Source of the DNA: an uncultured Methanosarcinales archaeon
GTDB taxonomy: Archaea; Nanobdellota; Nanobdellia; Woesearchaeales; JACPBV01
Direction of reading: 5' to 3'
DNA: 64,000 nucleotides
Assembly (NCBI GenBank): GCA_964618315.1
Contig: CAZTWQ010000001.1
Coordinates: 6,877 to 70,876, forward strand
In this document: in pieces, positions 1 through 64,000 of the stretch
Layout: the number at the start of each line of letters is the position of its first letter
How positions within the stretch are numbered: the stretch's first letter is position 1
Position numbers and translations under genes: made by a program
The notes under the pieces: generated by a model
What the model saw: the letters and a program-made list of their open reading frames with translations, nothing else
Database searches by the model: none
Told to the model about the DNA's origin: nothing

Positions 1-62
1 ATAAATGTTTTGTTTAATGGGCTAATATTTAAGAATATTAGAATAAAATAGAGAAAGAGAAT

Positions 63-1001
63 CTATTCGTCATCCATACAGCCACAAACAGGCAGTTCAT
101 TGTTTATATATTCATAAACATTGTATGCTGCCTTTACCCCCTCTGCAACACCAGTTATTGCTTGTTTGAATTTAGAATTGGTAATATCCCCTGCTGCATA
201 AACCCCATTTAGGTTTGTTGCAGAATCGTCATTTGTGATTATGTATCCTTTTTTGTCAATACTTACACCAATCTGCTTTGCTAGATCTGAAATAGGGGTG
301 TGACCTATCGCAACAAAGACTGCATCTAGTTTTAGTTCTTTAGACCCGTTGTATTCTTTATCTAAAGTAACTGAATTTACGAACTTGTCACCTTTTATTT
401 CAATGATGTTTGTGTTGTTGATTATTTGTATTTTTTTATTTTCTTGAACTCTTTTAAGGTTGATTGGTTCTGCACGAATCTTTTCATTTCTGTAGATAAT
501 GTATACTTGAGTCCCATATTTGGATAATAATAAAGATTCTTTTGCTGCTGAATCTGAACCACCAACTATTGCAAGGACTTTATCTTTGTAGACTGGGGCG
601 TCACATAGTGCACAGTAATGTACCCCTTTGTTTTCAAACTCTTTTTCTCCAGGAACATTTAGTTTTTTCCATTCTGTTCCTGTTGCAAAGATTATTGTTT
701 TTGTTTGTAATGTTTTGTCTTTGGTTTTTACTTTGAAACAGCCGTCTTTGCATTTCTCTACATTATTTACTTTTTTTTGTATGATTTCAATATCATAGTC
801 TTGGGCGTGTTCCTGCACTTTATCAAAAAGATCCATACCAGAAATCTGTTTAAAGCCAGGGTAATTAGCGATGTCATCTGTTAAGATTATTGTACCACCT
901 ACTTTTTCCCCAACAACTGCAGTTTTAAGCTGGAATCTACCACAATATATTGCTGCACCTAATCCAGCTATCCCTCCACCCACTATAATTACATCATACA
1001 T
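63..1001 (-). CDS. trxB: NADPH-dependent thioredoxin reductase
   Basis: N-terminal FAD motif VIIVGGGIAGLGAA, redox-active CALC dithiol and a second GGSDSA NAD(P)-binding motif; 312 aa fits TrxR. Confidence 0.85.
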   Translation of the reverse strand: MYDVIIVGGGIAGLGAAIYCGRFQLKTAVVGEKVGGTIILTDDIANYPGFKQISGMDLFDKVQEHAQDYDIEIIQKKVNNVEKCKDGCFKVKTKDKTLQTKTIIFATGTEWKKLNVPGEKEFENKGVHYCALCDAPVYKDKVLAIVGGSDSAAKESLLLSKYGTQVYIIYRNEKIRAEPINLKRVQENKKIQIINNTNIIEIKGDKFVNSVTLDKEYNGSKELKLDAVFVAIGHTPISDLAKQIGVSIDKKGYIITNDDSATNLNGVYAAGDITNSKFKQAITGVAEGVKAAYNVYEYINNELPVCGCMDDE

Positions 1002-1023
1002 CTTTATTTTAATCCTAGTCTTT

Positions 1024-1266
1024 CTATTCCTTTAGTCCTAATGCTGCTGTTATTGCTTCAACATCAAATCCAACTATTGCATCATGACCTTCTATAGATA
1101 TAACTGGTACGCCTGATTGTCCAGATTCTTCAATCATCTTATTTCTTGCTTCTTCGTCTTCTGCTACGTTCTTGTCTTCAAACTCTATCTTCTTTTCTTT
1201 TAGAAAATCTTTTGCTTTGTGGCACCAAGGACAAGTTGATGTTGAATAAACTGTTACTTTTACCAT
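1024..1266 (-). CDS. glutaredoxin/NrdH-like small thioredoxin-fold protein
   Basis: 80 aa with a CPWC active-site motif and a Grx-like C-terminal GVPV motif; lies immediately downstream of trxB on the same strand. Confidence 0.7.
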   Translation of the reverse strand: MVKVTVYSTSTCPWCHKAKDFLKEKKIEFEDKNVAEDEEARNKMIEESGQSGVPVISIEGHDAIVGFDVEAITAALGLKE

Positions 1267-1338
1267 TTTTACATACCTCCTATTTAGTCTTAGTTTATAT
1301 TCTAGGTTTATATACTTTTCTACTTAGTATTATTAGTC

Positions 1339-1458
1339 TTATTTGTCTGAGTCTTTAGCGCATTTAAGACAATAATACATAGTATCTGAATCATGGTTTT
1401 CTAATTTCTCTCCGCATAATTCACATGCGTTTTTTGTTTTTGAATGTTTATCTGTCAT
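1339..1458 (-). CDS. small zinc-ribbon protein (two CxxC pairs), 39 aa
   Basis: Hand-translated ORF MTDKHSKTKNACELCGEKLENHDSDTMYYCLKCAKDSDK; absent from the ORF track because it is under 60 aa. The CxxC...CxxC spacing is typical of a zinc ribbon. Confidence 0.4.
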   Translation of the reverse strand: MTDKHSKTKNACELCGEKLENHDSDTMYYCLKCAKDSDK

Positions 1459-1483
1459 GTTTATTACCCCTCCTATAATTTGT

Positions 1484-1621
1484 TTATTCAAGATGCTTCC
1501 CACAACATTTGCATTTGAAAGAAAGCTGGCTATCTAATTGGCCTACATCACCGTAAGCTTCTGTTTGTTGTTCATTATCAGCTAAGTCGCATACTGTTCC
1601 GCAATCACATTTAAATTCCAT
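1484..1621 (-). CDS. small Cys-rich protein (7 Cys), 45 aa
   Basis: Hand-translated ORF MEFKCDCGTVCDLADNEQQTEAYGDVGQLDSQLSFKCKCCGKHLE, co-oriented with the redox cluster. Confidence 0.35.
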   Translation of the reverse strand: MEFKCDCGTVCDLADNEQQTEAYGDVGQLDSQLSFKCKCCGKHLE

Positions 1622-2059
1622 TTTTTAAAAACACTCTGTTTTTTAAACTTTTAGAAAAGCTTTGCTTTTCTAAACGGTTGAGGAACTTTGTTCCTAAAAC
1701 CGACAAAAATCTTTAAGATTTCTGTAGTTTTATTGCCTCATATTATTTTTTATAATGATTAATGAATATGATAAGATTAGTAAAAAGAAAAAAAGAAAAA
1801 ATATGTTTGTTTAGAATGTTATCCACATCCGCCGCAACCGTCTCCAATCATGGTAAATCACCTCTGTTTGTTTTTATAATGCTTAGCAAACAGACAAAGA
1901 AAAGGGGTTAATTTGCCTGTTTACCTAATGATATATAAGTTAACAAACTATAACAAATCTCTGTTAAACAATTAAATAAAAAGTTTAATAGTTAAATAAA
2001 TAAAAATAAAATAGACTGGACTAAACAGCCCTGCCCATTATACTAAAAACAGATCTGAT

Positions 2060-2578
2060 CTATTTTAATCGCTCTTCTGAAAGATGAAGATGGTCTGTTT
2101 CTACCTCTACAAAAGCTTTGAAAATCTCTTTAACACGTTCGTTTTCTGATTCTTCTGCTGCTTTTTTGTAGAATTCAATTGCTCTAGTCTCCCTTGCATG
2201 AGAATCTTCCAAATCTGCCTTATAGTCAGGTGAGCAAGTGTCATCTGCTTCTGGAACATCATCTAGTTTTAGTATCTTTTTCCATACAGAAGCATGTTCT
2301 GCTTCTACTTTGCCTAAAGCTTTGAATAGTTTTTGACCTTCTAGTTCTTTTACTTGTTTTGCTGCACAGAAATAGAATGCTACATTGCTTACTTCTACTT
2401 GTAAAGCGTGTTCTGCATTTGCTTTGTCTTTTTCGTTTAATTCTACATCAAATTCTGCTTTTGCTTCATTGAATTCTTTGATGTATTTTTGTTTTGCCCC
2501 ACAAAAAGGACAGTTTGATGGAGCTTCATCCCCGATATATGGGTCTCCACAAATTTCACAACGCCATAGTTTTACCAT
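2060..2578 (-). CDS. reverse rubrerythrin (N-terminal rubredoxin-like domain plus ferritin-like diiron domain)
   Basis: N-terminal CxxC...CPFC rubredoxin-like motif followed by E..E..H diiron motifs (AEHAL, VEAEHA, VETDH). Confidence 0.8.
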   Translation of the reverse strand: MVKLWRCEICGDPYIGDEAPSNCPFCGAKQKYIKEFNEAKAEFDVELNEKDKANAEHALQVEVSNVAFYFCAAKQVKELEGQKLFKALGKVEAEHASVWKKILKLDDVPEADDTCSPDYKADLEDSHARETRAIEFYKKAAEESENERVKEIFKAFVEVETDHLHLSEERLK

Positions 2579-2646
2579 TTTAAGTACCTCCTTAAAAGAA
2601 TGATTTAGGTAATAGGGTATTTTTTAAATAGTTTATTATTAATAAT

Positions 2647-2913
2647 CTACTTTTTAACAAATAAACCGCACCAACACATCCCCTTATTTTTCCATGTGTC
2701 TTGTGCTTTAAAATTGCAAGGGCAGATTAGTTCTAAATCTCTTTGTCTAGTGTTGTCCTTTAATCTGCATGGGCAAAGTTTTAGTTTGTGTTTTTCTTCA
2801 TTTGCTAAAACTCCTTTTATGACCATATCAACATGTTCTTTATCTGGATTTAGCTGAAAATCATTATTGTTTGTGAAGTTTTCCCATGCTTGCCTTAATT
2901 GATCTGGATTCAT
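2647..2913 (-). CDS. ferredoxin:thioredoxin reductase catalytic-subunit-like protein
   Basis: A CPC...CPC...CWC motif arrangement matches the FTR catalytic-chain pattern CPCx(n)CPCx(n)CHC. Confidence 0.6.
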   Translation of the reverse strand: MNPDQLRQAWENFTNNNDFQLNPDKEHVDMVIKGVLANEEKHKLKLCPCRLKDNTRQRDLELICPCNFKAQDTWKNKGMCWCGLFVKK

Positions 2914-3125
2914 AGTTCCATCACGTTCTTTGCTTCTTCTTTGTCAATTTCAACATAAACATTCTTTTGTTGACATGTTGGACATATCTCTGGTCCAGAA
3001 TTACCATAATGGATGTCGTTGCAAACTGTGCATCTAAAAAATCTCTTTCCCACTTCAGAAACACCTGCCACAATTAACGCATGGAGTGCACCTTCTGGAG
3101 TCAGGAGATTCATACTTAACTTCAT
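2910..3125 (-). CDS. rubredoxin-like zinc-ribbon domain protein, apparently split from the FTR-like gene
   Basis: C-terminal CTVC...CPTC motif; its stop overlaps the start of the FTR-like gene by 4 nt (ATGA). Confidence 0.45.
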   Translation of the reverse strand: MKLSMNLLTPEGALHALIVAGVSEVGKRFFRCTVCNDIHYGNSGPEICPTCQQKNVYVEIDKEEAKNVMEL

Positions 3126-3157
3126 TATTGTATTCTGTGTTTGTTTGATAATCCATT

Positions 3158-3562
3158 TTATTGACTAATCCATAATCCATGTACATTGCATAATGCTCTT
3201 GCAGTAATCTTAGTGTTTTCAGCTCCTTTTAGTTCCCACTCTGCTTCGGGTTTTTCTCCTGGACTTGGCCTATATCCAGCTAAAACATCCCCATCCCCTA
3301 ATACTTGTATTAGTTCTATATAGTGGTTTTCTTCCATAGGGTGTGGGATAGATCCAACTTTGACTTTGACTTTGTCACCATTTACTTCTACTACAGGAAC
3401 ATGTTTTTCTTTTCCTTCTTCAGTCCCTGTTTTTGGTTCCATTAATTTCATTGGTTGTCCGCAACAAATTAATTCACCGGACCCTGCATCTAAAACTGAA
3501 ACAACATTACCACATAATTCACATTTATAAATTGCATTTTGTTCTGCCATCTTAACCCCCAT
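3158..3562 (-). CDS. dfx: desulfoferrodoxin (2Fe superoxide reductase)
   Basis: N-terminal desulforedoxin motif CELCGN...CCGQPM followed by an SOR domain with KHVPVV and His ligands. Confidence 0.8.
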   Translation of the reverse strand: MGVKMAEQNAIYKCELCGNVVSVLDAGSGELICCGQPMKLMEPKTGTEEGKEKHVPVVEVNGDKVKVKVGSIPHPMEENHYIELIQVLGDGDVLAGYRPSPGEKPEAEWELKGAENTKITARALCNVHGLWISQ

Positions 3563-4046
3563 CCAAACCCCATTCTTCCTCTTCTGAGAAGAAAGAAACT
3601 GGGTCTTTAATATAATCTAATGCTTTTTGTATTAGTTCATAATGGGCATTTTCCTGTTCCATCAAGAAAATGAAAAAGCCCTTTAATTCTTCATTATCTG
3701 TTTTTTCTGATTGTTCCTTATAGAAGTTATAAGCACTTTGTTCCATCTCCATAGCAACTTCATGTGCTTTTATGTCGTTATCACTTAATTCTGTTTTTTC
3801 TTTGAACTCAGATACTGTTGATGTAAAGAATTGTTTAGTATCTGCTAATTTGTCCCCATTTAGTTCTACCGCCCCTTGTTCCATGTATTTTTTAATCTCA
3901 TCTATATGGTTGACTTCTTGTTCTGCTAAATAATTAAATGTCTTTTTTACTATGGGATTTTGTGTTTTTTCTGACGTTTCTTTGTAGATATCGTGACCTT
4001 TTTGTTCGTTATCTAATGCTATTTGCAATGCTTCTTTTAGTTCCAT
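3552..4046 (-). CDS. ferritin-like diiron protein (rubrerythrin family, no rubredoxin domain)
   Basis: Repeated E..E..H motifs (AEQEVNH, MEMEQSAY, MEQENAHYE) in a four-helix-bundle-like 164-aa protein. Confidence 0.6.
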   Translation of the reverse strand: MELKEALQIALDNEQKGHDIYKETSEKTQNPIVKKTFNYLAEQEVNHIDEIKKYMEQGAVELNGDKLADTKQFFTSTVSEFKEKTELSDNDIKAHEVAMEMEQSAYNFYKEQSEKTDNEELKGFFIFLMEQENAHYELIQKALDYIKDPVSFFSEEEEWGLDGG

Positions 4047-4050
4047 TTTA

Positions 4051-4170
4051 TCATACCTCCTTTTTAGTCTCTTCTAGTTCATCATGACATTCGCATGAAC
4101 TGTCCTTGCACCCACATACCTTACAAACTCGCTTATCGCCAAAATCAAAACATTCTTTTTTTGTTTCCAT
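4051..4170 (-). CDS. small Cys-rich peptide (39 aa)
   Basis: Hand-translated METKKECFDFGDKRVCKVCGCKDSSCECHDELEETKKGV; under 60 aa and not in the ORF track. Confidence 0.3.
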   Translation of the reverse strand: METKKECFDFGDKRVCKVCGCKDSSCECHDELEETKKEV

Positions 4171-4172
4171 TT

Positions 4173-4298
4173 TTATTCTATCAATTCCATGGGCTGACCG
4201 CAACAAACTAATTCTCCACCACCTGCTTTAGTTACAGTAACCTCATTTCCACACATGTTACACTTATATTTTTCACCTTCTTTTTTTACAACTACCAT
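4173..4298 (-). CDS. dsr: desulforedoxin (41 aa)
   Basis: Hand-translated [41 protein letters not shown]. The CxxC...CC spacing and the GQPM motif match desulforedoxin and the Dfx N-domain. Confidence 0.6.
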
Positions 4299-4308
4299 AA
4301 AAAACACC

Positions 4309-4809
4309 TCATTCTATCTTTTTGAATTGTTCTTTGTTTGCACTACATACCGGACAAGTATCTGGTGCTTCGCCTTCTACTGTATGGCCGCAGATTTGAC
4401 AAACATAAATGTCTTTTTCTTCTAAATCTTTTTCTTGTTTTACTGATTCTAGTGCTTTTTGATATAATCCAGCATGAGTTTTCTCAACAGTATTAGCTTT
4501 ACTGAAACTGATCTTTGCTGCCTGGTTCCCCTCTGATTCTGCTTCTTCAATCATTTTTGGATACATCTCAGTAAATTCATGAGTTTCTCCGTCTATCGCT
4601 TCCTGCAGGTTTTCTGCAGTTGTTTTAATCCCATCTAAAACCTTTAAATGGTTATGTGCATGAACTGTTTCTGCATCTGCTGCTGCTCTAAATAATTTAG
4701 CTACTTGTTTAAGGTCTTCTTGGTCTGCTTTTTTTGCAAAAGCAAGGTATTTTCTATTTGCCTGACTTTCTCCTGCGAAAGCTGATTTTAGATTATCTTC
4801 TGTAGTCAT
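4309..4809 (-). CDS. rbr: rubrerythrin
   Basis: N-terminal ferritin-like diiron motifs plus a C-terminal rubredoxin-like CQICGH...CPVCS motif. Confidence 0.85.
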
Positions 4810-4863
4810 TTTTTATCATCCCCCTATTAGTTTGTTTGTTTTTATTATTTTTATATTTTTCCA

Positions 4864-5034
4864 TTATTTAAGTTTTAGTATCTTTGGTTTGCAGATTAAT
4901 GTTTTTTCTGTTGTTATTAGACCGCAATCCTGGCAAATGTAGATTTGTTTAGTGTTATTTGTTTTAGGGTTGCATAAGTGGCCTGTGTTTGGTGTTTTGT
5001 AACCACATGTTTTGCATATGTGCTTATTTTCCAT
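4864..5034 (-). CDS. small zinc-ribbon protein (56 aa)
   Basis: Hand-translated MENKHICKTCGYKTPNTGHLCNPKTNNTKQIYICQDCGLITTEKTLICKPKILKLK. Confidence 0.4.
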   Translation of the reverse strand: MENKHICKTCGYKTPNTGHLCNPKTNNTKQIYICQDCGLITTEKTLICKPKILKLK

Positions 5035-5174
5035 TTTACTTATTGATACTAAGGGGATAATAATAAATTAGCCCTTATATATTAAACAAAAAGTTTATAT
5101 ATTAAATAGATATTTACTTTATACTAGTAAATTATTATTTTATGTAATTTCAGAGAGAATTTCAACAACAAAGG

Positions 5175-5864
5175 TTGTTGAAATGGGTTGTTTTAAAGGA
5201 AAATAAGCGAGGTTGGTTTTATATGACACATACTGTAATAGCGGCTGTTGGAGAGAATATGGATTCATTATTTGTTGGAATACGGGAGTTTCCTACTAAA
5301 CGGATTATTTTGATATCTCCGGATGATAACTTAGAATTGGCTGAGAAAACAAAGAAAGATCTTGAAAAGTTTAAGATTCCAGTGGTTATAAAGAAAGTTT
5401 CTGGAAATCCGTGGGAGGCTATGTTTGAGGCTGTAAAGCAGATAAAGGAAGAAGAAGGTGATGATAAACAGCTTATAATAAATGCTGCTTCAGGTGATGC
5501 TGGTGCTAATAAATGCGCCCTTTGTTCTGCTGCATTTGTCAATGGGTTAAAGGCATTTACTGTACATAAAGATAATGTTATGTTAATGCCAATATTGAAG
5601 TTTTCTTATTATAAGATATTAACTGATAAGAAAATGGATATATTGAAGTTTTTGCATAAGAACAAAGATTGCTGTGCTTCTCTGGATGAATTGGGCAAGA
5701 AGTTGAAGATGAGTTTGCCTCTTGTCTCTTATCATATAAACGGCAATCTCAAGTCTGAGGGGCTTAAGGAGATGGGTCTAGTTATGGCTGATGAATGGAA
5801 AGGGAAGATAAAGATTAGTTTGACATTACTTGGTAAGCTGCTTGTTAAAGGGTATGTTAAGTAG
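5175..5864 (+). CDS. putative transcriptional regulator with a Rossmann-like (CARF/Csa3-like) N-domain and a C-terminal winged HTH
   Basis: The N-terminus (VIAAVGENMDSLFVGIREFPTKRIILISPDD) looks like a ligand-binding Rossmann domain; the C-terminus (LKFLHKNKDCCASLDELGKKLKMSLPLVSYHINGNLKSEGL) looks like a wHTH. The real start may be Met16, near position 5220. Confidence 0.4.
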   Translation: MLKWVVLKENKRGWFYMTHTVIAAVGENMDSLFVGIREFPTKRIILISPDDNLELAEKTKKDLEKFKIPVVIKKVSGNPWEAMFEAVKQIKEEEGDDKQLIINAASGDAGANKCALCSAAFVNGLKAFTVHKDNVMLMPILKFSYYKILTDKKMDILKFLHKNKDCCASLDELGKKLKMSLPLVSYHINGNLKSEGLKEMGLVMADEWKGKIKISLTLLGKLLVKGYVK

Positions 5865-5976
5865 GGGTGGATATAGACTTTCCCTGTCTAAATAAGATTA
5901 AATAGTTTTTATTTATTACTCTTAAATAGTTAAGTTTTTATACTAAACAAGTATTTCTTTTGAATTAGAATTTAAG

Positions 5977-7116
5977 ATGAATGAAATAGATGATCAAGTC
6001 AGGATAGATATGGGAGAATTAGGGGCAGCAATAGGAGATAGAGTTTTATCTAGTCGTTGGATTGATAATCCAGACGAAGTAGATGGACATGAAGAATTCT
6101 TAGTTGGACTTGAAAGGAAGTTAGATGCTTTAACTGATGATAGGTTAAGGGGTAATATGGGGTGTGCTTCAAATAAATCTAAAAGGCCATATGATAGATT
6201 GAGAGAAAGGAAAGATCACCATTCTAAACATACTAACTATCCTATCCCTAGTCAAAGATTAACAGACCGTGTTCCTGAACATCTTATCCCTTATATAGGG
6301 GATAGAAGGGGTTTGATTGTTCGATTAACTTTAGTAAATAAGAAACAAGTTTATGCTGCTGAAAGAGATATAAATGCTGGCAGAACTGATGTTTTTGATT
6401 ATAAGTTTACAAAGGGAACTAAGAGAGAAAGGCAAGCCCTTTTAGATGTTCAAAAGGAACGGACTTTATCATATGGGGGGGTCGAGAATAAAAGAGTAGT
6501 TCTTACAAGAGAAGATGCACTACGAGCTATAGAGGGAGTTTATCAAGGATACCACAATCATACTGATTTTATATTTCATCCACAGGCAATAAGATATAAG
6601 AAACACTTAAAAGCTGCACAGGTTGCACGAGAATGTGAGACTATTGATGGAATAGCTGATGATATTTCTAAAGGGATTATTTATGATGAAACTAAACTTG
6701 TTATTTTAAGTACTAAAGAAGCAGTATTGCATGCGCTTGAATATGCTAATAATGATGTATACTTTGATACAGATAAAGTTGAATTCGAAAGTGTGTATTG
6801 GACTGAAGGTTATGTTAATGAGTTAACAACCAAAGTTCATGAACAAATGTGTGAACGTGAAGGAATTGTCGCAGACAATCCTAACGATTCAGAAGAAACC
6901 TCAAGACGTGATGAAAAATCAGATGGGATAAGGTCTGAAGGTTATAAGGGAATGCAAACGCTGAGGGATTGTCCTGCAGATTCCAGTAATGGGATGGATC
7001 ACTTAATGGTCCCTGAAATGCAGCCACATAAACAGAGACTTTTAAGAATGAGGGGGGGATATCATATAACTCTGACTGCGATGAATGGGGGGGATTTTAG
7101 TAGATTGAATCGATAA
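5977..7116 (+). CDS. hypothetical protein (ORFan) with atypical composition
   Basis: 379-aa ORF in a region visibly more GC-rich than its neighbours; rich in Arg, Asp and Gly; no recognisable motif. Confidence 0.5.
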   Translation: MNEIDDQVRIDMGELGAAIGDRVLSSRWIDNPDEVDGHEEFLVGLERKLDALTDDRLRGNMGCASNKSKRPYDRLRERKDHHSKHTNYPIPSQRLTDRVPEHLIPYIGDRRGLIVRLTLVNKKQVYAAERDINAGRTDVFDYKFTKGTKRERQALLDVQKERTLSYGGVENKRVVLTREDALRAIEGVYQGYHNHTDFIFHPQAIRYKKHLKAAQVARECETIDGIADDISKGIIYDETKLVILSTKEAVLHALEYANNDVYFDTDKVEFESVYWTEGYVNELTTKVHEQMCEREGIVADNPNDSEETSRRDEKSDGIRSEGYKGMQTLRDCPADSSNGMDHLMVPEMQPHKQRLLRMRGGYHITLTAMNGGDFSRLNR

Positions 7117-7272
7117 GATTCGTTCTTTTTCATTAAAAAAACTTTTTTTCTAGAAATAGTTTAGGTAATGTGTGTTAGTTTCTCCTACCTAGGGAATCCC
7201 CATGAAAACCATAAAGTTTATATATAAGTCTATATATATTATTATATAAATTCATATAAATAGGTGATTTAA

Positions 7273-7536
7273 ATGCAAGAGTTAGAAATTATACATTATC
7301 CAAACTTAAAAACTGTATTGATGGTAGAAGATGTTCTAAAGAAAGCTAATAATCTTATGACAAGAGAAGGACTAAAGAAAAAATTACCTAATAAAGTAAT
7401 GCACCAAACTTTGAATGTTATACTTAAATATTTAGAAAATAGTGGAAAAATATTAGATGGAAGAAAGGGAATATTATGGACATATAATCCAAGCCCTAAA
7501 TTAGATAAAGCAATAAAAGATGGGGTTGAATTATAA
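7273..7536 (+). CDS. putative wHTH protein / antitoxin-like partner
   Basis: 87 aa with an HTH-like helix pair and wing; its end overlaps the downstream RelE-like ORF by 17 nt. Confidence 0.35.
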   Translation: MQELEIIHYPNLKTVLMVEDVLKKANNLMTREGLKKKLPNKVMHQTLNVILKYLENSGKILDGRKGILWTYNPSPKLDKAIKDGVEL

Positions 7537-7969
7537 TGCAAGCAAAAATTGTAAATTTTTGGTGCACAAAAAATCAAAAGGTGATTTTTTAGTGTTTAAG
7601 GGTAAACCTACAAAAGTTGTTATTACTGGTAAAGCTAAGGAAGAATTTGATGATTTGAATAAGTTAGTAGGTGAGGAAATTACTAAAGGAATTACAAGCA
7701 GTGATCATCAAACATTACTCAATTCCATAAAGCAGAAAATTGAATTATTGAGGGATAATCCTGAATATGGAATCCATATCTCTAAAGATAGAATCCCTAA
7801 AGAATACATTAGAGATTATGACGTTAATAATTTATGGAAAGTCAATCTTTCTGGGGCTTGGAGAATGGTTTATACTATGAGGGGTAGTGATGTAGAGATT
7901 CTTTCTTTGATATTAGACCTAATGAATCATAAAGACTACAATAAGAAGTTTGGTTATAAAGATAAATAG
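7520..7969 (+). CDS. RelE/ParE-family toxin-like protein with an N-terminal extension
   Basis: The C-terminal segment LWKVNLSGAWRMVYTMRGSDVEILSLILDLMNHKDY resembles the RelE/ParE core; it is coupled to the upstream small ORF. Confidence 0.45.
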   Translation: MGLNYNASKNCKFLVHKKSKGDFLVFKGKPTKVVITGKAKEEFDDLNKLVGEEITKGITSSDHQTLLNSIKQKIELLRDNPEYGIHISKDRIPKEYIRDYDVNNLWKVNLSGAWRMVYTMRGSDVEILSLILDLMNHKDYNKKFGYKDK

Positions 7970-8039
7970 TTTTCTTGGGCCCTTAATATTTAGGAAGTCT
8001 TTTTTGAATTGAATATAAATTAAATAATTATTTCTTGTA

Positions 8040-9992
8040 TCATGTTAATATCCCTAAGATAGGGAATACATAATTTGATAATGCCCCGAAGATTAAAGCA
8101 ATTATTATTGTTGCCAGAATTATATATGTTGCTCTTTTCCAACCTACTTCTCTGCCAAGAACAGCTATCGTGGCTACACAAGGTATGTATAATGATGTCA
8201 CTAAGCTGAATACGAAAATCTGTAATGGGGTTAAGAATGATAAGAGGTTACTTGTGCCGCCTATTGCAATCAGCATCTCTAAAGCCATCTCTTTTCTAAA
8301 GATTCCAAATAGTAATGTGATTCCTGCACTTGCTGGCAGGCCTAATAATCCCTGCATGATCGGTTCAAAAGGTTTCATTAAATAAATCAATAGATTGTAT
8401 TCTGTTAGTATGCCGATTAATGCTGCTCCTGCGATTAAAAGTGGGAATGCGATGTAAACAAAATCCTTAAGTCTTATCCATGTTTTTTTTATTATACCTT
8501 TTATAGATGGTAATCTGAAAGGGGGCATCTCTAGTATTAATCCTGTGTGTTCGCCAGGTAATAGTTTTCCTAAGACATATCCTGCTGCAAAGATTACGAT
8601 CAAGTCTATTGCATATATTAATAATGCAAATTGCCAGCCTACATATTTTGCAGTTGCCCCTAATATTACTGCAGTTACTGCAGAACATGGTACTAAACAG
8701 ACCATCACTATTGTTATGAAACGCTCTCTGAATGAAGATAATGTTCTTGTTGAAAGGATTGCAGGTACGTTGCAGCCAAAGCCAAGCATCATAGGTATGG
8801 TTGATTTACCATGTAGTTTTAATCTGTGCATTACCCTATCTAATAAATATGCCATCCTTGTTAAATATCCTGAATCTTCTAAGATACCCATCATTATGTA
8901 GAATACTGTGATATAAGGGATTGCTATTGCTAAGCCTGATTCTATACCAACTATGAAGCCATGTTCAAGAAGAACTTTTATGAAATTAATAGGGATTGTA
9001 CCTATTATAATTCTGAATATAGGTGCAATGTAAGTTTGAAAAGAGTTTATTAAGACTTGTTCAAGGTTGCCTCCAACTGTGAAAAGAGTATAGAACATTA
9101 TAGCTAATATTGATATTAAGATTGGAATTCCTGTTTTTGGTTCTATTGTCAGTCTGCTTAATCTTTCTCTGAGATTTATATTATTCTTTTTTCCTATCTG
9201 TGTTACTTTTTTTGCAATCAAAGATGATTCCCCATGACGATCTTTTGATATGTATGTAGGAATATCATGGAATTTTTTGTATCTTGAGATTGTCTTTTCT
9301 ACCCTTCCTTTTCGCCTTATTTCATGCCATGGAAGGGAACTACCTTCCAGAAGATCCAATATAATTTCCCGTTTGTTTTCTGTTAATACTTTTAGATCCT
9401 GGATAAGGTTTTCTATATGATCATCATATTTTGGTTTAAAGTAATTGAATCTAATCTTTTTGTTGATTACTTCTTCACATTTTTTTGCGAGTTTTTCTAT
9501 GCCTTTTCCGTTTAAGCAGTCTACTTCTACAACTGGAACTCCAAGTGTTTTGCTTAATTCTTTTGAGTTTATTATAATGCCTTTGTCCCTTGCTTCTTCT
9601 ATAAAATTTAGGGCTATAACTACAGGTAATTTATGCTCTATCAATTGTAATGTGAGATATAGGTTTCTTTCAAGATTGTTTGCATCTATCACATTTACTA
9701 TAACTGATGGTTTTCGGCATATGATATAATCTCTTGTCACTTTTTCATCTTCAGAAGACTCGCCAAAAGAATAAGATCCAGGCAGATCTGTTATCTTTAT
9801 ATCCTTAAAATATTTTAGATTTGTCAATCCACTCATGACATCTACTGTAGTTCCTGGATAGTTAGAGACTGTTGCACCAATGCCTGTAAATTGATTAAAG
9901 AGGCAGCTTTTACCAACATTGGGGTTAGCTACTAAAGCTATCTCTTTACTAAATTTTAGTTCATCTAATTTAGGTATAGTATGACATTTCAT
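8040..9992 (-). CDS. feoB: ferrous iron transporter FeoB
   Basis: N-terminal G-domain (GNPNVGKS, DLPG) followed by a polytopic membrane domain; 650 aa. Confidence 0.9.
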   Translation of the reverse strand: MKCHTIPKLDELKFSKEIALVANPNVGKSCLFNQFTGIGATVSNYPGTTVDVMSGLTNLKYFKDIKITDLPGSYSFGESSEDEKVTRDYIICRKPSVIVNVIDANNLERNLYLTLQLIEHKLPVVIALNFIEEARDKGIIINSKELSKTLGVPVVEVDCLNGKGIEKLAKKCEEVINKKIRFNYFKPKYDDHIENLIQDLKVLTENKREIILDLLEGSSLPWHEIRRKGRVEKTISRYKKFHDIPTYISKDRHGESSLIAKKVTQIGKKNNINLRERLSRLTIEPKTGIPILISILAIMFYTLFTVGGNLEQVLINSFQTYIAPIFRIIIGTIPINFIKVLLEHGFIVGIESGLAIAIPYITVFYIMMGILEDSGYLTRMAYLLDRVMHRLKLHGKSTIPMMLGFGCNVPAILSTRTLSSFRERFITIVMVCLVPCSAVTAVILGATAKYVGWQFALLIYAIDLIVIFAAGYVLGKLLPGEHTGLILEMPPFRLPSIKGIIKKTWIRLKDFVYIAFPLLIAGAALIGILTEYNLLIYLMKPFEPIMQGLLGLPASAGITLLFGIFRKEMALEMLIAIGGTSNLLSFLTPLQIFVFSLVTSLYIPCVATIAVLGREVGWKRATYIILATIIIALIFGALSNYVFPILGILT

Positions 9993-10633
9993 TCTTCTTG
10001 TTTTTTGACATATATCTTACTGCAGATCTCGTCACCTAATGCTACTTTAGATCCTTTTATCTGAAGTTCAATAGGGCCTTTTTTTATCTTGTTGAGTATT
10101 TTTATTTTTGTTTCCGGGACTAAACCAAGAGAGTTTATCCTTTCAAGTGTTTGTTTGTTCTTGATATTTGTAAACAATACTGTGGCTTCTTTTCCAACGC
10201 AGATATTTCCAAGAAAGCATGCTTTTTTATCACTCTCAGGGATTTTGTCTCCATGCGGACATGTTTTCGGATTTTTTAGGAGCTTGTCTAGTTTTTCTAC
10301 TGCTTCTTTAGAAACACCATGCTCTAACTTGTCTGCTTCGTTATGGATCTTTTTCTTGTTTATCCCCAATATCTTTAATAAGAAGTTTTCCAGAATTTTA
10401 TGTTTGTATAATATTTTTTCTGCTTCCCCTATGCCTTTTTTTGTCAGGTTGATGCTGCTGTATAGTTTATAATCGATTAGATTGTCTTTAGCAAGCTTTT
10501 TTACCATTTCATTGACACTTGCTTTGGAGATGCTAAGGTGGTTAGCTAACTCAACAGATCTTATAGCCCGATTTTTATCTTTTTGTATCTTGTATATTGC
10601 TTTAAGATAATCTTCTTTACTTATATCTTTCAT
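9989..10633 (-). CDS. DtxR/MntR-family metal-dependent repressor fused to a FeoA domain
   Basis: N-terminal DtxR-type HTH (DYLKAIY...SVELANHLSISKASVNEMVKKL), a metal-binding region and a C-terminal SH3-like FeoA domain; overlaps feoB by 4 nt. Confidence 0.8.
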   Translation of the reverse strand: MKDISKEDYLKAIYKIQKDKNRAIRSVELANHLSISKASVNEMVKKLAKDNLIDYKLYSSINLTKKGIGEAEKILYKHKILENFLLKILGINKKKIHNEADKLEHGVSKEAVEKLDKLLKNPKTCPHGDKIPESDKKACFLGNICVGKEATVLFTNIKNKQTLERINSLGLVPETKIKILNKIKKGPIELQIKGSKVALGDEICSKIYVKKQEE

Positions 10634-10636
10634 AAA

Positions 10637-10690
10637 GTTAGGTGTGGCTAACTAATATATAAAGGTTATGATTGTTAGGTGTGGCTAACT
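10637..10690. promoter_or_regulatory. two direct copies of a DtxR-box-like site (GTTAGGTGTGGCTAACT), 37 bp apart, upstream of the dtxR-feoA/feoB operon
   Basis: Copies at 10637..10653 and 10674..10690; about 13 of 19 positions match the DtxR consensus TWAGGTWAGSCTWACCTWA. Confidence 0.4.
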
Positions 10691-11063
10691 TTATAGAACA
10701 AGAAAATTTCATAAATCATAGAGATTGTAAAATTTTTAGAAATCAAAGATCTCTAAACAGTTTAAAAATCTTTGATTTTTAAAATTTTCTCTAGTTAATA
10801 AAGTTAAAAACTTTGTTTTTATACTTTATAAACAATTTAGAAAAAAATGAAAAAAATAAGGCAAAGATGTTCTAGGGGGACTAGACATCTCTTTGCCTTC
10901 AGAGGTGTTTGTTTTTAGTATGATTGATCCTTGGTTTGAGGAAACCAAAGCCCAATTATCTTAAATCACTATATAATGTATGAGGTAGGCATTTATTAAT
11001 ACATTATGAAATGATGATAAAGAACAAGAATCCATAAAGTTTATAAAGAGAAAATGGGTATGT

Positions 11064-11750
11064 ATGAGTATGGCATATATATTTGGTCCAAGTTGGTTCT
11101 ATGGGATTGATTATGTATTTGACTTAGTTTCAGTTATAGTTGGTCTGCTTATATCTTATTTTTCATATAAGACTTATAGATATACATCACAAAAGAAATA
11201 CCTTTATTTTGCTTCTTCGTTTTTTTTAGTAGCTATAGCTTTTGTAAGTAAGATATTAGCAACTATACCAGTTTATTCCAAGGAATTGCAGGTTGAAACT
11301 GTTGGGCTGGTGACGGTCACTTCTCAGATTATTAAGAAGGCTGTTTGGGCAAATCAATTCGGGATATCCATTGCTCGTTTGGTAATGTTGGTTGCTTTTT
11401 TGATACTATTACTAGTCGCTTTAAAGGTAAAGGATAAAAAAATAATTGCATTGTTTGTGTATTTTCTTATAATATCTACAACTTTAGTGAGTCAATCATA
11501 TATTGTATTTCATCTGACTTTGTTGATTATGATGGGGATATTGTTTTTGAATTATAAATGCAATTATCTGAAAAAGAAAAGTTTTAATTCTAAATTAGTT
11601 ATGAGTTCATTCTTTTTATTACTTGTAAGCCAGATATTTTTTGTATTTGAGGGATTAGTAGAGCATTTCTATGTAATGGGTGAGAGTGTACAATTATTAG
11701 GTTACTTAACATTATTATTTGCTATGGGAAAGATGTTGTTGAAAAAATGA
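11064..11750 (+). CDS. hypothetical polytopic membrane protein
   Basis: 228 aa with several hydrophobic segments. Confidence 0.45.
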   Translation: MSMAYIFGPSWFYGIDYVFDLVSVIVGLLISYFSYKTYRYTSQKKYLYFASSFFLVAIAFVSKILATIPVYSKELQVETVGLVTVTSQIIKKAVWANQFGISIARLVMLVAFLILLLVALKVKDKKIIALFVYFLIISTTLVSQSYIVFHLTLLIMMGILFLNYKCNYLKKKSFNSKLVMSSFFLLLVSQIFFVFEGLVEHFYVMGESVQLLGYLTLLFAMGKMLLKK

Positions 11751-11795
11751 TAATTTCAAACTCCTAAAAATTAGGAGATTTTTGGGAGATTTAAT

Positions 11796-12068
11796 ATGGG
11801 TGTCCGTAGAACAAAAATTGAGATAATATATGACATTTTAACGGCTATACAAAAAAAAGGTGGTAGGATTAAGCCGACGCACCTACTTTATAAGTCAAAC
11901 TTATCATATAAGAAGATGTTGGAGTATGTTGGTGAGTTGATGAGCAAAGATATGGTGGGTGAAGAGGAAGAGAAAGGGAAGAAGATGTATACTCTAACTG
12001 ATAAAGGTGCTAATTATATTCAGGAGTTTAAGAAGATTAAAGAGTTTAGTGATTCTTTTGGGTTGTAA
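11796..12068 (+). CDS. small winged-helix DNA-binding protein
   Basis: 90 aa with a helix-turn-helix and a wing (YKSNLSYKKMLEYVGELMSKDMV). Confidence 0.45.
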   Translation: MGVRRTKIEIIYDILTAIQKKGGRIKPTHLLYKSNLSYKKMLEYVGELMSKDMVGEEEEKGKKMYTLTDKGANYIQEFKKIKEFSDSFGL

Positions 12069-12198
12069 TGAGCTCATAAATTTCATGAGTGTGGAGAATT
12101 ATTTCTGTCCAGAAGATATTATTTCACAATTGTTTTCTACAATTGGTATGTAGAATAAGTATAAAAATGTTATTCAAAACTCACCATCTTCTTCATTT

Positions 12199-12636
12199 TT
12201 AAATAAACCTAATATGAGAATCACAAACTAAATGAGTAAACTGCCCAAACCAAAAACCAACAAAAGCCCAAGACGCAGTAATAATATTAAAAAAACCGTA
12301 ATAGATAAAAATAAGTGAAAACAAGAAAACTAACATAAATGAGGTAAAAGTAATCCCAACCATACTATGTAAAGTATTCCTATGACCTTTTCTTCTACCT
12401 GTAACGCTACTTAAGAAAAATTCAAACAACCTCATTAAGTAAGCTATTGGAAATAAAACAGTAAAGAATATCCTAGAACCCCTATTGTTACTATCAGAAT
12501 CAGGGAGTATTAAACCTATATTAAAAAGAAGAGCACCAAACATAAAACTTTGTTGATATAATTTAGAATAATTGTCGAGGTATCCTCCACCAACTACAAA
12601 AAAGATTAATATAAAGATAACTATACCTCCTACCAA
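12199..12636 (-). CDS. hypothetical membrane protein
   Basis: 145 aa and strongly hydrophobic. Confidence 0.4.
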   Translation of the reverse strand: MVGGIVIFILIFFVVGGGYLDNYSKLYQQSFMFGALLFNIGLILPDSDSNNRGSRIFFTVLFPIAYLMRLFEFFLSSVTGRRKGHRNTLHSMVGITFTSFMLVFLFSLIFIYYGFFNIITASWAFVGFWFGQFTHLVCDSHIRFI

Positions 12637-12650
12637 TATATGTTCTTTAC

Positions 12651-12938
12651 CTAAAATTCAAACCGCCTTGTTTTTTTTCTTTTAATGTATAAATCCCTAA
12701 TATTCCTTAATGAATAAAACACAATAAAGAATAAGAAGAAAAACATAACAAAAGAGTAACCTACAAATTCAGCTAAACTCCCAATTGGAGCTTTAGGCAT
12801 ATTTACAAGAATCTTCAAACCACCCAGAACGGTGAAGAAAGTTCCAACGAATAAAGCCACATAGTAAACCTTTTTTTCTTCCTCTTTATATTTAACAAGC
12901 CCTTTTAACCATTTCATTTTAAACATCCCTAAATTCAT
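12651..12938 (-). CDS. hypothetical membrane protein
   Basis: 95 aa with two TM segments. Confidence 0.4.
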   Translation of the reverse strand: MNLGMFKMKWLKGLVKYKEEEKKVYYVALFVGTFFTVLGGLKILVNMPKAPIGSLAEFVGYSFVMFFFLFFIVFYSLRNIRDLYIKRKKTRRFEF

Positions 12939-13090
12939 CCTATAGACGAGAATAGGTATTTAAACTTTCCTAAAAAAACGTCCGTTTATTTGACTAGGGG
13001 TTATTTATAAATAACTTGGGTGTTTTTGAAGTACTCTTTTTTCTATGTTAAGTTACTAATAAACCAGAATCCCTAACATAATTACATAAA

Positions 13091-14137
13091 TTATCCTGAA
13101 TAATCATATTTATTCATTTTAAATCCAGAATTAACCCTATGTCTTATTGTGCTTGGAGGTATATTAATTAGGGGTGATATTTTATAAGGAGTTAATCCTT
13201 TTTCTGTTAATTCTTTTATTCTTATATTCTGATTATTTATCTTTTCAAATCTTTTTTGATAATGATTTAAAGCATTCGAAAGTTTTTTTCTTTTTTCAGG
13301 ATGAGTAAATCCAATTAGTTTACTATATCTAAGGATTGATTTATTGCGGCCTATTGTGATAGTTGGTTCAGAAATCCTAGATTGAATTCCTAAGTCTTCC
13401 AATAGGGATTTGATGAATAGGAGCTCTTCCTCGCACTTTTGTGATCCACTAACAGAAAACATGCCTTTTTTTAGATTGAAATGGACACAACCTTCATCAT
13501 CAAAGAAAGCCTTTAGATATATTTTTTTGTATTCATCATTAGTTATTATGATAGTTTTATCAAAATTAAGAATATCTAAATGCATTAATTTGGAAGAGTA
13601 AATAAGTTGAGTTACTCCTGAACCTACTTTTGATCTTGTTGGTTTTAATCCATAAACAAAGCCCATATCATTTTCAAATTCACTTAATAATTCTTGATTT
13701 TTGTTTATGTAACTAATTACATAAGAGTTATTTTTACTAACATAACCATCAAATATTGAATGTGCATAGATCCTTACTTTTTCTTTGGTTATTTTATCAA
13801 ATCCTTTTTTAAGGGGTTTAGGATAGATAGGAAATTGAACTTTCCCCTTAATGCAATCTTTTATGAAATTTATAGAATGGCCTGTAATTTTTCTAACTTT
13901 TCTTAGAGATTTAACTTTGTTATAAATCTTACATAGATTGTCAACTTTTTGGTTTTTCTTAATTCCTGCTATTTCACTATTAGATTTTATATGAATTCCA
14001 CCCTTGATTAATCTTTTCTTAATGCCTTCTCTTGAAAGTCCAAACTTTTTTGCTAAATTAGTTAATGTTATTCTTTTATCTAAGACATATATTTTTTCAA
14101 TTTCTTTAATTATTTCTTCTGATATTTTTTTTATCAT
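13091..14137 (-). CDS. LAGLIDADG-type homing-endonuclease-like protein with N- and C-terminal HTH domains
   Basis: Two LAGLIDADG-like motifs (HSIFDGYVS and KAFFDDEGCV), an N-terminal HTH (LTNLAKKFGLSREGIKKRL) and a C-terminal HTH (GLTPYKISPLINIPPSTIRHRV). Confidence 0.6.
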   Translation of the reverse strand: MIKKISEEIIKEIEKIYVLDKRITLTNLAKKFGLSREGIKKRLIKGGIHIKSNSEIAGIKKNQKVDNLCKIYNKVKSLRKVRKITGHSINFIKDCIKGKVQFPIYPKPLKKGFDKITKEKVRIYAHSIFDGYVSKNNSYVISYINKNQELLSEFENDMGFVYGLKPTRSKVGSGVTQLIYSSKLMHLDILNFDKTIIITNDEYKKIYLKAFFDDEGCVHFNLKKGMFSVSGSQKCEEELLFIKSLLEDLGIQSRISEPTITIGRNKSILRYSKLIGFTHPEKRKKLSNALNHYQKRFEKINNQNIRIKELTEKGLTPYKISPLINIPPSTIRHRVNSGFKMNKYDYSG

Positions 14138-14299
14138 CTTAAATCACCTCCATTTAAGATTTCTTTTAATTTATTGGAAGAAATCAGGGGGGTTGAAAAA
14201 AGATACCTGAAAGCTAAACTCCATAATTGATTTTTGTGTCTGAAAGATCAAAAATCATTATTTAGGAGTTTTGCATGGTCTCTTTTTTATTAAGAGTGT

Positions 14300-14430
14300 A
14301 GAATTACTCATTTATATATCCTGCGGGGGTGTCTGGCAAGTGGCAAGTGGGTGCCTAAAACTACTGTAACCATTAAATTTAGGCTCTAGAAGGCTTCTCG
14401 CACTTGCCAAAATTTTGGCAAGTGGGATGA
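14300..14430 (+). other. conserved upstream module A: TATA-like box followed by an array of GGCAAGTG motifs (two direct, one inverted, one direct); possible divergent ncRNA or operator array
   Basis: TTTATATAT at 14311; TGGCAAGTGGCAAGTGG at 14334..14350; CACTTGCCAAAATTTTGGCAAGTGGG at 14401..14426. Roughly 80% identical to the module at 41930..42055. Confidence 0.4.
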
Positions 14431-14440
14431 TTAACTTGAG

Positions 14441-15121
14441 TTATTTCTTCTTAGGTTCCTTTACAGAACCTCTTAAATACCAAACTAGAAGGTACACAAA
14501 TGGTGTGTCTGCTAACGCTAAAACTACTTTTAGAAGATAGTATGGAATTATTAATGTGAAAAGGTATGCCACATTGAACTTAGGGCTTGTGTTTAGGGTC
14601 TGTGGGAGCCAAGGTATGTAGTATAATGCTATGAACATGAACAGGACTGAATCCAGGAATTGTGATACTATGGTTGATGCGTTGTTTCTTAGCCATAGCC
14701 ATTTTCCTTTTGTCTTTTGTTTCCAGAAGTTGAATGCCCATACATCATGGAGCTGGCTGACTATAAATGCTAGTATAGATGCTATGAAGAACCTTAAAGA
14801 CATTCCAAAAACGGGGGTGTATTGTTCTGCCTGAACATAGCTTCTTGCAGCAAAAGGCAGTTTTACAGCTATTGCTGTAATTATTAAAACAAATAACATA
14901 CAGATAAAGCCAACCCATACGAACATCTTTGTTTTTTCTTTTCCATGGACTTCTTCAACTGCATCTGTTATCAAGAATGTTATGGGGTAAGCAAATATTC
15001 CCACACTTACCTGAATAACCCAGAATTGTGTGATCTTGCCACCTATCAGATTAGCAGCTATCAGTGAAGCTACAAATAGACCAAGTAGAAGATTTGTTTT
15101 AGATTTTAAGTCCCACTTCAT
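14441..15121 (-). CDS. yhhQ: queuosine/archaeosine precursor transporter (YhhQ/VUT family, DUF165)
   Basis: AYPITFLITDAVEEVHG matches the YhhQ signature (FPxTFxxTDxxxEVYG); 226 aa, polytopic. Confidence 0.7.
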   Translation of the reverse strand: MKWDLKSKTNLLLGLFVASLIAANLIGGKITQFWVIQVSVGIFAYPITFLITDAVEEVHGKEKTKMFVWVGFICMLFVLIITAIAVKLPFAARSYVQAEQYTPVFGMSLRFFIASILAFIVSQLHDVWAFNFWKQKTKGKWLWLRNNASTIVSQFLDSVLFMFIALYYIPWLPQTLNTSPKFNVAYLFTLIIPYYLLKVVLALADTPFVYLLVWYLRGSVKEPKKK

Positions 15122-15227
15122 AGCAGGTTAGAAGATTGATGCGTTATTTATAAGCGTTTCTGTGGAGAATAATTAAAATATATTCCAAGCGAAGATTATT
15201 GAATATTTGTTTGGCTTTGCTATATTA

Positions 15228-16283
15228 TCAAGGCAATAAGCCAGAGAATAGAATTACTATGAAAATGGTGTATAATATAAGAAATATTATCCCTTCTGTG
15301 CGCCTGATCTTCCAATAACTTTTGATAAACATTAAGAGCAAGATAGTCATAGCTATCATAAATGGGGCTGAATATAGTAAGGTTGATTTGATGATTGTTA
15401 ATGGTGCTATTAATCCTGAAATGCCTATAACTAAGAAGATATTTGCAATGTTAGATCCAATAACATTACCTATAGCTATATTACCATAGCCTTTTCTTGC
15501 AGCTGATATTGAGACGCTTAGTTCTGGCAGGGATGTGCCTAACGCTATAATGCTTATGCCTATAAATGTTTGAGGTATGTTTAATATTTTTGCAAAAAAT
15601 ACTGCTTCTTGTACCAGATATTTTGCACCAAAGACAACTGCTGCTCCTGCAATTGCTGAAATAAGCAAGTCTTTGATCAGGGCTTCTTTGAATAATTGTT
15701 TTATTTCTGTTTTTTGTTTTCTTGTTATTTTGTTTTCTTTATTAGCTTTTGACATCAATCTATCTTTTATCGTAAATATATACTGGAATTTGAAGAAATA
15801 TTTTATGAATTCATTGAAATGATATTTTTCCCCTAATTCTGGTTTTAGTTCAATCAGGAAAAGGATGTAAGCAAAATAAAGTATAATGAAGATTATGGAT
15901 TCTAATTTTGAGATATTGCTGTTCAAAGCAAATACATAGAATAATAATGCTGCAAATAACATGATATATCCATCTCTTTTGAGCATATCTTCTTTTGTTT
16001 TGATTACTGCTATTGTTGCTGCTACCCCTATTATCAATCCTATATTTGCTATATTTGATCCAACTACATTGCCTATGACAATCCCGCTTTGGTTTTTTAG
16101 GGAAGCTATTACTGAAGAAGCTAATTCTGGTATGGATGTGCCTAGTGCGACTAATGTTAAACCTATGACAAACTCTGAGACGCCCAGTTTTTCTGCTATA
16201 GATGCAGCTGATTTTACGAAGAAGTCTGATCCTTTGACTAATAAGATCAAACCTGCTATGAAAATTAATATGTTTATTATCAT
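15228..16283 (-). CDS. Ca2+/Na+ antiporter (CaCA family, YrbG-like)
   Basis: Two alpha-repeat motifs (GTSIPELASSV, GTSLPELSVS; GNVVGSNIANIGL, GNVIGSNIANIFL). Confidence 0.8.
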   Translation of the reverse strand: MIINILIFIAGLILLVKGSDFFVKSAASIAEKLGVSEFVIGLTLVALGTSIPELASSVIASLKNQSGIVIGNVVGSNIANIGLIIGVAATIAVIKTKEDMLKRDGYIMLFAALLFYVFALNSNISKLESIIFIILYFAYILFLIELKPELGEKYHFNEFIKYFFKFQYIFTIKDRLMSKANKENKITRKQKTEIKQLFKEALIKDLLISAIAGAAVVFGAKYLVQEAVFFAKILNIPQTFIGISIIALGTSLPELSVSISAARKGYGNIAIGNVIGSNIANIFLVIGISGLIAPLTIIKSTLLYSAPFMIAMTILLLMFIKSYWKIRRTEGIIFLILYTIFIVILFSGLLP

Positions 16284-17050
16284 GGATTAAACTCCGTTTT
16301 ATTAATTTTTAGTAAAAAATATAATCCAACAAAAAACATCGCTATATTTAGCCATTGACCCATGGTCAATCCTAGGATAAATCCTATGCTTCCGGGGTCT
16401 TTTACAAATTCTATCATGAATCTTATTGATGAGTATAGTAAAACAAATGACCAAAACAGAGTTCCTTTCTTTAATTGTTTTTCTTTTAGGTTCCATAGGA
16501 TTGTAAATATTATTAAGTTTTTTAGGCTCTCATAGATTTGGGATGGGTGTCTGCAACCAGTATAGTTTTTGAAATATACGCACCAGGGCAGGCTTGTGAT
16601 TCTTCCAACTAATTCACTGTTTATGAAGTTGGCTATTCTTCCTAAGAAAAGGCCGAATGCTAATGGGATGACTGTAATATCTGCTAGATCATATAAATCT
16701 ATGTGCTTTTTTTTGCAGAATAAGTAACCTGCTAATACTGCTCCAACCAAACCACCATGGAAGCTTAATCCTCCCTGCCATATTGCTATCATCTTTAATG
16801 GATTTGCTGCATAATAAGCTGGTTCGTAGAAGATTATCTCAAATAATCTTGCTCCCAGAATGGTACCTATAATCAAGTAGAAGATATAATCTGCAATGTC
16901 GTCTTTGGTTAGATTGAGGTTTCTTTTGTTAGCTATATGATATATGATGAAATATGCAATCAGAAAACCTAAAGCGTAGATAATACCATAATATCTAATC
17001 TCTAATGGTCCTATCCTAAATAATGTTGGGTCTATATTATGGTAAAACAT
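16280..17050 (-). CDS. lgt: prolipoprotein diacylglyceryl transferase
   Basis: Lgt signature GGLSFHGGLVGAVLAGY and GRIANFINSE; 256 aa with 7 TM segments. Confidence 0.8.
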   Translation of the reverse strand: MFYHNIDPTLFRIGPLEIRYYGIIYALGFLIAYFIIYHIANKRNLNLTKDDIADYIFYLIIGTILGARLFEIIFYEPAYYAANPLKMIAIWQGGLSFHGGLVGAVLAGYLFCKKKHIDLYDLADITVIPLAFGLFLGRIANFINSELVGRITSLPWCVYFKNYTGCRHPSQIYESLKNLIIFTILWNLKEKQLKKGTLFWSFVLLYSSIRFMIEFVKDPGSIGFILGLTMGQWLNIAMFFVGLYFLLKINKTEFNP

Positions 17051-17855
17051 TTTTGTTTATTCTCCCATAGAAATATATCCTATTAAATGATATCAATAAG
17101 TAAATAAATATTATTGAGGATATTTGGAAGATTTTTAGATATGCAGAACCATAATTAATTAGAATCTGTTGGTTTTTAGTGACTAAAAACTTAAAGATGA
17201 AATGTAGAATATTGTATATTATGAGGTAGATTAGAGTGATAGCTATGTTAAATATGATGAACTGATAGTATATCTTTAATTTATGGAAAGTTATCTTAAA
17301 GCTATCCTTAATCAGATGTTTTCTTTGGTCATGGATGAATAATGTGTGGCTGATATTAATGGTGGAGTAAAAGAAAAATATGAAGATGGGGATCAATATA
17401 ACTAAAAGGTATTTTAGGAAGTCTCTTGTTAAGGTTAATGATAATATAGTGAGTGAGATTAAGCCTGTAAATACAAAAATTGCAGAGATTGCCAGGTTAA
17501 GTGTGTAGAACTTACCCAGGGATTTGAAAGTAAATCTGGTTTTCTCGTGTATCTCCCTTATTAAATTCAAGATTATCATCTTGATCATTGAATAAATAAA
17601 GATAATAAAGATATAATATACTAATGGGTAGATTATTACAAATAATAACAGATTTAATTGAGTTTTGAAAATATCCATTAATTGTTGTGCATCTGCAGGT
17701 ATGAATGACGCAAGGTATTTTCCTAAAAAGATAAAAATTGTCAAGAAAACAAAATCCAAGATAATAGTATATAGGTATAGATTAGGAGTTTTCTTAATAA
17801 TCGTTAGTGCATTAAATACAGATGAATTTAAGAATGCTTTTTTGAATTTGTTCAT
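17037..17855 (-). CDS. hypothetical polytopic membrane protein
   Basis: 272 aa and very hydrophobic. Confidence 0.45.
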   Translation of the reverse strand: MNKFKKAFLNSSVFNALTIIKKTPNLYLYTIILDFVFLTIFIFLGKYLASFIPADAQQLMDIFKTQLNLLLFVIIYPLVYYIFIIFIYSMIKMIILNLIREIHEKTRFTFKSLGKFYTLNLAISAIFVFTGLISLTILSLTLTRDFLKYLLVILIPIFIFFFYSTINISHTLFIHDQRKHLIKDSFKITFHKLKIYYQFIIFNIAITLIYLIIYNILHFIFKFLVTKNQQILINYGSAYLKIFQISSIIFIYLLISFNRIYFYGRINKNVLP

Positions 17856-17926
17856 TATGATATTATGTACCTAGCTTTTTTATAAACATTTTGTTTTATT
17901 GGCATTTGAAGAAGAAATGAATAAGG

Positions 17927-18089
17927 GGCTGCGTTGAAAATCTCACTACGTTCGGGTTGCCATCGGGTTCGCTTCTTGAAGTTGGTATGGATAACTGACA
18001 TTCCCCGTAAGGGACCTCCCCCTTGTCAGTTTGAAGTGATTATCTATCAAGCTCACGAATTGATGGCGACCTATATTTTCAACGCAGCC
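17927..18089. mobile_element. MITE-like element E1 (163 bp, about 15-bp TIR GGCTGCGTTGAAAAT, degenerate TSD)
   Basis: Its core is about 90% identical to E2 (36713..36875). Perfect terminal inverted repeats GGCTGCGTTGAAAAT / ATTTTCAACGCAGCC. Flanks GAATAAG / GGATAAG look like a decayed TSD. Confidence 0.45.
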
Positions 18090-18166
18090 ATGGATAAGAA
18101 GAAACTTTTTATTTATACCTTATAAACAACACAATGTTTATAAATGTCAATAAAACCTTTTAAGAA

Positions 18167-18634
18167 ATGGTAAAAAAAGATACAATAAAAACAATCATTT
18201 CTATTGCTGTTATCATAGTTTTAGCTATTATCATCACCAGTGTAAATAATATGGTTTTTTCTAAATCGTTGGGTGAATTAGAGACTGGGGCCAGGGTTGA
18301 GTCTGGCGTATCTGAAGGTGGAGATGAATTAAATTCAAATGGTGATTATAGTGGATGTTTTAGTCATAGTCAAGATACAGTAGTTTTTGTATATTCTAAT
18401 TCCTGCCCTTATTGTAATCAAATGAAGCCAATAGTAAAAGAGCTTGAAAGTGATGGATATAAGTTTTATTGGGCAGAGGGGTCTGATAAGGAAGCGAGAG
18501 AAATTATAGATGGATGTTTTAGTGATTTAACAGGGGGTTATGTACCTCAGGTGATATGCCCTGCAACTGGAAAAGAACAGACTGGGGCCATGGATAAATC
18601 TAGTTTGAAGAGATTTGCTGATAACTGCAAATAG
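18167..18634 (+). CDS. membrane-anchored thioredoxin-fold thiol-disulfide oxidoreductase
   Basis: N-terminal TM anchor followed by a CPYC active site (VFVYSNSCPYCNQMKP). Confidence 0.6.
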   Translation: MVKKDTIKTIISIAVIIVLAIIITSVNNMVFSKSLGELETGARVESGVSEGGDELNSNGDYSGCFSHSQDTVVFVYSNSCPYCNQMKPIVKELESDGYKFYWAEGSDKEAREIIDGCFSDLTGGYVPQVICPATGKEQTGAMDKSSLKRFADNCK

Positions 18635-18639
18635 AAATA

Positions 18640-18834
18640 TTATCCTTTTAATGCTTGATTTATTTTCTTTTTAAATTTATTAAACCTTTGATCAAATAGG
18701 GTTTTGTTTGCACCTTGCTGTAACGCAAGCATTCTTGCTAAGATCGATAAGTCAATCATCTCTTTTACAGCGTGAGGGTCTTTATCTTCTTTTAAGTCAT
18801 TTATTTCTACCAAGTGTTCCTGAATCTGCAACAT
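18640..18834 (-). CDS. hypothetical small protein
   Basis: 64-aa ORF with no recognisable motif. Confidence 0.25.
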   Translation of the reverse strand: MLQIQEHLVEINDLKEDKDPHAVKEMIDLSILARMLALQQGANKTLFDQRFNKFKKKINQALKG

Positions 18835-19049
18835 AAGAAATTCATAATAATCATCTTCTTTTGGAAATTGTTTTTGATTTAACTTATGTAATGACTTAAG
18901 TCCTGTTAGATTTAGAATAATAAACCACCCCCGATTTTCATAATTGATTTTGAGATTGATGATTTATATACTTTTGGTTGAGTAATTGGAGACTAAACTA
19001 TAAGAACGAATCTTAATATATCAAATAGGATAAAAAGAAAAGTAGTATA

Positions 19050-19997
19050 CTAATTAGTACTTAAATGATCATAACCATGTTTTTTTATCTTTGTCTCTTT
19101 TCCTCTGCTGTATAGATATGCACCTTTTCTTTTGGTTATTTCGCCCACTAGAAAGCCCTTTACCTTGTTTAGGTTTTTTTCAGAAACTGTAAAGACTAAT
19201 TCAAAATCTTCCCCACCATATAATGCATAATCTAGCGGGTCTTTTTTTGCTGCTTTTGCTGCCTGCCTTGTTTCTTGTTTTATCGGGATGTTGTCTTTGA
19301 AGATTATTGCTCCCATGTTACTTTGCTCGCAGATATGTTTTACTTCTGATGCCAGACCATCTGAGACGTCAATCATAGCATGGATGTATTTTAAGAATGG
19401 TTTTACTTTATGGAATTTTGATTTTGGCTCCAGATGTTTAAGTTTTACTTTATCATGACCTTTGATGTTCTTGCGAAATAGGTTTAAACCTGCTGTAGAA
19501 GAACCAAGGTCTCCGCTTACTAAGATGAAATCTCCAGGTTTTGCATGAGATCTTAGACAGAGGTTTTCTTTTTTTACTTCGCCAATCATATCAATACCAA
19601 TGACTAATTCTTTTCCATGAGTTATGTTGCCGCCAATGATTTCTACTTTATGTTTTTTTCCTGAACTCCTCATCCCCTTGTATATTCTTTCTATTATCTC
19701 TACATCCAGGTTTTTTGGCAGGACTAATGAGACTAAAGCGTATTTGGGATTAGCACCCATTGAACCTATGTCTGAAACATTGATCTCGATGGCTTTTTTT
19801 CCTATCTGTTCTGGTGTGAAGTATTTTAATGAGAAATGGTCGCCTTCTACAATTGTGTCTGTGGTTATTGTTAAGAGTTTGTTTCCTACCTTTATTACAG
19901 CGGCGTCATCGCCTATGCCTTTTAGGATGTTTTTGTCTTTGGTCTTTTGAGATATTCTTTTTATTAAGTCGAATTCGCTGATTTGGTTTAATTTCAT
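19050..19997 (-). CDS. thiL: thiamine-monophosphate kinase
   Basis: PurM-like fold with GDDAAVI, TTDTIVEGDHF and DVSDGL motifs. Confidence 0.8.
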   Translation of the reverse strand: MKLNQISEFDLIKRISQKTKDKNILKGIGDDAAVIKVGNKLLTITTDTIVEGDHFSLKYFTPEQIGKKAIEINVSDIGSMGANPKYALVSLVLPKNLDVEIIERIYKGMRSSGKKHKVEIIGGNITHGKELVIGIDMIGEVKKENLCLRSHAKPGDFILVSGDLGSSTAGLNLFRKNIKGHDKVKLKHLEPKSKFHKVKPFLKYIHAMIDVSDGLASEVKHICEQSNMGAIIFKDNIPIKQETRQAAKAAKKDPLDYALYGGEDFELVFTVSEKNLNKVKGFLVGEITKRKGAYLYSRGKETKIKKHGYDHLSTN

Positions 19998-20052
19998 TTT
20001 GAGTTAAATTAATTTTGATTAGAATATAAATGTTTTGATTGGATGAAATAAT

Positions 20053-20466
20053 ATGGTTTTTAGATGGGCATTTTCCGATAATTATTTATATCAACAAAAT
20101 TATTACAGAATTATGGATGAAACTAATAATCCACCACCTAGAAAAGATATTGTCATAGGGATGATTGTAATTGTCCTACTTAATATATATCTAACCCTTT
20201 CAGGTTTTGGTCAGGCAATCCCCCATAAATTCAGATATAATTATCTCTTTTATATTGCAGGAGCATTAGCATCTATCAATTTAGTGTTATCTGCAATACA
20301 ATTATTCAAAAAGCAAAAAAATCTGAATATGGTCCTAACGATTATCTTTATTGTACTTATTACAAGTGCTTTGACTGAAAACGGTCTTTTTCAGAATATT
20401 ATATTATTTGCTGGGCTTTTATATCTTGGGTATATTGTGAAGTTAAAGAGACGTTTGAGTAATTAG
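20053..20466 (+). CDS. hypothetical membrane protein
   Basis: 137 aa with 4 hydrophobic segments. Confidence 0.4.
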   Translation: MVFRWAFSDNYLYQQNYYRIMDETNNPPPRKDIVIGMIVIVLLNIYLTLSGFGQAIPHKFRYNYLFYIAGALASINLVLSAIQLFKKQKNLNMVLTIIFIVLITSALTENGLFQNIILFAGLLYLGYIVKLKRRLSN

Positions 20467-20499
20467 TCGAATACCATTAGCCCTATGTTGAGGTATCAC

Positions 20500-20751
20500 T
20501 TATTCTTTAGAATCACTTTTTAGAACAGTTGGTGAAGTTAAAATAGATTTAATCATAAATACTCCCGCTATTGCAATCAATAGACCGACAAATCTAGAGA
20601 AAATTCCCTTTGTGTATGTTGATGAAGTACCTGGAGTGCCACCACCTATACCCGTAATCAAACTGTATATTCCTACGCTTATCAGTAAAATTGCCAGGAT
20701 TCCATGTCCAATCTCCTCTTTTTTGGTATATTCCATGTTATGCAAACTCAT
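20500..20751 (-). CDS. hypothetical small membrane protein
   Basis: 83 aa with 2 TM segments. Confidence 0.35.
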   Translation of the reverse strand: MSLHNMEYTKKEEIGHGILAILLISVGIYSLITGIGGGTPGTSSTYTKGIFSRFVGLLIAIAGVFMIKSILTSPTVLKSDSKE

Positions 20752-20752
20752 C

Positions 20753-21634
20753 TTATATTGATATGGTTAAAATCAGGTTAGCAACATATTTTAAAATAAA
20801 AGATAATAGAATAAATACTAAGACAGGTATTAAATACAATAAGAGCAGTTTAAGTGTCTTATCTTCCCTTTTAAAGTAGAAAATTACATAAGGAATATTA
20901 AACGATATGAATGCTAAAACAAAGGCAATATTTGCATTAAAAATCTCAGAACTAAATAAACTGACAATTCCTGTTGTACCTAATGGATTACCAGCAGAAA
21001 GTTGAGATAGTTGTGCAGATAATTTTGAAATGATTGTTCCAATCATGCTATTGGTTGCAAATATCAATCCTAAAAGAGAGGAAAAAATCACTCCAGTGGT
21101 CAAATATTTCTTAGAATTGTCACTTACTTTGTTAAACATGTAAGCTATGAGTAATCCAACTACAAATGTACTGATTGAGATTAATGCATAAAAAAGGACA
21201 TTCCCCATTGCAGTAAATGATTTAAGTAATGGGAATACAGTTAAAATCAATAATCCAATAGGTGATAAAAGGAAAATAGTCATTAAAATCCCATACAAAT
21301 TTCTTTTTTTGATATAAATTATTATCGACCCTCCAAAAAGCAAAGGGAAAATTAAATTAACAAATTTTGATTTGATCAATGATATAATAATTCCTGCAAC
21401 TAATTGTAATGAAAAAATTACAAGAAGAATATAGAATATAACCATAAACAATGTTCCTTTTTGAGATAAAAATTGATTAAATCCAAGATTGGAATTTTCT
21501 CTAGGTGGATTTATAGCCTCGTTTACATCTGATGGTTTATATCCTTGCTTTAAAAGAGATTGCCTTAATTGATCCTTAGAATAACCTTGTTCTTCTTTTG
21601 ATTTAATCCAATCGATAATTCTTTTATCAACCAT
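20753..21634 (-). CDS. hypothetical membrane protein with an N-terminal cytoplasmic domain
   Basis: 293 aa; soluble N-terminal 45 aa followed by multiple TM segments. Confidence 0.45.
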   Translation of the reverse strand: MVDKRIIDWIKSKEEQGYSKDQLRQSLLKQGYKPSDVNEAINPPRENSNLGFNQFLSQKGTLFMVIFYILLVIFSLQLVAGIIISLIKSKFVNLIFPLLFGGSIIIYIKKRNLYGILMTIFLLSPIGLLILTVFPLLKSFTAMGNVLFYALISISTFVVGLLIAYMFNKVSDNSKKYLTTGVIFSSLLGLIFATNSMIGTIISKLSAQLSQLSAGNPLGTTGIVSLFSSEIFNANIAFVLAFISFNIPYVIFYFKREDKTLKLLLLYLIPVLVFILLSFILKYVANLILTISI

Positions 21635-21770
21635 TATAAATATAGCATAAAAGAGGTATATAAATGTTTTTAAAATGAGCTGGCCATTTTAATTATTAGC
21701 TATTGAGGATGATGGAAACTGATTATGGTTAGATTCTATGACATTGAAATCTAAAACCTTTAGAAATCGA

Positions 21771-23030
21771 TTATTTCAGTTCCTTATTTATCTTAACAGA
21801 GCAGAACTTACCACACATAGAACATACTTCTTCCCCTTCGGGTTTGCATTCTGCCCTGAACTTTTTGGCTGTTTCTGGGTCTATGGCTAATTCCATCATC
21901 TTGTTCCAGTCAAGATCTGCTCTTGCTCCTGACATCTTATCGTCCCAGTCTCTTGCGCCTTTTATCCCTTTTGCGATGTCTGCTGCATGTGCTGCTATTT
22001 TTGAAGCAATGACGCCTTGTTTTACATCTTCGATATTTGGTAAACCTAGGTGTTCTTTGGGCGTCACAAAACATAAAAAAGATGCACCATGCATCGCAGC
22101 TAATGTTCCTCCAATAGCTGATGTTATATGATCATAGCCAGGTGCTATATCTGTTACCAAAGGACCTAGAACATAGAACGGTGCGTTGTTGCACATCTCT
22201 TTTTGAAGTTTCATGTTGTGTTCGATCTGATCCATGGGTACATGACCCGGACCCTCAATAATTGATTGGACGTTTTCATCAAATGCTTTTTTTTGCAGTT
22301 CACCTAATGTTTTTAATTCATGAAGCTGTGCTTTATCTGTTGCATCTTTTAGGCAGCCAGGTCTTAAACCATCACCTAAGCTTAAAGTAACGTCATATTT
22401 TTTTGTCCAGAAAAGAATCTTATCGAATGATTCATATAAGGGATTTTCACGATTGTTATGTTCCATCCATTTAACTAAGAATGAACCTCCCCTACTTACA
22501 ACACCCATTGTTCTTTTTTTGATTAATTTTATTGAGTCTTTTGTAAGGCCGCAATGTACTGTTATAAAATCAACACCATCCTGGATATGTTTTTTTATCC
22601 CTTTGATCAGATCGCTTTCTGTCAAATCAACTATCGTGTCATTTTCGATTGCTGCCTGATATATTGGAACGGTACCAATCGGAACTTCTGAATTTTTTAT
22701 TATTAATCGTCTTACTTCATCTATGTTTCCGCCAGTGCTTAGATCCATCACAGTATCTGCACCGTATTTGACTGCTATTTTTAGTTTTTCTAGTTCTTCG
22801 CCTATATCATGTTTTGTTTGACTGGTGCCTATGTTGGCATTGATCTTTGTTCTAAGACCTTCTCCAATACCCAATGGTTTTACATTAGAATGTAATGTTG
22901 ATGCTGTGATTACTGCTCTGCCTTGCGCTATCAATCTCATCAATTCTTTTGGTTTTAGATTTTCATCTCTAGCGATATCTTCCATCTCTTTGCTTATATC
23001 GTTGAATTTTGCTTGTTCTAATTGTGTCAT
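21771..23030 (-). CDS. thiC: phosphomethylpyrimidine synthase
   Basis: C-terminal CSMCGKFCS motif and a conserved ThiC core; 419 aa. Confidence 0.9.
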   Translation of the reverse strand: MTQLEQAKFNDISKEMEDIARDENLKPKELMRLIAQGRAVITASTLHSNVKPLGIGEGLRTKINANIGTSQTKHDIGEELEKLKIAVKYGADTVMDLSTGGNIDEVRRLIIKNSEVPIGTVPIYQAAIENDTIVDLTESDLIKGIKKHIQDGVDFITVHCGLTKDSIKLIKKRTMGVVSRGGSFLVKWMEHNNRENPLYESFDKILFWTKKYDVTLSLGDGLRPGCLKDATDKAQLHELKTLGELQKKAFDENVQSIIEGPGHVPMDQIEHNMKLQKEMCNNAPFYVLGPLVTDIAPGYDHITSAIGGTLAAMHGASFLCFVTPKEHLGLPNIEDVKQGVIASKIAAHAADIAKGIKGARDWDDKMSGARADLDWNKMMELAIDPETAKKFRAECKPEGEEVCSMCGKFCSVKINKELK

Positions 23031-23266
23031 TTTGTTTTAGCTAAATGGGTTAGAGGGGGATTTTAATTCTTTATCAGTACATATTCTTTTTATATAATGT
23101 TCACTTAATTGCATAGTTGTTAAGATATGTTATCCCCCTAGTTTACTAAATCAATAAACAGGGACTATATTAAAATGTTGTGTTTTTAAAAATCCAGAAA
23201 TAGGGGGGTTTAATCCTAGATAATAAACTATCATCACCGGATTTTTTATCTTTGTATATATGATGA

Positions 23267-23824
23267 TCAGACACTATTATTAGTTAATCTCTTTTTAGAG
23301 TATTGAACTCCAAAAGCTAGAATTCCACCTAAGATAGCTGTGTAGAACTGGAATATGCCCATAGAAGTTAAGAACAATAAAGGTACTAAATTTAGGCTGA
23401 ATAATATATAAGCTACTAGGAATAAGAATGATGCTTTTATTATTGATCCTATAATTAAAGTTATTGCATAGTTTACTTTCTTGTTTAGGTTTAGTGCTTT
23501 AAATGCAAAAATCAATATTGAATTTCCAATCCATATAAAAGGTATCATGTAGAGTAAGAAGATTGTAAATGGACCAAATAACACTCCTCGTGATAGTGCA
23601 CCTAGTGTGGGTGCGATTATTATCGGCAATAACTTATAGCCTTTGATGTTTAAAGCAGATGTTATTAGTAATGCATTGATTAATATGCCTACAACAATCT
23701 GAGGATGGCCTATCATCAACGGCAAAAAGAATGAAACTATTGAGTAAATGATTATCTCAAACAACTCTGTTTTGTAGCCTAATAGATAATCTTGTTTGTT
23801 CATTATTTTGTTTAGATATTCCAT
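23267..23824 (-). CDS. hypothetical polytopic membrane protein, possibly a vitamin/precursor uptake S-component
   Basis: 185 aa with 5-6 TM segments; sits next to thiC. The transporter role is a guess. Confidence 0.35.
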   Translation of the reverse strand: MEYLNKIMNKQDYLLGYKTELFEIIIYSIVSFFLPLMIGHPQIVVGILINALLITSALNIKGYKLLPIIIAPTLGALSRGVLFGPFTIFLLYMIPFIWIGNSILIFAFKALNLNKKVNYAITLIIGSIIKASFLFLVAYILFSLNLVPLLFLTSMGIFQFYTAILGGILAFGVQYSKKRLTNNSV

Positions 23825-23923
23825 TGTATCGTTGAAGGAAATTAGCTTGTTTAAATAATTTTTGTTTAACTATATTTTCAATCCCCGAAAATCTTAAATA
23901 CTATTACAAAACTGTTTATTTTC

Positions 23924-24364
23924 ATGTTAAGAGGGAGGCATATTTTTGACAAAGGGGCTTCAAAATTACTCATTTCTAGACTTAGAAATATACAAAAAAA
24001 AGAAGGTTACTTATCTGAAGAGAATCTGAAAGGAGTATCAAAAGAAACAAAAATACCTATAACAAGGGTATATGAAGTGGCTACATTCTATTCATTTTTT
24101 AATGTGAAGAAAAAAGGCAAGCATGTAATCAGATTATGTAACTCCCCTGCATGTCTTGTTAATGGTTCTGAGAATATATTAGATATATTTGAGAAATTAT
24201 TAGGTATTAAATTAGGACAGACAACAGAAGATGGGAATTTTACTCTAGAAACCACTTCATGTATAGGGTGCTGTGATGAAAGCCCAGCAGCTTTAGTAGA
24301 TGAAAAAGCACATACTAATCTTAATGAAGATAAAATAAAAGAGATAATCGAAAAATGCAAGTAA
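23924..24364 (+). CDS. NuoE-like [2Fe-2S] subunit of bifurcating [FeFe]-hydrogenase (HydC)
   Basis: NuoE-type Cys pattern CNSPAC...TSCIGCC. Confidence 0.8.
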   Translation: MLRGRHIFDKGASKLLISRLRNIQKKEGYLSEENLKGVSKETKIPITRVYEVATFYSFFNVKKKGKHVIRLCNSPACLVNGSENILDIFEKLLGIKLGQTTEDGNFTLETTSCIGCCDESPAALVDEKAHTNLNEDKIKEIIEKCK

Positions 24365-25458
24365 CTAAAAAAACAGAGTTTAAGGGATTTGAAAAAGCAG
24401 TAAATTTGAAGCCAGAAGAAGTTATACAGGTAGTTAAAAAATCAGGATTAAAAGGGAGGGGGGGAGCAAACTTCTCAACAGGTCTAAAATGGGAATTTAC
24501 AAGAAAAAGTCCAAATCCTACTAAAGTTGTTATATGCAATGCTGATGAAGGGGAGCCAGGCACTTTTAAGGATAAATTAATACTTACAGAGAACCCATCT
24601 ATTGTAATTGAAGGGATAGCGATTGCAGCTTATGCAATTGGAGCTAAATTTGCTTATATCTATTTAAGAGCAGAATACGAGTATTTGAAGGAAAATCTTG
24701 AAAAAGCAATAGAAGAATATAAGGCTGAGTTGGACAAGATAGAATTAAATATTGATATTGTGATGGGTGCTGGAGCTTATATTTGTGGTGATGAAACTGC
24801 AATAATGAATTCTATACAAGAGCTTAGAGGAGAGCCACATGCAAAACCACCATATCCAGTTGAATCAGGGTTATGTAATTATCCAACTACAATAAATAAT
24901 GTTGCTACATTGGCAAATGTTCCCTTGATAATGTTAGATGAATGGGATGATCTAAGATTATATTCATTATCAGGTAATTTAGATAGTCCAGGGGTTTATG
25001 AGATGCCTTTAGGAATAACTACTAAAGAACTTATTGAGAAAGGAACCCCTAAAGAAGAGATAAAAGCATTATTCTTTGGATGTGCAGGTGGTTGTTTACC
25101 TTATGATCCTGAAATGAAACTGGATGTTGAATCAGTAAATGAAAAAGGTGCAATGCTTGGGAGTTGCACTGTTATTGCAATTGGAAAAAGCCAAAGCATA
25201 CCTAAAATCTGTAAGAATATAGCTGAATTTTTTGTTCATGAAAGTTGTGGTAAATGTACTCCTTGTAGGGAAGGTAATTTTAGAGTTTTAGAGATAATCA
25301 ATAAGATTGTTGAAAATAAAGCAGATGAAGATGATTTGAATGCATTGGAGGATCTTGCTATTTTTATCAACAAAACTTCATTATGTGGATTAGGACAAGC
25401 ATCTAACACACACATAAAAACAGCACTAAAATATTTTAGAGAGGAATTTACAAAATGA
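24355..25458 (+). CDS. NuoF-like NADH-binding FMN/[4Fe-4S] subunit (HydB, minimal form)
   Basis: GRGGANFSTGLKW, FMN and NADH motifs and ESCGKCTPCREG; lacks the N-terminal thioredoxin-like and C-terminal ferredoxin domains present in the second copy. Confidence 0.8.
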   Translation: MQVTKKTEFKGFEKAVNLKPEEVIQVVKKSGLKGRGGANFSTGLKWEFTRKSPNPTKVVICNADEGEPGTFKDKLILTENPSIVIEGIAIAAYAIGAKFAYIYLRAEYEYLKENLEKAIEEYKAELDKIELNIDIVMGAGAYICGDETAIMNSIQELRGEPHAKPPYPVESGLCNYPTTINNVATLANVPLIMLDEWDDLRLYSLSGNLDSPGVYEMPLGITTKELIEKGTPKEEIKALFFGCAGGCLPYDPEMKLDVESVNEKGAMLGSCTVIAIGKSQSIPKICKNIAEFFVHESCGKCTPCREGNFRVLEIINKIVENKADEDDLNALEDLAIFINKTSLCGLGQASNTHIKTALKYFREEFTK

Positions 25459-27152
25459 GCCAGATTATGATAAATGGGGTTCAATTTGAGGCAAAAGAAG
25501 GGGAGACTATCCTTGAATTATGCAAAAGAAACAATGTAGAGATACCTCACCTTTGTTACCATCCTGATCTAGAAGCTCAAGCAAGATGTAGGATATGTGT
25601 TGTGAGTGTAAATGGTAAATTAGTCACTTCATGTAATACAAAAGTAATTGATGGTATGAACATAATAACAGAGAATGATGAGATAATAAAAGCAAGGAAA
25701 TTGAATATGGAATTGCTGCTTGCTAACCATGATGCTAAGTTAGAGGATAATGAGTTAGGTAAAGTTGCAAAAAAATTAGGTGTAGATAAAAGCAGGTTTG
25801 ATAAAATTCAAGATAAAACAGTTGATGATAGCAGTGCAGGGATACATCATGATAACAATAAATGCATATTGTGTGGGAGATGCGTACAAAAATGCCAAAC
25901 TATTCAAAGTGTTTTTGCAATAGGATTTGAAAACAGAGGACACTATACTGAAGTAAACCCTTACTTTAATCACGGATTAGGTGATGTTTCATGTGTTCTT
26001 TGCGGTCAATGTACAAATGTCTGCCCTTCTCAGGCATTGATGGAAAAAGATTATACTAAAGAAGTTACAGATGCTATAAATGATTCTGATAAGGTAGTTA
26101 TTGTACAGACAGCACCTTCAATAAGAGGTACACTAGGGGAGACTCAAGGTATGGAGCCAGGAAGTTTAGTAACTGGAAAGATGGTCGCTGCTTTAAGAAA
26201 ATTAGGTTTTGATAAAGTACTAGATACAAACTTTACAGCTGATTTAACAATAGTTGAGGAAGGAAATGAACTTATTCAAAGGGTGAAAAATAAGGGGGTA
26301 CTCCCACAGATAACTTCATGCAGCCCTGGTTGGGTAAAATTTATAGAGCATTTTTATCCTGAACTCCTACCTAATTTAAGTTCATGTAAGAGTCCTCAGC
26401 AAATGTTTGGGACTTTGTTAAAGACATATTATGCTAAAAAGAATAATATTGATCCTTCTAAGATAGTTTCGGTTTCAATAATGCCTTGTATAGCTAAGAA
26501 ATACGAGATGAACAGGCCGGAGATGAAAGATTCTGGTTTTAAAGATGTTGATTATTCCTTAACTACGAGGGAGCTTGGAAGGATGATAAAAGACGCAGGG
26601 ATTGATTTTGCTAATCTAGAAGATGATAAATTCGATCCTATAATGGGTGAGTCAACTGGTGCTGCAGCAATATTTGGAGCTACTGGTGGTGTAATGGAAG
26701 CCGCTTTGCGTACAGCTGTAGATATTTTAGAAGGAAAAGATCTTCAAGAGATAGAATATACTGGAGTTAGAGGATTAAAAGGAATAAAAGAAGCAACAGT
26801 TAAGGTTGCTGGTATTGATGTTAGTGTAGCTGTTGCTCATGGCCTAGGAAATGCAAGAGCACTTATGGAAATGGTCAAGAAATATCCTTCAAAATATCAT
26901 TTTATAGAAATAATGGCATGTCCTGGTGGATGTGTTGGTGGAGGGGGTCAACCAGCCCCTACTAATTCTGAAGTTGTAAAGAAAAGATCAGAAGCACTTT
27001 ATGCGGAAGATAAGGGCTTAACTTATAGAAAATCACATAAGAACCCTGAAATAATCCAGCTTTATGAAGAGTTCTTAAAAGAGTATGGTTCGCATAAAGC
27101 ACATGAATTATTGCATACAAAATACACAGCAATGAATGAATTAGGGGATTAG
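25455..27152 (+). CDS. hydA: [FeFe]-hydrogenase catalytic subunit HydA (copy 1, non-canonical L1 motif)
   Basis: N-terminal 2Fe-2S plus two [4Fe-4S] motifs. H-cluster motif L2 MPCIAKKYE and L3 EIMACPGGCVGGGGQP are present, but L1 reads TSCSPGW instead of the canonical TSCCPxW. Confidence 0.85.
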   Translation: MSQIMINGVQFEAKEGETILELCKRNNVEIPHLCYHPDLEAQARCRICVVSVNGKLVTSCNTKVIDGMNIITENDEIIKARKLNMELLLANHDAKLEDNELGKVAKKLGVDKSRFDKIQDKTVDDSSAGIHHDNNKCILCGRCVQKCQTIQSVFAIGFENRGHYTEVNPYFNHGLGDVSCVLCGQCTNVCPSQALMEKDYTKEVTDAINDSDKVVIVQTAPSIRGTLGETQGMEPGSLVTGKMVAALRKLGFDKVLDTNFTADLTIVEEGNELIQRVKNKGVLPQITSCSPGWVKFIEHFYPELLPNLSSCKSPQQMFGTLLKTYYAKKNNIDPSKIVSVSIMPCIAKKYEMNRPEMKDSGFKDVDYSLTTRELGRMIKDAGIDFANLEDDKFDPIMGESTGAAAIFGATGGVMEAALRTAVDILEGKDLQEIEYTGVRGLKGIKEATVKVAGIDVSVAVAHGLGNARALMEMVKKYPSKYHFIEIMACPGGCVGGGGQPAPTNSEVVKKRSEALYAEDKGLTYRKSHKNPEIIQLYEEFLKEYGSHKAHELLHTKYTAMNELGD

Positions 27153-27296
27153 TGGTAGTTAATTTCTATTTTTATTTTTGTGGTAATTAAACAATATATC
27201 AGTTTCTAATAAGTTATGTGGAGTATAAAATAATAAATTAAATAATGTGGTAATTAAACTAAAATAAAAAGCTTTTTATAAGAGTGGTAATTAAAC
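27152..27296. promoter_or_regulatory. four direct copies of a 13-bp motif GTGGTAATTAAAC (the first copy is degenerate) between the two hydrogenase modules
   Basis: Copies at 27152 (GTGGTAGTTAATT), 27180, 27247 and 27284, ending 7 nt before the ATG of the second hydC. Confidence 0.35.
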
Positions 27297-27302
27297 TATT
27301 TT

Positions 27303-27908
27303 ATGCCTTATCTTAAACAAGTAACAATAAACAATAATGAATACTATTACCTATTCCATACAGTAAGAGTAGGGGATAAATTCAAAAAATTAAGCAAGTA
27401 TGTAGGTAAGAATAAGCCATCGGATAATGAATTAGGTAGATTAAAAAAAGAATTCCTTAAAGAAATAAATAAAGAGCCTGTTGAATTTGAAGAAGAAGTT
27501 CCAAAAGTTAATGTTGTTGAAGAATTGCAAGATCTGCAAGATAAAGAGGGGTATCTATCTAAAGAAAGTATGATCAAAATTTCAAAAGAGAAAGATATAC
27601 CTGGTGTTAAGCTCTATGGTGTTGCAACTTTTTATTCTCAATTTAGACTAAAACAAAAAGCAAAGAATACAATAAGTGTTTGTAGGGGAACTGCATGTCA
27701 TGTTAAGGGTTCTGATTCTTTATTAGAATATCTGGAAGAAATTCTAGAAATAAAATCTGGGCAGACAACAAAAGATGGAAAAATAAACCTGGAGTGTGTT
27801 AATTGTATAGGTGCTTGTGCAAAAGCTCCTGCGATTATGGTTAATGATGAAGTGTATGGTGAATTAACCAAAGAAAAAGTGAAAAAAATAATTGAAGGAC
27901 TAAAATGA
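27303..27908 (+). CDS. NuoE-like [2Fe-2S] subunit (HydC copy 2) with an N-terminal extension
   Basis: CRGTACHVKGS...CVNCIGACAKAP; the roughly 70-aa N-terminal extension is of uncertain reality. Confidence 0.75.
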   Translation: MPYLKQVTINNNEYYYLFHTVRVGDKFKKLSKYVGKNKPSDNELGRLKKEFLKEINKEPVEFEEEVPKVNVVEELQDLQDKEGYLSKESMIKISKEKDIPGVKLYGVATFYSQFRLKQKAKNTISVCRGTACHVKGSDSLLEYLEEILEIKSGQTTKDGKINLECVNCIGACAKAPAIMVNDEVYGELTKEKVKKIIEGLK

Positions 27909-29632
27909 AAATTACAGTTGGATTAGCAACATGTGGAATTTCCGCAGGAGGGATGCCTGTTTTTGAAGCTTTGAAGAATGAGGGTTTTGAAGTAGAAAAA
28001 GTTGGATGTATAGGTATGTGTTATAATGAGCCATTAGTAACTGTCATTGAAGGTGATAAAAGAGAAGTTTATGGTTTGGTTACAAAAGATAATGTGCAAA
28101 AGTTGATTGATTGTCTTAAGAAAGAAGAAGTGTGTAAAGAACTATTCATAACTGATAATATTAATGAACTTGATTTCTATAAGAAACAAAAAAGATTAGT
28201 AATGGAAAATTGTGGTTTGATAAATCCATTAAGTTTGGAACAATACAAAGAAAATGAAGGGTATAAGGGGTTGAAAAAAGCTTTAGATATTGAACCTAAT
28301 CAGGTTATAGAAAATATAAAGAGTTCGGGGTTAAGAGGTAGAGGGGGGGCAGGTTTTCCTGTAGGACTTAAGTGGAGTTTTATTGTAGACAAAAAGGGGA
28401 AGAAATATCTAATCTGTAATGGAGATGAAGGTGATCCTGGAGCATTTATGAATCGTACAATAATGGAATCTGATCCCTTTAAGCTTATAGAAGGTATGAC
28501 AATAGCAGCATATGCCATAGGTTCTGATGAAGGTATCATATATACTAGGGCAGAATATCCTTTGGCAATAAAGACCTTAGAAAAAGCAATTAAAATAGCA
28601 AATGATAATAATCTTCTTGGAGATAATATATTGGGAAAGAAGAATTTTAACTTTAAGTTATATATCAAAAAAGGTGCAGGAGCTTTTGTTTGTGGAGAAG
28701 AAACTGCTTTGATAAATTCAATAGAAGGTAAGAGAGGTATGCCTAGGCCAAGACCACCTTATCCTACTGATTGTGGGTTGTATGGAAAGCCAACTGTAAT
28801 AAACAATGTAGGGACACTCAGCCATATAGCTACAATAATGAAAATAGGTGTTGATGAATATATCAAGATTGGTACTGAGAAAACAAAAGGGACTAAAGTT
28901 ATATGCTTAGCGGGGAAGATAAAAAGAGCAGGAGTTATTGAAGTTCCAATGGGTATTCTGTTAAGAGACATAATATTTGAGATTGGGGGTGGTGTTCCAG
29001 AAGGAACTAAGTTTAAAGCTGTACTATCTGGTGGACCTGCAGGGGGATGTGTACCTGAACAACATTTAGATATCCCGCTAGACTATGAACCATTACAGGA
29101 ACTAGGGGCAATAATGGGTTCAGGAGGCATAGTTGTCATAAACGATAAATCATGCATGGTTGATGTTGCAAGATATTTTATGAGTTTCACACAAGAAGAA
29201 AGCTGCGGCAAATGCACCCCTTGTAGAGAAGGGACAATGCGTTTACTTGAGATGCTAACACAAATAACCAGAGGTGTTGGTGGAAGAGAAGATATCAATA
29301 AAATAAAATTATTGTCTGAATTTGTCAGGGATAATGCATTATGTGGTCTTGGACAGAATGCTCCTAACCCCATACTTTCTACATTAAGGTTTTTTGAAAA
29401 TGAATATATAGATCATCTGGAAAAGAAAAAATGTCCTGCAAAAGCATGTAAAGGTCTTGTAAAATATAGTATAACCGAGAAATGTATTGGTTGTGGGAAC
29501 TGCGCAAGGCATTGCCCTGTTGAGGCTATATCCGGTAACTTAAAAGAGAAACATGTGATTGAACAAAGTAAATGTGTAAAATGTGGGAAGTGTTATGAAG
29601 CATGCGCTTTTGATGCTATTGAGAAAAAATGA
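27905..29632 (+). CDS. NuoF-like subunit (HydB copy 2, full-length, with C-terminal 2x[4Fe-4S] ferredoxin domain)
   Basis: GRGGAGFPVGLKW, ESCGKCTPCREG, and a C-terminal CIGCGNCARHCP...CVKCGKCYEACA. Confidence 0.85.
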   Translation: MKITVGLATCGISAGGMPVFEALKNEGFEVEKVGCIGMCYNEPLVTVIEGDKREVYGLVTKDNVQKLIDCLKKEEVCKELFITDNINELDFYKKQKRLVMENCGLINPLSLEQYKENEGYKGLKKALDIEPNQVIENIKSSGLRGRGGAGFPVGLKWSFIVDKKGKKYLICNGDEGDPGAFMNRTIMESDPFKLIEGMTIAAYAIGSDEGIIYTRAEYPLAIKTLEKAIKIANDNNLLGDNILGKKNFNFKLYIKKGAGAFVCGEETALINSIEGKRGMPRPRPPYPTDCGLYGKPTVINNVGTLSHIATIMKIGVDEYIKIGTEKTKGTKVICLAGKIKRAGVIEVPMGILLRDIIFEIGGGVPEGTKFKAVLSGGPAGGCVPEQHLDIPLDYEPLQELGAIMGSGGIVVINDKSCMVDVARYFMSFTQEESCGKCTPCREGTMRLLEMLTQITRGVGGREDINKIKLLSEFVRDNALCGLGQNAPNPILSTLRFFENEYIDHLEKKKCPAKACKGLVKYSITEKCIGCGNCARHCPVEAISGNLKEKHVIEQSKCVKCGKCYEACAFDAIEKK

Positions 29633-31338
29633 ATAAAATAAAGATTAGGTTGAATAGTGTAGATGTTGAATGTAAAGAAGGGGATATGATTATAGATGTA
29701 GCTAAGAAAAATGGTATTGACATACCCCACTTCTGCCATAATGGCAGGCTAGAAAGGATAGGTGCATGTAGGATATGTGTTGTTGAACAAAAAGGAAAAC
29801 AAAAATTAGTTGCTTCTTGTTGTACTCCGGTTAATGAGGGGATGGAAATAGTTACACACACCCCCAGAGTTTTGGAGGCAAGAAGGATTAATATTGAGCT
29901 TTTGCTTGCAAACCATGATTTGAATTGTACAACCTGCAAGGAAAATCTAATCTGTAAACTACAAAGATATGCTGAAGAGTTAATGGTAAGAGATATAAGG
30001 TTTGAGGGAGAAAAAAGATGGGAGGATGTTGATAATTCAAGTGTTTCTATAAGGAGGGATAATAATAAATGCATACTTTGTGAACAATGTGTTAGGATAT
30101 GTAGCAATATACAGACAGTACATGCTATTGGATTACAGAACAGGGGTTTTAACACAAAGGTTGCACCCCCATTTAATACTCCAATAAACAAGAGTTCTTG
30201 TGTAAAATGCGGTCAGTGTGTTGTTGCTTGTCCAACAGCTGCATTAACTGAAAAAAGTGATATACAACCAGTTATAGATGCACTCAACTCTGATAAATAT
30301 TTAGTTGCACAAACTGCTCCTTCTATCCGTGCTACATTAGGCGAATGTTTTGGGATGCCTGCTGGAACATCTGTAACGGGCAAGATGGTTGCTGCTTTGA
30401 GGAAGATAGGTTTCAAGAAAGTTTTTGATACTGACTTAGCTGCTGATATTTGCATAATAGAAGAAGCAACAGAATTTGTTAAGAGATTTAAAGATAAAAA
30501 AAATTTACCTATGATAACAACTTGTTGTCCTGCATGGATCAAGTTTGGAGAACAGTTCTTTTTTGAGCAGCTTAACCACATGTCTTCATGTAGAAGTCCC
30601 CAAGCAATACTTGCCTCTTTGATCAAAACCTATTTTGCAAAGAAGATGAAAGTAGATCCAAAAGATATTATCTTGGTAGATATTATGCCCTGCACAGCAA
30701 AGAAATTTGAAATATTGAGACCTGAGTTCAAAGGAGAAGCAGATTATGTTTTGACCACAATAGAGCTTGCTAAGCTTATAAAACAACTTGATGTAGATTT
30801 TGTTAATCTTAATGATGAAGATTTTGATAATCCATTGGGTGAAAGCACAGGAGCAGGAGCAATATTTGGCCATACTGGGGGAGTAATGGAAGCTGCTTTG
30901 CGTACTGTAGCTGATTGGGTCAGTGGAAAAAATCTAAAGAAGATAGATTATAAAGATATAAGAAATATGGAAACAATGAAAGAGGCTGAACTTAAGATAG
31001 GTGGTGAAAATGTGAGGATAGCTGTTGTCCATACACTAGGTGAAGCCCGTAAATTGATGAATCAGATCAAGGCAGGGAAGAGCCCATATCATTTTATTGA
31101 GATTATGGCATGTTATGGTGGTTGTATTGGGGGAGGAGGACAACCCCCACCACATAATAAGAAAACCTTAGCTAAAAGGACTAAAGCATTAATTGATGTT
31201 GATGAAAGGAAAAAGATAAGAAAATCCCATAAAAATCAATCTGCACTTAAGATCTACAAAGAATATCTAGGGGAGTTTGGGAGTGAAAGAGCACATAAAC
31301 TGCTGCATACAACTTATTCTAAGAAAGAATATATCTAG
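29629..31338 (+). CDS. hydA: [FeFe]-hydrogenase catalytic subunit HydA (copy 2, canonical)
   Basis: L1 TTCCPAW, L2 MPCTAKKFE and L3 EIMACYGGCIGGGGQP, plus the N-terminal FeS domains. Confidence 0.85.
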   Translation: MNKIKIRLNSVDVECKEGDMIIDVAKKNGIDIPHFCHNGRLERIGACRICVVEQKGKQKLVASCCTPVNEGMEIVTHTPRVLEARRINIELLLANHDLNCTTCKENLICKLQRYAEELMVRDIRFEGEKRWEDVDNSSVSIRRDNNKCILCEQCVRICSNIQTVHAIGLQNRGFNTKVAPPFNTPINKSSCVKCGQCVVACPTAALTEKSDIQPVIDALNSDKYLVAQTAPSIRATLGECFGMPAGTSVTGKMVAALRKIGFKKVFDTDLAADICIIEEATEFVKRFKDKKNLPMITTCCPAWIKFGEQFFFEQLNHMSSCRSPQAILASLIKTYFAKKMKVDPKDIILVDIMPCTAKKFEILRPEFKGEADYVLTTIELAKLIKQLDVDFVNLNDEDFDNPLGESTGAGAIFGHTGGVMEAALRTVADWVSGKNLKKIDYKDIRNMETMKEAELKIGGENVRIAVVHTLGEARKLMNQIKAGKSPYHFIEIMACYGGCIGGGGQPPPHNKKTLAKRTKALIDVDERKKIRKSHKNQSALKIYKEYLGEFGSERAHKLLHTTYSKKEYI

Positions 31339-31539
31339 AATAGAATCCAATATATAATGAAAAGATTAACTTTTCTAAATAGTATTGGAAATTATCTTTA
31401 CAATAAGTTTAAATATAGAACTTGGTTTCTCCCTATTAACATGATGGTAAATTGTATATGTTGCTGTTAGAATTCTTCATTGTTTTAGTTAATTGTTTAT
31501 TTAAAATTAAATTTTTATTTTTCAGAAACACGAGGTACT

Positions 31540-32316
31540 ATGAAAACGCAAAATTTAACTCAAAAATTGAACTTTTATGAATTGATTGGAGTTATTTTGG
31601 GGGATGGATGTATAAAATACTATCCTTCACATAAAGTATATACCCTAGAAATAACTGGAGATGCAAAAGATGATCAAGAATATTTTAGTAAATTATCGAA
31701 GTTAATTACAAGTATAACTAATAAAACTCCAACTGTTAGAATAAGCATAGATAAGAAAAAGCGAGCCTTGAGATTAGAATTACACAGTAAAAAGTTTTTG
31801 GAGTTTTTATTGAACGATGTAGGAATAACTAATAAAAAGAAATCATTCAATGCAGAAATCCCTAAGAAGTACCTAGAGTGGAAATATAGTAAACATATTA
31901 TTAGAGGCATATTTGAAACAGATGGTTCACTTTATTTTTCAAAATCAAAAAAGATTAAATACACTTCTTATCCAAGGATAGAAATTAAGACATCTAGTAA
32001 AAAATTAGCTTTGCAAATATTTGAATTGCTCAAACAAAAAGCTTTTAAAGTACAAAAGAGACCTAGCAAAACAGATAAGACAATTAGAGTCTATCTTAGT
32101 GGATCTGAAATGCTTAATAAATGGTTAAAAGAAATCGGTTTTTCAAGTATGAAAAAATACAGTAAATATTTGTTTTGGAAAAAATTTGGTTATTATATTC
32201 CAAAAACACCTTATAAGAAAAGAATGATTCTCATAAGGGAGCATGGCCAAGTGGCTAAGGCGTCCGCCTGCAGAGCGGATATTCGGGGGTTCAAATCCCT
32301 CTGCTCCCTCTTATAA
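31540..32316 (+). CDS. LAGLIDADG-type homing-endonuclease-like protein (paralog 2); the ORF reads through tRNA-Cys
   Basis: Motifs IGVILGDGCI and IRGIFETDGSL. The last 27 codons or so are encoded by the tRNA-Cys sequence, so the true C-terminus is uncertain. Confidence 0.5.
   Translation: MKTQNLTQKLNFYELIGVILGDGCIKYYPSHKVYTLEITGDAKDDQEYFSKLSKLITSITNKTPTVRISIDKKKRALRLELHSKKFLEFLLNDVGITNKKKSFNAEIPKKYLEWKYSKHIIRGIFETDGSLYFSKSKKIKYTSYPRIEIKTSSKKLALQIFELLKQKAFKVQKRPSKTDKTIRVYLSGSEMLNKWLKEIGFSSMKKYSKYLFWKKFGYYIPKTPYKKRMILIREHGQVAKASACRADIRGFKSLCSLL
32237..32308 (+). tRNA. tRNA-Cys (GCA)
   Basis: Hand-folded cloverleaf: acceptor GGGAGCA/TGCTCCC, anticodon stem TCCGC/GCGGA with loop CTGCAGA, T-loop TTCAAAT; 72 nt with no encoded CCA; immediately upstream of cysS. 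Confidence 0.8.
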
Positions 32317-32348
32317 TTCAAAAAATATATAAGTATATCAGGATTTAA

Positions 32349-33746
32349 GTGATAAATATGTTAAAACTATACAATACACTAGGCAGAAAGAAAGACGTTT
32401 TTGAGCCTATCAATAAGAAAGAAGTAGGGATGTATAGTTGCGGGCCTACTGTTTATAACTTTGCCCACATAGGTAATTTTAGGGCTTATATAGTTGCAGA
32501 TCTTCTGAAAAAATATCTTAAGTTTAAAGGATTTAATGTAAAGCATGTAATGAATATTACAGATGTTGATGATAAGACAATAAAGGGCTCTATACAAGAG
32601 AAGATTTCTTTGAAAAAGTATACTAAGAAATATACTGATGCATTTCTTAGTGATCTTAAAACATTAAATATCTCAGAAGCAGATATATTCCCAAGGGCAA
32701 CAGATCATATCAATGAGATGGTTGCAATGATTCAGAAGCTTAGCGACAAGGGACTTGCATATAAAGGAGAAGACGGGTCATGGTATTATAGTGTTTCTAA
32801 GTTTAAGAACTATGGAAAGCTTTCAAGACTTAAGTTTGAAGGGTTGAAAGAAGGTGCAAGAGTAAAACAAGATGATTATGATAAAGATCAGGCTCAGGAT
32901 TTTGCTTTGTGGAAAGGTTATTCTAAAGAAGATGGTGATGTTTTTTGGGAAACTTCGCTGGGTAAAGGTCGTCCTGGGTGGCATATTGAATGCAGTGCAA
33001 TGAATACTAAGTATTTAGGTAATGGTTTTGATATACATACTGGTGGAATTGACCTAGTGTTTCCACACCATGAAAATGAGATAGCTCAAGCAGAAGGATG
33101 TACTGAAAGCCCTTATGTAAACTATTGGGTGCATAATGAGCATCTACTTGTTGATGGGAAGAAAATGAGCAAGTCACTAGGTAATTTTTATACTCTTCGT
33201 GATCTGCTTGATAAAGGGTATAGTGCAGTTGCTATAAGATATCTTTTGTTGAGTACGCATTATAGGCAGCAAGCTAATTTTACATTTAAGGCTCTTGAGG
33301 GAGCTAAAGGTGCTGTTGATAAGCTCAATAATTTTATATTTGTCTTAGGGGGCATGGATTGTGATGAAGATGTTGGCAATATAGATGAACTTATCAAAGA
33401 GACCAGAGCTGCTTTTGAGATGAAGATGGACGATGATTTGAATATTTCTGGTGGGTTAGCTGTTATCTTTGACTTCATGAGTGATGTCAACAAGCTTCGC
33501 CTGAGCAAGGACGATGCTTCAAAGGTAATTTCATTTATGAAAGAAGTTGATGCTATATTGGGTGTTATGGATTTTAAAAAGAATGATGAGAATATTCCTA
33601 AAGATATAGAGAGTCTGATCAAGTCGAGAGAAGACGCCAGAAAGAATAAAGATTTTGATAAGGCGGATAAGATAAGGGATGATCTAAAGGAAAAAGGGAT
33701 TGAATTGATAGATACTCCTGAAGGAGTCCGGTGGAAGAAGGTTTAA
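32349..33746 (+). CDS. cysS: cysteinyl-tRNA synthetase
   Basis: HIGN and KMSKS class-I motifs and a CysRS zinc-site context; 465 aa. Confidence 0.9.
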
Positions 33747-33817
33747 ATATTATATAAAATATATAAATATAGAAAGATTTAAAAAATATAATTGATTCTT
33801 CTTATAAAGGTGATATT

Positions 33818-34168
33818 ATGACTGTAGTTTTACCAGGTATTAATATAGGGGTTGGAAATTATGCTGTACTTTGTTCTGATAGTGAATTAGATGAAGGAGA
33901 TGTGCCTAGTTTTGTCAGTGATTTAGATGCTCCTTTACCAGATAAACTTAATCCATTGAACATAGATCAAGTTGTTGATGCTATTGTAGCTAGATTAGCT
34001 GATGGCAGGAAAGTTGGTAAAGAAGTATTTAATATGGCAAGGGATTGGTTAATTGAGAAAAGGCAATCGTTTGCTGAGATGGGTCTTGATCCTGAATCTA
34101 ATTTTAGAGATTCTTATGGGATAGAATGGGATAAACTTGAGAGTTATGAGGGGCATTATACCCTATAA
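33818..34168 (+). CDS. hypothetical acidic protein with atypical composition
   Basis: 116 aa with no recognisable motif; locally higher GC. Confidence 0.35.
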   Translation: MTVVLPGINIGVGNYAVLCSDSELDEGDVPSFVSDLDAPLPDKLNPLNIDQVVDAIVARLADGRKVGKEVFNMARDWLIEKRQSFAEMGLDPESNFRDSYGIEWDKLESYEGHYTL

Positions 34169-34183
34169 TGATTTGAATATAAT

Positions 34184-36610
34184 TCATAGTTCTAATTCAA
34201 CTTCATAATCTATTTCAGAATCATCTTTTAATTTTTCATAAGATATGTTTTCTGCTTTAGTTGTTGCAATTATGTCGTCTTTGACTGATTCGAAATCTTT
34301 TTCTGAGATCTTGCCTTTGATTAATAAGTTTTTTAATGGGGTTTTTAGGCTTAGGTTTTTGTCTGATTTTGCCTGTCTGGATTTTTGAGCAGCATAAACT
34401 ACTAACTCACCTATTTTTTCTGCTGTTTCATCTGTGATTATTGGCTCTGGCCATTTTGAGATATGGATGCTTTTTGCAGAGTCTGATCTATTGAAATATA
34501 ATTGATATATCTCTTCTGTAATGTAAGGCATTATTGGAGCTACCATCTTTAAGATTGCTAATAATGTAGTATGAAGTGCATATTGTGCGCTTAATCTTTG
34601 TTCTTTTCCCCTTTGATCTGGATTGTATAATCTATCTTTGGCTATCTCTAGGTAATTGTCACATAGTTCATGCCAGAAGAAATTCTCTACATCTGCTTTT
34701 GTTCTATTATATTCATATTTTTTGAATGAATCTGTAGAGGTTTTTATTATTTTGCTTAGTTTTGATAATATCCATTTGTCGACTGGTTCTAGTTTTTCTG
34801 GCTTGTCCCCTTTGTAATCTTCTAAGTGCATAATTGCAAATTTAGAAGCATTCCATAATTTTGTAATGAATTTTTGGGCTGTAACTAAATCTTTTTCCTG
34901 GAATGGAAGATCTTCACCTAGTTTTGATCCTGCTGCCCAGAATCTTAAAGCGTCTGCATTGTATTTTTCGATCATAACTTGGGGTTCAATAACATTACCT
35001 TTACTTTTGGACATCTTTTTTCCTTTTGGATCTAGAGCCCAACCTGTTACCATACAATCTTTCCAGGGATTTACTTTATTGTGTAATTGTGATTTTACAA
35101 CTGTGTTGAATAACCAAAATGTGATTATGTCATGACCTTGCGGCCGCATTGACATAGGGTAGATCTTATCATATAGTTCTGGAACTAATGATGCTGTAAT
35201 CTGAGGTGTTAATGATGATGTTGCCCATGTGTTTATTATGTCTTTTTCTGGTATGAATTCTGTTGAACCACATTTTGGGCATTTGTCAACTGGTGGTTTG
35301 TCTGTCAATGGATCAACTGGAAGTTGTTTTTCATCTGCTAAGATAATTTCATCACATTCTTTGCAATACCATACTGGGAATGGAATTCCAAAAGGAAGTT
35401 GTCTTGAGATGCACCAATCCCACTGTAATCCCTTAACCCAATTATCATATCTGTTTTTCATATGATGTGGGAACCATCCAAGTTTTTCTCCCCATTTCTC
35501 CATCTGAGGTTTTAGGTCCAGGTATTTTACAAACCATTGTTTTGAATGGATGAATTCTATAGGGGTTCCGCATCTTTCATGTGTGTTTACTGGGTGATTG
35601 ATCGGTTCTTGACTCAATAGTAATTTTTGATCTTTCATATCTTCAATAATCATCTTTCTTGCAGTCACTATAGTATTGCCTTCGTACTTGCCAGCAAGTT
35701 CTGTCATCTTTCCGTCTTTTCCAATAGCTTCTTTTATAGGAAGTTTGTGTATCTTTTGCCATTCACAATCTGTTGAATCTCCAAATGTACAGCACATAAC
35801 TAATCCTGTACCCTTTTCTGGATCTGCTTTTTTATCTTCTAATATTGGGACTTCGAAATCAAATAACGGAACTTTTGCTGTTTTTCCCTTAAGTTTTTGG
35901 TATCTTGCATCATCAGGATGGTAGAAAACTGCAACACAAGCTGGTAAAAGTTCTGGTCTTGTTGTTGCTATGATCAATTCTTCTTCTTTCCCATTATTGT
36001 CTACTTTGAATACAATATCATTGAAGAAAGATGAAATTTCTTTATCTTCACATTCAACCTGGGAGATTGCAGTCCTGCATTTTGGACAGTGCATTGCTGG
36101 TGCTTCTGTCCGGTATTCTCGCCCATCGTTGTATAGATCTATGAATGATTTCTGTGATATTTTCTGACAGTGTTCATTTATGGTTGTGTAGAATAAGTCA
36201 AAATCACAACTAGTGCCTATCCTTTTCCAATCTTCGATATATTTAGGCCTTATCTCTTTTTTTAGTGTTTCTAAGCATAGTTTTACAAATTCTTTTCTAC
36301 CTAGATCATGGGCTCTTACTTTTTTTTCCTTTTCTATCAATAATTTAGTGGGTAGTCCGTTGTCGTCTGTGCCAAAAGGATAGAATATGTTAAAACCCTG
36401 CATTCTTTTGAATCTTGCAATAAAATCCATCTGCGAGTACATAAAAGCATGACCCAGATGCATCTTTCCAGAAACGGTTGGTGGAGGAGTATCTATCGAA
36501 AAGATCTCTGCCTTTGATTCTTTATTGAATTTGTAGACCTTATTTTCTTCCCAAAACTTCTGCCATTTTGGTTCTGATTCTTTGGGGTCGTATCTTTTTG
36601 GTAATTCCAT
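34184..36610 (-). CDS. valS: valyl-tRNA synthetase
   Basis: HMGHAF (HIGH-like) and KMSKSKGN motifs plus an editing domain; 808 aa. Confidence 0.9.
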   Translation of the reverse strand: MELPKRYDPKESEPKWQKFWEENKVYKFNKESKAEIFSIDTPPPTVSGKMHLGHAFMYSQMDFIARFKRMQGFNIFYPFGTDDNGLPTKLLIEKEKKVRAHDLGRKEFVKLCLETLKKEIRPKYIEDWKRIGTSCDFDLFYTTINEHCQKISQKSFIDLYNDGREYRTEAPAMHCPKCRTAISQVECEDKEISSFFNDIVFKVDNNGKEEELIIATTRPELLPACVAVFYHPDDARYQKLKGKTAKVPLFDFEVPILEDKKADPEKGTGLVMCCTFGDSTDCEWQKIHKLPIKEAIGKDGKMTELAGKYEGNTIVTARKMIIEDMKDQKLLLSQEPINHPVNTHERCGTPIEFIHSKQWFVKYLDLKPQMEKWGEKLGWFPHHMKNRYDNWVKGLQWDWCISRQLPFGIPFPVWYCKECDEIILADEKQLPVDPLTDKPPVDKCPKCGSTEFIPEKDIINTWATSSLTPQITASLVPELYDKIYPMSMRPQGHDIITFWLFNTVVKSQLHNKVNPWKDCMVTGWALDPKGKKMSKSKGNVIEPQVMIEKYNADALRFWAAGSKLGEDLPFQEKDLVTAQKFITKLWNASKFAIMHLEDYKGDKPEKLEPVDKWILSKLSKIIKTSTDSFKKYEYNRTKADVENFFWHELCDNYLEIAKDRLYNPDQRGKEQRLSAQYALHTTLLAILKMVAPIMPYITEEIYQLYFNRSDSAKSIHISKWPEPIITDETAEKIGELVVYAAQKSRQAKSDKNLSLKTPLKNLLIKGKISEKDFESVKDDIIATTKAENISYEKLKDDSEIDYEVELEL

Positions 36611-36712
36611 AATAAGTTAGAGAATAAGGTTATTGTATATAAATGTTTTTGGAATAAAAGAGTAAAGATTAGATCAAACTTTAGAAAAATTTAATAGTCT
36701 TTTGAGAAAAAG

Positions 36713-36875
36713 GGCTTAGTAGAAAATCTCCCGTTGGTCGGGTTGCCATCGGGTTCGCTTCTTGAAGTTGGTATAGATAACTGACATTCCCCGTAAGGGA
36801 CTTCCCCCTTGCCAGTTAGATGTATCTATTTAAGAAGCTCATAAATTGATGGCAACCTATATTTTCTACTAAGCC
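36713..36875. mobile_element. MITE-like element E2 (163 bp) with 19-bp TIR GGCTTAGTAGAAAA... and a perfect 9-bp TSD GAGAAAAAG
   Basis: TSD copies at 36704..36712 and 36876..36884; termini GGCTTAGTAGAAAAT / ATTTTCTACTAAGCC; internal sequence homologous to E1. Confidence 0.55.
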
Positions 36876-36920
36876 GAGAAAAAGAGAATATTAATAAACA
36901 TAAGTTGCTTACTAGTTTCT

Positions 36921-38126
36921 ATGATTCCGTTTACTAAGAAGTATGTCCCTAAGTCTTTAAAGGATATAAAGGGGCATGATAAATCTGCGAGAGAATTAAA
37001 GGAAATAATTACTAATTTTAAGAAGCAGAAGAAGAAAGCTACATGGGTATATGGACCATCAGGCAGTGGAAAGACTTCTATCGCTTATGCTATGGCTAAT
37101 GAGTTTAATTATGAGATTATAGAAGTAAATGCTTCTGATTCAAGGAACAAAGATGAGATAAACCAGAAAGTTGGGGGGGCTATTTTACAGCATTCTTTGT
37201 TTTCTAAAGGGAAGATAATACTTGTGGATGAGATAGATGGATTGTCTGGGATGAAGGATAGGGGTGGGATGCAGGCTTTGATCAAGCTGATCGAGAAAAG
37301 CCAATTTCCAATAATATTAACTGCAACAAACCCTTGGGATTATAAGTTTAATTCTTTAAGAAAGAAATGTAACTTGATAGAGTTAGAACCCATAGGCTAT
37401 CTGGATATAACCTCTGTTTTGAAGGATATATGCTCTAAAGAGAATATCAAATATGAGCTAGATGTACTTAAGTCATTAGCAAGGAGGGCTGGTGGAGATT
37501 GCAGAGCTGCTGTCAATGATCTGCAGACCTTAACTGAATTGACAAAAGAACTGACTAAAGAGAGCCTAGATGAGTTAGAGCAGAGAAGTCAAGAAGAATC
37601 TATGCCAAATGCTTTGCTTCGTGTGTTTAAGACTACAGATCCTAAAGTAGCAATAGGTGCTTTTGACAATATTAAGGAAGATCTAAGTCAGCAATTATTA
37701 TGGATAGATGAGAATCTACCTCATGAGTATAGCAAGCCAGAAGATCTGGCAAGAGCTTATGATAAGATAAGCAAGGCAGATGTTTTTAATCGACGTATCA
37801 GAAGGTGGCAGCATTGGAGATTCTTAGTCTATATCAATGCGTTAATCACTGCAGGGGTGGCTGTTTCTAAAGATGAAAAATACAAGAAATTTGTGAAGTA
37901 TAAGCCAACTGGAAGAATATTGAAGTTATGGTGGGCTAAACAGAAAAGCATGAAGAAAAAAGCTATTGCTGCTAAGATTGCAGAAAAGACACATAGTTCT
38001 ACAAAGGATATTATCAAAGATATTGAATATTTTAAGACTATATTTAAGAAGAACAAAGAGATGGGTAACAATATAGCTGAATATGCTGATCTTTCTAAAG
38101 AAGAAGTGATATGGCTAAAGAAATGA
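36921..38126 (+). CDS. rfcL: replication factor C large subunit (clamp loader)
   Basis: AAA+ Walker A GPSGSGKTS, a DEID Walker B, and an RFC-box-like N-terminus (KYVPKSLKDIKGHDK). Confidence 0.7.
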   Translation: MIPFTKKYVPKSLKDIKGHDKSARELKEIITNFKKQKKKATWVYGPSGSGKTSIAYAMANEFNYEIIEVNASDSRNKDEINQKVGGAILQHSLFSKGKIILVDEIDGLSGMKDRGGMQALIKLIEKSQFPIILTATNPWDYKFNSLRKKCNLIELEPIGYLDITSVLKDICSKENIKYELDVLKSLARRAGGDCRAAVNDLQTLTELTKELTKESLDELEQRSQEESMPNALLRVFKTTDPKVAIGAFDNIKEDLSQQLLWIDENLPHEYSKPEDLARAYDKISKADVFNRRIRRWQHWRFLVYINALITAGVAVSKDEKYKKFVKYKPTGRILKLWWAKQKSMKKKAIAAKIAEKTHSSTKDIIKDIEYFKTIFKKNKEMGNNIAEYADLSKEEVIWLKK

Positions 38127-38190
38127 TCTGTATCTAATCCATATCAGTAATTCAATTATCATCGTCAAATTCTTTTTTGTAGATGATAAA

Positions 38191-38332
38191 GGCTTAGTAG
38201 AAAAAGTCCTACTACGCTGACTGGAACACCACACTAAAGTGTGGCAACCCAGTAAGCTCCGTCCTGGCCATGCCATGAATACCTCTGGTATTAATGGCAT
38301 TCATGGCACAGACGGACTTTTTCTACTAAGCC
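38191..38332. mobile_element. MITE-like element E3 (142 bp) with the same TIR as E2, a different core, and a perfect 9-bp TSD GATGATAAA
   Basis: TSD copies at 38182..38190 and 38333..38341; 19-bp perfect TIR GGCTTAGTAGAAAAAGTCC / GGACTTTTTCTACTAAGCC; the core carries an extended internal hairpin (CCATGAAT...ATTCATGG). Confidence 0.55.
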
Positions 38333-38358
38333 GATGATAAACATAAATATTTATATAT

Positions 38359-39810
38359 GTGTATATTTTCCGTGAATATATGGTATTAACAATAGAAGAT
38401 ATGTCGGTCTTTTGCAAGAAGAAGGGTTTTGTTTATCCTAATAGTGAACTTTATGGTGGATATGCTGGATTTTTTGATTATGGGCCGTTAGGAGTAGAGC
38501 TAAAGAATAATATCAAATCTGCTTTTTGGAAGACTTTTGTACATAAGAGAGATGATGTTGTAGGTATAGATGGAACAATAATAACAAATCCTAAAGTATG
38601 GAAAGCATCAGGGCATGTAGATTCTTTTACTGATTATATCTATAAATGTGATAAATGTAAATTATTGATCAAAGGTGATAATGATAAAGGATTGAAATGC
38701 ACTAAGTGTGGTGCTGATCTAGAGAGTCAAGGTCAGTTCAATCTTATGTTCACTACCCAAGTTGGACCTATTAAAGGGGATGTTTCTTATTTAAGGCCAG
38801 AGACTGCCCAAGTTATCTTTACAAACTATAAATTAGTACAAGAAGGTGCTCGTAAAAAATTGCCTTTTGGTATTGCTCAAGTCGGCAAGGCTTTTAGAAA
38901 TGAGATATCTCCACGTGATTTCTTATTTCGATCTAGGGAGTTTGAGCAGTTTGAAATAGAATTTTTTGTGCATCCAGATAAAACAAATGATTGCCCTTAT
39001 GTTAAAGAAGTTGAGAATATTAAATTGCAAATCTTAACACAGAAGAACCAGGAGAATGATGAAGACCATATCGAGATGACTATCAAGGATATTGTAGATA
39101 AAAAAGTTGCTTCTCAATGGCATGCTTATTGGCTAGCTAAATATTATCAATTTTTTATCGATATAGGGATAAATCCAAGTAATTTAAGGCTTCGTGAACA
39201 TCTAAAAGATGAATTAGCGCATTATGCTTCTGCATGCTTTGATATTGAATATAAATTTCCATTTGGATGGAAAGAGATACATGGAAATGCAGATAGAGGG
39301 CAGTTTGATTTAAAGCAACATATGGAAGCGTCTAAAACTTCGTTGGAGTATTATGACGAAGAAAGTAAGGGGAAAGTTATTCCTTATGTCGCTTCAGAGC
39401 CCTCTCAGGGTATTGATAGGGCATTTTTAGCGTTTATGTTTGAAGCTTATAATGACGATAAAGACAGAGGGAATGTTGTTTTGAAGTTGGATTCCAGGTT
39501 AGCTCCTGTTAAAGTGGGTGTTTTTCCCTTGGTTAATAAGTTGAATGATAAGGCAAAAGAGATATTTGGTTTATTGAATGATGAGTTTAATTGCGCCTAT
39601 GATAAATCTGGTTCTGTTGGTCGTAGGTATGCTAGAGCTGATGAGATGGGAGTACCTTATTGTGTTACTATTGATTTTGATACATTGGAAAAAGGAGATT
39701 GTACTATAAGGGATAGGGATTCGACTAAGCAAATTAGGGTTAAAGTAGAGGATATAGTTAAGGTTTTGAGTGGTTTATTGAAGAATAAATTAAAATTTAA
39801 TGAAATATAG
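38359..39810 (+). CDS. glyS: glycyl-tRNA synthetase (archaeal/eukaryal alpha2 type)
   Basis: Class II motifs with the YGGYAGFFDYGPLG N-terminal signature; the start is probably an internal Met near 38380. Confidence 0.85.
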   Translation: MYIFREYMVLTIEDMSVFCKKKGFVYPNSELYGGYAGFFDYGPLGVELKNNIKSAFWKTFVHKRDDVVGIDGTIITNPKVWKASGHVDSFTDYIYKCDKCKLLIKGDNDKGLKCTKCGADLESQGQFNLMFTTQVGPIKGDVSYLRPETAQVIFTNYKLVQEGARKKLPFGIAQVGKAFRNEISPRDFLFRSREFEQFEIEFFVHPDKTNDCPYVKEVENIKLQILTQKNQENDEDHIEMTIKDIVDKKVASQWHAYWLAKYYQFFIDIGINPSNLRLREHLKDELAHYASACFDIEYKFPFGWKEIHGNADRGQFDLKQHMEASKTSLEYYDEESKGKVIPYVASEPSQGIDRAFLAFMFEAYNDDKDRGNVVLKLDSRLAPVKVGVFPLVNKLNDKAKEIFGLLNDEFNCAYDKSGSVGRRYARADEMGVPYCVTIDFDTLEKGDCTIRDRDSTKQIRVKVEDIVKVLSGLLKNKLKFNEI

Positions 39811-39831
39811 AATAAATGGAGGATATTTAAA

Positions 39832-40248
39832 ATGGCAATAAAAGATTTACAGGCAAGACAAGGACAGGTTGATTTGATAGTAGAGATTGTTGAGAAAGGG
39901 GATATCAGAGAGTTTGAGAAATTTGGCAAGGCTGGAAGGGTATGCAATGTTAAGATAAAAGATGCTACTGGTGAAATGAGTCTGACATTATGGAATGAGC
40001 AGATTGAACAAGTTAAGGTTGGAGCTAAGGTTCACATCATCAATGGTTGGGTAAGTGAATGGCAAGGTGAAAAACAGCTTTCAACTGGTAAGTTTGGACA
40101 ATTAGAAGTTGTTGGAGATGGTGCAGAGACTACTGAGGGTGAGATTCCAAATAAGAAAGACGTTACAAGTGATGAAGGTGAGAAGAGCCTTACAGAAGAT
40201 GAGAAACTAGGGGAAGAAGTTATTAAGGATGAAGAAGAGATAATGTGA
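39832..40248 (+). CDS. single-stranded DNA-binding protein (OB-fold, RPA-like) with an acidic tail
   Basis: OB-fold region (RVCNVKIKDATGEMSLTLWNEQ...GWVSEWQGEKQLS) followed by an acidic C-terminus. Confidence 0.7.
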   Translation: MAIKDLQARQGQVDLIVEIVEKGDIREFEKFGKAGRVCNVKIKDATGEMSLTLWNEQIEQVKVGAKVHIINGWVSEWQGEKQLSTGKFGQLEVVGDGAETTEGEIPNKKDVTSDEGEKSLTEDEKLGEEVIKDEEEIM

Positions 40249-40252
40249 TATG

Positions 40253-40744
40253 TTAGAACTTTTGTAGTGCTTGTTCATAAGCTTTTGATAAACTAAGTGG
40301 GTCGTTGTTTGCTGGCCAAGAAGGCATCCTGACTACTCTTTCGTCTGGAAAACCATATTTATTATCTTCTATTAATACATAATCTTTAGGGTTTCCTAGT
40401 TCACCTAGATTTTTTCTTACATTATCCCCAACAAATGAATATATTTTTCCTGTTCTAACTAATCTGCCCTGCTCAAGGTCTGCATATTCAAAATGATGCT
40501 CCATAGTTTCATGATTAATTATGCCAAGGATAATCCGATCAAAAAGAGTCAATACAGATCCAACATCCAGAAACTCCACTAAACCTGCAGTGCCTTGCTC
40601 CATCCCAGCCATAGTCCATAGAGTGGTTGAATCAAAATCATATCTTGCCCTAAGCAATACTTCCATGAATTCAGGATGAGCATTCCCTGGAGGTAGCTCG
40701 TCAATAAGAACACCTTCAAGATCAAAAACAATTCCCAGTGGCAT
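40253..40744 (-). CDS. HAD-superfamily phosphatase (NIF/FCP1-like)
   Basis: Motif I at the N-terminus (IVFDLEGVLID) and a late DNKYGFPDERVV motif; locally higher GC. Confidence 0.5.
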   Translation of the reverse strand: MPLGIVFDLEGVLIDELPPGNAHPEFMEVLLRARYDFDSTTLWTMAGMEQGTAGLVEFLDVGSVLTLFDRIILGIINHETMEHHFEYADLEQGRLVRTGKIYSFVGDNVRKNLGELGNPKDYVLIEDNKYGFPDERVVRMPSWPANNDPLSLSKAYEQALQKF

Positions 40745-40852
40745 TTCAATATAGAAATGGGATAATAAATAAAAAGGTATCTTAATTGAGTGTAGATATG
40801 AGGGTTAAAATAATAATGTTTATATAGGGTTATTTAATTCTATAGTCTTGAT

Positions 40853-40998
40853 GGGGCTGTAGCTCAGCCTGGGAGAGCACTAGACTGAAGTTCCTATGAT
40901 CTGCAGAGGCTTTTGCCGATGAAGAGCAGAGATCTAGGTGTCCTGGGAAGTCGCAATACCATGTGCGTCTTGGGAAAATTCAAATTCCGGCAGCCCCA
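40853..40998 (+). tRNA. tRNA-Phe (GAA) with a canonical 41-nt intron at position 37/38 and a predicted second intron of about 31 nt in the T-arm
   Basis: 5' half GGGGCTGTAGCTCAGCCTGGGAGAGCACTAGACTGAAG; exon 2 A-TCTAG-GTGTC-CTGGG; exon 3 TTCAAATTCCGG-CAGCCCC-A. The mature length would be 74 nt with a standard cloverleaf. Confidence 0.7.
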
Positions 40999-41765
40999 CT
41001 CTTTTTTAAACCTTTTATTATTTTAGGGGGTCTTCCTTTTTTACTTGTGATTGTTCCACTTTTTAGATATTCTTCATACTTATTAAGATGTCTTTGGTTT
41101 CTAAAACCAATTAATTTCATCCATAATTGAAGGTTTTGACGACCACTTAATCTTAATCTGCTTTCAATCCAAGTTTTTCCAAACCTTTTATCAAAATTTC
41201 TATCTTCTGGAATAAAGTCAACATTAAAACCTAATTTTTCTAGAAATTTTGAGAATAGTATGATTATTTTTTTATCCACTAAACTTAAAGATATTACTGG
41301 GTAATGTGGATATTTCTTTCTATTTCTATAGAGCATTAAAGAAAAATCTGTATCTGCTAATCCCTTAAGGGTGTGTAGAAGATAATCTTGGTTATTGAGT
41401 ATCCAATTTGGAATTTTAATATTCCTACTATGATGTTTATAGTATCCCATTCCCTTAATGAAATTGAATAATCCTAGTGAACTGAAGTTAATTTCTATTA
41501 AATTCTTATATTTCCTTTGGATAATTTTAACATTTATGTTAAAAAGGTTTTTGATTAAATTTTTTACATAGTGAAAATAATCATAATCTAATCTAGAATC
41601 TCCTGATACAGATATGATATTATATCTAGTATTAAAGCTAACATGCCCATCTCCTGCCAGTATACCAATAAACTCTGCTAATTTTTTAGATGGTCCCTTA
41701 GGTAAAACTAAGCCTCGTTTTCTATCTACATGACTAAATTCTATTTTTGATATATCAAATTCCAT
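40980..41765 (-). CDS. LAGLIDADG-type homing-endonuclease-like protein (paralog 3)
   Basis: Motifs IGILAGDGHVS and LKGLADTDFS; the 3' end overlaps the 3' end of tRNA-Phe on the opposite strand by about 19 nt. Confidence 0.55.
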   Translation of the reverse strand: MEFDISKIEFSHVDRKRGLVLPKGPSKKLAEFIGILAGDGHVSFNTRYNIISVSGDSRLDYDYFHYVKNLIKNLFNINVKIIQRKYKNLIEINFSSLGLFNFIKGMGYYKHHSRNIKIPNWILNNQDYLLHTLKGLADTDFSLMLYRNRKKYPHYPVISLSLVDKKIIILFSKFLEKLGFNVDFIPEDRNFDKRFGKTWIESRLRLSGRQNLQLWMKLIGFRNQRHLNKYEEYLKSGTITSKKGRPPKIIKGLKKSGAAGI

Positions 41766-41929
41766 CTTAAATCACCTCCATTAAGATTTCTTTTCATTTA
41801 TTGAAAGAAATTCTTGGAGATTTGAAAAAAGAGGTCAAAGAGCGAAACTCTGTAATTGATTTTCTAGAAAGTGGAAAATCATTATTTAACAGTTTTGCGT
41901 GAACTCTTTTTTATTAAGAATGTAAAAAT

Positions 41930-42055
41930 ACTAGTTTATATATCTGGCGGAGGTGGTTGGCAAGTGGCAAGTGGGGGTGCTAAAACAGCTAATTCATTAG
42001 AATTTAAATGATAGAAGGCTTCTCGTCACTTGCCAAAATGTTGGCAAGTGAGATT
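41930..42055 (+). other. conserved upstream module B (paralog of module A): TATA-like box plus a GGCAAGTG motif array
   Basis: TTTATATAT at 41936; TTGGCAAGTGGCAAGTGGG at 41957..41975; CACTTGCCAAAATGTTGGCAAGTG at 42027..42050. The whole 41766..42070 stretch is homologous to 14138..14440. Confidence 0.4.
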
Positions 42056-42160
42056 AATGAATTATTATCCCAAAATAACAGCAAGATTTATAGACCTTAA
42101 CGCATTTCCATTATAAATAAACGGCAAGGAATTAAAATAAAAATTTAATATAAGGCTAAC

Positions 42161-42421
42161 ATGACAATTCTATCATCATTAGCAACGGTCTTTGGAGTAG
42201 TTAATGGATTTGCTAATTTTCCCCAGATCTATAAGATTTTTAAGAAAAAAAGTGCAAAAGATATAGCTGCAATTACTTATATGATATTAACTGTTGGTAC
42301 TGTTGTTTGGCTTCTCTATGGGTTTGAGATAAGAAGTATCCCTGTAATTGTAATGAATGGTCTAGCACTTATTGAATTTATATTGATTCTAATTGGATGT
42401 TATATGTATGGTAAGGGTTAA
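42161..42421 (+). CDS. SemiSWEET/PQ-loop family small transporter
   Basis: 86 aa with 3 TM segments and the PQ-loop motif FANFPQIYKIFKKKSAKDI. Confidence 0.6.
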   Translation: MTILSSLATVFGVVNGFANFPQIYKIFKKKSAKDIAAITYMILTVGTVVWLLYGFEIRSIPVIVMNGLALIEFILILIGCYMYGKG

Positions 42422-42482
42422 GGGAGTTTAAATTTGTATTGTAATTACAGTTTTGCTGCCCTTCATTATTTTGAATCTTAAT

Positions 42483-43076
42483 TTAATCTAAAATTAGTTG
42501 AACCTGTTCTGCAGATTGTTGTTTAGAATTCAAATACTGGCGGCATTTAGCTAAAACATAATCTGAAGAAAAATAATGTGATTTCTGAAAAGAATCTCTA
42601 AAAGCTCTGGCTTCGTCAGGTTGAATTACATGATCCTGATCTAAGTCCATCCTACCTGCTAACAGACTATCCATACATTCTTGAGTGGTTTGCTGTCCCT
42701 CTCTGATTTTGATAACATATCTATCCCCTATCTGATATAATTCATTATCTTCAACTTTGCCAAGAGGTTTTGGCATTTTTTCTGAACTGACCATAATTCC
42801 AAAAAGAACTGATCTTAGATCACCCCTAGTATATTGTGTTTCTAATAAGCCAAATGATTTTATAATCTTGCCCCTTAAATCAGCATATATTTTGGCAAAA
42901 TGCACATATGGATCTTCTCCTTGATTAATGTAAGGTACGAGCCTAGGATTTAGAGAGCTAGAGCTCATAACAACATCTAAGGGTTGAGTTTGTGGAGTCT
43001 GCTGACTTTCTGCGATTGCAGGACTTGCAGCTGCCATACTTGCCATCAAGGCCCTTGTTGCTAAGTAATTCGTCAT
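42483..43076 (-). CDS. hypothetical secreted protein with atypical composition
   Basis: N-terminal signal-peptide-like MASMAAASPAIA, a Gln/Thr-rich region and no recognisable motif; higher GC. Confidence 0.4.
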   Translation of the reverse strand: MTNYLATRALMASMAAASPAIAESQQTPQTQPLDVVMSSSSLNPRLVPYINQGEDPYVHFAKIYADLRGKIIKSFGLLETQYTRGDLRSVLFGIMVSSEKMPKPLGKVEDNELYQIGDRYVIKIREGQQTTQECMDSLLAGRMDLDQDHVIQPDEARAFRDSFQKSHYFSSDYVLAKCRQYLNSKQQSAEQVQLILD

Positions 43077-43242
43077 TTTTTAGTTTATTAGTTGATATAG
43101 ATATAAGGCAAACATCACCTATTTATAAATCTTACTATTTATTACTACCTATAAGTGACAATTTATTAATTTAGAAAACATAATTATAGTAAACGAAATA
43201 TCATAATATCAATAATCTTTTTGATCACTACATTCTTAAGAA

Positions 43243-45423
43243 CTAACCTAATAAACTTACAGTCATAATCCTATTTGCAATCAAGTTGAATATTAACATT
43301 ATCGTTGCAGAAACAATTGTGTAAAGTATTGTTGCCCTGACCATGTTCTGGCCTAATAGGTATCTTTCATTCAGTTTATCAGATCCATTTTCAATCCCAT
43401 TTGCAAGGATAGTTAAGATGTATGTTATTTGCACAACATATAATCCCACGATTACCTGGAAATAGAAAGTAGGAACTCCTTGCCCGAAGAAACCAGTCGC
43501 TAAGGCTCCACCAGCCCCTGATTCTGCTCCGCCTAATTGAGTCATTTGCATGGATAATTTACCTAAGATAGTAGTTACCATCGAAGTTATACCTATAACA
43601 ATTCCTGCAATGACTGGTGTTAAGAATTTTATCTGAGAATTCATAGAAGCTATCACTTCAGCCATTAAATCTTTTAGGCGTTCATTTACTTTATGGATCT
43701 CTTTTAAGTATCGAGATATATTTATGAGGGCCATTGCCGCCACCCTAGGTCCTTTTTTTACCGATTCAATGAGAACTTTCATTGAGCTTTTTATTAATTG
43801 TGATGGAAAATAGATTAATGCCCCATGCCTTGGGTTAAATATTGCTTCTGCTACACCCATGCCAAGTTTCCTAACATTAGAGGATACTGACTGGAAAAAT
43901 GCACCTGAGATTGTTCCCTGCATACTTACTGCAACCTTACCAAATGCTGTTTCTGCAGGCAAACCGTCGCCTAACCTATTGCCTAATTGGAAGAGTCCAG
44001 AAGCAAATTCCTGCTCTAATGCTTCTGTTTTACGTCTTATCCCTATGACATTCTTGCTTTTCAGCTTATAATAATAACCTATAGAAAAACCGAATGCAAT
44101 TACAAAAAATAAACTTAACATAGAAGCACCTAAACCGAATGGACCAGTTACTTTGCCGCTTTCAGAGGTCCTATAGTCCAATAGACAAAATGCCCTTAAG
44201 CATGTTGAGGTTTCATCAATATCTCCAAAGCCAAGATTTGCTTCGTCAGAAATAAACCAACGTAAATATATAGGGCTTATGCCCACCATAAAAAGCATCA
44301 ATCCAATTATTACACATACTATGAGGGGGCTTATTTTAATCTCTTTTTTTCCAAATTTCATCAGTATTCCAGCATATTTCTTATATTCTGGAAGTTCACT
44401 TATATCTGTATCACCATATCCAGTTGGTCTTTTGGCTAAGATTGTTTTGCCCAAGTAAAAAACCAAAATAGGCAACCCCACATTATAGATCAATGAGATA
44501 TAATACCATTTTACGTCTGATAAAAAGCTGACTACTAAAGGGAGGATTACTAATCCGAGGATAGGGAGTATAATACCTAACATATGGAGCATGGTAATTG
44601 GTGATTTTAGGTTTTGAGCGTAATGCAACATCCTTTCATATGTTTCAGTCAATATAACATCTAATGATTTATCTAGGGTTGCAACTCTTTTCTCTTCATC
44701 CCCTTCATATAATGATGCTTCTATCAGATGGAATGCTTCGATAAACTCCAAGTTCCATTTTCTCCAGGTCTGAAGGTAGATTTCCAGAGATTCTTTTATT
44801 GTTGAACACTTTTCTGTCTCTACATCCCATAATACTTTTTTTAAATCTAAGCTTAATGGGGGGGCAACGTGATCTGATGCAAATCTTAAAGCTAATTCAA
44901 GGTTAGATGTGTGGCGCATATAAGTGACGACATAGAATACGCATAATACCATCTGATTAGATGATTTAAGACGCCATGTATTTGCAATGAACATGGGCAA
45001 TTTCCCTAATGGACCGATCAAAGAAACGCCCAATATAAGGAAGAATATGACGAAAAAGAATGATTTTAATAGAAGAATAGAAAAAAGAGATACCATAATT
45101 ATAAATAATATTGGCGCAATCATGGCAAAAGATGTTGCACCAACAGGAGTTACATTTAAATGGCATATGCCGATTGATTCCTGCAGTTCTTGCTCTTTTT
45201 TCTTATCTGGCGCTATCTTTACTATATTTTCAAAAGAATTGCAAAGTTTTTCATAAAGTGTCAGATGTCCTTGAATATATTCCTGCCTAAATTGATTGTA
45301 TTCTCGGGTAAGAACCCCTTTTTCAGGGCTTTGATCTGTGGTTTCGTCAACTGGGCCTAGTTCTGCCTCTATCTTTTTCTTATACTTATCTATTAAATCT
45401 CCCATCCCTCGTTCATCCGACAT
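43243..45423 (-). CDS. type IV pilus/archaellum assembly membrane platform protein (FlaJ/TadC/PilC-like)
   Basis: 726-aa polytopic membrane protein directly downstream of the FlaI-like ATPase, with a duplicated T2SS-F-like architecture. Confidence 0.65.
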   Translation of the reverse strand: MSDERGMGDLIDKYKKKIEAELGPVDETTDQSPEKGVLTREYNQFRQEYIQGHLTLYEKLCNSFENIVKIAPDKKKEQELQESIGICHLNVTPVGATSFAMIAPILFIIMVSLFSILLLKSFFFVIFFLILGVSLIGPLGKLPMFIANTWRLKSSNQMVLCVFYVVTYMRHTSNLELALRFASDHVAPPLSLDLKKVLWDVETEKCSTIKESLEIYLQTWRKWNLEFIEAFHLIEASLYEGDEEKRVATLDKSLDVILTETYERMLHYAQNLKSPITMLHMLGIILPILGLVILPLVVSFLSDVKWYYISLIYNVGLPILVFYLGKTILAKRPTGYGDTDISELPEYKKYAGILMKFGKKEIKISPLIVCVIIGLMLFMVGISPIYLRWFISDEANLGFGDIDETSTCLRAFCLLDYRTSESGKVTGPFGLGASMLSLFFVIAFGFSIGYYYKLKSKNVIGIRRKTEALEQEFASGLFQLGNRLGDGLPAETAFGKVAVSMQGTISGAFFQSVSSNVRKLGMGVAEAIFNPRHGALIYFPSQLIKSSMKVLIESVKKGPRVAAMALINISRYLKEIHKVNERLKDLMAEVIASMNSQIKFLTPVIAGIVIGITSMVTTILGKLSMQMTQLGGAESGAGGALATGFFGQGVPTFYFQVIVGLYVVQITYILTILANGIENGSDKLNERYLLGQNMVRATILYTIVSATIMLIFNLIANRIMTVSLLG

Positions 45424-45430
45424 TTTAGAA

Positions 45431-47713
45431 CTATATCTCTTTCTTTTTTATGCTTCTTTTTAACCATTCATTCCATTCAAAAAATATTCTTTTTGAATCT
45501 AATGAACCAACTTCTTCTTTTACGTTATCTGATATCCTATGAAATTCATCATTTGATTGTATTACAAACTTTGCTTCTAATAATGAAAGATCTTTCTGTT
45601 TAACAGCAAAATTTACCATCGCTTCTTTGGTTTTAGCTCTGAGCATTATATTATCCCATACTGCATCCCAATTGCCTGCCCAGTCTTTTACAGAACCGGC
45701 TATAGATTTTAGAAGTTCAGAATCCCCATTTATCAAATCGTTTGAGGGTTGCAGTTCGTCTGTTTTACTGTCATATTTCATCAGATCAGAAAATCCATTT
45801 TCTAGTGATGGGTCTTGCTCCCATTGTTTTCTTACTTCTGTTATCTGTGTTATTCTCCTCCATTTATGCAGACCATCTGCTGAACGTATAGGATTTGCTA
45901 CTACAATCAAGTCTGTTGCTTTAAAGCTTGTTCTAGGAACTTCCAAATCATTAACTACCCTATCAAAAACACCATATGGTGAATCTCCGTGAATAGTCCC
46001 TGCCACAACATTTGCCAATGCACCAACACGCATTGCTTCATAAAGTGATTTGGCCTCTGTCGAACGTACTTCACCCACAATTAAACATGAATCTCCCAGT
46101 CTTAGTGTTGTTCTTATCCCTTCTTCTGCTGAAACTTCTGCAGTTCCTTTTGACATTGCTGATGCTACTTTCATCTGTTGAATGTTATAACCAAGTTTTC
46201 TTAATGCAGTGGAAGGTAATTCTAATGTATCTTCTATAGTGATCAGCCGATATTTTCTCATTATTTCTATCAACATAGCTCCAAGTAAAGATGTTTTACC
46301 TGCAGACCTTGTTCCTGCTACTAACATTGTCCTAGACCCATCTATAATAAAGCTTAATATTCCTGCAGCTAATGGATTCAACATTTTGTTGTGGACAAAC
46401 AAAGGCAATGTCCAAGGATCATCCCTATGCCTTCTAAATGCATAAGCTAACCCAGTCGGATCTAAAGGGGCAGTAATGGCGGCTACTCTAGCACGTGCAC
46501 CAGGTATTTCTAATTCTGTATCTAAAATAGGATTTGCTTCATCTAAGGGTCTACCTGAAATCATCCTAAGTTTAGATGCCCAAGAATCTGCTTCTGTTAC
46601 TACGGGCATCACGTTTGTTTTACAATCCCCAAAATCAGCATGAACAAGGAACATAGGTATCTCACCCATAGGGGAGTTTATAGTTATGTCCTGTACTTTT
46701 GGGTCTTTTAGCAATACCTCTATCAGCCCAAATCCAACTGTGTACCTTACTAAAATATTTGTTAATTCATCAACATCTTTTGGCTTTAGCCTTATTTTCT
46801 TAAATTCTGCTAATTCTTCTATTAAATCACGACCAATATTATAAAAGACATTTCGCATCCTTTCTGGGTCAACAAATTCGCTTTTCTTTGGCTTATGCTC
46901 TGTCATAATTTTCCTTGCAGAATCAAGTATTTCGTATTTGTCTTCGCTTAATCTAAATTCGGGAGGATTTATATGGTAAAGGTATTGTATTGTATCTGGT
47001 AATTTAAATATTGTAACTTCTGTGTTGTCAACTATATAAGAATCCAGCTCTTCTCCTTCTTCTGGGAATTTTGACATTAGTTTTGTGAAAAGGAAATCTG
47101 GTTTGATCAATGGTTTAAACACAGTCCTATAAATATCCCTAGAGCCTACTTTGTATCCTGCTAAGTGGGGTTTTACTGTTGATATAAGTTGTGTTGATTC
47201 CAGAAGTTGGATAAGGTGAGTCAGTATTCCAAGGTATTTTGGCTGGCATCTTCTGCATCTAGGATCTTTTCCTTTTTGATATTTTATATTTTCATCCCTT
47301 AATAATCTCCTTAAATCGACGTAAGCGCCTATTGGATCTGATCTTAAAAGATTAGATGCTATATTTCTAACATCTGAGTACCACTTGGCAACGCATTTTG
47401 TACAAGTTGGGTCATATACAAATGCGTTATAACTAAGAACCTCTTTTTGTTTTACTAATTTTTTGTATAGGTCTGCTATCCCCTTTAGGAAGGTTGTTTG
47501 AGAGTAATCATATTCTATATTTCTTTTTTGAAAGTAAACAATCTTAGTTACTGTACCTGCTTCATTAAGAATGTCACAAGTTTTGGACATGGTTACAGGA
47601 TCATCTTCTAAAGAAGGGACTTTTGTATAAGATTCACAATTAATCTGAAGAATGACGTCATCTCCTTCACGGAGTATATCATATGAAAATGGCTTTTTGT
47701 CAAATAATGGCAT
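45431..47713 (-). CDS. type IV secretion/pilus assembly ATPase (FlaI/VirB11/PilB-like) with a long N-terminal extension
   Basis: Walker A GTRSAGKTS and a Walker B/Asp-box in the C-terminal half; 760 aa, against roughly 550 aa typical for FlaI. Confidence 0.8.
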   Translation of the reverse strand: MPLFDKKPFSYDILREGDDVILQINCESYTKVPSLEDDPVTMSKTCDILNEAGTVTKIVYFQKRNIEYDYSQTTFLKGIADLYKKLVKQKEVLSYNAFVYDPTCTKCVAKWYSDVRNIASNLLRSDPIGAYVDLRRLLRDENIKYQKGKDPRCRRCQPKYLGILTHLIQLLESTQLISTVKPHLAGYKVGSRDIYRTVFKPLIKPDFLFTKLMSKFPEEGEELDSYIVDNTEVTIFKLPDTIQYLYHINPPEFRLSEDKYEILDSARKIMTEHKPKKSEFVDPERMRNVFYNIGRDLIEELAEFKKIRLKPKDVDELTNILVRYTVGFGLIEVLLKDPKVQDITINSPMGEIPMFLVHADFGDCKTNVMPVVTEADSWASKLRMISGRPLDEANPILDTELEIPGARARVAAITAPLDPTGLAYAFRRHRDDPWTLPLFVHNKMLNPLAAGILSFIIDGSRTMLVAGTRSAGKTSLLGAMLIEIMRKYRLITIEDTLELPSTALRKLGYNIQQMKVASAMSKGTAEVSAEEGIRTTLRLGDSCLIVGEVRSTEAKSLYEAMRVGALANVVAGTIHGDSPYGVFDRVVNDLEVPRTSFKATDLIVVANPIRSADGLHKWRRITQITEVRKQWEQDPSLENGFSDLMKYDSKTDELQPSNDLINGDSELLKSIAGSVKDWAGNWDAVWDNIMLRAKTKEAMVNFAVKQKDLSLLEAKFVIQSNDEFHRISDNVKEEVGSLDSKRIFFEWNEWLKRSIKKKEI

Positions 47714-47784
47714 AATCTATCACTTCCCTTTTTGATTATATTATATTTAAGGAAAAACCAACAACTATGCTGATGGTTTTTTCT

Positions 47785-47928
47785 CTACTTGCTCTTTTTT
47801 TTTAAATTTTCCAATGCGACTTCTATAAGATGGGACTTGTTTCTGAATCTAGTCTTGTCTTTAAGTTTGATATTTATCCACTTAACTAAATCTTCATCAA
47901 TTGTAGCTGAAATTGGCTTTTTTGACAT
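47785..47928 (-). CDS. ribbon-helix-helix (CopG/Arc-like) DNA-binding protein, 47 aa
   Basis: Hand-translated MSKKPISATIDEDLVKWINIKLKDKTRFRNKSHLIEVALENLKKKSK; lies immediately upstream of the pilus ATPase gene on the same strand. Confidence 0.5.
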   Translation of the reverse strand: MSKKPISATIDEDLVKWINIKLKDKTRFRNKSHLIEVALENLKKKSK

Positions 47929-48050
47929 AATCAAAGGTATATTATAATATATAGTTTATAATACTTCCTATTATTCTATATTATAAAATATATTTTATAA
48001 TATAGTTAGAAATAATTAAATCTGAATTTAGGGGTTATTTATTATTAAAC

Positions 48051-48617
48051 TTAGAAGAAAGCCTGAAAAATACTTGAAATGAAATGAAATCCATCAAATC
48101 CTGGCAAAGGAAGCATATTAAATATACATAAGAACATATTTATCTTCCCCATTGGAACTATTATCTTATAGTATTTTCTATTTACTAGACTGTATTTGAC
48201 TACTGCTATAGCTGCTAACCAAAGAATAAGATTTGTTAATGGTCCTGCTACCGATACTAAAGCGGATTGCAATGCTGGAAGTGGGGTGTGAGAGACGTAA
48301 CCCCCTACAAAGAATAATAATGGAAATCTCATCATCTTTAGTAAGATTACGATAGCATACATACCATAAGGTGCATGTAATGTTGCTGTTGCTCCGAATG
48401 ATAATGCAACAAATTTATGGGCTAACTCGTGAAAAACAACTGCGGGTGCTGTAATCATCGCTGCAAATTTAATATTCTCAATCAAAGGTGATTTTCTATA
48501 GAATTTTAATGGGTCATAGCCTTCTAAAGGTTCTCTTTTAAAATAATCAGAGAAAATATAACCTATTGCAAAGGTCATAATAAAAATATCTATTATTTCT
48601 GCTAATGAGATTATCAT
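48051..48617 (-). CDS. site-2-protease-like M50 family membrane metalloprotease
   Basis: HELAH zinc motif and a FNMLPLPGFDG motif in a 188-aa polytopic protein. Confidence 0.65.
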   Translation of the reverse strand: MIISLAEIIDIFIMTFAIGYIFSDYFKREPLEGYDPLKFYRKSPLIENIKFAAMITAPAVVFHELAHKFVALSFGATATLHAPYGMYAIVILLKMMRFPLLFFVGGYVSHTPLPALQSALVSVAGPLTNLILWLAAIAVVKYSLVNRKYYKIIVPMGKINMFLCIFNMLPLPGFDGFHFISSIFQAFF

Positions 48618-48650
48618 TCTTAGGCATTATTAGATTTATTTATTTGTCAT

Positions 48651-49466
48651 TTACTCAGGCAACAAATGTTCTGGAATGTTTACATCAGAATCTTGTACCC
48701 TATTTAATGATGTTTCTGTGAAGAAATATGATTTTTCTTCTTGTTCTATGCTATAGATAAAACCAAAATTAGAGTCTATAACTACCTGGCCTATATTAGT
48801 ATTAAGCTTAAAGCTTTGCTTACCAAAATAAGATCCTTCATCTATCTTCTCTGCCCCTTCTATCTCCTTAATCCAATCTAAGGGGGTTTTTATATAAGCA
48901 GTGTCATAATCCAAGTCTTCTATCTTTCCAGTAAATTTCCCACAACTAGAATAGACTATGCAGTATTTTTCTGCTGTTGCCTTCTCAGTATCTATATAGA
49001 TAACATATTCATCTGATATATAATCTAATTTTATTTTATTATCTTTAACATAAATCTCATATTGCTTGCCAGATGGTGATTTGTATCTATATGAATAGCT
49101 ATTTATCTTTCTTTCTGCTACATCATTAAGCTGCTCTATCAATGATTCTTCTATTGAGGCGTCTTCACTAAGTTCTTCTGCTGTATCCCCTGATGTTTCT
49201 TCAGTTATATCTTCAACCAATATCTCTGGTTGTTCTTCTTCAGGTTCTACTATTGGCTCTTCTGCCAGTTCATTGCATTCTCCGTTTTCACATCCGTTTT
49301 CACAATCAGTTATTTGTTTAAATGTACAATCAGTGGTTCTATATGCTAAAGTATTTTCAGTTGGACAAATCCATTTTTCAGTACAAGATTTTGTAATTTC
49401 TGACTCTGATTTGCAGCCAATAAATAACATAATAATTGCTAAGATTATTAGATATTTGTATTTCAT
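48651..49466 (-). CDS. lipoprotein (bacterial-type lipobox LFIGC), function unknown
   Basis: Signal peptide MKYKYLIILAIIMLFIGC with a lipobox Cys; the C-terminal domain is paralogous to 49542..50285. Confidence 0.55.
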   Translation of the reverse strand: MKYKYLIILAIIMLFIGCKSESEITKSCTEKWICPTENTLAYRTTDCTFKQITDCENGCENGECNELAEEPIVEPEEEQPEILVEDITEETSGDTAEELSEDASIEESLIEQLNDVAERKINSYSYRYKSPSGKQYEIYVKDNKIKLDYISDEYVIYIDTEKATAEKYCIVYSSCGKFTGKIEDLDYDTAYIKTPLDWIKEIEGAEKIDEGSYFGKQSFKLNTNIGQVVIDSNFGFIYSIEQEEKSYFFTETSLNRVQDSDVNIPEHLLPE

Positions 49467-49541
49467 TGTATCACCATTTAAGACTTAAGGAGAATTCTAT
49501 TTAAAGTTTTTGGATTGAGGATTAAAAAATAATATAAAAAA

Positions 49542-50285
49542 TTAAATAATTGAGTTAAGGGGTATTACAGCTTCTTCTTTTACTGAATTAAAAGATACGT
49601 CTGTGAATTCGCATGTTTTTTCACTGCCCTCCACTTTATATATGAATCCATAGTAAGATTCTAATATTACTTTTCCAACATTTGTCTGTAAATATAAAGA
49701 GTCTCTGGATTCTACTACCCTTTCACCTATTTTTTCGGCTTCTGTTATTTGATTGGCCCAATCTATTGGTGTGTTAATATGTTCCTCAGTATAATCAAGA
49801 TCTTTTATCTTTCCGAATGTGCCGCTACATCTCGAACGTGGCTCACAGTAACCTTGTGCAGTCTTTTTATCTGTATCCAGATAAATAGTGTTATAAAATT
49901 TACCATCACCAACATTTATTATCGCTGGAAGGATTATCTTTGTATTATTCCCTTTAACATGGGTCTTATAGAGAAGATCACTACCATATTCCCTGTAATT
50001 ATAAGAATAACTTTCTAATTTTGTCTCTGATTTAGCTAAAATTTCATTTATTTCATCAGGTATATCTTCTGATGATTGTTTAGGCTTGGGTTTTGGGGAT
50101 TGTATCTCTGCAGATGGTTCAGGGGTTGAATCTGGTGATTGCACTCCATCAGAGGGTTCAGGTGTTGGCTCTTGAATTGTTGTTGGTTTATCTATTCTTG
50201 TTATTGTTACTTCCTGTTTTGCACAACCTATCAATAAGATCAGAACTAATAATATGGAATATGTGTATTTTGTCATAAAGACCAC
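49542..50285 (-). CDS. lipoprotein (lipobox LLIGC), paralog of 48651..49466
   Basis: Signal peptide ...LVLILLIGCAKQ; shares a C-terminal motif series with its neighbour (YxIYxDTxKxTAxxYC...GKIxDLDY...TPxDW). Confidence 0.55.
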   Translation of the reverse strand: MVFMTKYTYSILLVLILLIGCAKQEVTITRIDKPTTIQEPTPEPSDGVQSPDSTPEPSAEIQSPKPKPKQSSEDIPDEINEILAKSETKLESYSYNYREYGSDLLYKTHVKGNNTKIILPAIINVGDGKFYNTIYLDTDKKTAQGYCEPRSRCSGTFGKIKDLDYTEEHINTPIDWANQITEAEKIGERVVESRDSLYLQTNVGKVILESYYGFIYKVEGSEKTCEFTDVSFNSVKEEAVIPLNSII

Positions 50286-50403
50286 CTCGTGTTTAATATG
50301 TTAATGAAGTTATTAAAATAAAAGTATTAAAACCTTTGGGTTTTTAGAAAGCTCTGCTTTCTAAACCGTTAGGAATTTTTTAAATTCCTAAAGTTTAATC
50401 CGT

Positions 50404-50811
50404 TTGAAAATATGTTATTTCCAAAAGTATATAAACATTACAAAATACCTATTAATCATGACAGATTTAATCGCTTGTTTATCTTCAGGAAAAGGAACAT
50501 GGGGGCATGTTGCTAAGGTAATTGAGGGGAAGGAATGGAACAAGGTTTATTTGATTACTAATGAAGCTGGGAAGGATGCTTTTAAGAAAGATAATGTTGA
50601 ATCAATAGTTATTGATAATAAAAAGACTATTTCTGAGCTTGCTTTAGACATTAAGGGTGCGCTTAATGGTAAGATTAATGATCTAGAGGTTGCCTTGAAT
50701 ATTGTTTCTGGAGAAGGAAAAGAGCATATGGCAGTTGTTTCTGCTTTGCTTCAGTTAGGGTTGGGTATAAGATTAGTGGCTTTGACTCCTGAAGGAGTTA
50801 AGACGATTTAA
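50404..50811 (+). CDS. hypothetical Rossmann-like small protein
   Basis: The start is likely at MTDLIACLSSGKGTWGHV (about 50458); no firm family assignment. Confidence 0.35.
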   Translation: MKICYFQKYINITKYLLIMTDLIACLSSGKGTWGHVAKVIEGKEWNKVYLITNEAGKDAFKKDNVESIVIDNKKTISELALDIKGALNGKINDLEVALNIVSGEGKEHMAVVSALLQLGLGIRLVALTPEGVKTI

Positions 50812-51401
50812 TTTTTAGAGATGTAAACCCTATAACCTGATTTTTTGGCTATTGCTTCTACGTTACCAAAGACTTCTTTCATCTTTGCTTCTAAGGATTT
50901 TCCACCTTTTTTATGTCTAGCTACTATCTGCAGTAAGCCACCTTTTTTTAGATGGTCTTTTGCTTTTTCTATCATTTCAAAACATATTTCTTTTCCTGCT
51001 AATTGAGGGGGGTTTGCTATTATGGTGTTGAACTTTTCTTTTATGTTACTATAGATATTAGATTTCCTTATTTTTGCATTGTATATGTTATTTAGATGGA
51101 CGTTTCTTCTGATTAGTTTTATTGCCCTTTCATTTATGTCAGTCATTAGAACTTTAGTTTCTGGGAATGCTTTTGCAATTGCTATTCCAACTGGACCATA
51201 ACCACAACCTAAATCTAAGATTTCCCAATTAGATTCTATAATGCAATTATTTATCAATACTAAAGTGCCTTTGTCTATCTTGCCTATGGCAAAAACACCA
51301 GAACCAGTTTGAAATTTTAGGTTATTTCCCCTTAAATGTACTTCAATTTCTGTTATTCTTAATTCAGATGTCTGTTTTTCAGAATAATAATGCTCAGTCA
51401 T
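50808..51401 (-). CDS. class I SAM-dependent methyltransferase (RsmC/small MTase domain-like)
   Basis: SAM-binding ILDLGCGYGPVG, an acidic TDIN motif and the IANPP motif typical of N-methylases. Confidence 0.75.
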   Translation of the reverse strand: MTEHYYSEKQTSELRITEIEVHLRGNNLKFQTGSGVFAIGKIDKGTLVLINNCIIESNWEILDLGCGYGPVGIAIAKAFPETKVLMTDINERAIKLIRRNVHLNNIYNAKIRKSNIYSNIKEKFNTIIANPPQLAGKEICFEMIEKAKDHLKKGGLLQIVARHKKGGKSLEAKMKEVFGNVEAIAKKSGYRVYISKN

Positions 51402-51406
51402 TTAGG

Positions 51407-52141
51407 TTATACCATTATCCCATATAAATTTAATAATAACCTGTCAATTGCTCTGACCACTTCTGGGCCTATGCCCTGAACTATTATACAGTTATCGTCA
51501 AAGATAACTTTTGTCTCGGGTTCTTGTTTTATGTACAAAACAGGCTTGTCTGTATTGTCACAAGTTATGATTGGTCGGGTTTCACATGCTGATGTTTCAT
51601 TTTTATCGCATGCTGCAATAGGTAGTTTGTTGAATGCTTTTACTATGCTTTGATCAAACTCACCAACAGCTAATGCTACATATTGCAACTCAGTGCCTAA
51701 TGGATCAAAAGTTACGTATATCCCTTTTATAGAATTAAATGTAGTGGTATTAAGCTGACCTTCAATAGGTATGTCTTCAATATCGTTAGGGCTATAATGC
51801 AATGGAATATTAAATAAGTTGGTTCCTGCAACATTCTGCACCTGAGTGTACCATAAACCATTTGCAAAAACAAAGCTATAGCCATTGTAAAGATAGCCTT
51901 GATTGGAGTTTAATTCTTCTTTTAGATTTAATAAATGTAATTCGTCTATTGTTTGAGGTTGTTCTTTTTGAAAAAATCTGAAGCTGATTATAAATGCAAG
52001 AAGTATTATTATCGCTATTGCTGCACCAATCAAAATCCAATCAGAGGTTTTTTTCTCAGATTCAACCTCTTCGTGCATATCTTCTATTTCTCCTTTTAAG
52101 TCATCTACTTTTGTTTCTTTTATCTCTTCCAAATAAATCAC
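51407..52141 (-). CDS. hypothetical N-terminally membrane-anchored protein
   Basis: Acidic N-terminus, one TM segment, then an extracytoplasmic domain paralogous to 52138..52713. Confidence 0.45.
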   Translation of the reverse strand: MIYLEEIKETKVDDLKGEIEDMHEEVESEKKTSDWILIGAAIAIIILLAFIISFRFFQKEQPQTIDELHLLNLKEELNSNQGYLYNGYSFVFANGLWYTQVQNVAGTNLFNIPLHYSPNDIEDIPIEGQLNTTTFNSIKGIYVTFDPLGTELQYVALAVGEFDQSIVKAFNKLPIAACDKNETSACETRPIITCDNTDKPVLYIKQEPETKVIFDDNCIIVQGIGPEVVRAIDRLLLNLYGIMV

Positions 52142-52713
52142 CCAATGATACCTAAGATAGAATATACTAATCTATCTTTGATCCTAAGAATATCATAACT
52201 ATTTCTTGCTTCTGCTATTATACAATTGTTTTCTAATTTAACCTGAGTTTGATTTGATCTTTTAAAAAATATGATTGGTACGGATTGTGTTGCGTCTTCG
52301 CAAGTTATTATAGGTGCATTAAATGTGCTGTTTGTGGTAAAGCCGCCCCTTAAATAAATATTAGAGCTAGCTAATGCCTGATTCATATTATATTGCGCTA
52401 ATGCTATCTCTTCTAGGAATGTATCATTTACAATGGATGTTGTATCTATCTCTGCCTTGTTAGATAATAAGTTTAAGATATCCTGACTAACTTCGATGCC
52501 CTCTACTTCTGAAGGAAAATAATCAAATATAATCCTATTGCTATTTATTACAGCTGACCACCCAGATTGAGTTCTTATGAATTTTACATCATTATATCTA
52601 AATTGGTCTGTTTCCCCACTGTATAGAAAACCAGCAATAGAGCTAATCATGATGAATGCTATAAAGAATACTAGAACAGCACCCCATTTGGATTTTTTTT
52701 CTTTTCTTGGCAT
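52138..52713 (-). CDS. hypothetical N-terminally membrane-anchored protein (paralog)
   Basis: Shares a C-terminal motif with its neighbour (PIITC(D/E)...NCII...LGI); overlaps the upstream gene by 4 nt. Confidence 0.45.
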   Translation of the reverse strand: MPRKEKKSKWGAVLVFFIAFIMISSIAGFLYSGETDQFRYNDVKFIRTQSGWSAVINSNRIIFDYFPSEVEGIEVSQDILNLLSNKAEIDTTSIVNDTFLEEIALAQYNMNQALASSNIYLRGGFTTNSTFNAPIITCEDATQSVPIIFFKRSNQTQVKLENNCIIAEARNSYDILRIKDRLVYSILGIIG

Positions 52714-52948
52714 ACTTATAATCAGTTTTTTTAGTTCATATTTAAAACTTTTTAAAATCTAAAAGATTTTAAAACGGTTTGAAAAATAAGGATTTTCAAA
52801 ACTTTTTAAATTTTAAAACGATTTGAAAAGTATATCTTTTCATTTCTTTAGATTTATATTGGACATGTGGTATATATATTTTTATGTATATTATTATATA
52901 TATTAATATAGAAACATTTAAATAGTACTTATATGTAGAAATAAATAT

Positions 52949-53101
52949 ATGTCTAATAAATCTATTCTCCAATTTCCAAATAACAAGCAGTTTATGGTTA
53001 CTTTACCAAAAGGTCTTGTGCTTGCTAAAGGATGGAAACATGGCGACAAATTAGAATTTGTGATAGATAATAAAGGGGATATTGTTATTAAAAAAGGATG
53101 A
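52949..53101 (+). CDS. AbrB/MazE-like (SpoVT-AbrB fold) small DNA-binding protein, 50 aa
   Basis: Hand-translated MSNKSILQFPNNKQFMVTLPKGLVLAKGWKHGDKLEFVIDNKGDIVIKKG; replaces the spurious minus-strand ORF 52918..53139. Confidence 0.5.
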   Translation: MSNKSILQFPNNKQFMVTLPKGLVLAKGWKHGDKLEFVIDNKGDIVIKKG

Positions 53102-53106
53102 TAAAA

Positions 53107-53798
53107 TGAAAGACATAGTAATAAGATTAGATAATGCATGGAAGATCTATAAGATGGGTGATATAGAAGTACCTGCTTTAAGAGGGATAAACTTAGAAGT
53201 AAGAAGGGGTGAGTTTCTTGCTATAATGGGGCCTTCTGGAAGTGGTAAGTCAACTGCTATGAATATGGTGGGTTGTTTGGATGTTCCTTCAAGGGGTAGG
53301 GTATTTTTAGAGGGTCAGGATATTGCAAAACTATCTGAGTCTGATCTTGCTCAAATAAGGGGCAAAAAGATAGGATTTATCTTTCAGCAGTTTAACTTGA
53401 TTCCAACATTAAGTGCTGTTGAAAATGTTGCTTTGCCTATGATGTTTCAGAATACTTCCAGAGAAGAAAGATTGAATAAAGCAAGAAAGCTTTTGGAGAT
53501 GGTTGATTTGGGTGAAAGAGTAGACCATAAGCCCAATGAATTAAGTGGGGGGCAGCAACAGAGAGTTGCAATAGCAAGATCTTTAGTAAACGATCCTGAG
53601 ATGCTTTTAGCAGATGAACCTACTGGAAATTTAGATTCTAAATCAGGTCATAATGTTATTGATTTTTTGAAGGATTTGCATAAAAGAGAGAAGAAAACAA
53701 TTGTAATGGTAACGCATGATGAAGACATAGCAAAACATGCACAAAGAGTAGAGTATCTGGGTGATGGTCAAATAGTAAAAAGAAAAAAACATTTTTGA
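53107..53798 (+). CDS. ABC transporter ATP-binding protein (MacB/LolD-like)
   Basis: Walker A GPSGSGKST, signature LSGGQQQRVAIARSL and Walker B LLADEPTGNLD. The start is set at MKDIVIRL (53107) rather than at the ORF-track start. Confidence 0.85.
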
Positions 53799-55186
53799 GA
53801 ATATTAAATGATGTGATTATAAATCAAAACCCTTGGGCAGGGTATGTGAATAAATCAAAGAAATTTGAGGTGAATGAAATGAATAATAGAAAAATGATGT
53901 TTAGTGTTTTGTTGTTGAGCTTGATATTAGGAAGTTTAAGTGTTTTTGGTGCAACAAGCACATTAGTAGGAAGAACACAGTTATACTTTCATGATGTGAG
54001 TGTGACTATGGTGAATTATGATCCTGATCCTGCAGAAGCAGGAAGGTATGTTACTATAAGGTTTAAGGTAGAGAATAGCGGAGGGGAGACTGCTGAGGAT
54101 ATTACCTTAGAGTTACTGTCCCAATATCCATTTTCATTAGATAAAGGCGAGAATGCTGTAAAGGATATAGGTTCTGTCAGAAGCAGACAGATGGGTGATA
54201 CAGGAGTAATAGTAGACTATAAGCTAAAGATAGATGAGAATGCACTTGAGGGAAATAATGAAATCGAGATAAGATACAAAATCAGTAATGGTGGTTGGAT
54301 AACACCTGAGCCTTTTGAGATTAATATAAATCCACATGATATACTTTTGAGTGTAGCTAGTGTTGATGCTCCTGAAATGATCAAACCTGGAGATGTAAGC
54401 AAGATTGATGTTAACCTGGATAACCTAGCATTGACATTTATCAAAGAAGTGAAGGTAAAGTTAAACCTAGATGATGTACCATTTGCACCCATTGGATCTA
54501 CTGATAAAAAAATCATAAAACAGATGGAAGCAGACTCTAAAGCTACTGCCAGTTTTAATCTTATGGCTGAACCTGATGCAGAATCTAACCTGTATAAAGT
54601 TCCAATTGAGATTGAGTTCTTTGATAGATTAGGAACATTACATACTAAAGAAGAAGTAGTTGGATTAATAATTGGAGCAAAGCCTGATTTGAGTATTGTA
54701 ATGGATGACTCTGAATTGTATGTAGGGGGGGGAATTGGTGATGTTGCAATAAAATTTGTGAACAAAGGAGTGACGGACATAAAATTCCTAAATGTTTTGT
54801 TGAAAGAAAGCAGGGATTACAATATATTATCTCAAAAAGAAGTGTATGTAGGTAATATAGATTCTGATGATTACGAGTCAGCTGAGTTTAAGCTAGCTAT
54901 GGGTAAGATAAAAGGCAGTGAAGTAATGCTTCCCTTGCTTATTGAGTATAAGGATTCTAATAACAATGAATACAAGAAAGATATTAAGATGCCATTAAAA
55001 CTCTATTCCACATCAGAAGCCAAAGCACTGGGTTTAAAAGAAGGGAGTAAAGGTGTTGGTATGTTTATAATGTTGATCATTGTAATAGGCGGGTTCTTTA
55101 TCTACAAAAGGCGGAAAAAGAAAAAAGATGGTAAGAAAGAAGAAGGTGTTACTGGTTTTCAAATGCCTTTTTTTAAGAAGAAATAA
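53795..55186 (+). CDS. large extracytoplasmic protein with a C-terminal TM anchor, associated with the MacB-type ABC operon
   Basis: Signal or TM segment near MNNRKMMFSVLLLSLILGS (the likely real start is about 53878), a beta-rich body, and a C-terminal hydrophobic anchor followed by KRRKKKK. Confidence 0.5.
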   Translation: MRILNDVIINQNPWAGYVNKSKKFEVNEMNNRKMMFSVLLLSLILGSLSVFGATSTLVGRTQLYFHDVSVTMVNYDPDPAEAGRYVTIRFKVENSGGETAEDITLELLSQYPFSLDKGENAVKDIGSVRSRQMGDTGVIVDYKLKIDENALEGNNEIEIRYKISNGGWITPEPFEININPHDILLSVASVDAPEMIKPGDVSKIDVNLDNLALTFIKEVKVKLNLDDVPFAPIGSTDKKIIKQMEADSKATASFNLMAEPDAESNLYKVPIEIEFFDRLGTLHTKEEVVGLIIGAKPDLSIVMDDSELYVGGGIGDVAIKFVNKGVTDIKFLNVLLKESRDYNILSQKEVYVGNIDSDDYESAEFKLAMGKIKGSEVMLPLLIEYKDSNNNEYKKDIKMPLKLYSTSEAKALGLKEGSKGVGMFIMLIIVIGGFFIYKRRKKKKDGKKEEGVTGFQMPFFKKK

Positions 55187-55227
55187 GTGTTGAGGTCAAT
55201 ACTTAGTAAATGAGGTGTTTTAATTAA

Positions 55228-56445
55228 ATGATAAAAGATTATCTTATTTTTTCTTTTAATAGCCTTAAATCCAGAAAACTAAGAAGCTGGTTAACAGTAC
55301 TAGGTATACTTATAGGTATAACTGCTGTTGTTGCTTTGATAGGGTTGGGGGAGGGGCTTAAGGCTGCTATAAATTCTCAATTTGGTATTAGTGCTACTGA
55401 AGTACTTACAGTACAGGCTGGAGGATTATCTGCAGCAGGACCACCAGGGACTGGTGTTGTTAATCCATTAACACAAGAAGATACAGATGCTATAATGAAA
55501 TTGAGTGTTGTTGAGAGAGCTATTCCGAGAAATATGGAAACTGGTAAACTAGAGTTTAATGATAATGTTGTTTTTGGAATGTCAATAGGCGTTCCTGATG
55601 GGGAAGATAGGAAATTTACATATGATGCACTAGAACTGGAGATAGAAGAAGGCAGGCTACTTAAGGATGGAGATACTATGAAAGTAGTTCTTGGAAATAA
55701 TTTTTATACAGACAACGTTGGGCTTGATAAAACAGTTATGGCTGGGGATACTGTATTGATACAAGATAAGAAATTTGATGTAGTAGGCATAATAAAAAAG
55801 AAAGGAAGTTTCATATTTGATAATATGGTTGTAATGAATGAAGATGTTTTGAATGATATATTTGAGATTGATAATGAAGTCGATATTATTGCAGTGCAGG
55901 TAAAAGATAAGTCATTAATGCAAAAAGGAAAAGAAGATATAGAGAAATTATTAAGGAAAAGAAGGAATGTTAAAGAAGGTGAGGAGGATTTTTCTGTAGA
56001 GACACCTGACTCTGCTATGTCTGACATTAATTCTATATTGACGGGAGTACAGATATTTATCGCTATAATTGCAAGTATATCTATAATTGTTGGTTCTATA
56101 GGGATTACAAATACCATGTTTACATCTGTTACTGAGAGAAAAAAACAGATAGGGATAATGAAATCGATTGGTGCAAGAAATTCAGATATATTTTATCTTT
56201 TTTCCATAGAATCTGGAATGTTAGGGATGGTTGGGGGATTTATAGGGACTGTTATCGGTGGGTTTATCTCATTTGTGGGTACTATGGGTATAAATATATT
56301 CATAGGCGCAAACATACAACCACAAATTAATCTTATTTTAATATTTGGTGCATTGATGGGGAGTTTCTTAATAGGATCTATTGCAGGGACTGTTCCTGCA
56401 ATGAGGGCTGCAGAACTTAAACCAGTGGATGCTTTAAGACAATGA
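55228..56445 (+). CDS. ABC transporter permease, FtsX/MacB-type
   Basis: N-terminal TM segment, a large periplasmic-type domain and a C-terminal 3-TM FtsX domain. Confidence 0.8.
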   Translation: MIKDYLIFSFNSLKSRKLRSWLTVLGILIGITAVVALIGLGEGLKAAINSQFGISATEVLTVQAGGLSAAGPPGTGVVNPLTQEDTDAIMKLSVVERAIPRNMETGKLEFNDNVVFGMSIGVPDGEDRKFTYDALELEIEEGRLLKDGDTMKVVLGNNFYTDNVGLDKTVMAGDTVLIQDKKFDVVGIIKKKGSFIFDNMVVMNEDVLNDIFEIDNEVDIIAVQVKDKSLMQKGKEDIEKLLRKRRNVKEGEEDFSVETPDSAMSDINSILTGVQIFIAIIASISIIVGSIGITNTMFTSVTERKKQIGIMKSIGARNSDIFYLFSIESGMLGMVGGFIGTVIGGFISFVGTMGINIFIGANIQPQINLILIFGALMGSFLIGSIAGTVPAMRAAELKPVDALRQ

Positions 56446-57653
56446 AGATAGAAATAGTAAAATATGCTTTGAAGAACCTTTGGCTTAGAAAAGCAAGGAG
56501 TTTTCTTACTGTGCTCTCTATTATGATAGGTATTTCTGCAATTTTTATATTTGCAAGTTTCGGTCTGGGGTTGTATAAATATGTTGAAGATATCGCTTCA
56601 GAATCAGGGGTTGATATATTTTGGGTACAAGGAAAAGGGAATAGTGCACCCGGACTAGATGATTCATTTAAGCTTGAGGATAAGGATCTAAGGGCTGTTG
56701 ACAGGACTAACGGAGTTGAGATAGCTACTGGAATGTATGTAAAAGTCGCTGAGGTCGAGAAAGATAGAGTAAAAAGATATGTTTATCTGATGGGATATTC
56801 TGATGAAAGAGAAGAGATCAAATTAGTCGAATCATTGATGACTGTTAAGATGGAAAAGGGGAGACAATTTCGTAAAGGGGATATTGGCAAGGCAATATTA
56901 GGTTATAATTATCTTGTTCCTGATAAAATCTTTTCTAAGCCCTATAAAATGGGGGATAAAGTGGAGATCAATGGGAGAAAGTTTGATATTGTAGGGTTTT
57001 ATGAATCTGTAGGTAATCCTGGCGACGATTCTAATGTTTACTTAGTTCAAGATGATGCAAAAGCATTGTTTGAAATCAATTCTTATGGGATGATTATGGC
57101 TAGAGTCCATGATAAAGATGAGATGGATAATGTGGTAAACAGAGCAGAAAAAAAATTACGAAATGTTCGTGACCTGGAAGAGGGAAAGGAAGATTTTTCT
57201 GTCCAGTCTTTTGCAGATGCACTTGAGACATTCACAAGCGTACTAAATATAATAGTGGGATTCATATTTTTGATAGTCATAATATCTGCTATTGTAGCTT
57301 CTGTAAATACTGCAAATACTATGATTACTTCAGTTCTTGAAAGGACAAGAGAGATTGGTGTGATGAAATCAATCGGTGCGACTAATGATAATATCAAGAA
57401 TATATTTATCCTTGAATCTGCTGTAATTGGTTTTGTTGCTGGTTTTTTTGGAGTGGTAGTGGGTTGGCTTTTAGCCTATAGCAGTGGTCAAGCATTAGAT
57501 GGTTTAGGTTGGGGTTTTCTTATGCCCACTTTCCCTTTAGCATTATGGACTGGGTGTATATTATTATCTACATTAGTCGGGATGTTTTCTGGATTTGTTC
57601 CTGCTTATTATGCGTCTAAGCAGAAGCCTGTAGAGGCATTACGATATGAATAA
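56442..57653 (+). CDS. ABC transporter permease, FtsX/MacB-type (second copy)
   Basis: Same architecture as the upstream permease; 4-nt overlap suggests translational coupling. Confidence 0.8.
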   Translation: MKIEIVKYALKNLWLRKARSFLTVLSIMIGISAIFIFASFGLGLYKYVEDIASESGVDIFWVQGKGNSAPGLDDSFKLEDKDLRAVDRTNGVEIATGMYVKVAEVEKDRVKRYVYLMGYSDEREEIKLVESLMTVKMEKGRQFRKGDIGKAILGYNYLVPDKIFSKPYKMGDKVEINGRKFDIVGFYESVGNPGDDSNVYLVQDDAKALFEINSYGMIMARVHDKDEMDNVVNRAEKKLRNVRDLEEGKEDFSVQSFADALETFTSVLNIIVGFIFLIVIISAIVASVNTANTMITSVLERTREIGVMKSIGATNDNIKNIFILESAVIGFVAGFFGVVVGWLLAYSSGQALDGLGWGFLMPTFPLALWTGCILLSTLVGMFSGFVPAYYASKQKPVEALRYE

Positions 57654-57706
57654 ATTGATTTCTGGAATACATTAAATTAATAAACAGATGGCTGTTTTTT
57701 ATTTTT

Positions 57707-59062
57707 ATGAGAAAAGATCTTACTACAGGTAGTATAACCAAGACTATATTAGTTACTGCTATGCCTATGGTGTTAGCATTGCTGCTTCGTACTGGATTTA
57801 ATATAGTTGATGCTATTTATGTGGGTAGGATTTCAGCAGAGGCAATAGCTGCTGTTTCTTTAGCGTTTCCAATAATGTTTTTTATCCATGCTATTGGTGG
57901 GGGAGTTGATGTTGGTGTTACTTCACTTATTGCAAGATATATGGGTGCTAAAAAGGTTGAAAAGGCAGATAATGTTGCTGAGCATGGGTTGCTAAGTGGT
58001 TTAGTATTAGGTATAGTGTTTATGATTTTGGGGTTAATATTCGGTAAGAATTTATTGATGTTAATGGGGGCAGGTTCATTATTAGACTTGTCCTTAGATT
58101 ATTTGAATATTATATTTATTGGAACTCTTTTTATGATGTTGTTCTTTATTGGAAATGGGATATTTAGAGGGGAAGGAGATATGAAGACACCCATGATAAT
58201 TATGGTGATTGCTACTGTGATTAACATCATATTAGATCCAATATTTATCTTTGTTCTAGGACTAGGTGTTAAAGGTGCAGCTATTGCAACTTTGATATCT
58301 GAAGTGATTGGTTGTATATTGGTCATAGGTGCTTTATTTATGGGAAAATCATCTATTAAAATAAGACTTAGAGATTTCAAGTTTGATTTCTCAATTATAA
58401 AGAAAATATTTAAGATAGGAATACCTTCATCTTTATCTCAAGTAAGTATGTCTATCAGCTTGTTTGTTATGACACGGATAGTCTCTTCTTTTGGACCTTA
58501 TGCTATTGCTGCTTGGGGAATTATATTTAGAGTGGATAGTGTAGCAGTTTTGCCTGCAATAGGTTTGATGATAGCTTTGATCTCTTTAGTTGGACAGAAT
58601 GTAGGTGCTAAGAAATTTGATAGGGCAGAGAAGATGGTCTATAGAACATCAATTATTGCAGGAATATTTACTGGAGTTATTGGCCTAGTGTTCTTTGCTT
58701 TTCCTACAGCAATAATGTCAATCTTTAATACAAATCCCGAAGTTATTAGATATGGTGTAATGTATCTAAGGTCTGTTACATTAGTTTATGCTTTTGTTGG
58801 AGTTGGGATAAGTATAAATGGTGGCTTTTTAGGTGCCGGAGATGCTATAACTGCATTATTCTTGACCTTATTGAGAGTTATGATAATTACAATTCCTGTT
58901 GCTTTGATACTGGCTTTTGGGTTTAAACTAGGGATATTAGGGGTATGGTTGTCTTTTTTGGTCTCTACTCTGATTTCAACCAGTACTGCATTGTTGTTGT
59001 TTAGAACAGGAAGATGGAAGAAAGCGCATATTAAGAAAGAAGATGTTCCTATTGTTGGTTAA
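57707..59062 (+). CDS. MATE-family multidrug efflux transporter
   Basis: 12-TM protein of 451 aa with MATE-like N- and C-terminal repeats. Confidence 0.8.
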   Translation: MRKDLTTGSITKTILVTAMPMVLALLLRTGFNIVDAIYVGRISAEAIAAVSLAFPIMFFIHAIGGGVDVGVTSLIARYMGAKKVEKADNVAEHGLLSGLVLGIVFMILGLIFGKNLLMLMGAGSLLDLSLDYLNIIFIGTLFMMLFFIGNGIFRGEGDMKTPMIIMVIATVINIILDPIFIFVLGLGVKGAAIATLISEVIGCILVIGALFMGKSSIKIRLRDFKFDFSIIKKIFKIGIPSSLSQVSMSISLFVMTRIVSSFGPYAIAAWGIIFRVDSVAVLPAIGLMIALISLVGQNVGAKKFDRAEKMVYRTSIIAGIFTGVIGLVFFAFPTAIMSIFNTNPEVIRYGVMYLRSVTLVYAFVGVGISINGGFLGAGDAITALFLTLLRVMIITIPVALILAFGFKLGILGVWLSFLVSTLISTSTALLLFRTGRWKKAHIKKEDVPIVG

Positions 59063-59993
59063 TTCTTTTTAGGTATTGGTTTAGTTTTATTTTAATATTA
59101 TCTTTTAGTTTGTTGTTTATTTTAAGTTGGTTTAGTTCTTTGTCTATATTTATCTTGGGTGGTTTTGTCAGGGTTCCTTTGAATGTTCTTTTTGCTAATT
59201 TTGCTTGTCTTTCTATTTCTTTTGCGTATTTTGTGTTGAACTTTCTTATGCTAGGGAATTTTGTGATTGTGTCTGCTCCTGCGTTTAAGAGTTTATGTAT
59301 TTCGTTTAAATGAGTAAGCCAAGAACCAACTACTATCTTTAGTTTAGGGAATTCTTTTCTTGTTTTCTGAATCCATTTTACATAGTATGGTGTTTTTGGT
59401 ACGGGTTTGTTTTCGAAAATGGTATCTTTTTGTGGTTTTAACCTGTAGAATGTGATTCTTTGTATATTGTGTTTTTTTATGAATTGTTTTAGGTGTTTGA
59501 AGTCATCTAATGTTTCTCCTAATCCTATTATTATTGTGATTGTTTTTTTTATGTTTAGTTTTGTTGCTAATTTGAACATATCTTCTATTTTGTTTAGAGG
59601 TTTACTTGGGCAGATTGTGTCTCTTAGTTTTGGTGTGATGCATTCTACTGTTCCGCAGACACCTTCTATGTAGGGTTTGAATAAAGTTAGTTGTGTTTTG
59701 TTTAAAGTTCCAAGGTTTAGCCATTGTTTTTGGTTGGTTATCTCCTTTATTGTTTTTATTATATTTAGTAGTTCTTTGTTGTTGAATGTGTCACAGCCTC
59801 CGCTTATGAATTCAACTTTCCAGCCTGCTGCTTTGCATATGATTGCTTCTGCGAAGATTGATGATAATGACCTGCGGTCTTTTTTAGGGTCTTGTTGGGT
59901 GTGTTTTCTGCTGCTTAAGTAGCAGAACTGGCAGTCTCTTTTGCTGCAGTACCAACTGATGAAAATTGCCCTTTCGAACTGTGTTGTTTTCAT
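59049..59993 (-). CDS. radical SAM protein (BioB/HydE-like core)
   Basis: CSKRDCQFC (CxxxCxxC) near the N-terminus and a TIM-barrel-like body; 314 aa. Confidence 0.6.
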   Translation of the reverse strand: MKTTQFERAIFISWYCSKRDCQFCYLSSRKHTQQDPKKDRRSLSSIFAEAIICKAAGWKVEFISGGCDTFNNKELLNIIKTIKEITNQKQWLNLGTLNKTQLTLFKPYIEGVCGTVECITPKLRDTICPSKPLNKIEDMFKLATKLNIKKTITIIIGLGETLDDFKHLKQFIKKHNIQRITFYRLKPQKDTIFENKPVPKTPYYVKWIQKTRKEFPKLKIVVGSWLTHLNEIHKLLNAGADTITKFPSIRKFNTKYAKEIERQAKLAKRTFKGTLTKPPKINIDKELNQLKINNKLKDNIKIKLNQYLKRINQQ

Positions 59994-60144
59994 AATGCTT
60001 CAGAATGAATGTGGCTATAAAAAGGTTGAGGTTGTGCAAGGGTGTTGTGCTGAGTCATGACATATGTCACCACCATTAAAATAGTATTGAAGAATTCCTA
60101 AAAGGCTATTTTACATTTAATCTGCCCAATTACTAGTTCGCTGA

Positions 60145-61020
60145 CTACGATGAACGAATCTCCACCATATGGTCAATATAGGATACACAATCTTCCTTAC
60201 TGGAAGTATTAATTATGAAATTACATATATTAACATCCATTGTTCTAAAAGCAACACCCCTGTAACATTCATCCCCTTTAGAACCAGCTTTCTTACAGTT
60301 AGAATAATCCCCATTTTGGAAGGCAATAGACCTATAACACTCAAATTTTTTACTAGTATTATTGACTAATTTCTCGCAATAAGAATCATTTAATGTATTT
60401 TCTGCAACCCTAACATAACATGATTCTTTATTTTTATTATTTTCAGTAATATTTATTTCACAATCTTCTATCCTAGGGGCTAGGACCATTCTGTTAAAAT
60501 CCAAATTTTTAACAGAATCTGTATAATTAAAGTCTATAGGGGGTAATTTATGGTAAACATGAACATAATGATTCACATCATAATACAGAAATAAATTAAC
60601 ACCCCAGTCTATAGAAGAATCAATTCCAGAGTGCACCTCCAATTCCTTAAATATGAGTCTAAACAAACCTTTCTTGTAATTAATTGTTAGAAACTGAGGT
60701 GCATTAATGGAATAAGAATCACCATCAAACATCCAACCATTATTTTCTAAATATTCCTTATATTTTATACGTGTCCCATTTATCATAACAGAACTTGTAT
60801 AAAAGCTACACCTTATACTAAAACTAGATGTCCAACTGTTGTATTCGTAATGGTAATTTTTGCATATGCCATCTTTTGAGAAAATAGGTATTTTATCAAA
60901 CTCATTATCCATCCTAGAGTGAATTATGGGCCTTAGGATTAAATGAAATAATATGGATTGCCAAAAGACTAGGAGTACCATGATTATAACAATAATCCAC
61001 CCTAGATATTTCTTTTTCAT
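60145..61020 (-). CDS. hypothetical membrane-anchored protein with a C-terminal Cys-containing tandem repeat
   Basis: N-terminal TM segment; four roughly 20-aa repeats of the form (E/D)xCYxx(V/I)AxxxxDxxxC. Confidence 0.45.
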   Translation of the reverse strand: MKKKYLGWIIVIIMVLLVFWQSILFHLILRPIIHSRMDNEFDKIPIFSKDGICKNYHYEYNSWTSSFSIRCSFYTSSVMINGTRIKYKEYLENNGWMFDGDSYSINAPQFLTINYKKGLFRLIFKELEVHSGIDSSIDWGVNLFLYYDVNHYVHVYHKLPPIDFNYTDSVKNLDFNRMVLAPRIEDCEINITENNKNKESCYVRVAENTLNDSYCEKLVNNTSKKFECYRSIAFQNGDYSNCKKAGSKGDECYRGVAFRTMDVNICNFIINTSSKEDCVSYIDHMVEIRSS

Positions 61021-61080
61021 ACTGAAACAATATTATAAATATTATAAAAGGTTTTCTAAAAAACTTTATTTAAAAAAGCC

Positions 61081-61176
61081 CTTGGGAAGAGTTGCACTCC
61101 CGACCTGCTGATTACGAATGCTGAGTTGAAGATAAACAACTGTCAGCCGCAATAGCTACTATGCTACAAGGGCATG
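61081..61176 (-). ncRNA. tRNA-like structured RNA candidate (possibly an intron-containing tRNA), followed by a T-run
   Basis: On the minus strand there is a perfect 7-bp terminal helix (GCCCTTG/CAAGGGC), a D-arm-like segment and an anticodon-arm-like hairpin (GCTGA...TCAGC) around a CAGTTG loop. It is followed by TTTTTT. Confidence 0.3.
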
Positions 61177-61199
61177 ATAAAAGTGAAGAAACAATGGAG

Positions 61200-61343
61200 C
61201 TATTTAAGATTTTTCAATAGCTCTTCTTTCGTCGTAAATTTCTTTTGACATTCTGAACAGACTGGTTTTTTACCTATGTAAGTGCCATCTAGTTTACCTA
61301 AGAAGGTGTTTTCTATCTTTTTAGAGCATATTGAACATTTCAT
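61200..61343 (-). CDS. small zinc-ribbon protein, 47 aa
   Basis: Hand-translated MKCSICSKKIENTFLGKLDGTYIGKKPVCSECQKKFTTKEELLKNLK. Confidence 0.35.
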   Translation of the reverse strand: MKCSICSKKIENTFLGKLDGTYIGKKPVCSECQKKFTTKEELLKNLK

Positions 61344-61390
61344 AGGTAATAGAATATTTAATTTATTTATTAAGTTATTGGAAAAATAGA

Positions 61391-62329
61391 TTATCTAGCT
61401 TGATAAACTGCAACAACTTCTACGCCAGCTACAAAATTATCTGGAATCTGGGTTATATTAGCAAATATGCCTGTGCTGCTTGGATTAGGATAATGGTCAT
61501 TTTCAACAGGTCTTACTGCGCCTACACCCTCAGCCTGGTATACTTCTGTTCTTACTGGATTGAAACATAATGTATAATAATTATCATTTGGGCCATTAGA
61601 TTTAATATCATGGGGGTGAGCTAGAAATTGGCCAAGATTAAATCTAGTATCGACAACATCTCTCCAATTAGCCCTACCATCTCTTGTTAATGTTGTTGTT
61701 AATCTTTCAAAAAGACCAGCCATTATATCGTTATACTCTGTTGATGTTAATTCAGTAACGGACTTGTCTGCCTTAGCAAAATCATATAGGAGAAGAAAGT
61801 CAAGATCACCAACTGAGATTATGCGTTCTGTTTGTTTGGTTGAACCCCTCATCGCCATCCTGTGATAATCTGCATAAGCCTGACAAAAAGGAGATAGATC
61901 TAAACCTGATTGATTGTCAACTGCTAAAGCATCTGTTTCAGTAAGCCACCCATCCCTACAGACATCAGAAAGATACAGGTCATGAGAATTATCAAGAGTA
62001 CTTGCTGATTGTGTTCCATTTGGGGCATGCTCTGGTTTGATATATGTTGCAGCATGGACTATCTGCCTTAATTCCATACCAGCAGATCTAAATACGCCAT
62101 TAATGTTATACCACTTTCTTGTTTTTTGTGCTGCTAAATCACCAACAGCTACAACCTGACCCTTTGCATCTATAGAAGCAGTACCTGAAAGAAATAATAA
62201 TTTGGCTAGTCCTGCTCCTGGATTTTCGAATGATACAAGTGTCCCTCTTGAAAAACCTGAACCATATGATGTAGCTTCAGGCATTCCTTCTGGAAAGCCT
62301 ATCTGTTTTATCTCTAGATTAGTTGACAT
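61391..62329 (-). CDS. hypothetical protein with atypical composition, N-terminal RidA/YjgF-like segment
   Basis: LLFLSGTASIDAKGQVVAVGDLAAQ weakly resembles RidA; the region has higher GC and the protein is Thr/Asp/Asn-rich. Confidence 0.35.
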   Translation of the reverse strand: MSTNLEIKQIGFPEGMPEATSYGSGFSRGTLVSFENPGAGLAKLLFLSGTASIDAKGQVVAVGDLAAQKTRKWYNINGVFRSAGMELRQIVHAATYIKPEHAPNGTQSASTLDNSHDLYLSDVCRDGWLTETDALAVDNQSGLDLSPFCQAYADYHRMAMRGSTKQTERIISVGDLDFLLLYDFAKADKSVTELTSTEYNDIMAGLFERLTTTLTRDGRANWRDVVDTRFNLGQFLAHPHDIKSNGPNDNYYTLCFNPVRTEVYQAEGVGAVRPVENDHYPNPSSTGIFANITQIPDNFVAGVEVVAVYQAR

Positions 62330-62427
62330 GATATTAACCTTTACTGATAAGAATGCGTTCCCTCTTTTAAACCTTACTTAATAGATAGTGCAAAAGTTTA
62401 TTAATGGTAATATAACTTTATAGTACT

Positions 62428-64000
62428 ATGACAAGAATAGCTATAATACAGAAAGAGAAATGCAACCCTGTTGGATGCGGAGGGTATCTTTGTATTAGGG
62501 TGTGCCCTATAAATAAGATGGGGGAAGAGTGTATTGTTGAAAGTGATGACAATAAACCTAAGATAAATGAAGAACTTTGCAATGGGTGTGGTATATGCCC
62601 TCATCGTTGTCCATTTGAAGCTATTTCAATCATCAATTTACCTGAAGAACTTGATAAACCACCTATACATCAATATGGGGAGAATGGGTTTCATCTTTAT
62701 TCGCTGCCAACACCGATATTTGGTAAGGTTGTGGGGATTGTAGGTGTTAATGGTATTGGGAAGAGTACTGCGATCAAGATATTAGCTGGTGTTCTTGAAC
62801 CAAATCTAGGTAAATTAGATAATACGAAGACAGATTATGATGAAGTAGTCAAATATTTCAAAGGTACGGAAGCGCAGGTATTTTTTGAGAAGGTGAAGGA
62901 TAAAAAGATTAAGATTAGCTATAAGCCTCAGCATGTTGATTTGATTCCTAAACAGACTAAAGGCAAGGTTAAAGATCTATTGAAGAAAGTTGATGAGAAA
63001 AAGCAGCTTGAGAAGATAGCTAAAGAATTAGGGATAGAAAAGATACTTGACAATGATATTTCTAAGATTTCTGGTGGTGAGCTACAGAGAGTTGCGATAG
63101 CTGCTACTGTCTTGAAAAAAGCAAATTTGTATATTTTTGATGAACCTTCGTCTTACCTAGATATCAAACAAAGATTGAAGATAGCTAAATTTATCAAATC
63201 ATTGGCTGATGAAGATACATCTGTTGTTGTTATTGAGCATGATCTGATTGTGATGGATTATATGGCTGATCTGATCCATATAATGTATGGTAAGGAAGGT
63301 TGTTATGGTATTGTTTCACAACTAAAGGCTGCAAAAGCAGGTATAAATTCTTATCTTGAGGGTTATATACGAGAAGATAATATAAGGTTTAGAGACCATA
63401 AGATTAAGTTTGAAGTTAGACCACCAGAAAAGAAATGCAAAGAGAATATATTAACAGAGTGGCCTGCTATGGAAAAGACATTAGGGAAGTTTAAGTTAAA
63501 AGCTAGTGAAGGAAGTGTAAATAAGCATGAGATAGCAGGAATAATAGGGGAGAATGGAATAGGTAAAACATCTTTTGTTAAACTATTGGCTGGTGTTATT
63601 AAGCCAGATAAGGGAGATGTTAATAGCAAGATTGTAGTTTCTTACAAACCGCAGAAGTTAGAAGCAGACTCTGATGAGGTGGTCATGATTGTCTTGCAGG
63701 AAGCTATCAAGAAACATACTAAAGATATTATCAATCCATTGGGGTTGAAGGGTATGTTTATGAAGAAACTTTCTGAGCTTTCTGGTGGTGAGTTGCAGCG
63801 GGTTTCAATTGCACTTGCTTTATCTAAGAAATGTGATTTATGTTTACTGGATGAACCTAGTGCTTATCTGGATGTTGAACAAAGGTTGATTGTTTCTAAG
63901 ATAATCAAGAATGTTGCAGAAGCTTCTGGAATCTCTATCTTAGTTGTAGATCATGATCTTTTGTTTATTGATTATTTATCCGATAGGTTGATTGTTTTTG
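62428..64000 (+). CDS. abcE1: ABCE1 / RNase L inhibitor-type ATPase (4Fe-4S plus twin ABC), 3'-partial at the window edge
   Basis: N-terminal 2x[4Fe-4S] motifs (CNPVGCGGYLCIRVCP, CNGCGICPHRCP) followed by two ABC domains (GVNGIGKST, LSGGELQRV). Not in the ORF track because no stop codon falls within the window. Confidence 0.85.
   Translation, partial: MTRIAIIQKEKCNPVGCGGYLCIRVCPINKMGEECIVESDDNKPKINEELCNGCGICPHRCPFEAISIINLPEELDKPPIHQYGENGFHLYSLPTPIFGKVVGIVGVNGIGKSTAIKILAGVLEPNLGKLDNTKTDYDEVVKYFKGTEAQVFFEKVKDKKIKISYKPQHVDLIPKQTKGKVKDLLKKVDEKKQLEKIAKELGIEKILDNDISKISGGELQRVAIAATVLKKANLYIFDEPSSYLDIKQRLKIAKFIKSLADEDTSVVVIEHDLIVMDYMADLIHIMYGKEGCYGIVSQLKAAKAGINSYLEGYIREDNIRFRDHKIKFEVRPPEKKCKENILTEWPAMEKTLGKFKLKASEGSVNKHEIAGIIGENGIGKTSFVKLLAGVIKPDKGDVNSKIVVSYKPQKLEADSDEVVMIVLQEAIKKHTKDIINPLGLKGMFMKKLSELSGGELQRVSIALALSKKCDLCLLDEPSAYLDVEQRLIVSKIIKNVAEASGISILVVDHDLLFIDYLSDRLIVF

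Follow-up and report, generated by a model that had tools for sequence, protein, structure and literature searches.

Bacterial Lgt (prolipoprotein diacylglyceryl transferase) is characterised by two sequence motifs: HGGL, which contains an essential His and is a proposed peptide-binding site, and the G142-R143-L-G-N146-F-I-N-G-E151-L-W-G154 signature (PMC4728403, PMC13251419). According to FEMS Rev 2018, Nat Commun 2025 and mBio 2026, archaea lack the enzyme; the mBio 2026 claim is based on a RefSeq search that left out most MAGs. This premise prompted the search for separate archaeal machinery, AliA/AliB, the published lipoprotein lipidation enzymes of Haloferax volcanii, and it also underpins the argument that the pathway, as an antibiotic target, is 'unique to bacteria'.

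The window, a 64,000-nucleotide stretch of DNA, encodes an Lgt homologue (Table 1). An earlier note on this DNA had called the homologue convincing, adding that archaea generally lack the enzyme, as the literature cited above indeed says. The two strings on which the identification had been based, GGLSFHGGLVGAV and GRIANFIN, were both present in the translated reading frame. PF01790 matched residues 8-247 over profile positions 1-239 of 240 (249.3 bits, GA 24.9; E 4e-74), and the NCBIfam equivalog TIGR00544 passed its cut-off of 118.9 with 213 bits. An alignment with E. coli Lgt (5AZB; E 6e-39) spanned residues 3-246, and the equivalents of Y26, H103, R143, N146, E151, G154, Y235, R239 and E243 were all kept. 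With full-length matches above cut-off and the catalytic residues intact, the identification holds.

Table 1. Coordinates of the features discussed, as positions in the window.
Feature	Coordinates	Strand	Description
Na+/Ca2+ exchanger family gene	15228..16283	-	PF01699, 231 bits; overlaps lgt stop by 4 nt
lgt, prolipoprotein diacylglyceryl transferase homologue	16280..17050	-	256 aa, ATG start
Orphan polytopic membrane protein, candidate Lgt partner	17037..17855	-	272 aa; stop overlaps lgt start by 14 nt
Signal-anchored thioredoxin-like protein, CPYC motif	18167..18634	+	Divergent from the partner-lgt operon
Replication factor C large subunit, archaeal context marker	36921..38126	+	NF003229, 373.5 bits, cut-off 280
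Small M50 (site-2-protease family) membrane peptidase	48051..48617	-	PF02163, 42.8 bits; directly downstream of the lipoproteins
Lipoprotein 1, tandem paralogue	48651..49466	-	MKYKYLIILAIIMLFIGC; lipobox LFIGC, Cys18; Cys-rich insert after lipobox
Lipoprotein 2	49542..50285	-	Lipobox LLIGC, Cys18 from ATG at 50276; Pro/Glu/Thr-rich tether, then LolA/LprG-like domain
ABCE1/RLI (archaeal/eukaryotic), cut by window end	62428..63996	+	Fer4_RLI and two ABC_tran domains

The HGGL motif reads SFH98GGL in the window protein, and the signature reads G137-R138-I-A-N141-F-I-N-S-E146-L-V-G149. We compared these positions among 127 clade members that are 49-76% identical to the Lgt of the window, together with a paralogue at 37%. 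The His was found in 125/127 members, and the signature residues were nearly invariant (R and G, 127/127; N and E, 126/127). More broadly, Y26, H103, R143, N146, E151, G154, H196, Y235 and R239 were 98-100% conserved, and Lgt is evidently under purifying selection across the archaeal clade. The hydrogen-bond network of the central cavity and head is represented by Y21, Y206, R210 and E214; R246 is replaced by K217, a change to Lys also known from several bacterial Lgt proteins.

The contig had been read as archaeal in the earlier note, which allowed that it might prove bacterial; its core markers are archaeal. Besides replication factor C and ABCE1, the same contig encodes an archaeal-type ValRS, a GlyRS, a FlaI-like ATPase and, directly past the window end, Topo VI A and B, so that archaeal markers lie on both sides of lgt. 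The exact Lgt protein occurred in 45 collection blocks, and gene order was the same in all four places listed, from ENA and JGI assemblies. All six GTDB genome matches for Lgt were labelled archaeal. Finally, at least 10 further, divergent lgt loci sit among archaeal core genes, their neighbours including archaeal ribosomal proteins, EF-1alpha, exosome, Rpb4/6, Sec61beta, NAC, RNase P p30 and eRF1.

The named or context-typed members of the window Lgt clade were all Woesearchaeota/Nanoarchaeota, with a diversity reaching down to about 44% identity. The NCBI label for Woesearchaeota is also 'Nanoarchaeota'. Organism names were attached to six of 30 homologue clusters: three Woesearchaeota and two bacterial genera, plus bacterial MAG members. 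In a neighbour-joining tree, 15 archaeal sequences were split from four bacterial ones in 100/100 bootstraps; among the archaeal sequences the median identity was 48%, against 37% for archaeal-bacterial pairs. With just four bacterial sequences of known origin sampled, the tree does not rigorously establish that the clade is monophyletic or that lgt was transferred once. The GC content of lgt equals that of the window (0.333 for both; GC3 z 1.3). Because of this match and the diversity of the clade, the acquisition of lgt appears ancient and clade-wide in Woesearchaeota; a recent transfer into this genome was ruled out by the host-like composition and the clade depth. The horizontally acquired lipoprotein pathway suggested in the earlier note is supported as regards a canonical, selected Lgt with lipobox neighbours, and neither of the outcomes that the note gave as refuting it, a bacterial contig or a lipobox Cys that varies among orthologues, was borne out.

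The exchanger gene, on the strand of lgt and overlapping it, is probably co-transcribed with it. The same arrangement was found in the lgt loci L001-L004, and the exchanger was absent beside lgt in L005-L018. On the other side lies the orphan membrane protein, which belongs to a family that is new here as an lgt-coupled one. By HMM, a family member immediately precedes lgt in the window and at L005, L006, L008, L013 and L014; at 6 of the 12 archaeal loci, the two genes are translationally coupled. Its invariant residues are D34, S89, K92, N120, N258 and R259. Over 13 members, there was no Pfam match even at E<=5; the window protein had no PDB sequence match, and hhalign found the family unrelated to Lgt (probability 0.5%). 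The AF2 model of the protein is all-helical (pLDDT 75) and matched no known fold, the best Foldseek match being CysZ at E=3. The divergently encoded thioredoxin-like protein gave a weak Thioredoxin_2 match (E 3e-4, below cut-off) and a weak match to the TrbB thiol-disulfide isomerase; thiol-redox genes recurred beside lgt in L008, L014, L016 and L018. A tie between these neighbours and a Cys pair in the Lgt head domain was rejected, as the two showed no correlation across loci.

The two secreted proteins with lipoboxes described in the earlier note are paralogues, 36% identical in alignment, and lie where it had placed them. We searched the window with a PROSITE PS51257-style rule (K/R in the n-region, a hydrophobic h-region and [LVI][ASTVI][GAS]C, with the Cys at residues 15-35). 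Only these two of 74 non-overlapping ORFs fitted. The true start of lipoprotein 2 is likely the ATG at 50276, MTKYTYSILLVLILLIGC, since a 100%-identical 244-aa database entry matches it. Conservation of the lipobox Cys had been named as a check on the proposal. Indeed, the +1 Cys was invariant in 25/25 family members, with the lipobox L-[LVA]-[IVA]-[GS]-C. Lipoprotein 2 had 24 homologues, and a Pfam domain was found in none of them. The pair is a local duplication, since only one copy occupies the corresponding position in L019, a related genome. The adjacency of the M50 peptidase is kept in L019; any role of this peptidase in the lipoprotein system is speculative.

The domain of lipoprotein 2 was modelled by AF2 with pLDDT >90. 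Foldseek matched it to LolA, LprG, LppX and RseB (probability 1.0, E 1e-5 to 1e-3), with TM scores of 0.36-0.53 normalised by target. The lipoproteins are thus predicted to share a LolA/LprG-like fold, a result at the level of the fold only. The ABC set near the lipoproteins, at 53082-57653, was rejected as LolCDE because it scored below the equivalog cut-offs (lolCE 47-74 bits vs 362; LolD 242 vs 308); its best permease match was MacB, and it represents a generic MacB-type transporter.

Lipobox genes also occur at other archaeal lgt loci. In the window and nine such loci together, 12 of 249 ORFs carried a lipobox, the window alone contributing just two, and at +1 no residue but Cys was enriched (3.4x background). 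In L006, L008 and L014, the lipobox genes are immediately downstream of lgt.

On this evidence, we consider it likely that the gene encodes a genuine, active Lgt resident in a Woesearchaeota (DPANN) genome, derived from an ancient bacterial lgt that was inherited and kept under selection. From sequence, we infer its catalytic activity, acceptor specificity, direction of transfer and the lipid transferred. An ancestor of the archaeal clade would have taken up a bacterial lgt long ago, with later vertical inheritance under selection. The enzyme would be embedded in the cytoplasmic membrane, its active site turned outwards. A phosphatidylglycerol-type lipid would bind in the conserved R143/R239/Y26 pocket, and its glyceryl-lipid moiety would then be joined through a thioether bond to lipobox proteins exported by Sec, at their invariant Cys. 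Putative substrates in the window are the tandem pair with the LolA/LprG-like fold (48651-50285). Related genomes encode further candidates beside lgt: small proteins, DUF411, rhodanese and Trx-motif proteins, and a multicopper oxidase.

Archaeal membranes normally contain sn-glycerol-1-phosphate ether lipids, the mirror image of the known donor of Lgt, and the moiety transferred could be archaeol instead of diacylglyceryl. Bacterial chemistry is possible, though less likely than not: ester diacyl-phosphatidylglycerol, scavenged from bacterial hosts or neighbours or made by bacterial-type enzymes, would leave a diacylglyceryl-Cys anchor. The clade alignment is consistent with this, as the PG-binding and catalytic residues are all identical to those of bacterial Lgt; they include Y26, whose hydroxyl forms a hydrogen bond with the sn-2 ester oxygen in 5AZC. 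Some Woesearchaeota have bacterial fatty-acid and G3P-dehydrogenase genes, and murein-lytic proteins suggest bacterial hosts (Castelle 2021). These points have to be set against a window with no lipid-synthesis genes and a literature with no measured Woesearchaeal lipids. A PlsY-family gene adjoins lgt in L013; however, its product is short and scored 87 bits against an equivalog cut-off of 137, and we gave it less weight as a sign of ester lipids. With ester diacyl-PG as the donor, the lipid anchors of these archaea would be of the bacterial type, and the 'lipid divide' would be breached in nature.

It is also possible, with only slightly lower probability, that Lgt is adapted to archaetidylglycerol and moves diphytanylglyceryl (archaeol), thereby making the AliA/AliB product by a different enzyme. 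The host is an archaeon, and haloarchaeal lipoproteins bear thioether-linked archaeol (PMC12462473). Woesearchaeota lack lipid synthesis genes, and it has been suggested that they reuse lipids from archaea living alongside them. However, inverted glycerol stereochemistry and ether bonds should reshape the pocket, and the alignment revealed no obvious adaptation: no pocket residue differs from bacteria. Were archaetidylglycerol the donor, a canonical Lgt pocket would accept a mirror-image ether lipid.

A more elaborate reading, which we regard as unlikely, is a hitherto undescribed hybrid system in Woesearchaeota, made up of a bacterial-origin Lgt, the clade-specific orphan partner and extracytoplasmic thiol-redox proteins, in which long-tethered, lipid-binding LolA/LprG-fold lipoproteins anchored at the cell surface help a lipid-auxotrophic symbiont to extract host lipids. 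Within such a system, the orphan partner may stand in for Lsp or adapt Lgt to scavenged lipids.

In bacteria, Lgt nearly always acts together with Lsp, and Lnt can be lacking even there. We found no LspA (PF01252) in the approximately 74 window ORFs or approximately 18 kb of flanks by Pfam, in the annotated archaeal loci L013-L016, L018 and L019 by precomputed Pfam, or in L005-L010 by a motif, phmmer and Pfam screen, a coverage of <10% of any one genome. The same scans gave no match to Lnt (CN_hydrolase); at approximately 82 kb of this genome and 190 kb of other archaeal lgt loci, they are too small for absence to be informative. The lack of Lsp in the sequence scanned, together with the report of AliA (arCOG02177) in DPANN 'with some gaps', would suit an Lgt homologue recruited for another acceptor or for lipid remodelling, with the lipobox proteins lipidated by an AliA-type enzyme encoded elsewhere. 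We consider this improbable: both the H103GGL motif for peptide binding and all of the catalytic residues are retained, and several archaeal loci have lipobox genes next to lgt in an operon.

That a bacterial contig, a chimeric assembly or a bin contaminant joined a bacterial lgt to archaeal DNA might be suspected of a gene otherwise considered a bacterial hallmark; it is so improbable as to be ruled out, because lgt is physically linked to archaeal genes on both sides, recurs identically with the same neighbours in independent ENA and JGI assemblies, has divergent counterparts among archaeal core genes and is not anomalous in composition.

The large, conserved Lgt clade of Woesearchaeota makes the premise of no archaeal Lgt too strong, and it may explain some of the AliA 'gaps' among lipoprotein-rich DPANN. 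As sequence databases already annotate these genes, this is a correction and extension of the literature, not a new enzyme. The clade offers a natural experiment on how, and whether, a PG-dependent bacterial enzyme works across the lipid divide.

Compared with bacterial Lgt (E. coli, 5AZB/5AZC), the window protein is a full-length member of the same family, sharing HGGL, GRxxNFINxE and Y26/Y235/R239/E243, and lipobox-Cys substrates are encoded nearby in the archaeal case too. It differs in its archaeal host, in translational coupling to an orphan membrane protein and in that no Lsp or Lnt was detected nearby. It is also shorter (256 aa against 291 aa in E. coli), and in approximately 60% of the clade the extracytoplasmic head region contains two co-varying Cys residues, C157 and C166, that are absent from E. 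coli. The lipoproteins resemble the LolA/LolB/LprG/LppX/RseB half-barrels in their predicted helix packed on a long, curved antiparallel sheet, and LprG and LppX are lipoproteins themselves, like the window pair. In contrast to that group, with which they share 6-14% identity (no sequence similarity) and no Pfam match, they have in addition a long Pro/Glu/Thr tether and a further two Cys residues, C144 and C150, that are invariant; unlike the Lol system, they have no outer membrane as a sorting target. Finally, AliA/AliB (arCOG02177/02178) of H. volcanii have the same presumed job, thioether lipidation of the archaeal lipobox Cys, and lipoprotein genes are sometimes their neighbours, as with archaeal lgt.

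All sequence criteria tested placed the lgt product, which the earlier note had recognized from short motif strings, in the Lgt family. It covered the whole Pfam LGT profile (PF01790; 249 bits, E = 4e-74), passed the NCBIfam equivalog TIGR00544 (213 bits; cut-off, 118.9) and aligned with the crystallised Escherichia coli Lgt (5AZB/5AZC) at E = 6e-39. In the E. coli enzyme, Y26, H103, R143, E151 and the G142/G145 region proved essential in mutagenesis and structural work, which also placed R239, E243, R246 and Y235 in a catalytic hydrogen-bond network (PMC4728403). A 2026 mBio study defined the family by H103GGL and G142-R143-L-G-N146-F-I-N-G-E151 (PMC13251419). The window Lgt contained Y21, H98 (SFHGGL), R138, N141, E146, G149, Y206, R210 and E214; the equivalent of R246 was Lys, an exchange known from bacteria. 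Among 127 clade members, conservation at these positions was 98-100%, apart from E243 (91%) and R246 (R or K). Such near-invariance is expected of a working enzyme, and the protein is likely a functional, lipoprotein-lipidating Lgt.

In the archaeal Lgt clade, a cysteine pair, C157 and C166 (window 16553-16582), lies in the extracytoplasmic head region; this clade-specific feature is absent from E. coli Lgt. The two positions co-varied perfectly: 77 of the 127 sequences had Cys at both, 49 had Ala and Phe, one had another non-Cys pair, and none had a single Cys. Based on this co-variation, C157 and C166 probably form a disulfide.

Features of the window and of other archaeal lgt loci (L006-L018), with the syntenic lipoprotein region of a related genome (L019)
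Locus	Feature	Position	Strand	Remarks
Window	Thioredoxin-reductase-like flavoprotein	63-1001		
Window	Oxidative-stress cluster	2060-4809		Three rubrerythrin-family genes, desulfoferrodoxin
Window	LAGLIDADG ORFs	13091-14137, 31540-32316, 40980-41765		
Window	lgt	16280..17050	minus	256 aa; PF01790, TIGR00544
Window	Polytopic membrane protein	17037..17855		272 aa; overlaps lgt start by 14 nt
Window	Signal-anchored CPYC thioredoxin-like protein	18167..18634		Divergently transcribed; weak matches only
Window	Two tandem bacterial-type HydABC-like sets	23924-31338		Thioredoxin-like 2Fe-2S protein, NuoF-like flavoprotein, [FeFe]-hydrogenase large subunit
Window	tRNA-Cys(GCA)	32237-32310		Directly upstream of cysteinyl-tRNA synthetase gene
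Window	Cysteinyl-tRNA synthetase	32349-33746		
Window	M50/site-2-protease-family membrane peptidase	48051-48617		188 aa
Window	Lipoprotein 1	48651..49466	minus	Lipoprotein signal peptide ending LFIGC
Window	Lipoprotein 2	49542..50285	minus	Lipoprotein signal peptide ending LLIGC
Window	MacB-type ABC set	53082-57653		ATPase, CARDB-domain protein, two MacB_PCD+FtsX permeases; LolD/C/E-like architecture
Window	RFC large subunit, archaeal			NF003229, 373 bits (cut-off 280)
Window	ValRS, PRK13208-type			1068 bits (cut-off 738)
Window	Dimeric GlyRS; FlaI/TadA-like secretion ATPase; ABCE1/RLI			Lineage markers
Same contig	Topoisomerase VI A and B; PNO1-like KH protein	Just past window end		Lineage markers
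L006	Lipobox protein, LLSSC, CPHC thioredoxin-type motif	Overlaps lgt stop codon		
L008	lgt paralogues	3834-4625, 9375-10139		
L008	Lipobox ORF, FLAGC	After second lgt		69 aa
L008	Lipobox multicopper oxidase			
L008	DsbA/Thioredoxin_4 protein	Near lgt		
L013	PlsY-family gene	6774-7232		Adjoins lgt
L013	S10, EF-1alpha, Rpb6, exosome subunits			lgt neighbours
L014	Lipobox protein, VIAGC	Overlaps lgt stop codon		
L014	Four further lipobox genes	Within ~7 kb		Include DUF411 and rhodanese proteins
L014	DsbA, DsbD_TM, Thioredoxin_3, DoxX	Near lgt		
L015	eRF1			lgt neighbour
L016	L21e, L15e, L31e, S19e, Rpb4, Spt5			lgt neighbours
L016	Thioredoxin	Directly upstream of lgt		
L018	Sec61beta, NAC, RNase P p30			lgt neighbours
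L018	GILT thiol reductase	Directly upstream of lgt		
L019	M50 peptidase	8790-9341		
L019	MacB-type set	47-5299		

The context of the 64-kb window is archaeal, as previously proposed: RFC large subunit, ValRS, ABCE1 and topoisomerase VI are encoded on the contig, which is not bacterial. The assembly collection contained the exact Lgt protein in 45 blocks (at least 24 contigs), and the gene order around lgt was identical at all four places shown. As these belong to separate ENA and JGI assemblies, a chimera joining lgt to archaeal genes is ruled out. The GC content of lgt equalled that of the window (0.333 for each), and its GC3 was within 1.3 SD of the window genes. Elsewhere in the window, the HydABC-like sets represent a putative electron-bifurcating hydrogenase, here duplicated in an archaeon. 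None of the three free-standing LAGLIDADG homing-endonuclease-like ORFs lay within an obvious intron or intein; the 3' end of the second overlaps tRNA-Cys(GCA).

Identity to the window Lgt was 55-76% in the best 120 clusters formed at 90% identity, and all organism-named clusters among these were Woesearchaeota or 'Nanoarchaeota'; the homology search listed no 100% match to the query (best, 76%), whereas the lipoprotein query did retrieve its identical entry. When one genome from each GTDB species was scanned, six lgt loci emerged, all labelled archaeal. Two of these, on MAG contigs labelled 'uncultured Methanosarcinales archaeon', L005 (CAYUUH010000241.1) and L006 (CAYUUQ010000003.1), carried Woesearchaeal-type lgt (57-61% identity) and the DPANN-specific upstream family described below; these bins are probably mislabelled or contaminated. 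Cluster representatives at 44-46% identity were Woesearchaeota by name (P0172 and P0176) or by gene context. A further representative, P0205 (41% identical), had bacterial surroundings (PBP transpeptidase, sigma-70, MerR), and two more, at ~40% identity, came from Pasteurella and Denitrobacterium. The earlier note had suggested an Lgt phylogeny as a check. In a neighbour-joining tree of 19 sequences of established origin, the 15 archaeal sequences separated from the four bacterial ones in 100 of 100 bootstraps; with only four bacterial taxa, this split points to no donor and is no proof of one transfer event. Median identity was 48% inside the archaeal set and 37% between domains. The split argues for an old, clade-wide gene and against sporadic contamination. 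The GC content of the host loci ranged from 31 to 49%. In L008, a 'Nanoarchaeota' MAG with two paralogues, the second lgt (37% identity to the window Lgt; PF01790, 192 bits) lay between the gene of a Cys-rich 286-aa membrane protein, upstream, and the lipobox ORF, downstream.

The two lipobox ORFs reported previously were confirmed, being the only 2 of 74 ORFs (greedy non-overlapping set, window) that fitted a PROSITE PS51257-style rule. Lipoprotein 2 likely starts at the ATG at 50276, as does a 100%-identical database entry of 244 aa. No Pfam domains were found in 24 database homologues of this 49542..50276 protein. In the alignment of all 25 sequences, the lipobox Cys was invariant (L-[LVA]-[IVA]-[GS]-C). 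Next came a Pro/Glu/Thr tether of low complexity, then a well-conserved domain containing two further invariant Cys. AlphaFold modelled this domain with pLDDT >90, and Foldseek matched the model to LolA, LolB, LprG, LppX and RseB (probability 1.0, E 1e-5 to 1e-3; target-normalised TM 0.36-0.53). As modelled, the domain has their lipid-/lipoprotein-binding half-barrel fold. The related genome L019 has a single copy at the syntenic position, which indicates that the window pair is a tandem duplication. Across the window and nine other archaeal lgt loci, the lipobox rule fitted 12 of 249 ORFs. Varying the residue at +1 showed enrichment for Cys alone (3.4x background; others ≤0.9x).

The M50 peptidase gene lies directly downstream of the window lipoprotein genes, and the adjacency is kept in L019. 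In bacteria, liberated signal peptides are degraded by S2P proteases; any such role for the M50 peptidase would be speculative. The MacB-type set lies ~3 kb from the LolA-fold lipoproteins, a proximity also kept in L019. Its assignment as a Lol system was rejected: all Lol-family scores were far under cut-offs, and the best permease match was MacB.

Using a family HMM, we found the family of the membrane protein encoded directly upstream of lgt in the same position at 6 of 12 distinct archaeal loci (window, L005, L006, L008, L013 and L014). The family diverges much faster than Lgt (~26% versus 50-60% identity at the same loci), retaining D34, S89, K92, N120 and a C-terminal N258-R259-x-x-F-Y motif. 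Thirteen members had no Pfam match even at E ≤ 5, the window protein had no sequence or fold match in the PDB (best, CysZ at E = 3), and the family had no profile similarity to Lgt. If Lgt has a clade-specific partner, the 272-aa protein is the obvious candidate. Thiol-redox genes recurred beside lgt in the window, L008, L014, L016 and L018. A plausible explanation is that lipidation and disulfide formation may depend on exported Cys residues being in the correct redox state.

Neither LspA (PF01252) nor Lnt was found among the window ORFs and ~18 kb of same-contig flank, in six Pfam-annotated loci, or by motif, phmmer or Pfam in unannotated loci; these searches span less than one-tenth of any one genome, so the absence says little. 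The earlier note's reading of an acquired, functioning lipoprotein pathway is supported, with corrections: the acquisition is ancient and clade-wide, the 'diacylglyceryl' part is provisional, and Lsp was not found in the regions searched. Published accounts describe Woesearchaeota as lacking GGGP and DGGGP synthases and propose that they reuse lipids from outside the cell; some, which may live in association with bacteria, carry fatty-acid and G3P-dehydrogenase genes of bacterial type. The short PlsY-family gene (G3P acyltransferase, PF02660) of L013, a Woesearchaeal genome, scored 87 bits, below the equivalog cut-off of 137, and so hints only weakly at ester-lipid metabolism.

The analysis shows what the enzyme is, that its key residues are intact, that it resides in an archaeon, that its substrates are conserved and that it has operon linkage. 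In the mechanism that we propose, the conserved R143/R239/Y26 pocket (E. coli numbering) of membrane Lgt would bind a PG-type lipid, and the enzyme would move the glyceryl-lipid moiety onto the Cys+1 thiol of Sec-exported lipobox proteins. The lipidated proteins, tethered LolA/LprG-fold domains among them, would be anchored at the outer face of the archaeon's single membrane. Ester diacylglycerol and archaeol are about equally probable as the transferred lipid.

Papers of 2018 (FEMS Rev), 2025 (Nature Communications) and 2026 (mBio) state that Lgt is absent from archaea; for the 2025 paper, on the discovery of the Haloferax volcanii lipidation enzymes AliA/AliB (PMC12462473), this was the premise. 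Our literature search returned no mention of Lgt together with Woesearchaeota, and two DPANN comparative-genomics papers were silent on Lgt. The NCBI and JGI pipelines already label these MAG proteins as Lgt; archaeal Lgt is thus present in databases yet contradicted by the literature. What is unusual is where Lgt occurs: the family is known, but its presence in this domain of life was not expected, and part of the anatomy around lgt is new.

Follow-up and report, generated by a model that had tools for sequence, protein, structure and literature searches.

The window, by which we mean the whole stretch of 64,000 nucleotides of DNA analyzed here, is DPANN-like archaeal. It encodes the large subunit of RFC and a ValRS whose nearest named relatives, from Nanoarchaeota/Woesearchaeota MAGs, are 65-72% identical (best match 76%). 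Three elements, E1, E2 and E3, lie at the coordinates that a preliminary description of this DNA had assigned to them, and the perfect terminal inverted repeats reported there are present in each, spanning 15 nt in E1 (GGCTGCGTTGAAAAT), 15 nt in E2 (GGCTTAGTAGAAAAT) and 19 nt in E3 (GGCTTAGTAGAAAAAGTCC). The elements and their flanks are as follows.

17917-17925, no strand: left copy of the decayed target-site duplication of E1, ATGAATAAG, with an additional G behind it at 17926
17927-18089, + strand: E1, 163-bp MITE of family 0 (structured core), ends GGCTGCGTTGAAAAT / ATTTTCAACGCAGCC, 146.6 bits against covariance model R1
18090-18098, no strand: right copy of the decayed target-site duplication of E1, ATGGATAAG
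36704-36712, no strand: left target-site duplication of E2, GAGAAAAAG, matching 36876-36884 at 9/9 positions
36713-36875, + strand: E2, 163-bp MITE of family 0, ends GGCTTAGTAGAAAAT / ATTTTCTACTAAGCC, 143.6 bits against R1
36876-36884, no strand: right target-site duplication of E2, GAGAAAAAG
38182-38190, no strand: left target-site duplication of E3, GATGATAAA, matching 38333-38341 at 9/9 positions
38191-38332, + strand: E3, 142-bp MITE of another core family (relatives L034 and L095), perfect ends of 19 nt
38333-38341, no strand: right target-site duplication of E3, GATGATAAA

Nine-bp duplications had been claimed for all three elements, flank sequences being given for E2 and E3. This holds for E2 and E3, which are bordered by perfect direct repeats (GAGAAAAAG twice and GATGATAAA twice), but not in full for E1, where the flanks ATGAATAAG(+G) and ATGGATAAG agree at 8/9 positions with a 1-nt offset and therefore represent a decayed duplication. 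E1 and E2 share 138/163 positions (84.7%; 85.7% for the core alone), less than the previous estimate of about 90%. E3 reaches 39.8 bits against the E1/E2 covariance model, a match at the level of the ends only, compared with 143.6-146.6 bits for E1 and E2 themselves; the cores of E2 and E3 are indeed unrelated. The GC content of the elements (44-48%) exceeds that of the window (33%), and each of the three folds into a whole-length hairpin far above shuffled sequences (z = -6.9 to -10.5). In size (138-168 bp), lack of a transposase gene and copy number (three in 64 kb) they conform to MITEs.

Further copies were sought genome-wide with the pattern GGCTNNGTNGAAAA-N(110-140)-TTTTCNACNNAGCC, using one genome per species. 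The genomes scanned contained at least 112 loci with this end pattern, where by our own estimate about 2 were expected by chance. The pattern common to the superfamily is GGCTNNGTNGAAAAWNTC, and the consensus end typical of DPANN is GGCTCTGTAGAAAA followed by WNTC. Nearly all of the loci listed belong to Woese-, Pace-, Nano-, Aenigm- and Iainarchaeota (DPANN MAGs), with a few in Chlamydiae, Planctomycetota and Verrucomicrobiota. In several MAGs 2-4 loci were counted, numbers that are lower bounds. The cores fall into 49 BLAST clusters. Family 0, the E1/E2 type, comprises 61 copies at 64 bits or more by covariance model, and within the window this model matches E1 and E2 only. Between genomes, family-0 copies are on average about 61% identical (range 47-99%).

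Flanking repeats could be assessed for 123 elements, namely those of the window, the genome loci L001-L112 and L113-L118, the latter re-sampling E2/E3. Perfect 9-bp flanks border 56 of them and 71 have at most one mismatch. With shifted flanks, none of the same 123 elements reached even two mismatches or fewer, so the repeats exceed chance, as had been supposed; 8-bp flanks were found in only 7 cases as opposed to 56 for 9 bp. These numbers bear on an alternative view, in which hairpins arisen by chance, or ordinary terminators, merely happen to lie between repeats. Its only favorable point is that the flanks are AT-rich. It is refuted by the locus count, by the duplication control of 0 and by the covariation statistics given below, and we regard its probability as negligible.

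A search for empty sites yielded none, every contig with identical neighboring proteins carrying the elements. A diverged relative (ValRS 76% identity) has a 62-nt spacer between RFC and ProRS that lacks E3. One apparent composite (L063) turned out to be a duplicated segment with no autonomous element. Viral contigs scanned with GGCTCTGTAGAAAAWNTC gave 20 matches, all of them chance occurrences inside phage or giant-virus genes. In the literature searched for these end sequences and for DPANN MITEs, we found no description of the end sequence, the superfamily, an IS903 affiliation, promoter-side insertion or the fold.

We wondered which transposase family might have moved these elements. The first 7 nt appear to resemble the ends of IS1 (GGnnnTG, with 8-9 bp duplications), of the ISPna2 group of IS1595 (GGCnnTG, 8 bp) and of ISL3 (GGCTCTT..AAAA, 8 bp), and an origin from one of these GG/GGC-ended families might account for that likeness. 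The left end of IS903 has 100% matches in plasmid records, and the IS903 copy on a Klebsiella plasmid (L139) measures 1057 bp with GGCTTTGTTGAATAAATC at both ends. The MITE variant GGCTTTGTTGAAAATCTC agrees with the IS903 end at 15/18 positions, including positions 1-12 and 17-18; conserved among the MITE ends are positions 1-4, 7-8, 10-12, 14 and 17-18. Transposition of IS903 leaves 9-bp duplications, and its preferred target is WTTYA-N9-TRAAW (PMC2577343 Table 1; PMC13618097). Sites reconstructed for the MITEs gave a target logo with TTT at -4 to -2 and AAA at +2 to +4, which corresponds to the IS903 motif (PMC2577343); positions -1 and +1 are unlike IS903, and the target signal cannot be fully separated from the BRE/TATA motif described below. 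IS1, IS1595 and ISL3 were dropped on the length of the duplications (9 bp in 56 cases, 8 bp in 7) together with the evidence for IS903, to which belong the 18-bp end pattern and the IS903-group transposases encoded by autonomous ISs with this end. We consider it very unlikely that one of these three families is the source.

The autonomous ISs were found by scanning metagenome contigs for a MITE end with the N-terminal motif of IS903, NWxxYNxxLxxRG, encoded 65-95 nt further on. The scan returned 15 loci, well under one being expected by chance according to our own estimate. Both ends lie on the contig in 11/15 loci, spanning 1039-1059 bp with ends GGCTGTGTTGAAAAATTC (GGCTTTG in two). In ten, the transposase looks intact and measures 271-298 aa; the shortest, of 271 aa, appears truncated. 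Aligned along almost the entire IS903 transposase, these proteins show 33-38% identity to it (E 1e-53 to 1e-64). Thousands of homologues exist, mostly on 1-kb contigs, and those of equal length contain PF13737 + PF01609. Perfect 9-bp duplications border three autonomous copies (L146, L155 and L174) and could be reconstructed across L168/L170. The 14-nt end of the autonomous copies recurs on the DPANN MITEs L016, L081 and L004 (in L004 at the left end); autonomous elements thus exist for the end allele GGCTGTGTTGAAAA that these three MITEs carry. Genes next to the autonomous ISs include an IS3-type rve transposase and a TrmA-like methyltransferase, and judged from such neighboring genes their hosts are probably bacterial.

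An IS with matching ends and 9-bp duplications, the counterpart envisaged in the preliminary description, therefore exists for the general end pattern; our scans detected none with the end typical of DPANN (GGCTCTGTAGAAAA) or with the E2/E3 end (GGCTTAGTAGAAAA), and none on any DPANN contig. Relaxed end pairs 300-4000 bp apart within the 112 loci listed revealed no autonomous copy, and an end pair at L085 that had been considered as one encloses no transposase. When IS903 and IS903-like transposases served as tblastn queries, neither the window nor any of the DPANN loci yielded fragments; a weak match at L054 is unrelated and not a transposase remnant. Neither did any of the 37 ORFs of at least 200 aa in the window match a transposase Pfam family, in agreement with the earlier statement that the window encodes no transposase. 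A search for homologues starting from IS903 returned enterobacterial copies only.

End sequence, duplication length and target motif are thus those of an IS903-group MITE, and on these grounds we assign E1, E2 and E3 to the IS903 group of the IS5 family. The proposal that they are MITE-like, non-autonomous and served in trans by a DDE transposase gains support from the at least 112 loci and from autonomous ISs that share the end pattern and the 9-bp duplications. Each element is a non-coding core of 105-135 nt enclosed by a pair of 18-bp IS903-type inverted repeats (GGCTNNGTNGAAAAWNTC). In such a scheme, a DDE transposase of about 295 aa (Pfam PF13737 + PF01609) encoded elsewhere would bind both ends, cut at GGC and insert the element at a target cut with a 9-bp stagger, between the flanks TTY...RAA, which would give rise to the 9-bp duplications. 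We infer that a transposase of the IS903 type is active in this genome.

The ends themselves come in discrete forms. At positions 5, 6 and 9 the most frequent form is CTA, followed by TAA, CTT, TTT, GCT, GTT, CAA and others, and both arms are identical at these positions in 89/126 elements. E1 had been thought to differ from E2 by a symmetric change of five positions on each arm. The symmetry is real, and the number is three per arm: the arms differ at positions 5, 6 and 9 and at 155, 158 and 159, every one of these differences being complementary. Nor is the change private to E1, as its end type GGCTGCGTTGAAAA is widespread (L030, L034, L043, L090 and L095). The alleles cut across core families, so that the E3 relatives L034 and L095 carry the allele of E1, and E2 and E3, unrelated cores of one genome, both carry TAA. 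Unrelated cores of the same genome have a common allele in 5/7 pairs compared with 28% between genomes (p = 0.02, small sample), and L053 and L072 possess an identical mixed allele pair. Concerted changes on both arms of a MITE can thus be read as discrete end-sequence alleles instead of single events. For the concerted change, a second transposase specificity and selection on a hairpin had been put forward. The sharing of alleles within a genome hints at a matching to a resident transposase. The complementarity of the arms would equally fit the terminal stem P1, that is, selection on a hairpin, and this stem is part of the covariation-supported single-strand fold described below.

Where the elements inserted was analyzed after removal of the element and one copy of its duplication. 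The restored sites lie in an ORF-like frame in 15/105 cases, as opposed to 70% of random positions. The distance from the element end to the start codon is typically 45-48 nt, and the motif RAAANNTTTA occupies positions +1 to +10 after the duplication in 63% of the sides that face a gene start and 13% of those facing a gene end; in random sequence its frequency is 3%. In the window, two such motifs directly abut the duplications.

36885-36898, + strand: BRE/TATA-like agaatattaataaa, abutting the E2 duplication and preceding the start of the RFC large-subunit gene (36921) by about 25-35 nt; putative promoter
38342-38357, + strand: TATA-like cataaatatttatata, abutting the E3 duplication, upstream of a gene for a class II aminoacyl-tRNA synthetase with its start near 38380; putative promoter

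E1 ends 77 nt before the next start, and its flank was left out of the motif scoring because its duplication has decayed. Read as sequence motifs, RAAANNTTTA is the archaeal BRE/TATA and the insertions lie immediately upstream of putative archaeal promoters. A plausible cause of the precise phasing is that the A-run of the BRE, as part of RAAANNTTTA, mimics one half of the target by supplying RAA, and that in compact genomes only intergenic insertions survive, selection removing all others. Elements would for these two reasons end immediately upstream of promoters.

The E1/E2 core appears to be more than spacer between two ends. Its predicted fold consists of a terminal stem P1, a mini-hairpin P1a, the helices P2 and P5 and the hairpin P6, to which a 3' bulge would add a pyrimidine-motif helix of four triples. 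The positions of the central parts in the window are given below.

17954-17966, + strand: 5' strand of helix P2 of E1, pairing with 18060-18072 (E2 equivalent 36740-36752 with 36846-36858)
17995-18029, + strand: P5/P6/triplex module of E1, P5 17995-18000 with 18024-18029 and P6 18002-18005 with 18011-18014
18020-18023, + strand: proposed third strand of E1 within the bulge TCCCCCT (18017-18023), with base-triple covariation in parallel register
36781-36815, + strand: P5/P6/triplex module of E2, P5 36781-36786 with 36810-36815 and P6 36788-36791 with 36797-36800, proposed third strand 36806-36809

When a hand-drawn structure of P1, P1a, P2, P5 and P6 was laid over a MAFFT alignment of 37 copies, 91.5% of the cells were paired compared with 35-45% in slid controls; 26/40 pairs had changed on both sides and the covariation score was 0.315, controls staying at or below 0.074. 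A model-fitted alignment of 61 copies, which leans towards its model, gave 92.8% paired cells, 29/40 double-changed pairs and a score of 0.466 versus at most 0.082. None of 500 shuffles reached the observed covariation. In P2, all 12 of 12 pairs changed on both sides across the 61 copies. The modelled helices contain 137 G·U pairs as opposed to 42 A·C mismatches, an excess that points to selection on one strand, which for E1 and E2 is the + strand of the window. Unpaired nucleotides are conserved as well, namely the CCG of the P6 loop and the bulge (A/U)CCCCCU. Together these features suggest that the conserved folded core is more than junk DNA.

Two other assignments of these nucleotides were rejected. 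A K-turn or C/D-box (UGAUG, CUGA) is incompatible with the Watson-Crick pairing and covariation of the bases concerned, and a pseudoknot of the C-rich bulge with the CGGG preceding P2 fails across the alignment when inspected by eye.

A hairpin CCC-GUAA-GGG had been noted before in the core. It exists, and is better described as UCCC-CGUAA-GGGA (P6) followed by the conserved bulge, UCCCCCU in E1 and (A/U)CCCCCU in general, which is continuous with the 3' strand of P5. Between bulge and P6 there is covariation in a parallel register, position 131 following the pair 120-105 and position 132 the pair 121-104 (131•120-105 and 132•121-104) among the combinations C•G-C, U•A-U and G•U-A. In the columns of alignment A5, 8 of the 9 cases with U:A in place of C:G at 105:120 also have U in place of C at position 131, and where 104:121 becomes U:A, position 132 becomes U (7 cases). 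Four copies have A at 104; three of them have U at 121 and G at 132, and the fourth has G at both 121 and 132. Position 133 follows the pair 103:122, being U with U:A and C with C:G. Mutual information amounts to 0.71-0.76 bits for position 132 and 0.34 for position 131, compared with about 0.02 in crossed registers. The corresponding Fisher p values are 6e-8 and 5e-7 versus 1.0 for crossed registers, with the caveat that related sequences were treated as independent, so that these p values overstate independence.

C•G-C, U•A-U and G•U(T)-A make up the code of the pyrimidine-motif triplex, in which the third strand runs parallel to the purine strand. The register of the covariation rules out an antiparallel pairing of the bulge with P6. 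Because the relation is a mirror one, neither template switching nor palindrome correction, which copy in inverted or direct orientation, can produce it. The bulge/P6 covariation is probably the signature of a triple helix within a folded single strand, and that strand would probably be RNA. A linker of five nucleotides (CA + A/U + CC) could reach back to the top of the 4-bp helix. A purine-motif triplex on the complementary strand is formally possible, and the variant triple fits the + strand better.

Pyrimidine-motif triples have precedents: U•A-U and C+•G-C triples occupy the major groove in ENE/MALAT1-type elements, in telomerase and in SAM-II pseudoknots, and G•T-A occurs in DNA triplexes, as do such triples in H-DNA. 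The E1/E2 module resembles them in its code (C•G-C / U•A-U / G•U-A) and in a third strand parallel to the purine strand. Unlike ENE/MALAT1, telomerase and SAM-II, it is predicted to hold four triples on a hairpin of 4 bp, with no A-rich tail as partner; the bulge predicted as third strand lies on the 3' side and continues into the enclosing helix, and the module matches no Rfam model.

One may ask at which level the fold acts. It might form in DNA, as a cruciform or an H-DNA-like triplex in supercoiled DNA that joins the ends for the transposase or alters the adjacent promoter. Whole-length hairpins (z -7 to -10) and the position directly upstream of BRE/TATA would agree with this, as would the fact that both strands fold about equally well: by whole-element folding energy, the + strand is the more stable in only 25/61 copies, which amounts to no strand bias. 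Mirror-repeat pyrimidine tracts are, moreover, a classic substrate for H-DNA. A cruciform, however, needs Watson-Crick pairs on both strands, which is difficult to reconcile with 137 G·U against 42 A·C. The triplex takes its purine partner from the same strand, and this partner covaries with both others, an arrangement that suits an intrastrand fold better, and the spacer of H-DNA would here be 16-17 nt. C+•G-C triples in duplex DNA additionally require low pH or strong supercoiling. We therefore rate a DNA-level fold as unlikely.

A second reading takes the E1/E2 type primarily as a gene for a mobile structured ncRNA, the fold, together with the terminal stem made by the inverted repeats, being conserved by the RNA's own function and transposition merely spreading it; a stable regulatory small RNA acting through its exposed C-rich strand, a ribozyme and a protein-binding RNA are candidates. 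It draws on the deep covariation at a mean identity of 61%, on the conserved unpaired CCG and (A/U)CCCCCU, on a base-triple covariation whose mirror relation lies beyond templated DNA processes and on the G·U excess on one strand. The GC content of the elements also tracks that of the host (0.38-0.64), implying long residence, and a second family has a hairpin followed by AACCCACCCU (L039, L075 and L023). Against it, Rfam searches of the whole window at gathering score, of E2-E3 at E<=10 and of eight other loci at E<=1 gave no match on the elements. Family-0 copies in tandem gene contexts show no orientation bias relative to genes (11 sense, 9 antisense), and inspection of the family-0 alignment showed no conserved internal promoter or TATA-like motif. 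With no signal from orientation, strand or promoter, any RNA made is not obviously tied to the neighboring genes. About 40 BLAST clusters of other cores, furthermore, carry the same ends without this fold. This ncRNA reading overlaps our own and differs in what drives the conservation; it is quite possible, if short of probable.

We consider it very probable that the elements are IS903-type MITEs moved in trans and that the E1/E2 core is selected for a single-strand fold. The core would have been under long-term selection for the specific fold outlined above, and the folded strand would be expressed as RNA, to judge from the sequence. Such an RNA might persist as a stable small RNA; alternatively, the element might lessen damage to neighboring transcription or make use of it. 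Only tentatively, and with some doubt, would we go as far as to see in the E1/E2 core an undescribed class of mobile structured RNA of about 135 nt, closed by the inverted repeats of the transposon, containing a pyrimidine-motif triple helix and spread by IS903-type transposition through DPANN genomes upstream of promoters. Its candidate functions would be a nuclease-resistant small RNA, a regulator acting by its C-rich strand, or a catalytic or processing element. If the core is RNA, it would offer a new structured class with more than 60 diverse sequences aligned, small enough for structural and biochemical work.

Seen as transposons, the elements are of a known kind, IS903-group MITEs, and what sets them apart is their breadth in DPANN, their insertion precisely at BRE/TATA and the structured core. 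With IS903/IS903B they share an 18-bp inverted repeat GGCT...TC, the 9-bp duplication and palindromic AT-rich TTY...RAA target flanks, as well as autonomous relatives with a DDE transposase of about 300 aa (PF13737 + PF01609). They differ from IS903 in their DPANN archaeal hosts, at end positions 5, 6, 9 and 13-16, in their size (138-168 bp), in cores that bear no relation to the interior of the IS, and in that the transposases of the autonomous relatives are only 33-38% identical, none having been found in DPANN genomes. They are like the MITEs of Sulfolobus (SM1-SM4), haloarchaea and Altiarchaeum in being archaeal and non-autonomous, with inverted ends and target duplications.

The Correia elements of Neisseria, ERIC, pneumococcal RUP/BOX and REP/BIME are short, intergenic, multi-copy sequences with long hairpins that can affect neighboring transcripts. 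The E1/E2 elements resemble them in these structural features. Unlike these, E1/E2 helices are kept by compensatory change at about 61% identity between genomes, and to our knowledge tertiary triple-helix covariation has not been described for Correia, ERIC, RUP/BOX or REP/BIME. The proposed secondary and tertiary structure of the E1/E2 core is supported by covariation; it matches no Rfam family, and we found no description of it in the literature searched.

The genomes of DPANN archaea are very small and compact, and mobile DNA is commonly considered scarce in them. Here, one superfamily of IS903-type MITEs with dozens of unrelated cores extends across Woese-, Pace-, Nano-, Aenigm- and Iainarchaeota and some PVC bacteria; it could mark genome dynamics and horizontal transfer in uncultured lineages. 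Its nucleotide-precise insertion against BRE/TATA represents a natural experiment on archaeal promoter architecture. In a MITE census, one Woesearchaeal genome was reported to contain 105 MITEs per Mb (PMC11602168). Compensatory changes are also seen in the E3 family, where an alignment of 3 sequences displays them in 13/53 predicted pairs.

Besides the E1/E2 family of MITEs in the window, in which a hairpin (P6) is followed by an (A/U)CCCCCU bulge, a second family was found at three loci outside it, with ends as in the E1/E2 superfamily:

L039, 1904-2056, MITE of the second family
L075, 4269-4418, MITE of the second family
L023, 6463-6604, MITE of the second family

These elements carry a hairpin with a UUCG cap and then AACCCACCCU, an arrangement that resembles the hairpin and C-rich bulge of E1/E2. 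As the two families are alike in this layout, the C-rich strand 3' of the hairpin may, judging from sequence, represent a functional motif common to both.

MAG JBBSWB01 harbors two MITEs with unrelated cores (L053, 5201-5352; L072, 2343-2503) and an identical asymmetric pair of end alleles (bases at end positions 5, 6 and 9): one arm has CTA, the opposite arm TAA. At another locus, L063, a 200-nt segment that includes a MITE together with its left flank occurs twice on a single contig, at 1-200 and 2380-2580, 2.4 kb apart, and a proper two-sided duplication flanks the second MITE copy only. Either the second occurrence of the segment arose as an artefact of assembly, or the MITE mediated a segmental duplication. 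Two Logan contigs that span the window from 18060 onward (L163 and L164), from independent short-read assemblies, end about 30 nt within E1, as is expected if E1 is a multi-copy repeat in that population. E1 is adjoined, on this archaeal contig, by a gene for an enzyme typical of bacteria:

16280-17050, minus strand, prolipoprotein diacylglyceryl transferase (Lgt; clear Pfam match, E = 4e-74)

The autonomous IS903-group elements (L140-L155 and L166-L174) measure 1039-1059 bp and have the ends GGCTGTGTTGAAAAATTC. They are highly abundant in metagenomes, including those of soil, where copies were assembled chiefly as isolated 1-kb contigs, and homologous transposases number thousands. Among their neighboring genes are those for an IS3-type transposase and for a TrmA-like methyltransferase.

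The window itself contains a further repeat, located directly upstream of two ORFs (13091-14137 and 40980-41765) that weakly match LAGLIDADG families, the latter below the 1e-5 Pfam cut:

14138-14445, minus strand, upstream repeat of about 310 nt
41766-42075, minus strand, second copy, about 80% identical

The mutual similarity of the two ORFs is marginal (BLASTP E = 0.002). Within the repeat lie the palindrome CACTTGCCAAAATTTTGGCAAGTG and two copies of CACTTGCCA, and its terminal part, GGAGGTGATTTAAG, precedes the start codon. Rfam gave no match for the repeat, which could be a common leader or promoter, or a piece of a homing-endonuclease cassette. A third LAGLIDADG-like ORF overlaps a tRNA gene with its 3' part, directly upstream of cysteinyl-tRNA synthetase (32349-33746):

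31540-32316, plus strand, third LAGLIDADG-like ORF (258 aa)
32237-32310, plus strand, tRNA-Cys gene

In this DPANN-type genome, two adjacent paralogous modules (24355-27152 and 27905-31338) each encode a NuoF-like flavoprotein and an [FeFe]-hydrogenase large subunit; the two copies of the H-cluster region (26894-26966 and 31086-31158) share 78% DNA identity. An intergenic tandem repeat was located upstream of an ABC transporter operon:

52749-52836, two tandem 44-nt AT-rich units, TTTTAAAA...GGTTTGAAAAATAAGGA, about 70% identical to each other

Follow-up and report, generated by a model that had tools for sequence, protein, structure and literature searches.

Side-by-side HydCBA operons in an uncultured archaeon: two predicted NAD(H)-linked [FeFe]-hydrogenases, one with a full-length and one with a minimal HydB

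The presence of two adjacent hydCBA operons in an archaeal genome raises the question of whether they encode two versions of the same [FeFe]-hydrogenase or two different enzymes and, in the latter case, which features set them apart. The best explanation, judged reasonably probable when taken as a whole, is that two distinct NAD(H)-linked [FeFe]-hydrogenases of different lineages, both functional and cytoplasmic, are encoded here. In the window (the whole 64-kb stretch of DNA that was analyzed), six intact open reading frames, all on the + strand, form hydC1-hydB1-hydA1 (module 1, positions 23924-27152) followed by hydC2-hydB2-hydA2 (module 2, positions 27303-31338). Their positions and Pfam domains agree with the two tandem HydCBA modules of the original prediction:

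23924-24364, + strand: hydC1, NuoE-like subunit of 146 aa with a thioredoxin-type [2Fe-2S] domain (PF01257, E value 1.6e-46) and without an N-terminal extension
24355-25458, + strand: hydB1, minimal NuoF-like diaphorase of 367 aa (Pfam domains PF01512 and PF10589 only)
25455-27152, + strand: hydA1, catalytic subunit of 565 aa with an N-terminal [2Fe-2S] domain, two [4Fe-4S] clusters, the H-domain, and the small-subunit domain
27152-27302, + strand: intergenic region between the modules, with an oligo-T tract, four repeats, and a TATA-like box
27303-27908, + strand: hydC2, NuoE-like [2Fe-2S] subunit of 201 aa, in which PF01257 covers only aa 68-201
27905-29632, + strand: hydB2, full-length Bfu-type diaphorase of 575 aa (Pfam and structure-sequence alignments)
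29629-31338, + strand: hydA2, M3-type catalytic subunit of 569 aa (Pfam domains, including PF10588)

Stop and start codons overlap within each module only (by 10 nt in the case of hydC1/hydB1), which suggests translational coupling per module. The two modules share 51% identity in HydA, 39% in HydB, and 45% in HydC and therefore do not result from a recent duplication. No genes for the HydE, HydF, and HydG maturases were found within the 64-kb window, and the lack of these maturases is typical of archaea (Greening 2024, PMC11216029). The exact HydA1 protein was found on 20 contigs from several samples.

HydC1 has its Cys ligands in the CNSPAC (aa 72-77) and CIGCC (aa 113-117) motifs. HydB1 is, as originally described, a minimal protein: its 367-aa core comprises only the Complex1_51K and NADH_4Fe-4S domains, with the FMN/NAD(H) site and one [4Fe-4S] cluster (C298, C301, C304, and C344), and neither Pfam nor the alignments revealed the N-terminal thioredoxin-like [2Fe-2S] domain, the hinge Cys/His site, or the C-terminal ferredoxin domain with its 2x[4Fe-4S]. 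No stand-alone ferredoxin gene adjoins module 1. Enzymes of the Bfu type are defined by a BfuB subunit with FMN and five cluster/metal sites and a BfuC subunit with one [2Fe-2S] cluster (Schut 2022; Katsyv 2023). Of the five BfuB sites, HydB1 has only the NuoF-type [4Fe-4S], which leaves module 1 outside this definition. The B2-B5 clusters are invariant in true Bfu enzymes and are missing from non-bifurcating homologs, including the HydABC of Syntrophomonas wolfei (Schut 2022, PMC9304861), and the same view of these homologs is taken by Zheng & Huang 2024. Ferredoxin is reduced at the C-terminal B3/B4 domain of HydB, and bifurcation is decreased ∼10-fold in a deltaB2 variant (Katsyv 2023).

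The residues that discriminate between bifurcating (BF) and non-bifurcating (non-BF) enzymes, T/K/Y in the latter and A/M/F/GGPSG in the former (Losey 2020, PMC7311640), were mapped via the sequence of Thermotoga maritima HydB. Non-BF beta subunits are characterized by T or S at position 232 of that protein, K, S, or A at position 234, Y at position ∼312, the absence of GGPSG from 427-431, and a reduced number of Fe-S domains (PMC7311640). The FMN-site residue is numbered 367 in the main text of that paper and ∼312 in its supplement; residue 367 of the T. maritima protein is Val. Aligned to HydB2 and the T. maritima protein, HydB1 displays T70, K72, Y142, and GC-AG in place of GGPSG, in addition to its single cluster. 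These residue criteria derive from a few characterized enzymes, and T/K/Y is a plesiomorphic signature, not a functional proof, because the NuoF subunit of complex I has the same state. Among the 120 best homologs of HydB1, all but two NuoE fusions are 361 to 395 aa long; the T/K pair is found in 108 of them, Y in at least 93, and GGP[SA]G in none. Bit scores of HydB1 were 284 with the Syntrophothermus protein (predicted to be non-BF), 283 with the one from Dehalococcoides, 268 with HydB2, and 265 with T. maritima HydB; with ∼40% identity to all four references, membership in the S. wolfei clade is not demonstrable from these pairwise scores. Judging from its gene content, module 1 probably encodes a ferredoxin-independent, NAD(H)-linked hydrogenase that would work with NADH only.

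HydB2 comprises an N-terminal thioredoxin-like [2Fe-2S] region (C10, C35, and C39), the FMN/NAD(H) site, the SLBB domain, a [4Fe-4S] site (C434-C480), the hinge residues H504, C510, and C515, and a C-terminal 2x[4Fe-4S] (C527-C567; two Fer4 motifs). The protein aligns from end to end with 9bov_B, 9n5u_B (NfnB), 8oh5_B, 8a6t_B, and 7q4v_B, with E values of 1e-176 to 1e-207 for bifurcating BfuB, and carries A180, M182, F261, and GGPAG, one residue off GGPSG. This Cys/His pattern, shared with the solved BfuB subunits, along with the [2Fe-2S] ligands of HydC2 (C127, C132, C168, and C172), places module 2 within the Bfu definition given above. The full-length BfuB alignments and discriminating residues bear out the bifurcating-type trimer proposed earlier for this module, and a Bfu-type bifurcating activity is predicted for it as part of the best explanation, at the likelihood of that explanation as a whole. 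HydA2, whose closest solved relative is the HydABC of Acetobacterium woodii (PDB 7Q4V), has the L1 motif TTCCPAW at aa 297-303 and all accessory clusters, the His-ligated one (HDLNCTTCKENLIC) included. Its best 120 homologs are at least 68% identical to it, and 114 of them combine TTCCPAW with the His-cluster motif. All named sources of these homologs are DPANN archaea, as is every named member of the 118-sequence HydA2 clade in the neighbor-joining tree.

These gene products suggest how the two enzymes would use their cofactors and in which direction they might run. Module 2 can be expected to act in a bifurcating or confurcating manner, with HydB2 as the subunit where H2 is coupled both to NAD(H), through its FMN, and to ferredoxin, through its C-terminal 2x[4Fe-4S]. 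In module 1, electrons would pass from NADH to FMN, the [4Fe-4S] of HydB1, the [2Fe-2S] and two [4Fe-4S] clusters of HydA1, and finally the H-cluster, or in the reverse direction. A ferredoxin branch would be missing, since neither the N-terminal [2Fe-2S] nor the hinge site nor the C-terminal ferredoxin domain is present in HydB1. An alternative that appears unlikely is that module 1 bifurcates or uses ferredoxin without those domains, for example through ferredoxin docking at the N-terminal [2Fe-2S] of HydA1 or by borrowing HydB2 and HydC2 in mixed complexes or supercomplexes. Such an arrangement would fit the adjacency and same orientation of the modules, as well as the assignment of all such DPANN enzymes to the bifurcating group A3 (Huang 2021, PMC8421398; Greening 2024, PMC11216029). 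In addition, the HydA and HydB types are interchangeable in relatives: A2-type HydA comes with a minimal HydB in the syntenic loci L017-L019 and with a full HydB in L008 and L020-L025, so that subunit pairing appears flexible and cross-assembly of the two modules is conceivable. However, translational coupling is confined within each module, and all characterized bifurcating Bfu enzymes have B2-B5, enzymes without these clusters being non-bifurcating (PMC9304861; Zheng & Huang 2024). Module 1, which occurs in the tandem arrangement in L008, is also found alone in L007 and L011, which belong to other species, as the sole hydrogenase module and with no full-length HydB within ±10 kb. An NADH-only module 1 is the reading followed below.

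Both HydA proteins contain the Fer2_4, two Fer4, Fe_hyd_lg_C, and Fe_hyd_SSU domains, pass TIGR02512, and score above the cutoff of 765 with NCBIfam model NF040763 (827.8 for HydA1 and 795.6 for HydA2); the best PDB match of HydA1 is 7q4v_A (E value 7e-185). M3-type subunits carry a [2Fe-2S], a His-ligated [4Fe-4S], and 2x[4Fe-4S]. All of these are present in HydA2, and HydA1 lacks the His site:

25725-25781, + strand: remnant of the His-ligated [4Fe-4S] site (FS4C in CpI, A5 in HydABC), from the HydA1/HydA2 alignment

In this segment of HydA1 (aa 91-109, NHDAKLEDNELGKVAKKLG), the HxxxCxxCxxxxxC motif of the HydA2 counterpart has retained His92 but lost all three Cys residues, along with a 6-residue deletion, and Pfam gave no PF10588 match in HydA1. 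The loss, shared by 30 of the 120 closest HydA1 homologs, had been overlooked in the original prediction. Because the His-ligated cluster connects two protomers, its absence from HydA1 leads to the prediction that the module 1 complex exists as one heterotrimer and does not form a dimer of trimers. It would thus be a natural counterpart of the deltaA5-HydABC variant engineered from the Thermoanaerobacter kivui enzyme, which also lacks the bridging cluster and is a monomeric protomer whose activity is unimpaired (Katsyv et al. 2023). That variant was created by mutating an otherwise complete bifurcating enzyme, whereas the loss in HydA1 is natural, involves a 6-residue deletion, and goes with a minimal HydB.

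HydA1 also differs from HydA2 in its L1 motif:

26313-26333, + strand: L1 motif TSCSPGW of HydA1 (aa 287-293), from ungapped alignments to CpI and A. woodii HydA1

The motifs TSCSPGW in HydA1 and TTCCPAW in HydA2 and the intact L2 and L3 in both proteins all read as first reported. In group A H-domains, L1, L2, and L3 provide the four ligands of [4Fe-4S]H (C300, C355, C499, and C503 in CpI) and the proton-relay Cys. HydA2 possesses the complete set; in HydA1, C345 (L2), C489 and C493 (L3), and the relay residue C289 (opposite CpI C299) are present, and S290, opposite C300, takes the place of the fourth ligand. Since the alignments are ungapped, the Ser is not the product of an alignment shift. 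The Cys-to-Ser substitution itself therefore stands, but the residue replaced is a ligand of [4Fe-4S]H and neither, as previously described, a Cys of the H-cluster environment nor one involved in proton transfer.

From this substitution, module 1 had been suggested to be a sensory or regulatory (HydS-like) hydrogenase or one with altered proton transfer. The departure of L1 from the TSCCPxW consensus and the location of module 1 immediately before another hydrogenase operon that has operator-like repeats are compatible with this proposal, which is nevertheless very improbable. The proton path of HydA1 is intact in the alignment (C289, E269, E272, R276, and S309). The putative sensory group C is defined by a PAS domain and the loss of the relay Cys (PMC8924675); HydA1 retains C289, and no PAS domain was detected in it among the 17 Pfam families, so that there is no indication of a sensor. 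The protein is encoded together with a diaphorase and belongs to the only hydrogenase module in L007 and L011. Finally, TSCSPGW is present in 111 of the 120 closest HydA1 homologs, Cys and Ser alternate in L1 among close relatives, and the HydA1 of A. woodii has the same motif, with Ser ligating the cluster, unaffected spectroscopy, and an actively bifurcating enzyme (PDB 7Q4V; Katsyv et al. 2023). By analogy, the L1 Ser of HydA1 would be a neutral substitute ligand of [4Fe-4S]H, a component of the best explanation that is held to be likely together with the rest of it. TSCSPGW is thus a common and structurally documented L1 variant, and in cases of an L1 Cys-to-Ser change it should be established which Cys has changed before loss of function or a sensory role is proposed. 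The functional divergence claimed for module 1 is upheld, with its seat in HydB1 and the lost His-ligated cluster of HydA1 instead of the L1 Ser.

Module 1 is under purifying selection: in comparison with the L008 orthologs, dN ranges from 0.20 to 0.23 in module 1 and from 0.15 to 0.21 in module 2, and dS is saturated for both. The view of module 1 as a decaying duplicate of module 2, which would explain its shorter length and the loss of three HydB Fe-S domains, one HydA cluster, and one canonical Cys by pseudogenization, is effectively refuted by its intact, translationally coupled genes, its low identity to module 2, dN and dS like those of module 2, orthologs (64-77% identical) that keep every remaining ligand, the large minimal HydB family of uniform length, and the position of HydA1 apart from the HydA2 clade in the tree.

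The operons seem to be transcribed separately, given the oligo-T tract directly after the hydA1 stop codon, the TATA-like box TTTTTATAAG (27268-27277) upstream of the hydC2 ATG, and the operator-like repeats at hydC2. These are four direct copies of GTGGTARTTAA (at 27152, 27180, 27247, and 27284), with 0.10 expected in the whole window; the repeats also precede the long hydC genes of L008, L018, L019, and L020. The N-terminal extension of HydC2 (∼55 aa, nt 27303-27467) is conserved in L008, L018, and L019 and gave no match in Pfam or in the fold search. It might conceivably be a nucleic acid-binding domain that recognizes the GTGGTARTTAA copies preceding its own operon, which would make this [2Fe-2S] subunit a redox-responsive autoregulator switching from module 1 to module 2, but this is a very improbable scenario.

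Among the known systems, module 1 resembles the non-bifurcating HydABC of the S. wolfei type in combining HydA with NuoF-like and NuoE-like subunits, in T/K/Y, and in the absence of GGPSG. The listing for S. wolfei gives "1 x [4Fe4S], FMN, NADH, SLBB" for HydB and 3 x [4Fe4S] for HydA (Losey 2020, PMC7311640); HydB1 likewise has only FMN and one [4Fe-4S]. The NuoE-NuoF fusion seen in 2 of the 120 HydB1 homologs has a parallel in Syntrophus aciditrophicus HydB. However, HydB1 is shorter (367 versus 402-417 aa) and, at ∼40% identity, no nearer to the bacterial representatives tested than to bifurcating HydB, HydA1 lacks the His-ligated [4Fe-4S], and the host is an archaeon. A. woodii HydABC (PDB 7Q4V/7Q4W/8A5E; Katsyv et al. 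2023) shares the identical ITSCSPGW with HydA1, its Ser301 ligating [4Fe-4S]H in an active enzyme, and its HydB aligns with residues 28-574 of HydB2. In contrast to module 1 as predicted here, it has a full, five-cluster HydB, retains A5, forms a dimer of trimers, and bifurcates. In the anaerobic fungus Caecomyces churrovis, a hydrogenosomal Hyd-NuoE-NuoF produces H2 straight from NADH without ferredoxin (mBio 2026). It shares plain NuoE and NuoF subunits with module 1, and its NuoF has non-bifurcating features, but the system is eukaryotic, its NuoF stems from mitochondrial complex I, and the genes do not form one operon.

[FeFe]-hydrogenases in DPANN archaea have already been published, and the remark in the original prediction that they are uncommon in archaea is outdated: group A3 HydABC is known from Woesearchaeota and at least six DPANN phyla (PMC8421398, PMC11216029). 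Huang et al. 2021 (PMC8421398) described trimeric operons with a nuoF-like gene (4Fe-4S, FMN, SLBB) and a nuoE-like gene. Those studies deal with the same organisms and gene families, but all enzymes there are taken as bifurcating (Huang et al. 2021; Greening et al. 2024), whereas two HydB classes are found here at one locus. The terms "non-bifurcating," "NADH-dependent," "serine," and "tandem" do not occur in the text of Greening 2024. The present comparison shows the minimal HydB to be a frequent predicted partner in DPANN archaea, and there is about an even chance that many of the DPANN hydrogenases labeled "group A3, bifurcating" pair with a minimal HydB and hence do not bifurcate.

Formation of H2 from NADH alone is feasible only at a very low H2 partial pressure. 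An NADH-only module 1 might thus serve under very low H2, and a confurcating module 2 when reduced ferredoxin must help drive H2 formation; symbionts relying on the former would therefore depend on H2-consuming partners. In this one small genome, which belongs to a DPANN archaeon, a full Bfu-type operon adjoins a maximally reduced HydCBA operon, with one HydB cluster, a HydA without the His-ligated cluster, and a predicted Ser-ligated H-cluster. As a predicted monomeric heterotrimer, module 1 would be a compact natural scaffold for studies of NADH-linked H2 catalysis. Should the published sequence criteria prove valid, a revision would be needed for those metabolic reconstructions of Woesearchaeota and their relatives that are based on confurcation, in which NADH and reduced ferredoxin together give H2.

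The interval at 23924-31338 carries two tandem [FeFe]-hydrogenase modules, each in the order HydC-HydB-HydA, as the original prediction had it. All six genes are intact and were assigned by Pfam and NCBIfam as follows.

23924-24364, + strand: hydC1, intact ORF, NuoE-like [2Fe-2S] protein
24355-25458, + strand: hydB1, intact ORF, 367 aa, NuoF-like flavoprotein
25455-27152, + strand: hydA1, intact ORF, group A [FeFe]-hydrogenase
27303-27908, + strand: hydC2, intact ORF, NuoE-like [2Fe-2S] protein
27905-29632, + strand: hydB2, intact ORF, 575 aa, NuoF-like flavoprotein
29629-31338, + strand: hydA2, intact ORF, group A [FeFe]-hydrogenase

Genes of the same triplet are translationally coupled, with overlaps of 4 to 10 nt; the triplets are 150 nt apart. 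Both HydA proteins score above the cutoff of the NCBIfam model NF040763 (827.8 bits for HydA1 and 795.6 bits for HydA2, cutoff 765). Pfam finds just two domains in HydB1, one for FMN/NAD(H) and one for the NuoF-type [4Fe-4S], whereas HydB2 additionally contains an N-terminal thioredoxin-like region, an SLBB domain, and two C-terminal ferredoxin motifs. The predicted contrast between a minimal HydB1 and a full HydB2 is thus confirmed, as are the H-cluster motifs: HydA1 has TSCSPGW as its L1 and HydA2 has TTCCPAW, and both proteins keep an intact L2 and L3.

With moderate confidence, the best reading of this locus of a DPANN archaeon is that it encodes an NAD(H)-linked [FeFe]-hydrogenase that works without ferredoxin, beside an electron-bifurcating one. 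The β subunits of bifurcating enzymes have been distinguished by the residues A, M, F, and GGPSG from those of non-bifurcating enzymes, including the 407-aa Syntrophomonas type, which have T, K, Y, and a variable sequence at the same positions (Losey 2020, PMC7311640). HydB1 and HydB2 were aligned with T. maritima HydB, whose sequence is given in the supplement to that paper.

Residues of the bifurcating T. maritima HydB and their counterparts in HydB2 and HydB1
T. maritima A232: HydB2 A180; HydB1 T70
T. maritima M234: HydB2 M182; HydB1 K72
T. maritima F312: HydB2 F261; HydB1 Y142
T. maritima GGPSG 427-431: HydB2 GGPAG; HydB1 GC-AG

For the FMN-site Phe/Tyr, the main text of Losey 2020 gives position 367 and the supplementary table headers give ∼312. 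The latter was used because the former is irreconcilable with the T. maritima sequence (626 aa), which has the Phe of GAGAF at position 312 and Val at 367.

The B2-B5 clusters, which never vary in true Bfu enzymes, are missing from non-bifurcating homologs, among them the HydABC of S. wolfei (Schut et al. 2022; in agreement, Zheng & Huang 2024). [quoted passage not shown] HydB1 lacks the B2-B5 clusters, the N-terminal [2Fe-2S] cluster, and the C-terminal ferredoxin domain, and no free-standing ferredoxin gene was found near module 1. Its minimal homologs form a large uniform family of 361 to 395 aa, with two NuoE fusions; the T/K pair is present in 108 of the 120 homologs and GGP[SA]G in none of the 120. 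HydB1 is ∼40% identical to bifurcating and non-bifurcating bacterial HydB alike, which confines the proposal to a mode of working like that of the S. wolfei type and leaves membership of the S. wolfei clade unclaimed.

For the L1 motif, HydA1 was aligned to solved structures by HMMER, and residue pairs were taken from the printed numbering. HydA1 C289 corresponds to C299 of the reference hydrogenase CpI and S290 to CpI C300; in this family, the former is established as the proton-relay Cys and the latter as a ligand of the H-cluster [4Fe-4S]. The region around L1 is ungapped relative to CpI and to the HydA proteins of T. kivui and A. woodii, so the Ser does not result from an alignment shift. 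The closest solved relative of HydA1, A. woodii HydA1 (7q4v_A, E value of 7e-185), shares the sequence ITSCSPGW, and there one of the Cys that ligate this cluster “is replaced by a serine residue (Ser301Aw)” (Katsyv et al. 2023). TSCSPGW had been noted earlier in Melainabacteria hydrogenases (Di Rienzi et al. 2013). The Ser is already known from the literature. Among the best 120 homologs of HydA1, 111 have TSCSPGW and 9 have TSCCPGW, counts that may be slightly biased toward the former because the search preselects by shared 5-residue words. In a neighbor-joining tree, the TSCCPGW forms are dispersed over at least four places among the nearest relatives of HydA1; Ser and Cys therefore interchange freely.

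Nor is TSCSPGW tied to one type of partner: such HydA proteins occur with a full HydB in A. woodii, with a minimal HydB in the window, and with a 1018-aa GltD-fused HydB in Syntrophus sp. and Syntrophorhabdaceae. The loci of the last two (L100 1-6719 and L101 1-6722) are bacterial HydA-HydC-HydB-HydA clusters with a second HydA upstream, and their HydB is fused to a GltD/NfnB-like module of Fer4_20 and pyridine-nucleotide-disulfide oxidoreductase domains. The Ser had originally been taken as a sign of a sensory or regulatory hydrogenase or of altered proton transfer. In putative sensory hydrogenases, a PAS domain is present and the relay Cys has been lost (PMC8924675); HydA1 has no PAS domain and retains C289. 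The proton path is likewise kept, with E269, E272, R276, and S309 matching CpI E279, E282, R286, and S319, and neither interpretation is supported.

A feature that does set HydA1 apart is the loss of the His-ligated [4Fe-4S] cluster (FS4C in CpI, A5 in HydABC): the His is retained, the three Cys are absent, and six residues are deleted. The same loss is seen in 30 of the 120 closest HydA1 homologs. When this cluster was engineered away in T. kivui HydABC, the enzyme became a monomeric protomer with undisturbed activity (Katsyv et al. 2023). By analogy, the complex encoded by module 1 is predicted to be a single heterotrimer and not a dead enzyme.

The assignment of each HydB to its own HydA has a rival in cross-assembly of subunits between the two modules. 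In the syntenic loci L017 to L019, which like the window have CysRS, ValRS, and RFC genes downstream, the A2-type HydA is accompanied by a HydC of the long form and a HydB of the minimal form, whereas the close metagenome relatives of HydB2 (L020 to L025) are always in triplets of HydC, full HydB, and A2-type HydA. Both HydB classes thus circulate in the lineage, which weakens a strict one-to-one assignment. The HydB proteins encoded with the HydA2-type proteins at L017 140-2949, L018 7619-11707, and L019 7190-11704 are 367 to 372 aa long and not of the full Bfu type; in two of these loci, hydC and hydB are separated by an unrelated gene (GDPD or 2-hydroxyacid dehydrogenase).

Module 1 forms a separate unit. 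The two modules are 51% identical in HydA, 39% in HydB, and 45% in HydC. In the neighbor-joining tree, HydA2 falls within a clade of 118 sequences in which every named member is from DPANN, and HydA1 clusters with other sequences lacking the His-ligated cluster and is nearer to the bacterial TSCSPGW enzymes (mean distance, 0.45 versus 0.52). Against the orthologs in L008, a locus from another species, dN is 0.20 to 0.23 for module 1 and 0.15 to 0.21 for module 2; only dN can be compared because the NG86 dS values against L007 and L008 are saturated. That module 1 is a pseudogene or a recent duplicate can be rejected, given the 39 to 51% identity, the similar dN, and the separate tree placement. 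Strain-level SNPs (0 to 3 in 7.4 kb among seven copies) are too few to inform on selection.

The 150-nt gap between the modules has an oligo-T tract (∼27163-27179) following the hydA1 stop codon and a TATA-like box ∼30 nt before the hydC2 ATG. It also contains (27152-27302) four direct copies of GTGGTARTTAA, the last of them between the TATA-like box and the ATG; there are none elsewhere in the 64 kb, and 0.10 would be expected in the whole window. Three to six copies in the same orientation precede a long hydC in four other species (L008 13175-13289, L018 7499-7570, L019 6945-7198, and L020 171-246), and module-1-only loci have none. These repeats are a candidate operator for a regulator.

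The first 55 residues of HydC2 (27303-27467) form a conserved N-terminal module, MPYLKQVTI..YYYLFHTVR..KFKKLSKYVGK..PS..EL, that had no match in Pfam. With phmmer, it was detected at the N termini of 54 protein clusters, including NuoE-like, Fic, PAS/His-kinase, PheRS-like, nucleotidyltransferase, and other proteins. AF2 predicts a β3-α fold (three strands and a helix; pLDDT, 80.6), for which no structural match was found in the PDB. Strict linkage of this module to GTGGTARTTAA is not supported, as the module is present in loci L023 and L092, where the repeats are not.

No HydE, HydF, or HydG is encoded in the 64-kb window or the extra flanks, where the radical-SAM proteins are limited to ThiC and one of the PRK06267 type; HydEFG are missing from most archaeal genomes (Greening et al. 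2024, PMC11216029). The latter radical-SAM protein (59049-59993, − strand, 314 aa; NCBIfam PRK06267, “hypothetical protein,” 334 bits versus a cutoff of 305) is encoded ∼28 kb away from the hydrogenases. It weakly resembles HmdB, BioB, and PylB, and the models used do not identify it as HydE; it is of note only in view of [FeFe]-hydrogenase maturation in archaea.

Elsewhere in the window, a tRNA-Cys(GCA) gene (32237-32310) immediately precedes the gene for cysteinyl-tRNA synthetase (32349-33746). Three free-standing ORFs (13091-14137, 31540-32316, and 40980-41765) have weak or faint Pfam matches to LAGLIDADG homing endonucleases, none obviously within an intron or intein; the second, a mechanical call, crosses the tRNA-Cys(GCA) gene, so its 3′ end is probably non-coding. 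An oxidative-stress cluster at 1-7000, near FeoAB and an iron-dependent repressor, comprises three rubrerythrin-like genes and genes for desulfoferrodoxin/neelaredoxin, glutaredoxin, and a thioredoxin-reductase-like protein; it is found in reverse orientation in another locus (L014 15184-19930). Such a cluster is in keeping with a strictly anaerobic life close to an oxic-anoxic interface.

The DNA of the window is archaeal. It encodes the large subunit of replication factor C (NF003229, 373 bits versus a cutoff of 280), the named close homologs of every hydrogenase subunit come from Nanoarchaeota, Woesearchaeota, or Altiarchaeota MAGs, and the closest GTDB locus is in a Nanoarchaeota MAG. An identical HydA1 protein is encoded on 20 metagenome contigs, all sharing this gene order. 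A scan of genome contigs with HydB1 returned 7 loci, placing hydC1-hydB1-hydA1 in seven GTDB species; two of the loci (L007 and L011) have module 1 with no second module within ±10 kb. Apart from the population of the window itself, only L008 showed the tandem layout, a frequency that is poorly sampled with 7 loci.

The original prediction regarded [FeFe]-hydrogenases as uncommon in archaea, where their occurrence was already known (Huang et al. 2021; Greening et al. 2024). Trimeric [FeFe] hydrogenases with a nuoF-like gene of exactly the minimal domain content have been described in Woesearchaeota and called bifurcating group A3 (Huang et al. 2021, PMC8421398). Group A3 HydABC has been reported in at least six DPANN phyla, with no discussion of non-bifurcating enzymes (Greening et al. 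2024, PMC11216029). The observation of two dissimilar modules stands and the idea of functional divergence is partly supported, without its sensory and proton-transfer parts. Both hydrogenases belong to known kinds, and the novelty is modest: a maximally reduced, probably NADH-only module adjoining a Bfu module in one locus.

Follow-up and report, generated by a model that had tools for sequence, protein, structure and literature searches.

The gene for tRNA-Phe(GAA) that is the subject of this work occupies positions 40853-40998 (+) of a stretch of 64,000 nucleotides (hereafter called the window) and carries two introns of the bulge-helix-bulge (BHB) type (Table 1). It is preceded by genes encoding a valyl/isoleucyl-type tRNA synthetase, an RFC-like AAA+ ATPase, GlyRS, and an OB-fold protein and is followed by genes encoding a 726-aa protein and then a T2SSE ATPase. 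The GC content of the window is 30-35%, and the best named relatives of the GlyRS gene (38359-39810) lie in Nanoarchaeota and Woesearchaeota MAGs. The host is a tiny, uncultured DPANN archaeon with about 33% GC, of the Nanoarchaeota/Woesearchaeota type.

Judging from the established structure of archaeal promoters, TTTATATA would act as the promoter of the gene, and a similar (A)AAGTTTATA(T/A)A motif is found at a comparable upstream distance in six related loci (L001, L002, L005, L058, L065, and L071). The T6 run shortly after the discriminator is likely the transcription terminator. A T run lies closely 3' of most orthologous tRNA-Phe genes (it is absent in L015, L029, and L070). Read from the sequence, the 3' end of the gene does not encode CCA.

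Table 1. Features of the tRNA-Phe(GAA) gene of the window and, in the last three lines, relatives of the gene with four or five introns
Feature	Position	Strand	Details and basis
TATA box TTTATATA	40819..40826	+	Its centre lies some 30 nt upstream of the mature 5' end; read from sequence
Exon 1	40853..40890	+	tRNA positions 1-37; ARAGORN on spliced product, Rfam tRNA alignment
Acceptor stem	40853-40859 with 40991-40997	+	GGGGCTG paired with CAGCCCC, 7 bp
D arm			GCTC-AGCCTGGGA-GAGC in DNA; GCUC-AGCCUGGGA-GAGC in RNA
Intron 1	40891..40931	+	41 nt, canonical, 37/38; script applying BHB rule
k-turn-like module	40906..40922	+	Inside intron 1: GA, GGC-UUUU-GCC stem-loop, GAU bulge, GA
Exon 2	40932..40946	+	tRNA positions 38-52; exact splice mapping and BHB rule
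Intron 2	40947..40977	+	31 nt, non-canonical, 52/53, in T arm; script applying BHB rule
Exon 3	40978..40998	+	tRNA positions 53-73; sequence, ARAGORN, splice mapping, Rfam alignment
Discriminator	40998	+	A
T6 run	41002..41007	+	Three bases past the discriminator; read from sequence
Relative L002 (Ga0307435_1000002)	8559-8735		4 introns: 4/5, 18/19, 25/26, 52/53
Relative L065 (identical in L066, two independent assemblies)	6674-6886		4 introns: 30/31, 37/38, 46/47, 59/60
Relative L005 (Woesearchaeota MAG JAHWIN010000020.1)	6951-7187		5 introns: 4/5, 30/31, 37/38, 46/47, 52/53

Neither ARAGORN with default settings nor Rfam at its gathering score reports the gene; both find in the window only tRNA-Cys (32237-32310). 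ARAGORN's intron option gives no match in the precursor, nor after the removal of intron 1 alone, because that option models only introns of the anticodon loop. It is only when both inserts are removed that ARAGORN returns a clean 74-nt tRNA-Phe(GAA). An insert of about 31 nt separates CTGG(G) from TTCAAAT-TCCGG, and the earlier note on this DNA had pointed out that a T arm can form only if about 31 nt are excised as well. When the Rfam tRNA model is applied to a small search space, it aligns end to end with exactly 40853-40998, leaving insertions of 44 and 40 nt, at 28.6 bits (E 3.4e-4) against a gathering score of 29. The central proposal of that note, a tRNA-Phe gene with one canonical intron at 37/38 and one non-canonical intron in the T arm, is thus borne out by the BHB motifs, ARAGORN, Rfam, and covariation.

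The three exons are colinear within 146 nt, neither split nor permuted. The first contains the 5' strand of the acceptor stem, the D arm, the 5' strand of the anticodon stem, and CUGAAG with the anticodon GAA. The second contains A38, the 3' strand of the anticodon stem, the variable loop GUGUC, and the T-stem bases C49, U50, G51, and G52. The third begins with A53 and continues with the T loop UUCAAAU, the 3' strand of the T stem (UCCGG), the 3' strand of the acceptor stem (CAGCCCC), and the discriminator A. Joined together, they form a 74-nt cloverleaf with the T arm CUGGA-UUCAAAU-UCCGG, closed by A53:U61 and including U50.G64. The predicted junctions read ...CUGAAG|AUCUAG... where intron 1 was and ...GUCCUGG|AUUCAAAU... 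where intron 2 was. The inserts, at 41 and 31 nt, fall short of the core of at least 200 nt required for self-splicing, and neither has a match in Rfam to a group I or group II intron.

For archaeal splicing endonucleases, the cut in each 3-nt bulge of a BHB motif follows the second base (PMC4090602), so the 5' exon, and likewise the intron, should end with a 4-nt helix strand plus two bases. Intron 1 fits this rule in its strict hBHBh' form, with both flanking helices of at least 2 bp: the anticodon stem (5 bp) serves as outer helix, the inner helix has 2 bp, and the two bulges read AG|U and AG|A. Its central helix, CUGA (40885-40888) against GCAG (40926-40929), forms three of four pairs, with an A35.G mismatch. 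The interruption comes after G37, and its removal restores the anticodon arm CTAGA-CTGAAGA-TCTAG (CUAGA-CUGAAGA-UCUAG in RNA) with anticodon GAA, just as had been read earlier. Introns of the same family are found in nine orthologues (window, L058, L001, L005, L010, L035, L039, L065, and L074). In an alignment of eight of them, leaving out L074, the family is 94.5-96.2% paired, with covariation in the internal stem, and pairing in the central helix, between C32-A35 and the intron's 3' end, stands at 87.5%. At A35 the pair is A-U in four of the eight and a mismatch in the other four, the window included.

Intron 1 also contains a module resembling a k-turn. Both of its GA dinucleotides are invariant in all eight homologous introns aligned, the bulge is RAU, and all three pairs of its stem covary (G-C to A-U, C-G to U-A). 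In all eight, a flanking pair between columns 39 and 60 of the alignment is likewise kept, with three types of pairs. As a sequence pattern, the module fits a k-turn, in which a canonical stem is followed by a 3-nt bulge, tandem sheared G.A/A.G pairs, and a non-canonical stem. Perhaps the module binds L7Ae and so helps to fold or mark the precursor, a speculative reading that its sequence may permit. A box C/D guide was also considered for intron 1, but the Rfam matches to sR9 and sR41 are at chance level (E 3-9), and an intron of 41 nt is too short for guide segments; a bare k-turn-like module is preferred. The intron of pre-tRNA-Trp in Haloferax volcanii reportedly carries a box C/D (k-turn) guide RNA, as Clouet d'Orval and coworkers described in 2001. 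The two cases are alike in placing an L7Ae-type k-turn module (a candidate here) inside a 37/38 intron, but the intron considered here has no recognizable C, D, C', or D' boxes or guide segments within its 41 nt.

Intron 2 departs from the strict form. Its central helix, UCCU (40941-40944) against GGGA (40972-40975), forms four of four pairs, one of them G-U, and it is flanked by the bulges GGG (40945-40947, cut as GG|G) and AAA (40976-40978, cut as AA|A). The search for a BHB motif at the T-arm junctions that the earlier note had suggested therefore succeeded, as did the ARAGORN check. In a motif scan, a match of this quality, with four of four central pairs and two 3-nt bulges at a given junction pair, occurred at roughly 1 in 1000 positions. 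The inner helix pairs AAG-U-CGCA (40948-40955) with UGCG-U-CUU (40964-40971), giving 3 + 4 bp around the loop AUACCAUG. The outer helix, by contrast with the requirement of hBHBh', is essentially absent, amounting to one pair, and because it is missing, intron 2 is assigned to the relaxed HBh' or bulge-helix-loop (BHL) class. The intron is carried by seven orthologues (window, L058, L002, L005, L072, L073, and L074). Aligned, these seven sequences show 97.6% pairing under the BHB model, with compensatory changes in six of the eight inner-helix pairs; none of 500 shuffles reaches the observed values, and pairing falls to 27-58% when the 3' partners are slid by one to three columns. The mature T stem is fully paired in all seven, including a compensatory U50:A64 in L072.

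The orthologues were obtained by scanning metagenome contigs for the pattern of the 3' exon and by looking up relatives of GlyRS, which together yielded 18 distinct genes, counting that of the window. A query of genome contigs with the GlyRS protein gave five loci, three of them useful, whereas the pattern scan of metagenomes and the look-ups of GlyRS relatives were far more productive. The gene order around tRNA-Phe recurs in relatives with 70-80% identity in GlyRS, and because it is shared, their tRNA-Phe genes can be taken as positional orthologues. The occurrence of the same split gene at the same syntenic position in many relatives also means that the tRNA-Phe gene is no chance match. All 18 are interrupted, by one to five introns each, and the positions used are ten in number: 4/5, 18/19, 20/21, 25/26, 27/28, 30/31, 37/38, 46/47, 52/53, and 59/60. 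The exons are nearly invariant across the set, while the introns diverge, appear, and disappear. Fifteen spliced products were tested with ARAGORN, and all 15 were 74-nt tRNA-Phe(GAA). In other metagenomes, four more contigs of the same species carry a tRNA-Phe gene identical in sequence to that of the window. One further relative, L004, counted apart from the 18, has an intronless tRNA-Phe gene, situated elsewhere than the syntenic site.

Nearly all introns of the orthologues have a central helix with four or three of four pairs. The most heavily interrupted gene, that of L005, spends 237 nt on a tRNA of 74 nt. Exact splicing with minimal introns had placed two of its junctions at 29/30 and 35/36, but the helices there are poor, and these positions were replaced by 30/31 and 37/38, which are consistent with BHB motifs. 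The intron at 30/31, present in both L005 and L065, splits the anticodon stem that the motif at 37/38 needs, which implies that splicing is ordered. The gene at L070:2590-2694 has a single insert of 31 nt in the T loop; a junction at 59/60 gives the correct product, with a central helix of only two of four pairs. TTCCGG is duplicated at the 3' side of this insert.

Gene structure, splicing motifs, covariation, conservation of the exons, and synteny establish, so far as sequence can, that the window contains a real tRNA-Phe gene with two introns. That it is a functional gene for tRNA-Phe(GAA), with both introns (at 37/38 and 52/53) of the BHB type and spliced by proteins, is very probable. The exact boundaries of the second intron require comment. 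They had been given earlier as 40948..40978, corresponding to 53/54; the length of 31 nt and the place in the T arm were right, but the intron lies one base upstream. Nearly all tRNAs have G at position 53, and a junction at 53/54 would provide it, in a T stem CUGGG/UCCGG with G53.U61. ARAGORN accepts this product as well, and the energies of the two cloverleaves are similar (-26.7 and -27.8 kcal/mol). Nonetheless, the register 40948-40978 sets CCUG against GGAA, which do not pair, and is absent from the motif scan; only 52/53 gives a central helix of 4 bp, and for that reason it was taken as the junction. It is also the junction that fits all seven orthologues carrying intron 2. Moreover, orthologous T arms that lack the intron confirm this independently. 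Those of L009/L052, L010, L015, L029, L035, L039, L045/L060, and L071 read CCGGA-TTCAAAT-TCCGG or the covarying CGGGA-...-TCCCG, and that of the fully intronless gene of L004, found directly by ARAGORN, reads GCGGA-TTCAAAT-TCCGC. All conform to NNGGA-TTCAAAT-TCCNN and so have A53:U61, the same as the spliced product of the window, and on this comparison A53:U61 is a trait of the lineage. The 53/54 register is accordingly very unlikely, and the mature sequence is expected to have A at position 53 (...CUGGAUUCAAAU...).

The ambiguity perceived earlier came from a direct repeat bounding the insert, CTGGGAA (40943-40949) and CTTGGGAAAA (40969-40978). Both copies are indeed present, but the pairing of the BHB motif and the orthologues resolve the boundaries. 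G-U pairs make the copies complementary to one another, and between them they supply both strands of intron 2's central helix together with the 3-nt bulges. An imperfect direct repeat at both ends of an insert might otherwise suggest the footprint of a mobile element, with the repeat as its target-site duplication and possibly a link to the LAGLIDADG gene, since an ORF of that type lies immediately 3' of the tRNA gene in both the window and L065. However, the orthologues retain the pairing between the copies while losing the repeat itself (in L005 the counterpart is CCCGGT... / ...CCGGGAAG), so the notion of an insertion scar was set aside. The insert has no room for a coding sequence, Rfam detects in it neither a group I or II intron nor any other element, and the LAGLIDADG ORF lies outside it and has no detectable relationship to the one in L065. 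A mobile-element origin of the insert is scarcely credible. Nor is it easy to see the locus as a decaying pseudogene, its T-arm insert never removed and Phe codons read by the product of another copy. Such a view would account for the failure of standard tools to find the gene, it could point to the homing-endonuclease ORF that adjoins the gene and is itself broken in some strains, and L004 does have an intronless tRNA-Phe elsewhere. But 18 orthologues, every one interrupted, share conserved exons, promoter, and terminator at the syntenic site, and compensatory changes maintain the BHB geometry of the inserts, a geometry that would not survive neutral decay. Furthermore, neither the 64 kb of the window nor the sequences flanking the orthologous loci yielded a second tRNA-Phe. 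Decay is therefore highly improbable.

For the functional, protein-spliced gene, we infer the steps of transcription, cleavage, ligation, and CCA addition, and the enzymes that carry them out, as follows. Transcription from the TATA promoter would produce a precursor of about 146 nt carrying both BHB introns. EndA, the archaeal tRNA splicing endonuclease, would act by the rule given above and cut at 40890/91, 40931/32, 40946/47, and 40977/78. At intron 1 it would recognize a near-canonical hBHBh' motif that uses the anticodon stem and at intron 2 the relaxed HBh'/bulge-helix-loop motif, in which U47-U50, bases of the variable loop and the T stem, pair with GGGA at the intron's 3' end. The lack of an outer helix puts the 3' site of intron 2 in a bulge-helix-loop context. 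An RtcB-type ligase would then join the three exons. The T stem CUGGA/UCCGG would form only after splicing, since until then U47-U50 are occupied in the central helix of intron 2, and CCA would be added enzymatically to the spliced molecule.

The absence of an outer helix implies that the lineage has a splicing endonuclease of broad specificity. Relaxed motifs are cut by EndAs with specific loop insertions, and in DPANN archaea an alpha4 enzyme with an L3 loop is associated with increased disruption of tRNA genes (PMC5829648). Strict alpha4 or alpha'2 endonucleases, on the other hand, would not be expected to cleave intron 2, given the lack of the outer helix. Among the 59 ORFs of the window that were scanned, none has a Pfam match to the EndA or RtcB families. 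Thermodynamic folding of the precursor does not recover the splicing motifs: the optimum (-54.5 kcal/mol) lies 10 kcal/mol below the splicing-competent fold (-44.5 kcal/mol) and pairs CCUGGGA of the D loop with the region of the T stem. With an optimal fold that lacks the motifs, comparative evidence was relied upon.

The window contains a second interrupted tRNA gene, tRNA-Thr(CGT) at 61077-61173 (-), with a non-canonical intron of 24 nt (61118-61141) at 32/33. Its central helix, GCUG/CAGC, has four of four pairs, and its bulges are AC|A and AU|U. The mature tRNA-Thr(CGT) has a D loop without G18G19 and an unusual T loop, UGCAACU.

Three ORFs of the LAGLIDADG type, at 40980-41765 (-), 31540-32316 (+), and 13091-14137 (-), look like free-standing homing endonuclease genes. 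Two of them adjoin tRNA genes and read into them: the first, on the strand opposite tRNA-Phe, has its end within that gene's T loop, and the second shares its strand with tRNA-Cys (32237-32310) and extends through it. The ORF beside tRNA-Phe is intact in L061, but two ORFs take its place in L063 and L064, members of the same species. In L065, an ORF occupying the same spot 3' of tRNA-Phe has a weak match to LAGLIDADG_3 and no detectable similarity to the ORF at 40980-41765. The idea that the latter might be part of intron 2, or shared with L065, was dropped, as the ORF does not lie within the intron and shows no detectable relationship to the L065 ORF. A further LAGLIDADG_3 domain is found, along with an intein, in the T2SSE-type ATPase of L074 (7391-7446), annotated at 1261 aa; the homologue in the window (45431-47713) has 760 aa.

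Elsewhere in the window, a structured element of about 163 nt occurs twice, at 17927-18089 (+) and 36713-36875 (+), and has no match in Rfam. A terminal stem of 15 bp, with three compensatory differences between the copies, encloses a nearly identical core of 116 nt closed by a 13-bp helix (GGGUUGCCAUCGG...). Possible identities for the element are a divergent 5S rRNA bearing a processing stem and some other small RNA. The region 23924-31338 (+) has two tandem gene sets resembling [FeFe]-hydrogenase with NuoE/NuoF-like subunits, each consisting of genes for a 2Fe-2S thioredoxin-like protein, a Nuo51-type protein, and the large subunit of an Fe-only hydrogenase. Genes for rubrerythrins and desulfoferrodoxin form an oxidative-stress cluster at 2060-4809.

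Multiple introns and non-canonical BHB introns are well established in Archaea (PMC4090602). Genes with several are known from Crenarchaeota, in particular the Thermoproteales Pyrobaculum, Thermofilum, and Caldivirga (Sugahara et al. 2007/2008, reviewed in PMC4090602 and PMC8450103). The resemblance to the present case is close: short introns with BHB or relaxed BHB motifs, located at 37/38 and at non-canonical positions that include the T arm, several of them in a single gene, and a normal cloverleaf after splicing. The host, however, is a DPANN archaeon with about 33% GC rather than a hyperthermophile of the TACK group. Reported positions of T-arm introns are 53/54, 56/57, and 59/60 (PMC4090602), and 52/53 is absent from that list, which is open-ended. 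A greater difference lies in number. Archaeal tRNA genes are said to contain up to three introns (PMC8450103, describing tRNAscan-SE 2.0), whereas here one orthologous gene has ten positions and up to five introns.

Within the DPANN superphylum, disrupted tRNA genes are known from ARMAN-2 (Micrarchaeum), which has an epsilon2 EndA (PMC3239211). That system and the DPANN systems with L3-loop EndAs share with the present one their superphylum, non-canonical and multiple introns, and relaxed motifs, but no EndA is encoded in the window, at least among the ORFs scanned. Outside Archaea, the tRNA-Ile(UAU) of Cyanidioschyzon has introns in its D arm, anticodon arm, and T arm (PMC9602550), and there, too, ectopic introns dependent on BHB motifs occupy several arms, the T arm taking shape only after splicing. 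Cyanidioschyzon, however, is a eukaryote with a Sen-type endonuclease, and its introns are unrelated.

A tRNA gene with two introns is thus of a type already known in Archaea, and the gene of the window is in itself an ordinary member of its class. Its lineage is not ordinary. What stands out are the relatives with four and five introns, which, as their genes read, exceed the published maximum of three for an archaeal tRNA gene. In a literature search, which was not exhaustive, no archaeal tRNA with more than three introns came to light, nor any description gene by gene for genomes of the Woesearchaeota type. With ten positions used in one orthologous gene of a single clade, the gene of the window is probably best regarded as a snapshot of an unusually dynamic population of introns.

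Some DPANN genomes have incomplete sets of predicted tRNAs, which points to disrupted genes yet to be identified (PMC5829648). The gene described here is a case in point: missed by default tools, it would leave its genome apparently without tRNA-Phe, the very gap noted in DPANN archaea. The junction at 52/53 together with the relaxed motif provides a template for finding such hidden genes, and the series of orthologues provides closely related alleles, with and without given introns, through which the gain and loss of tRNA introns can be studied. If all the introns are in fact spliced, then the lineage would have the most intron-dense tRNA system known, and it would serve as a test bed both for intron gain and loss in tRNA genes and for the limits of relaxed recognition by EndA.
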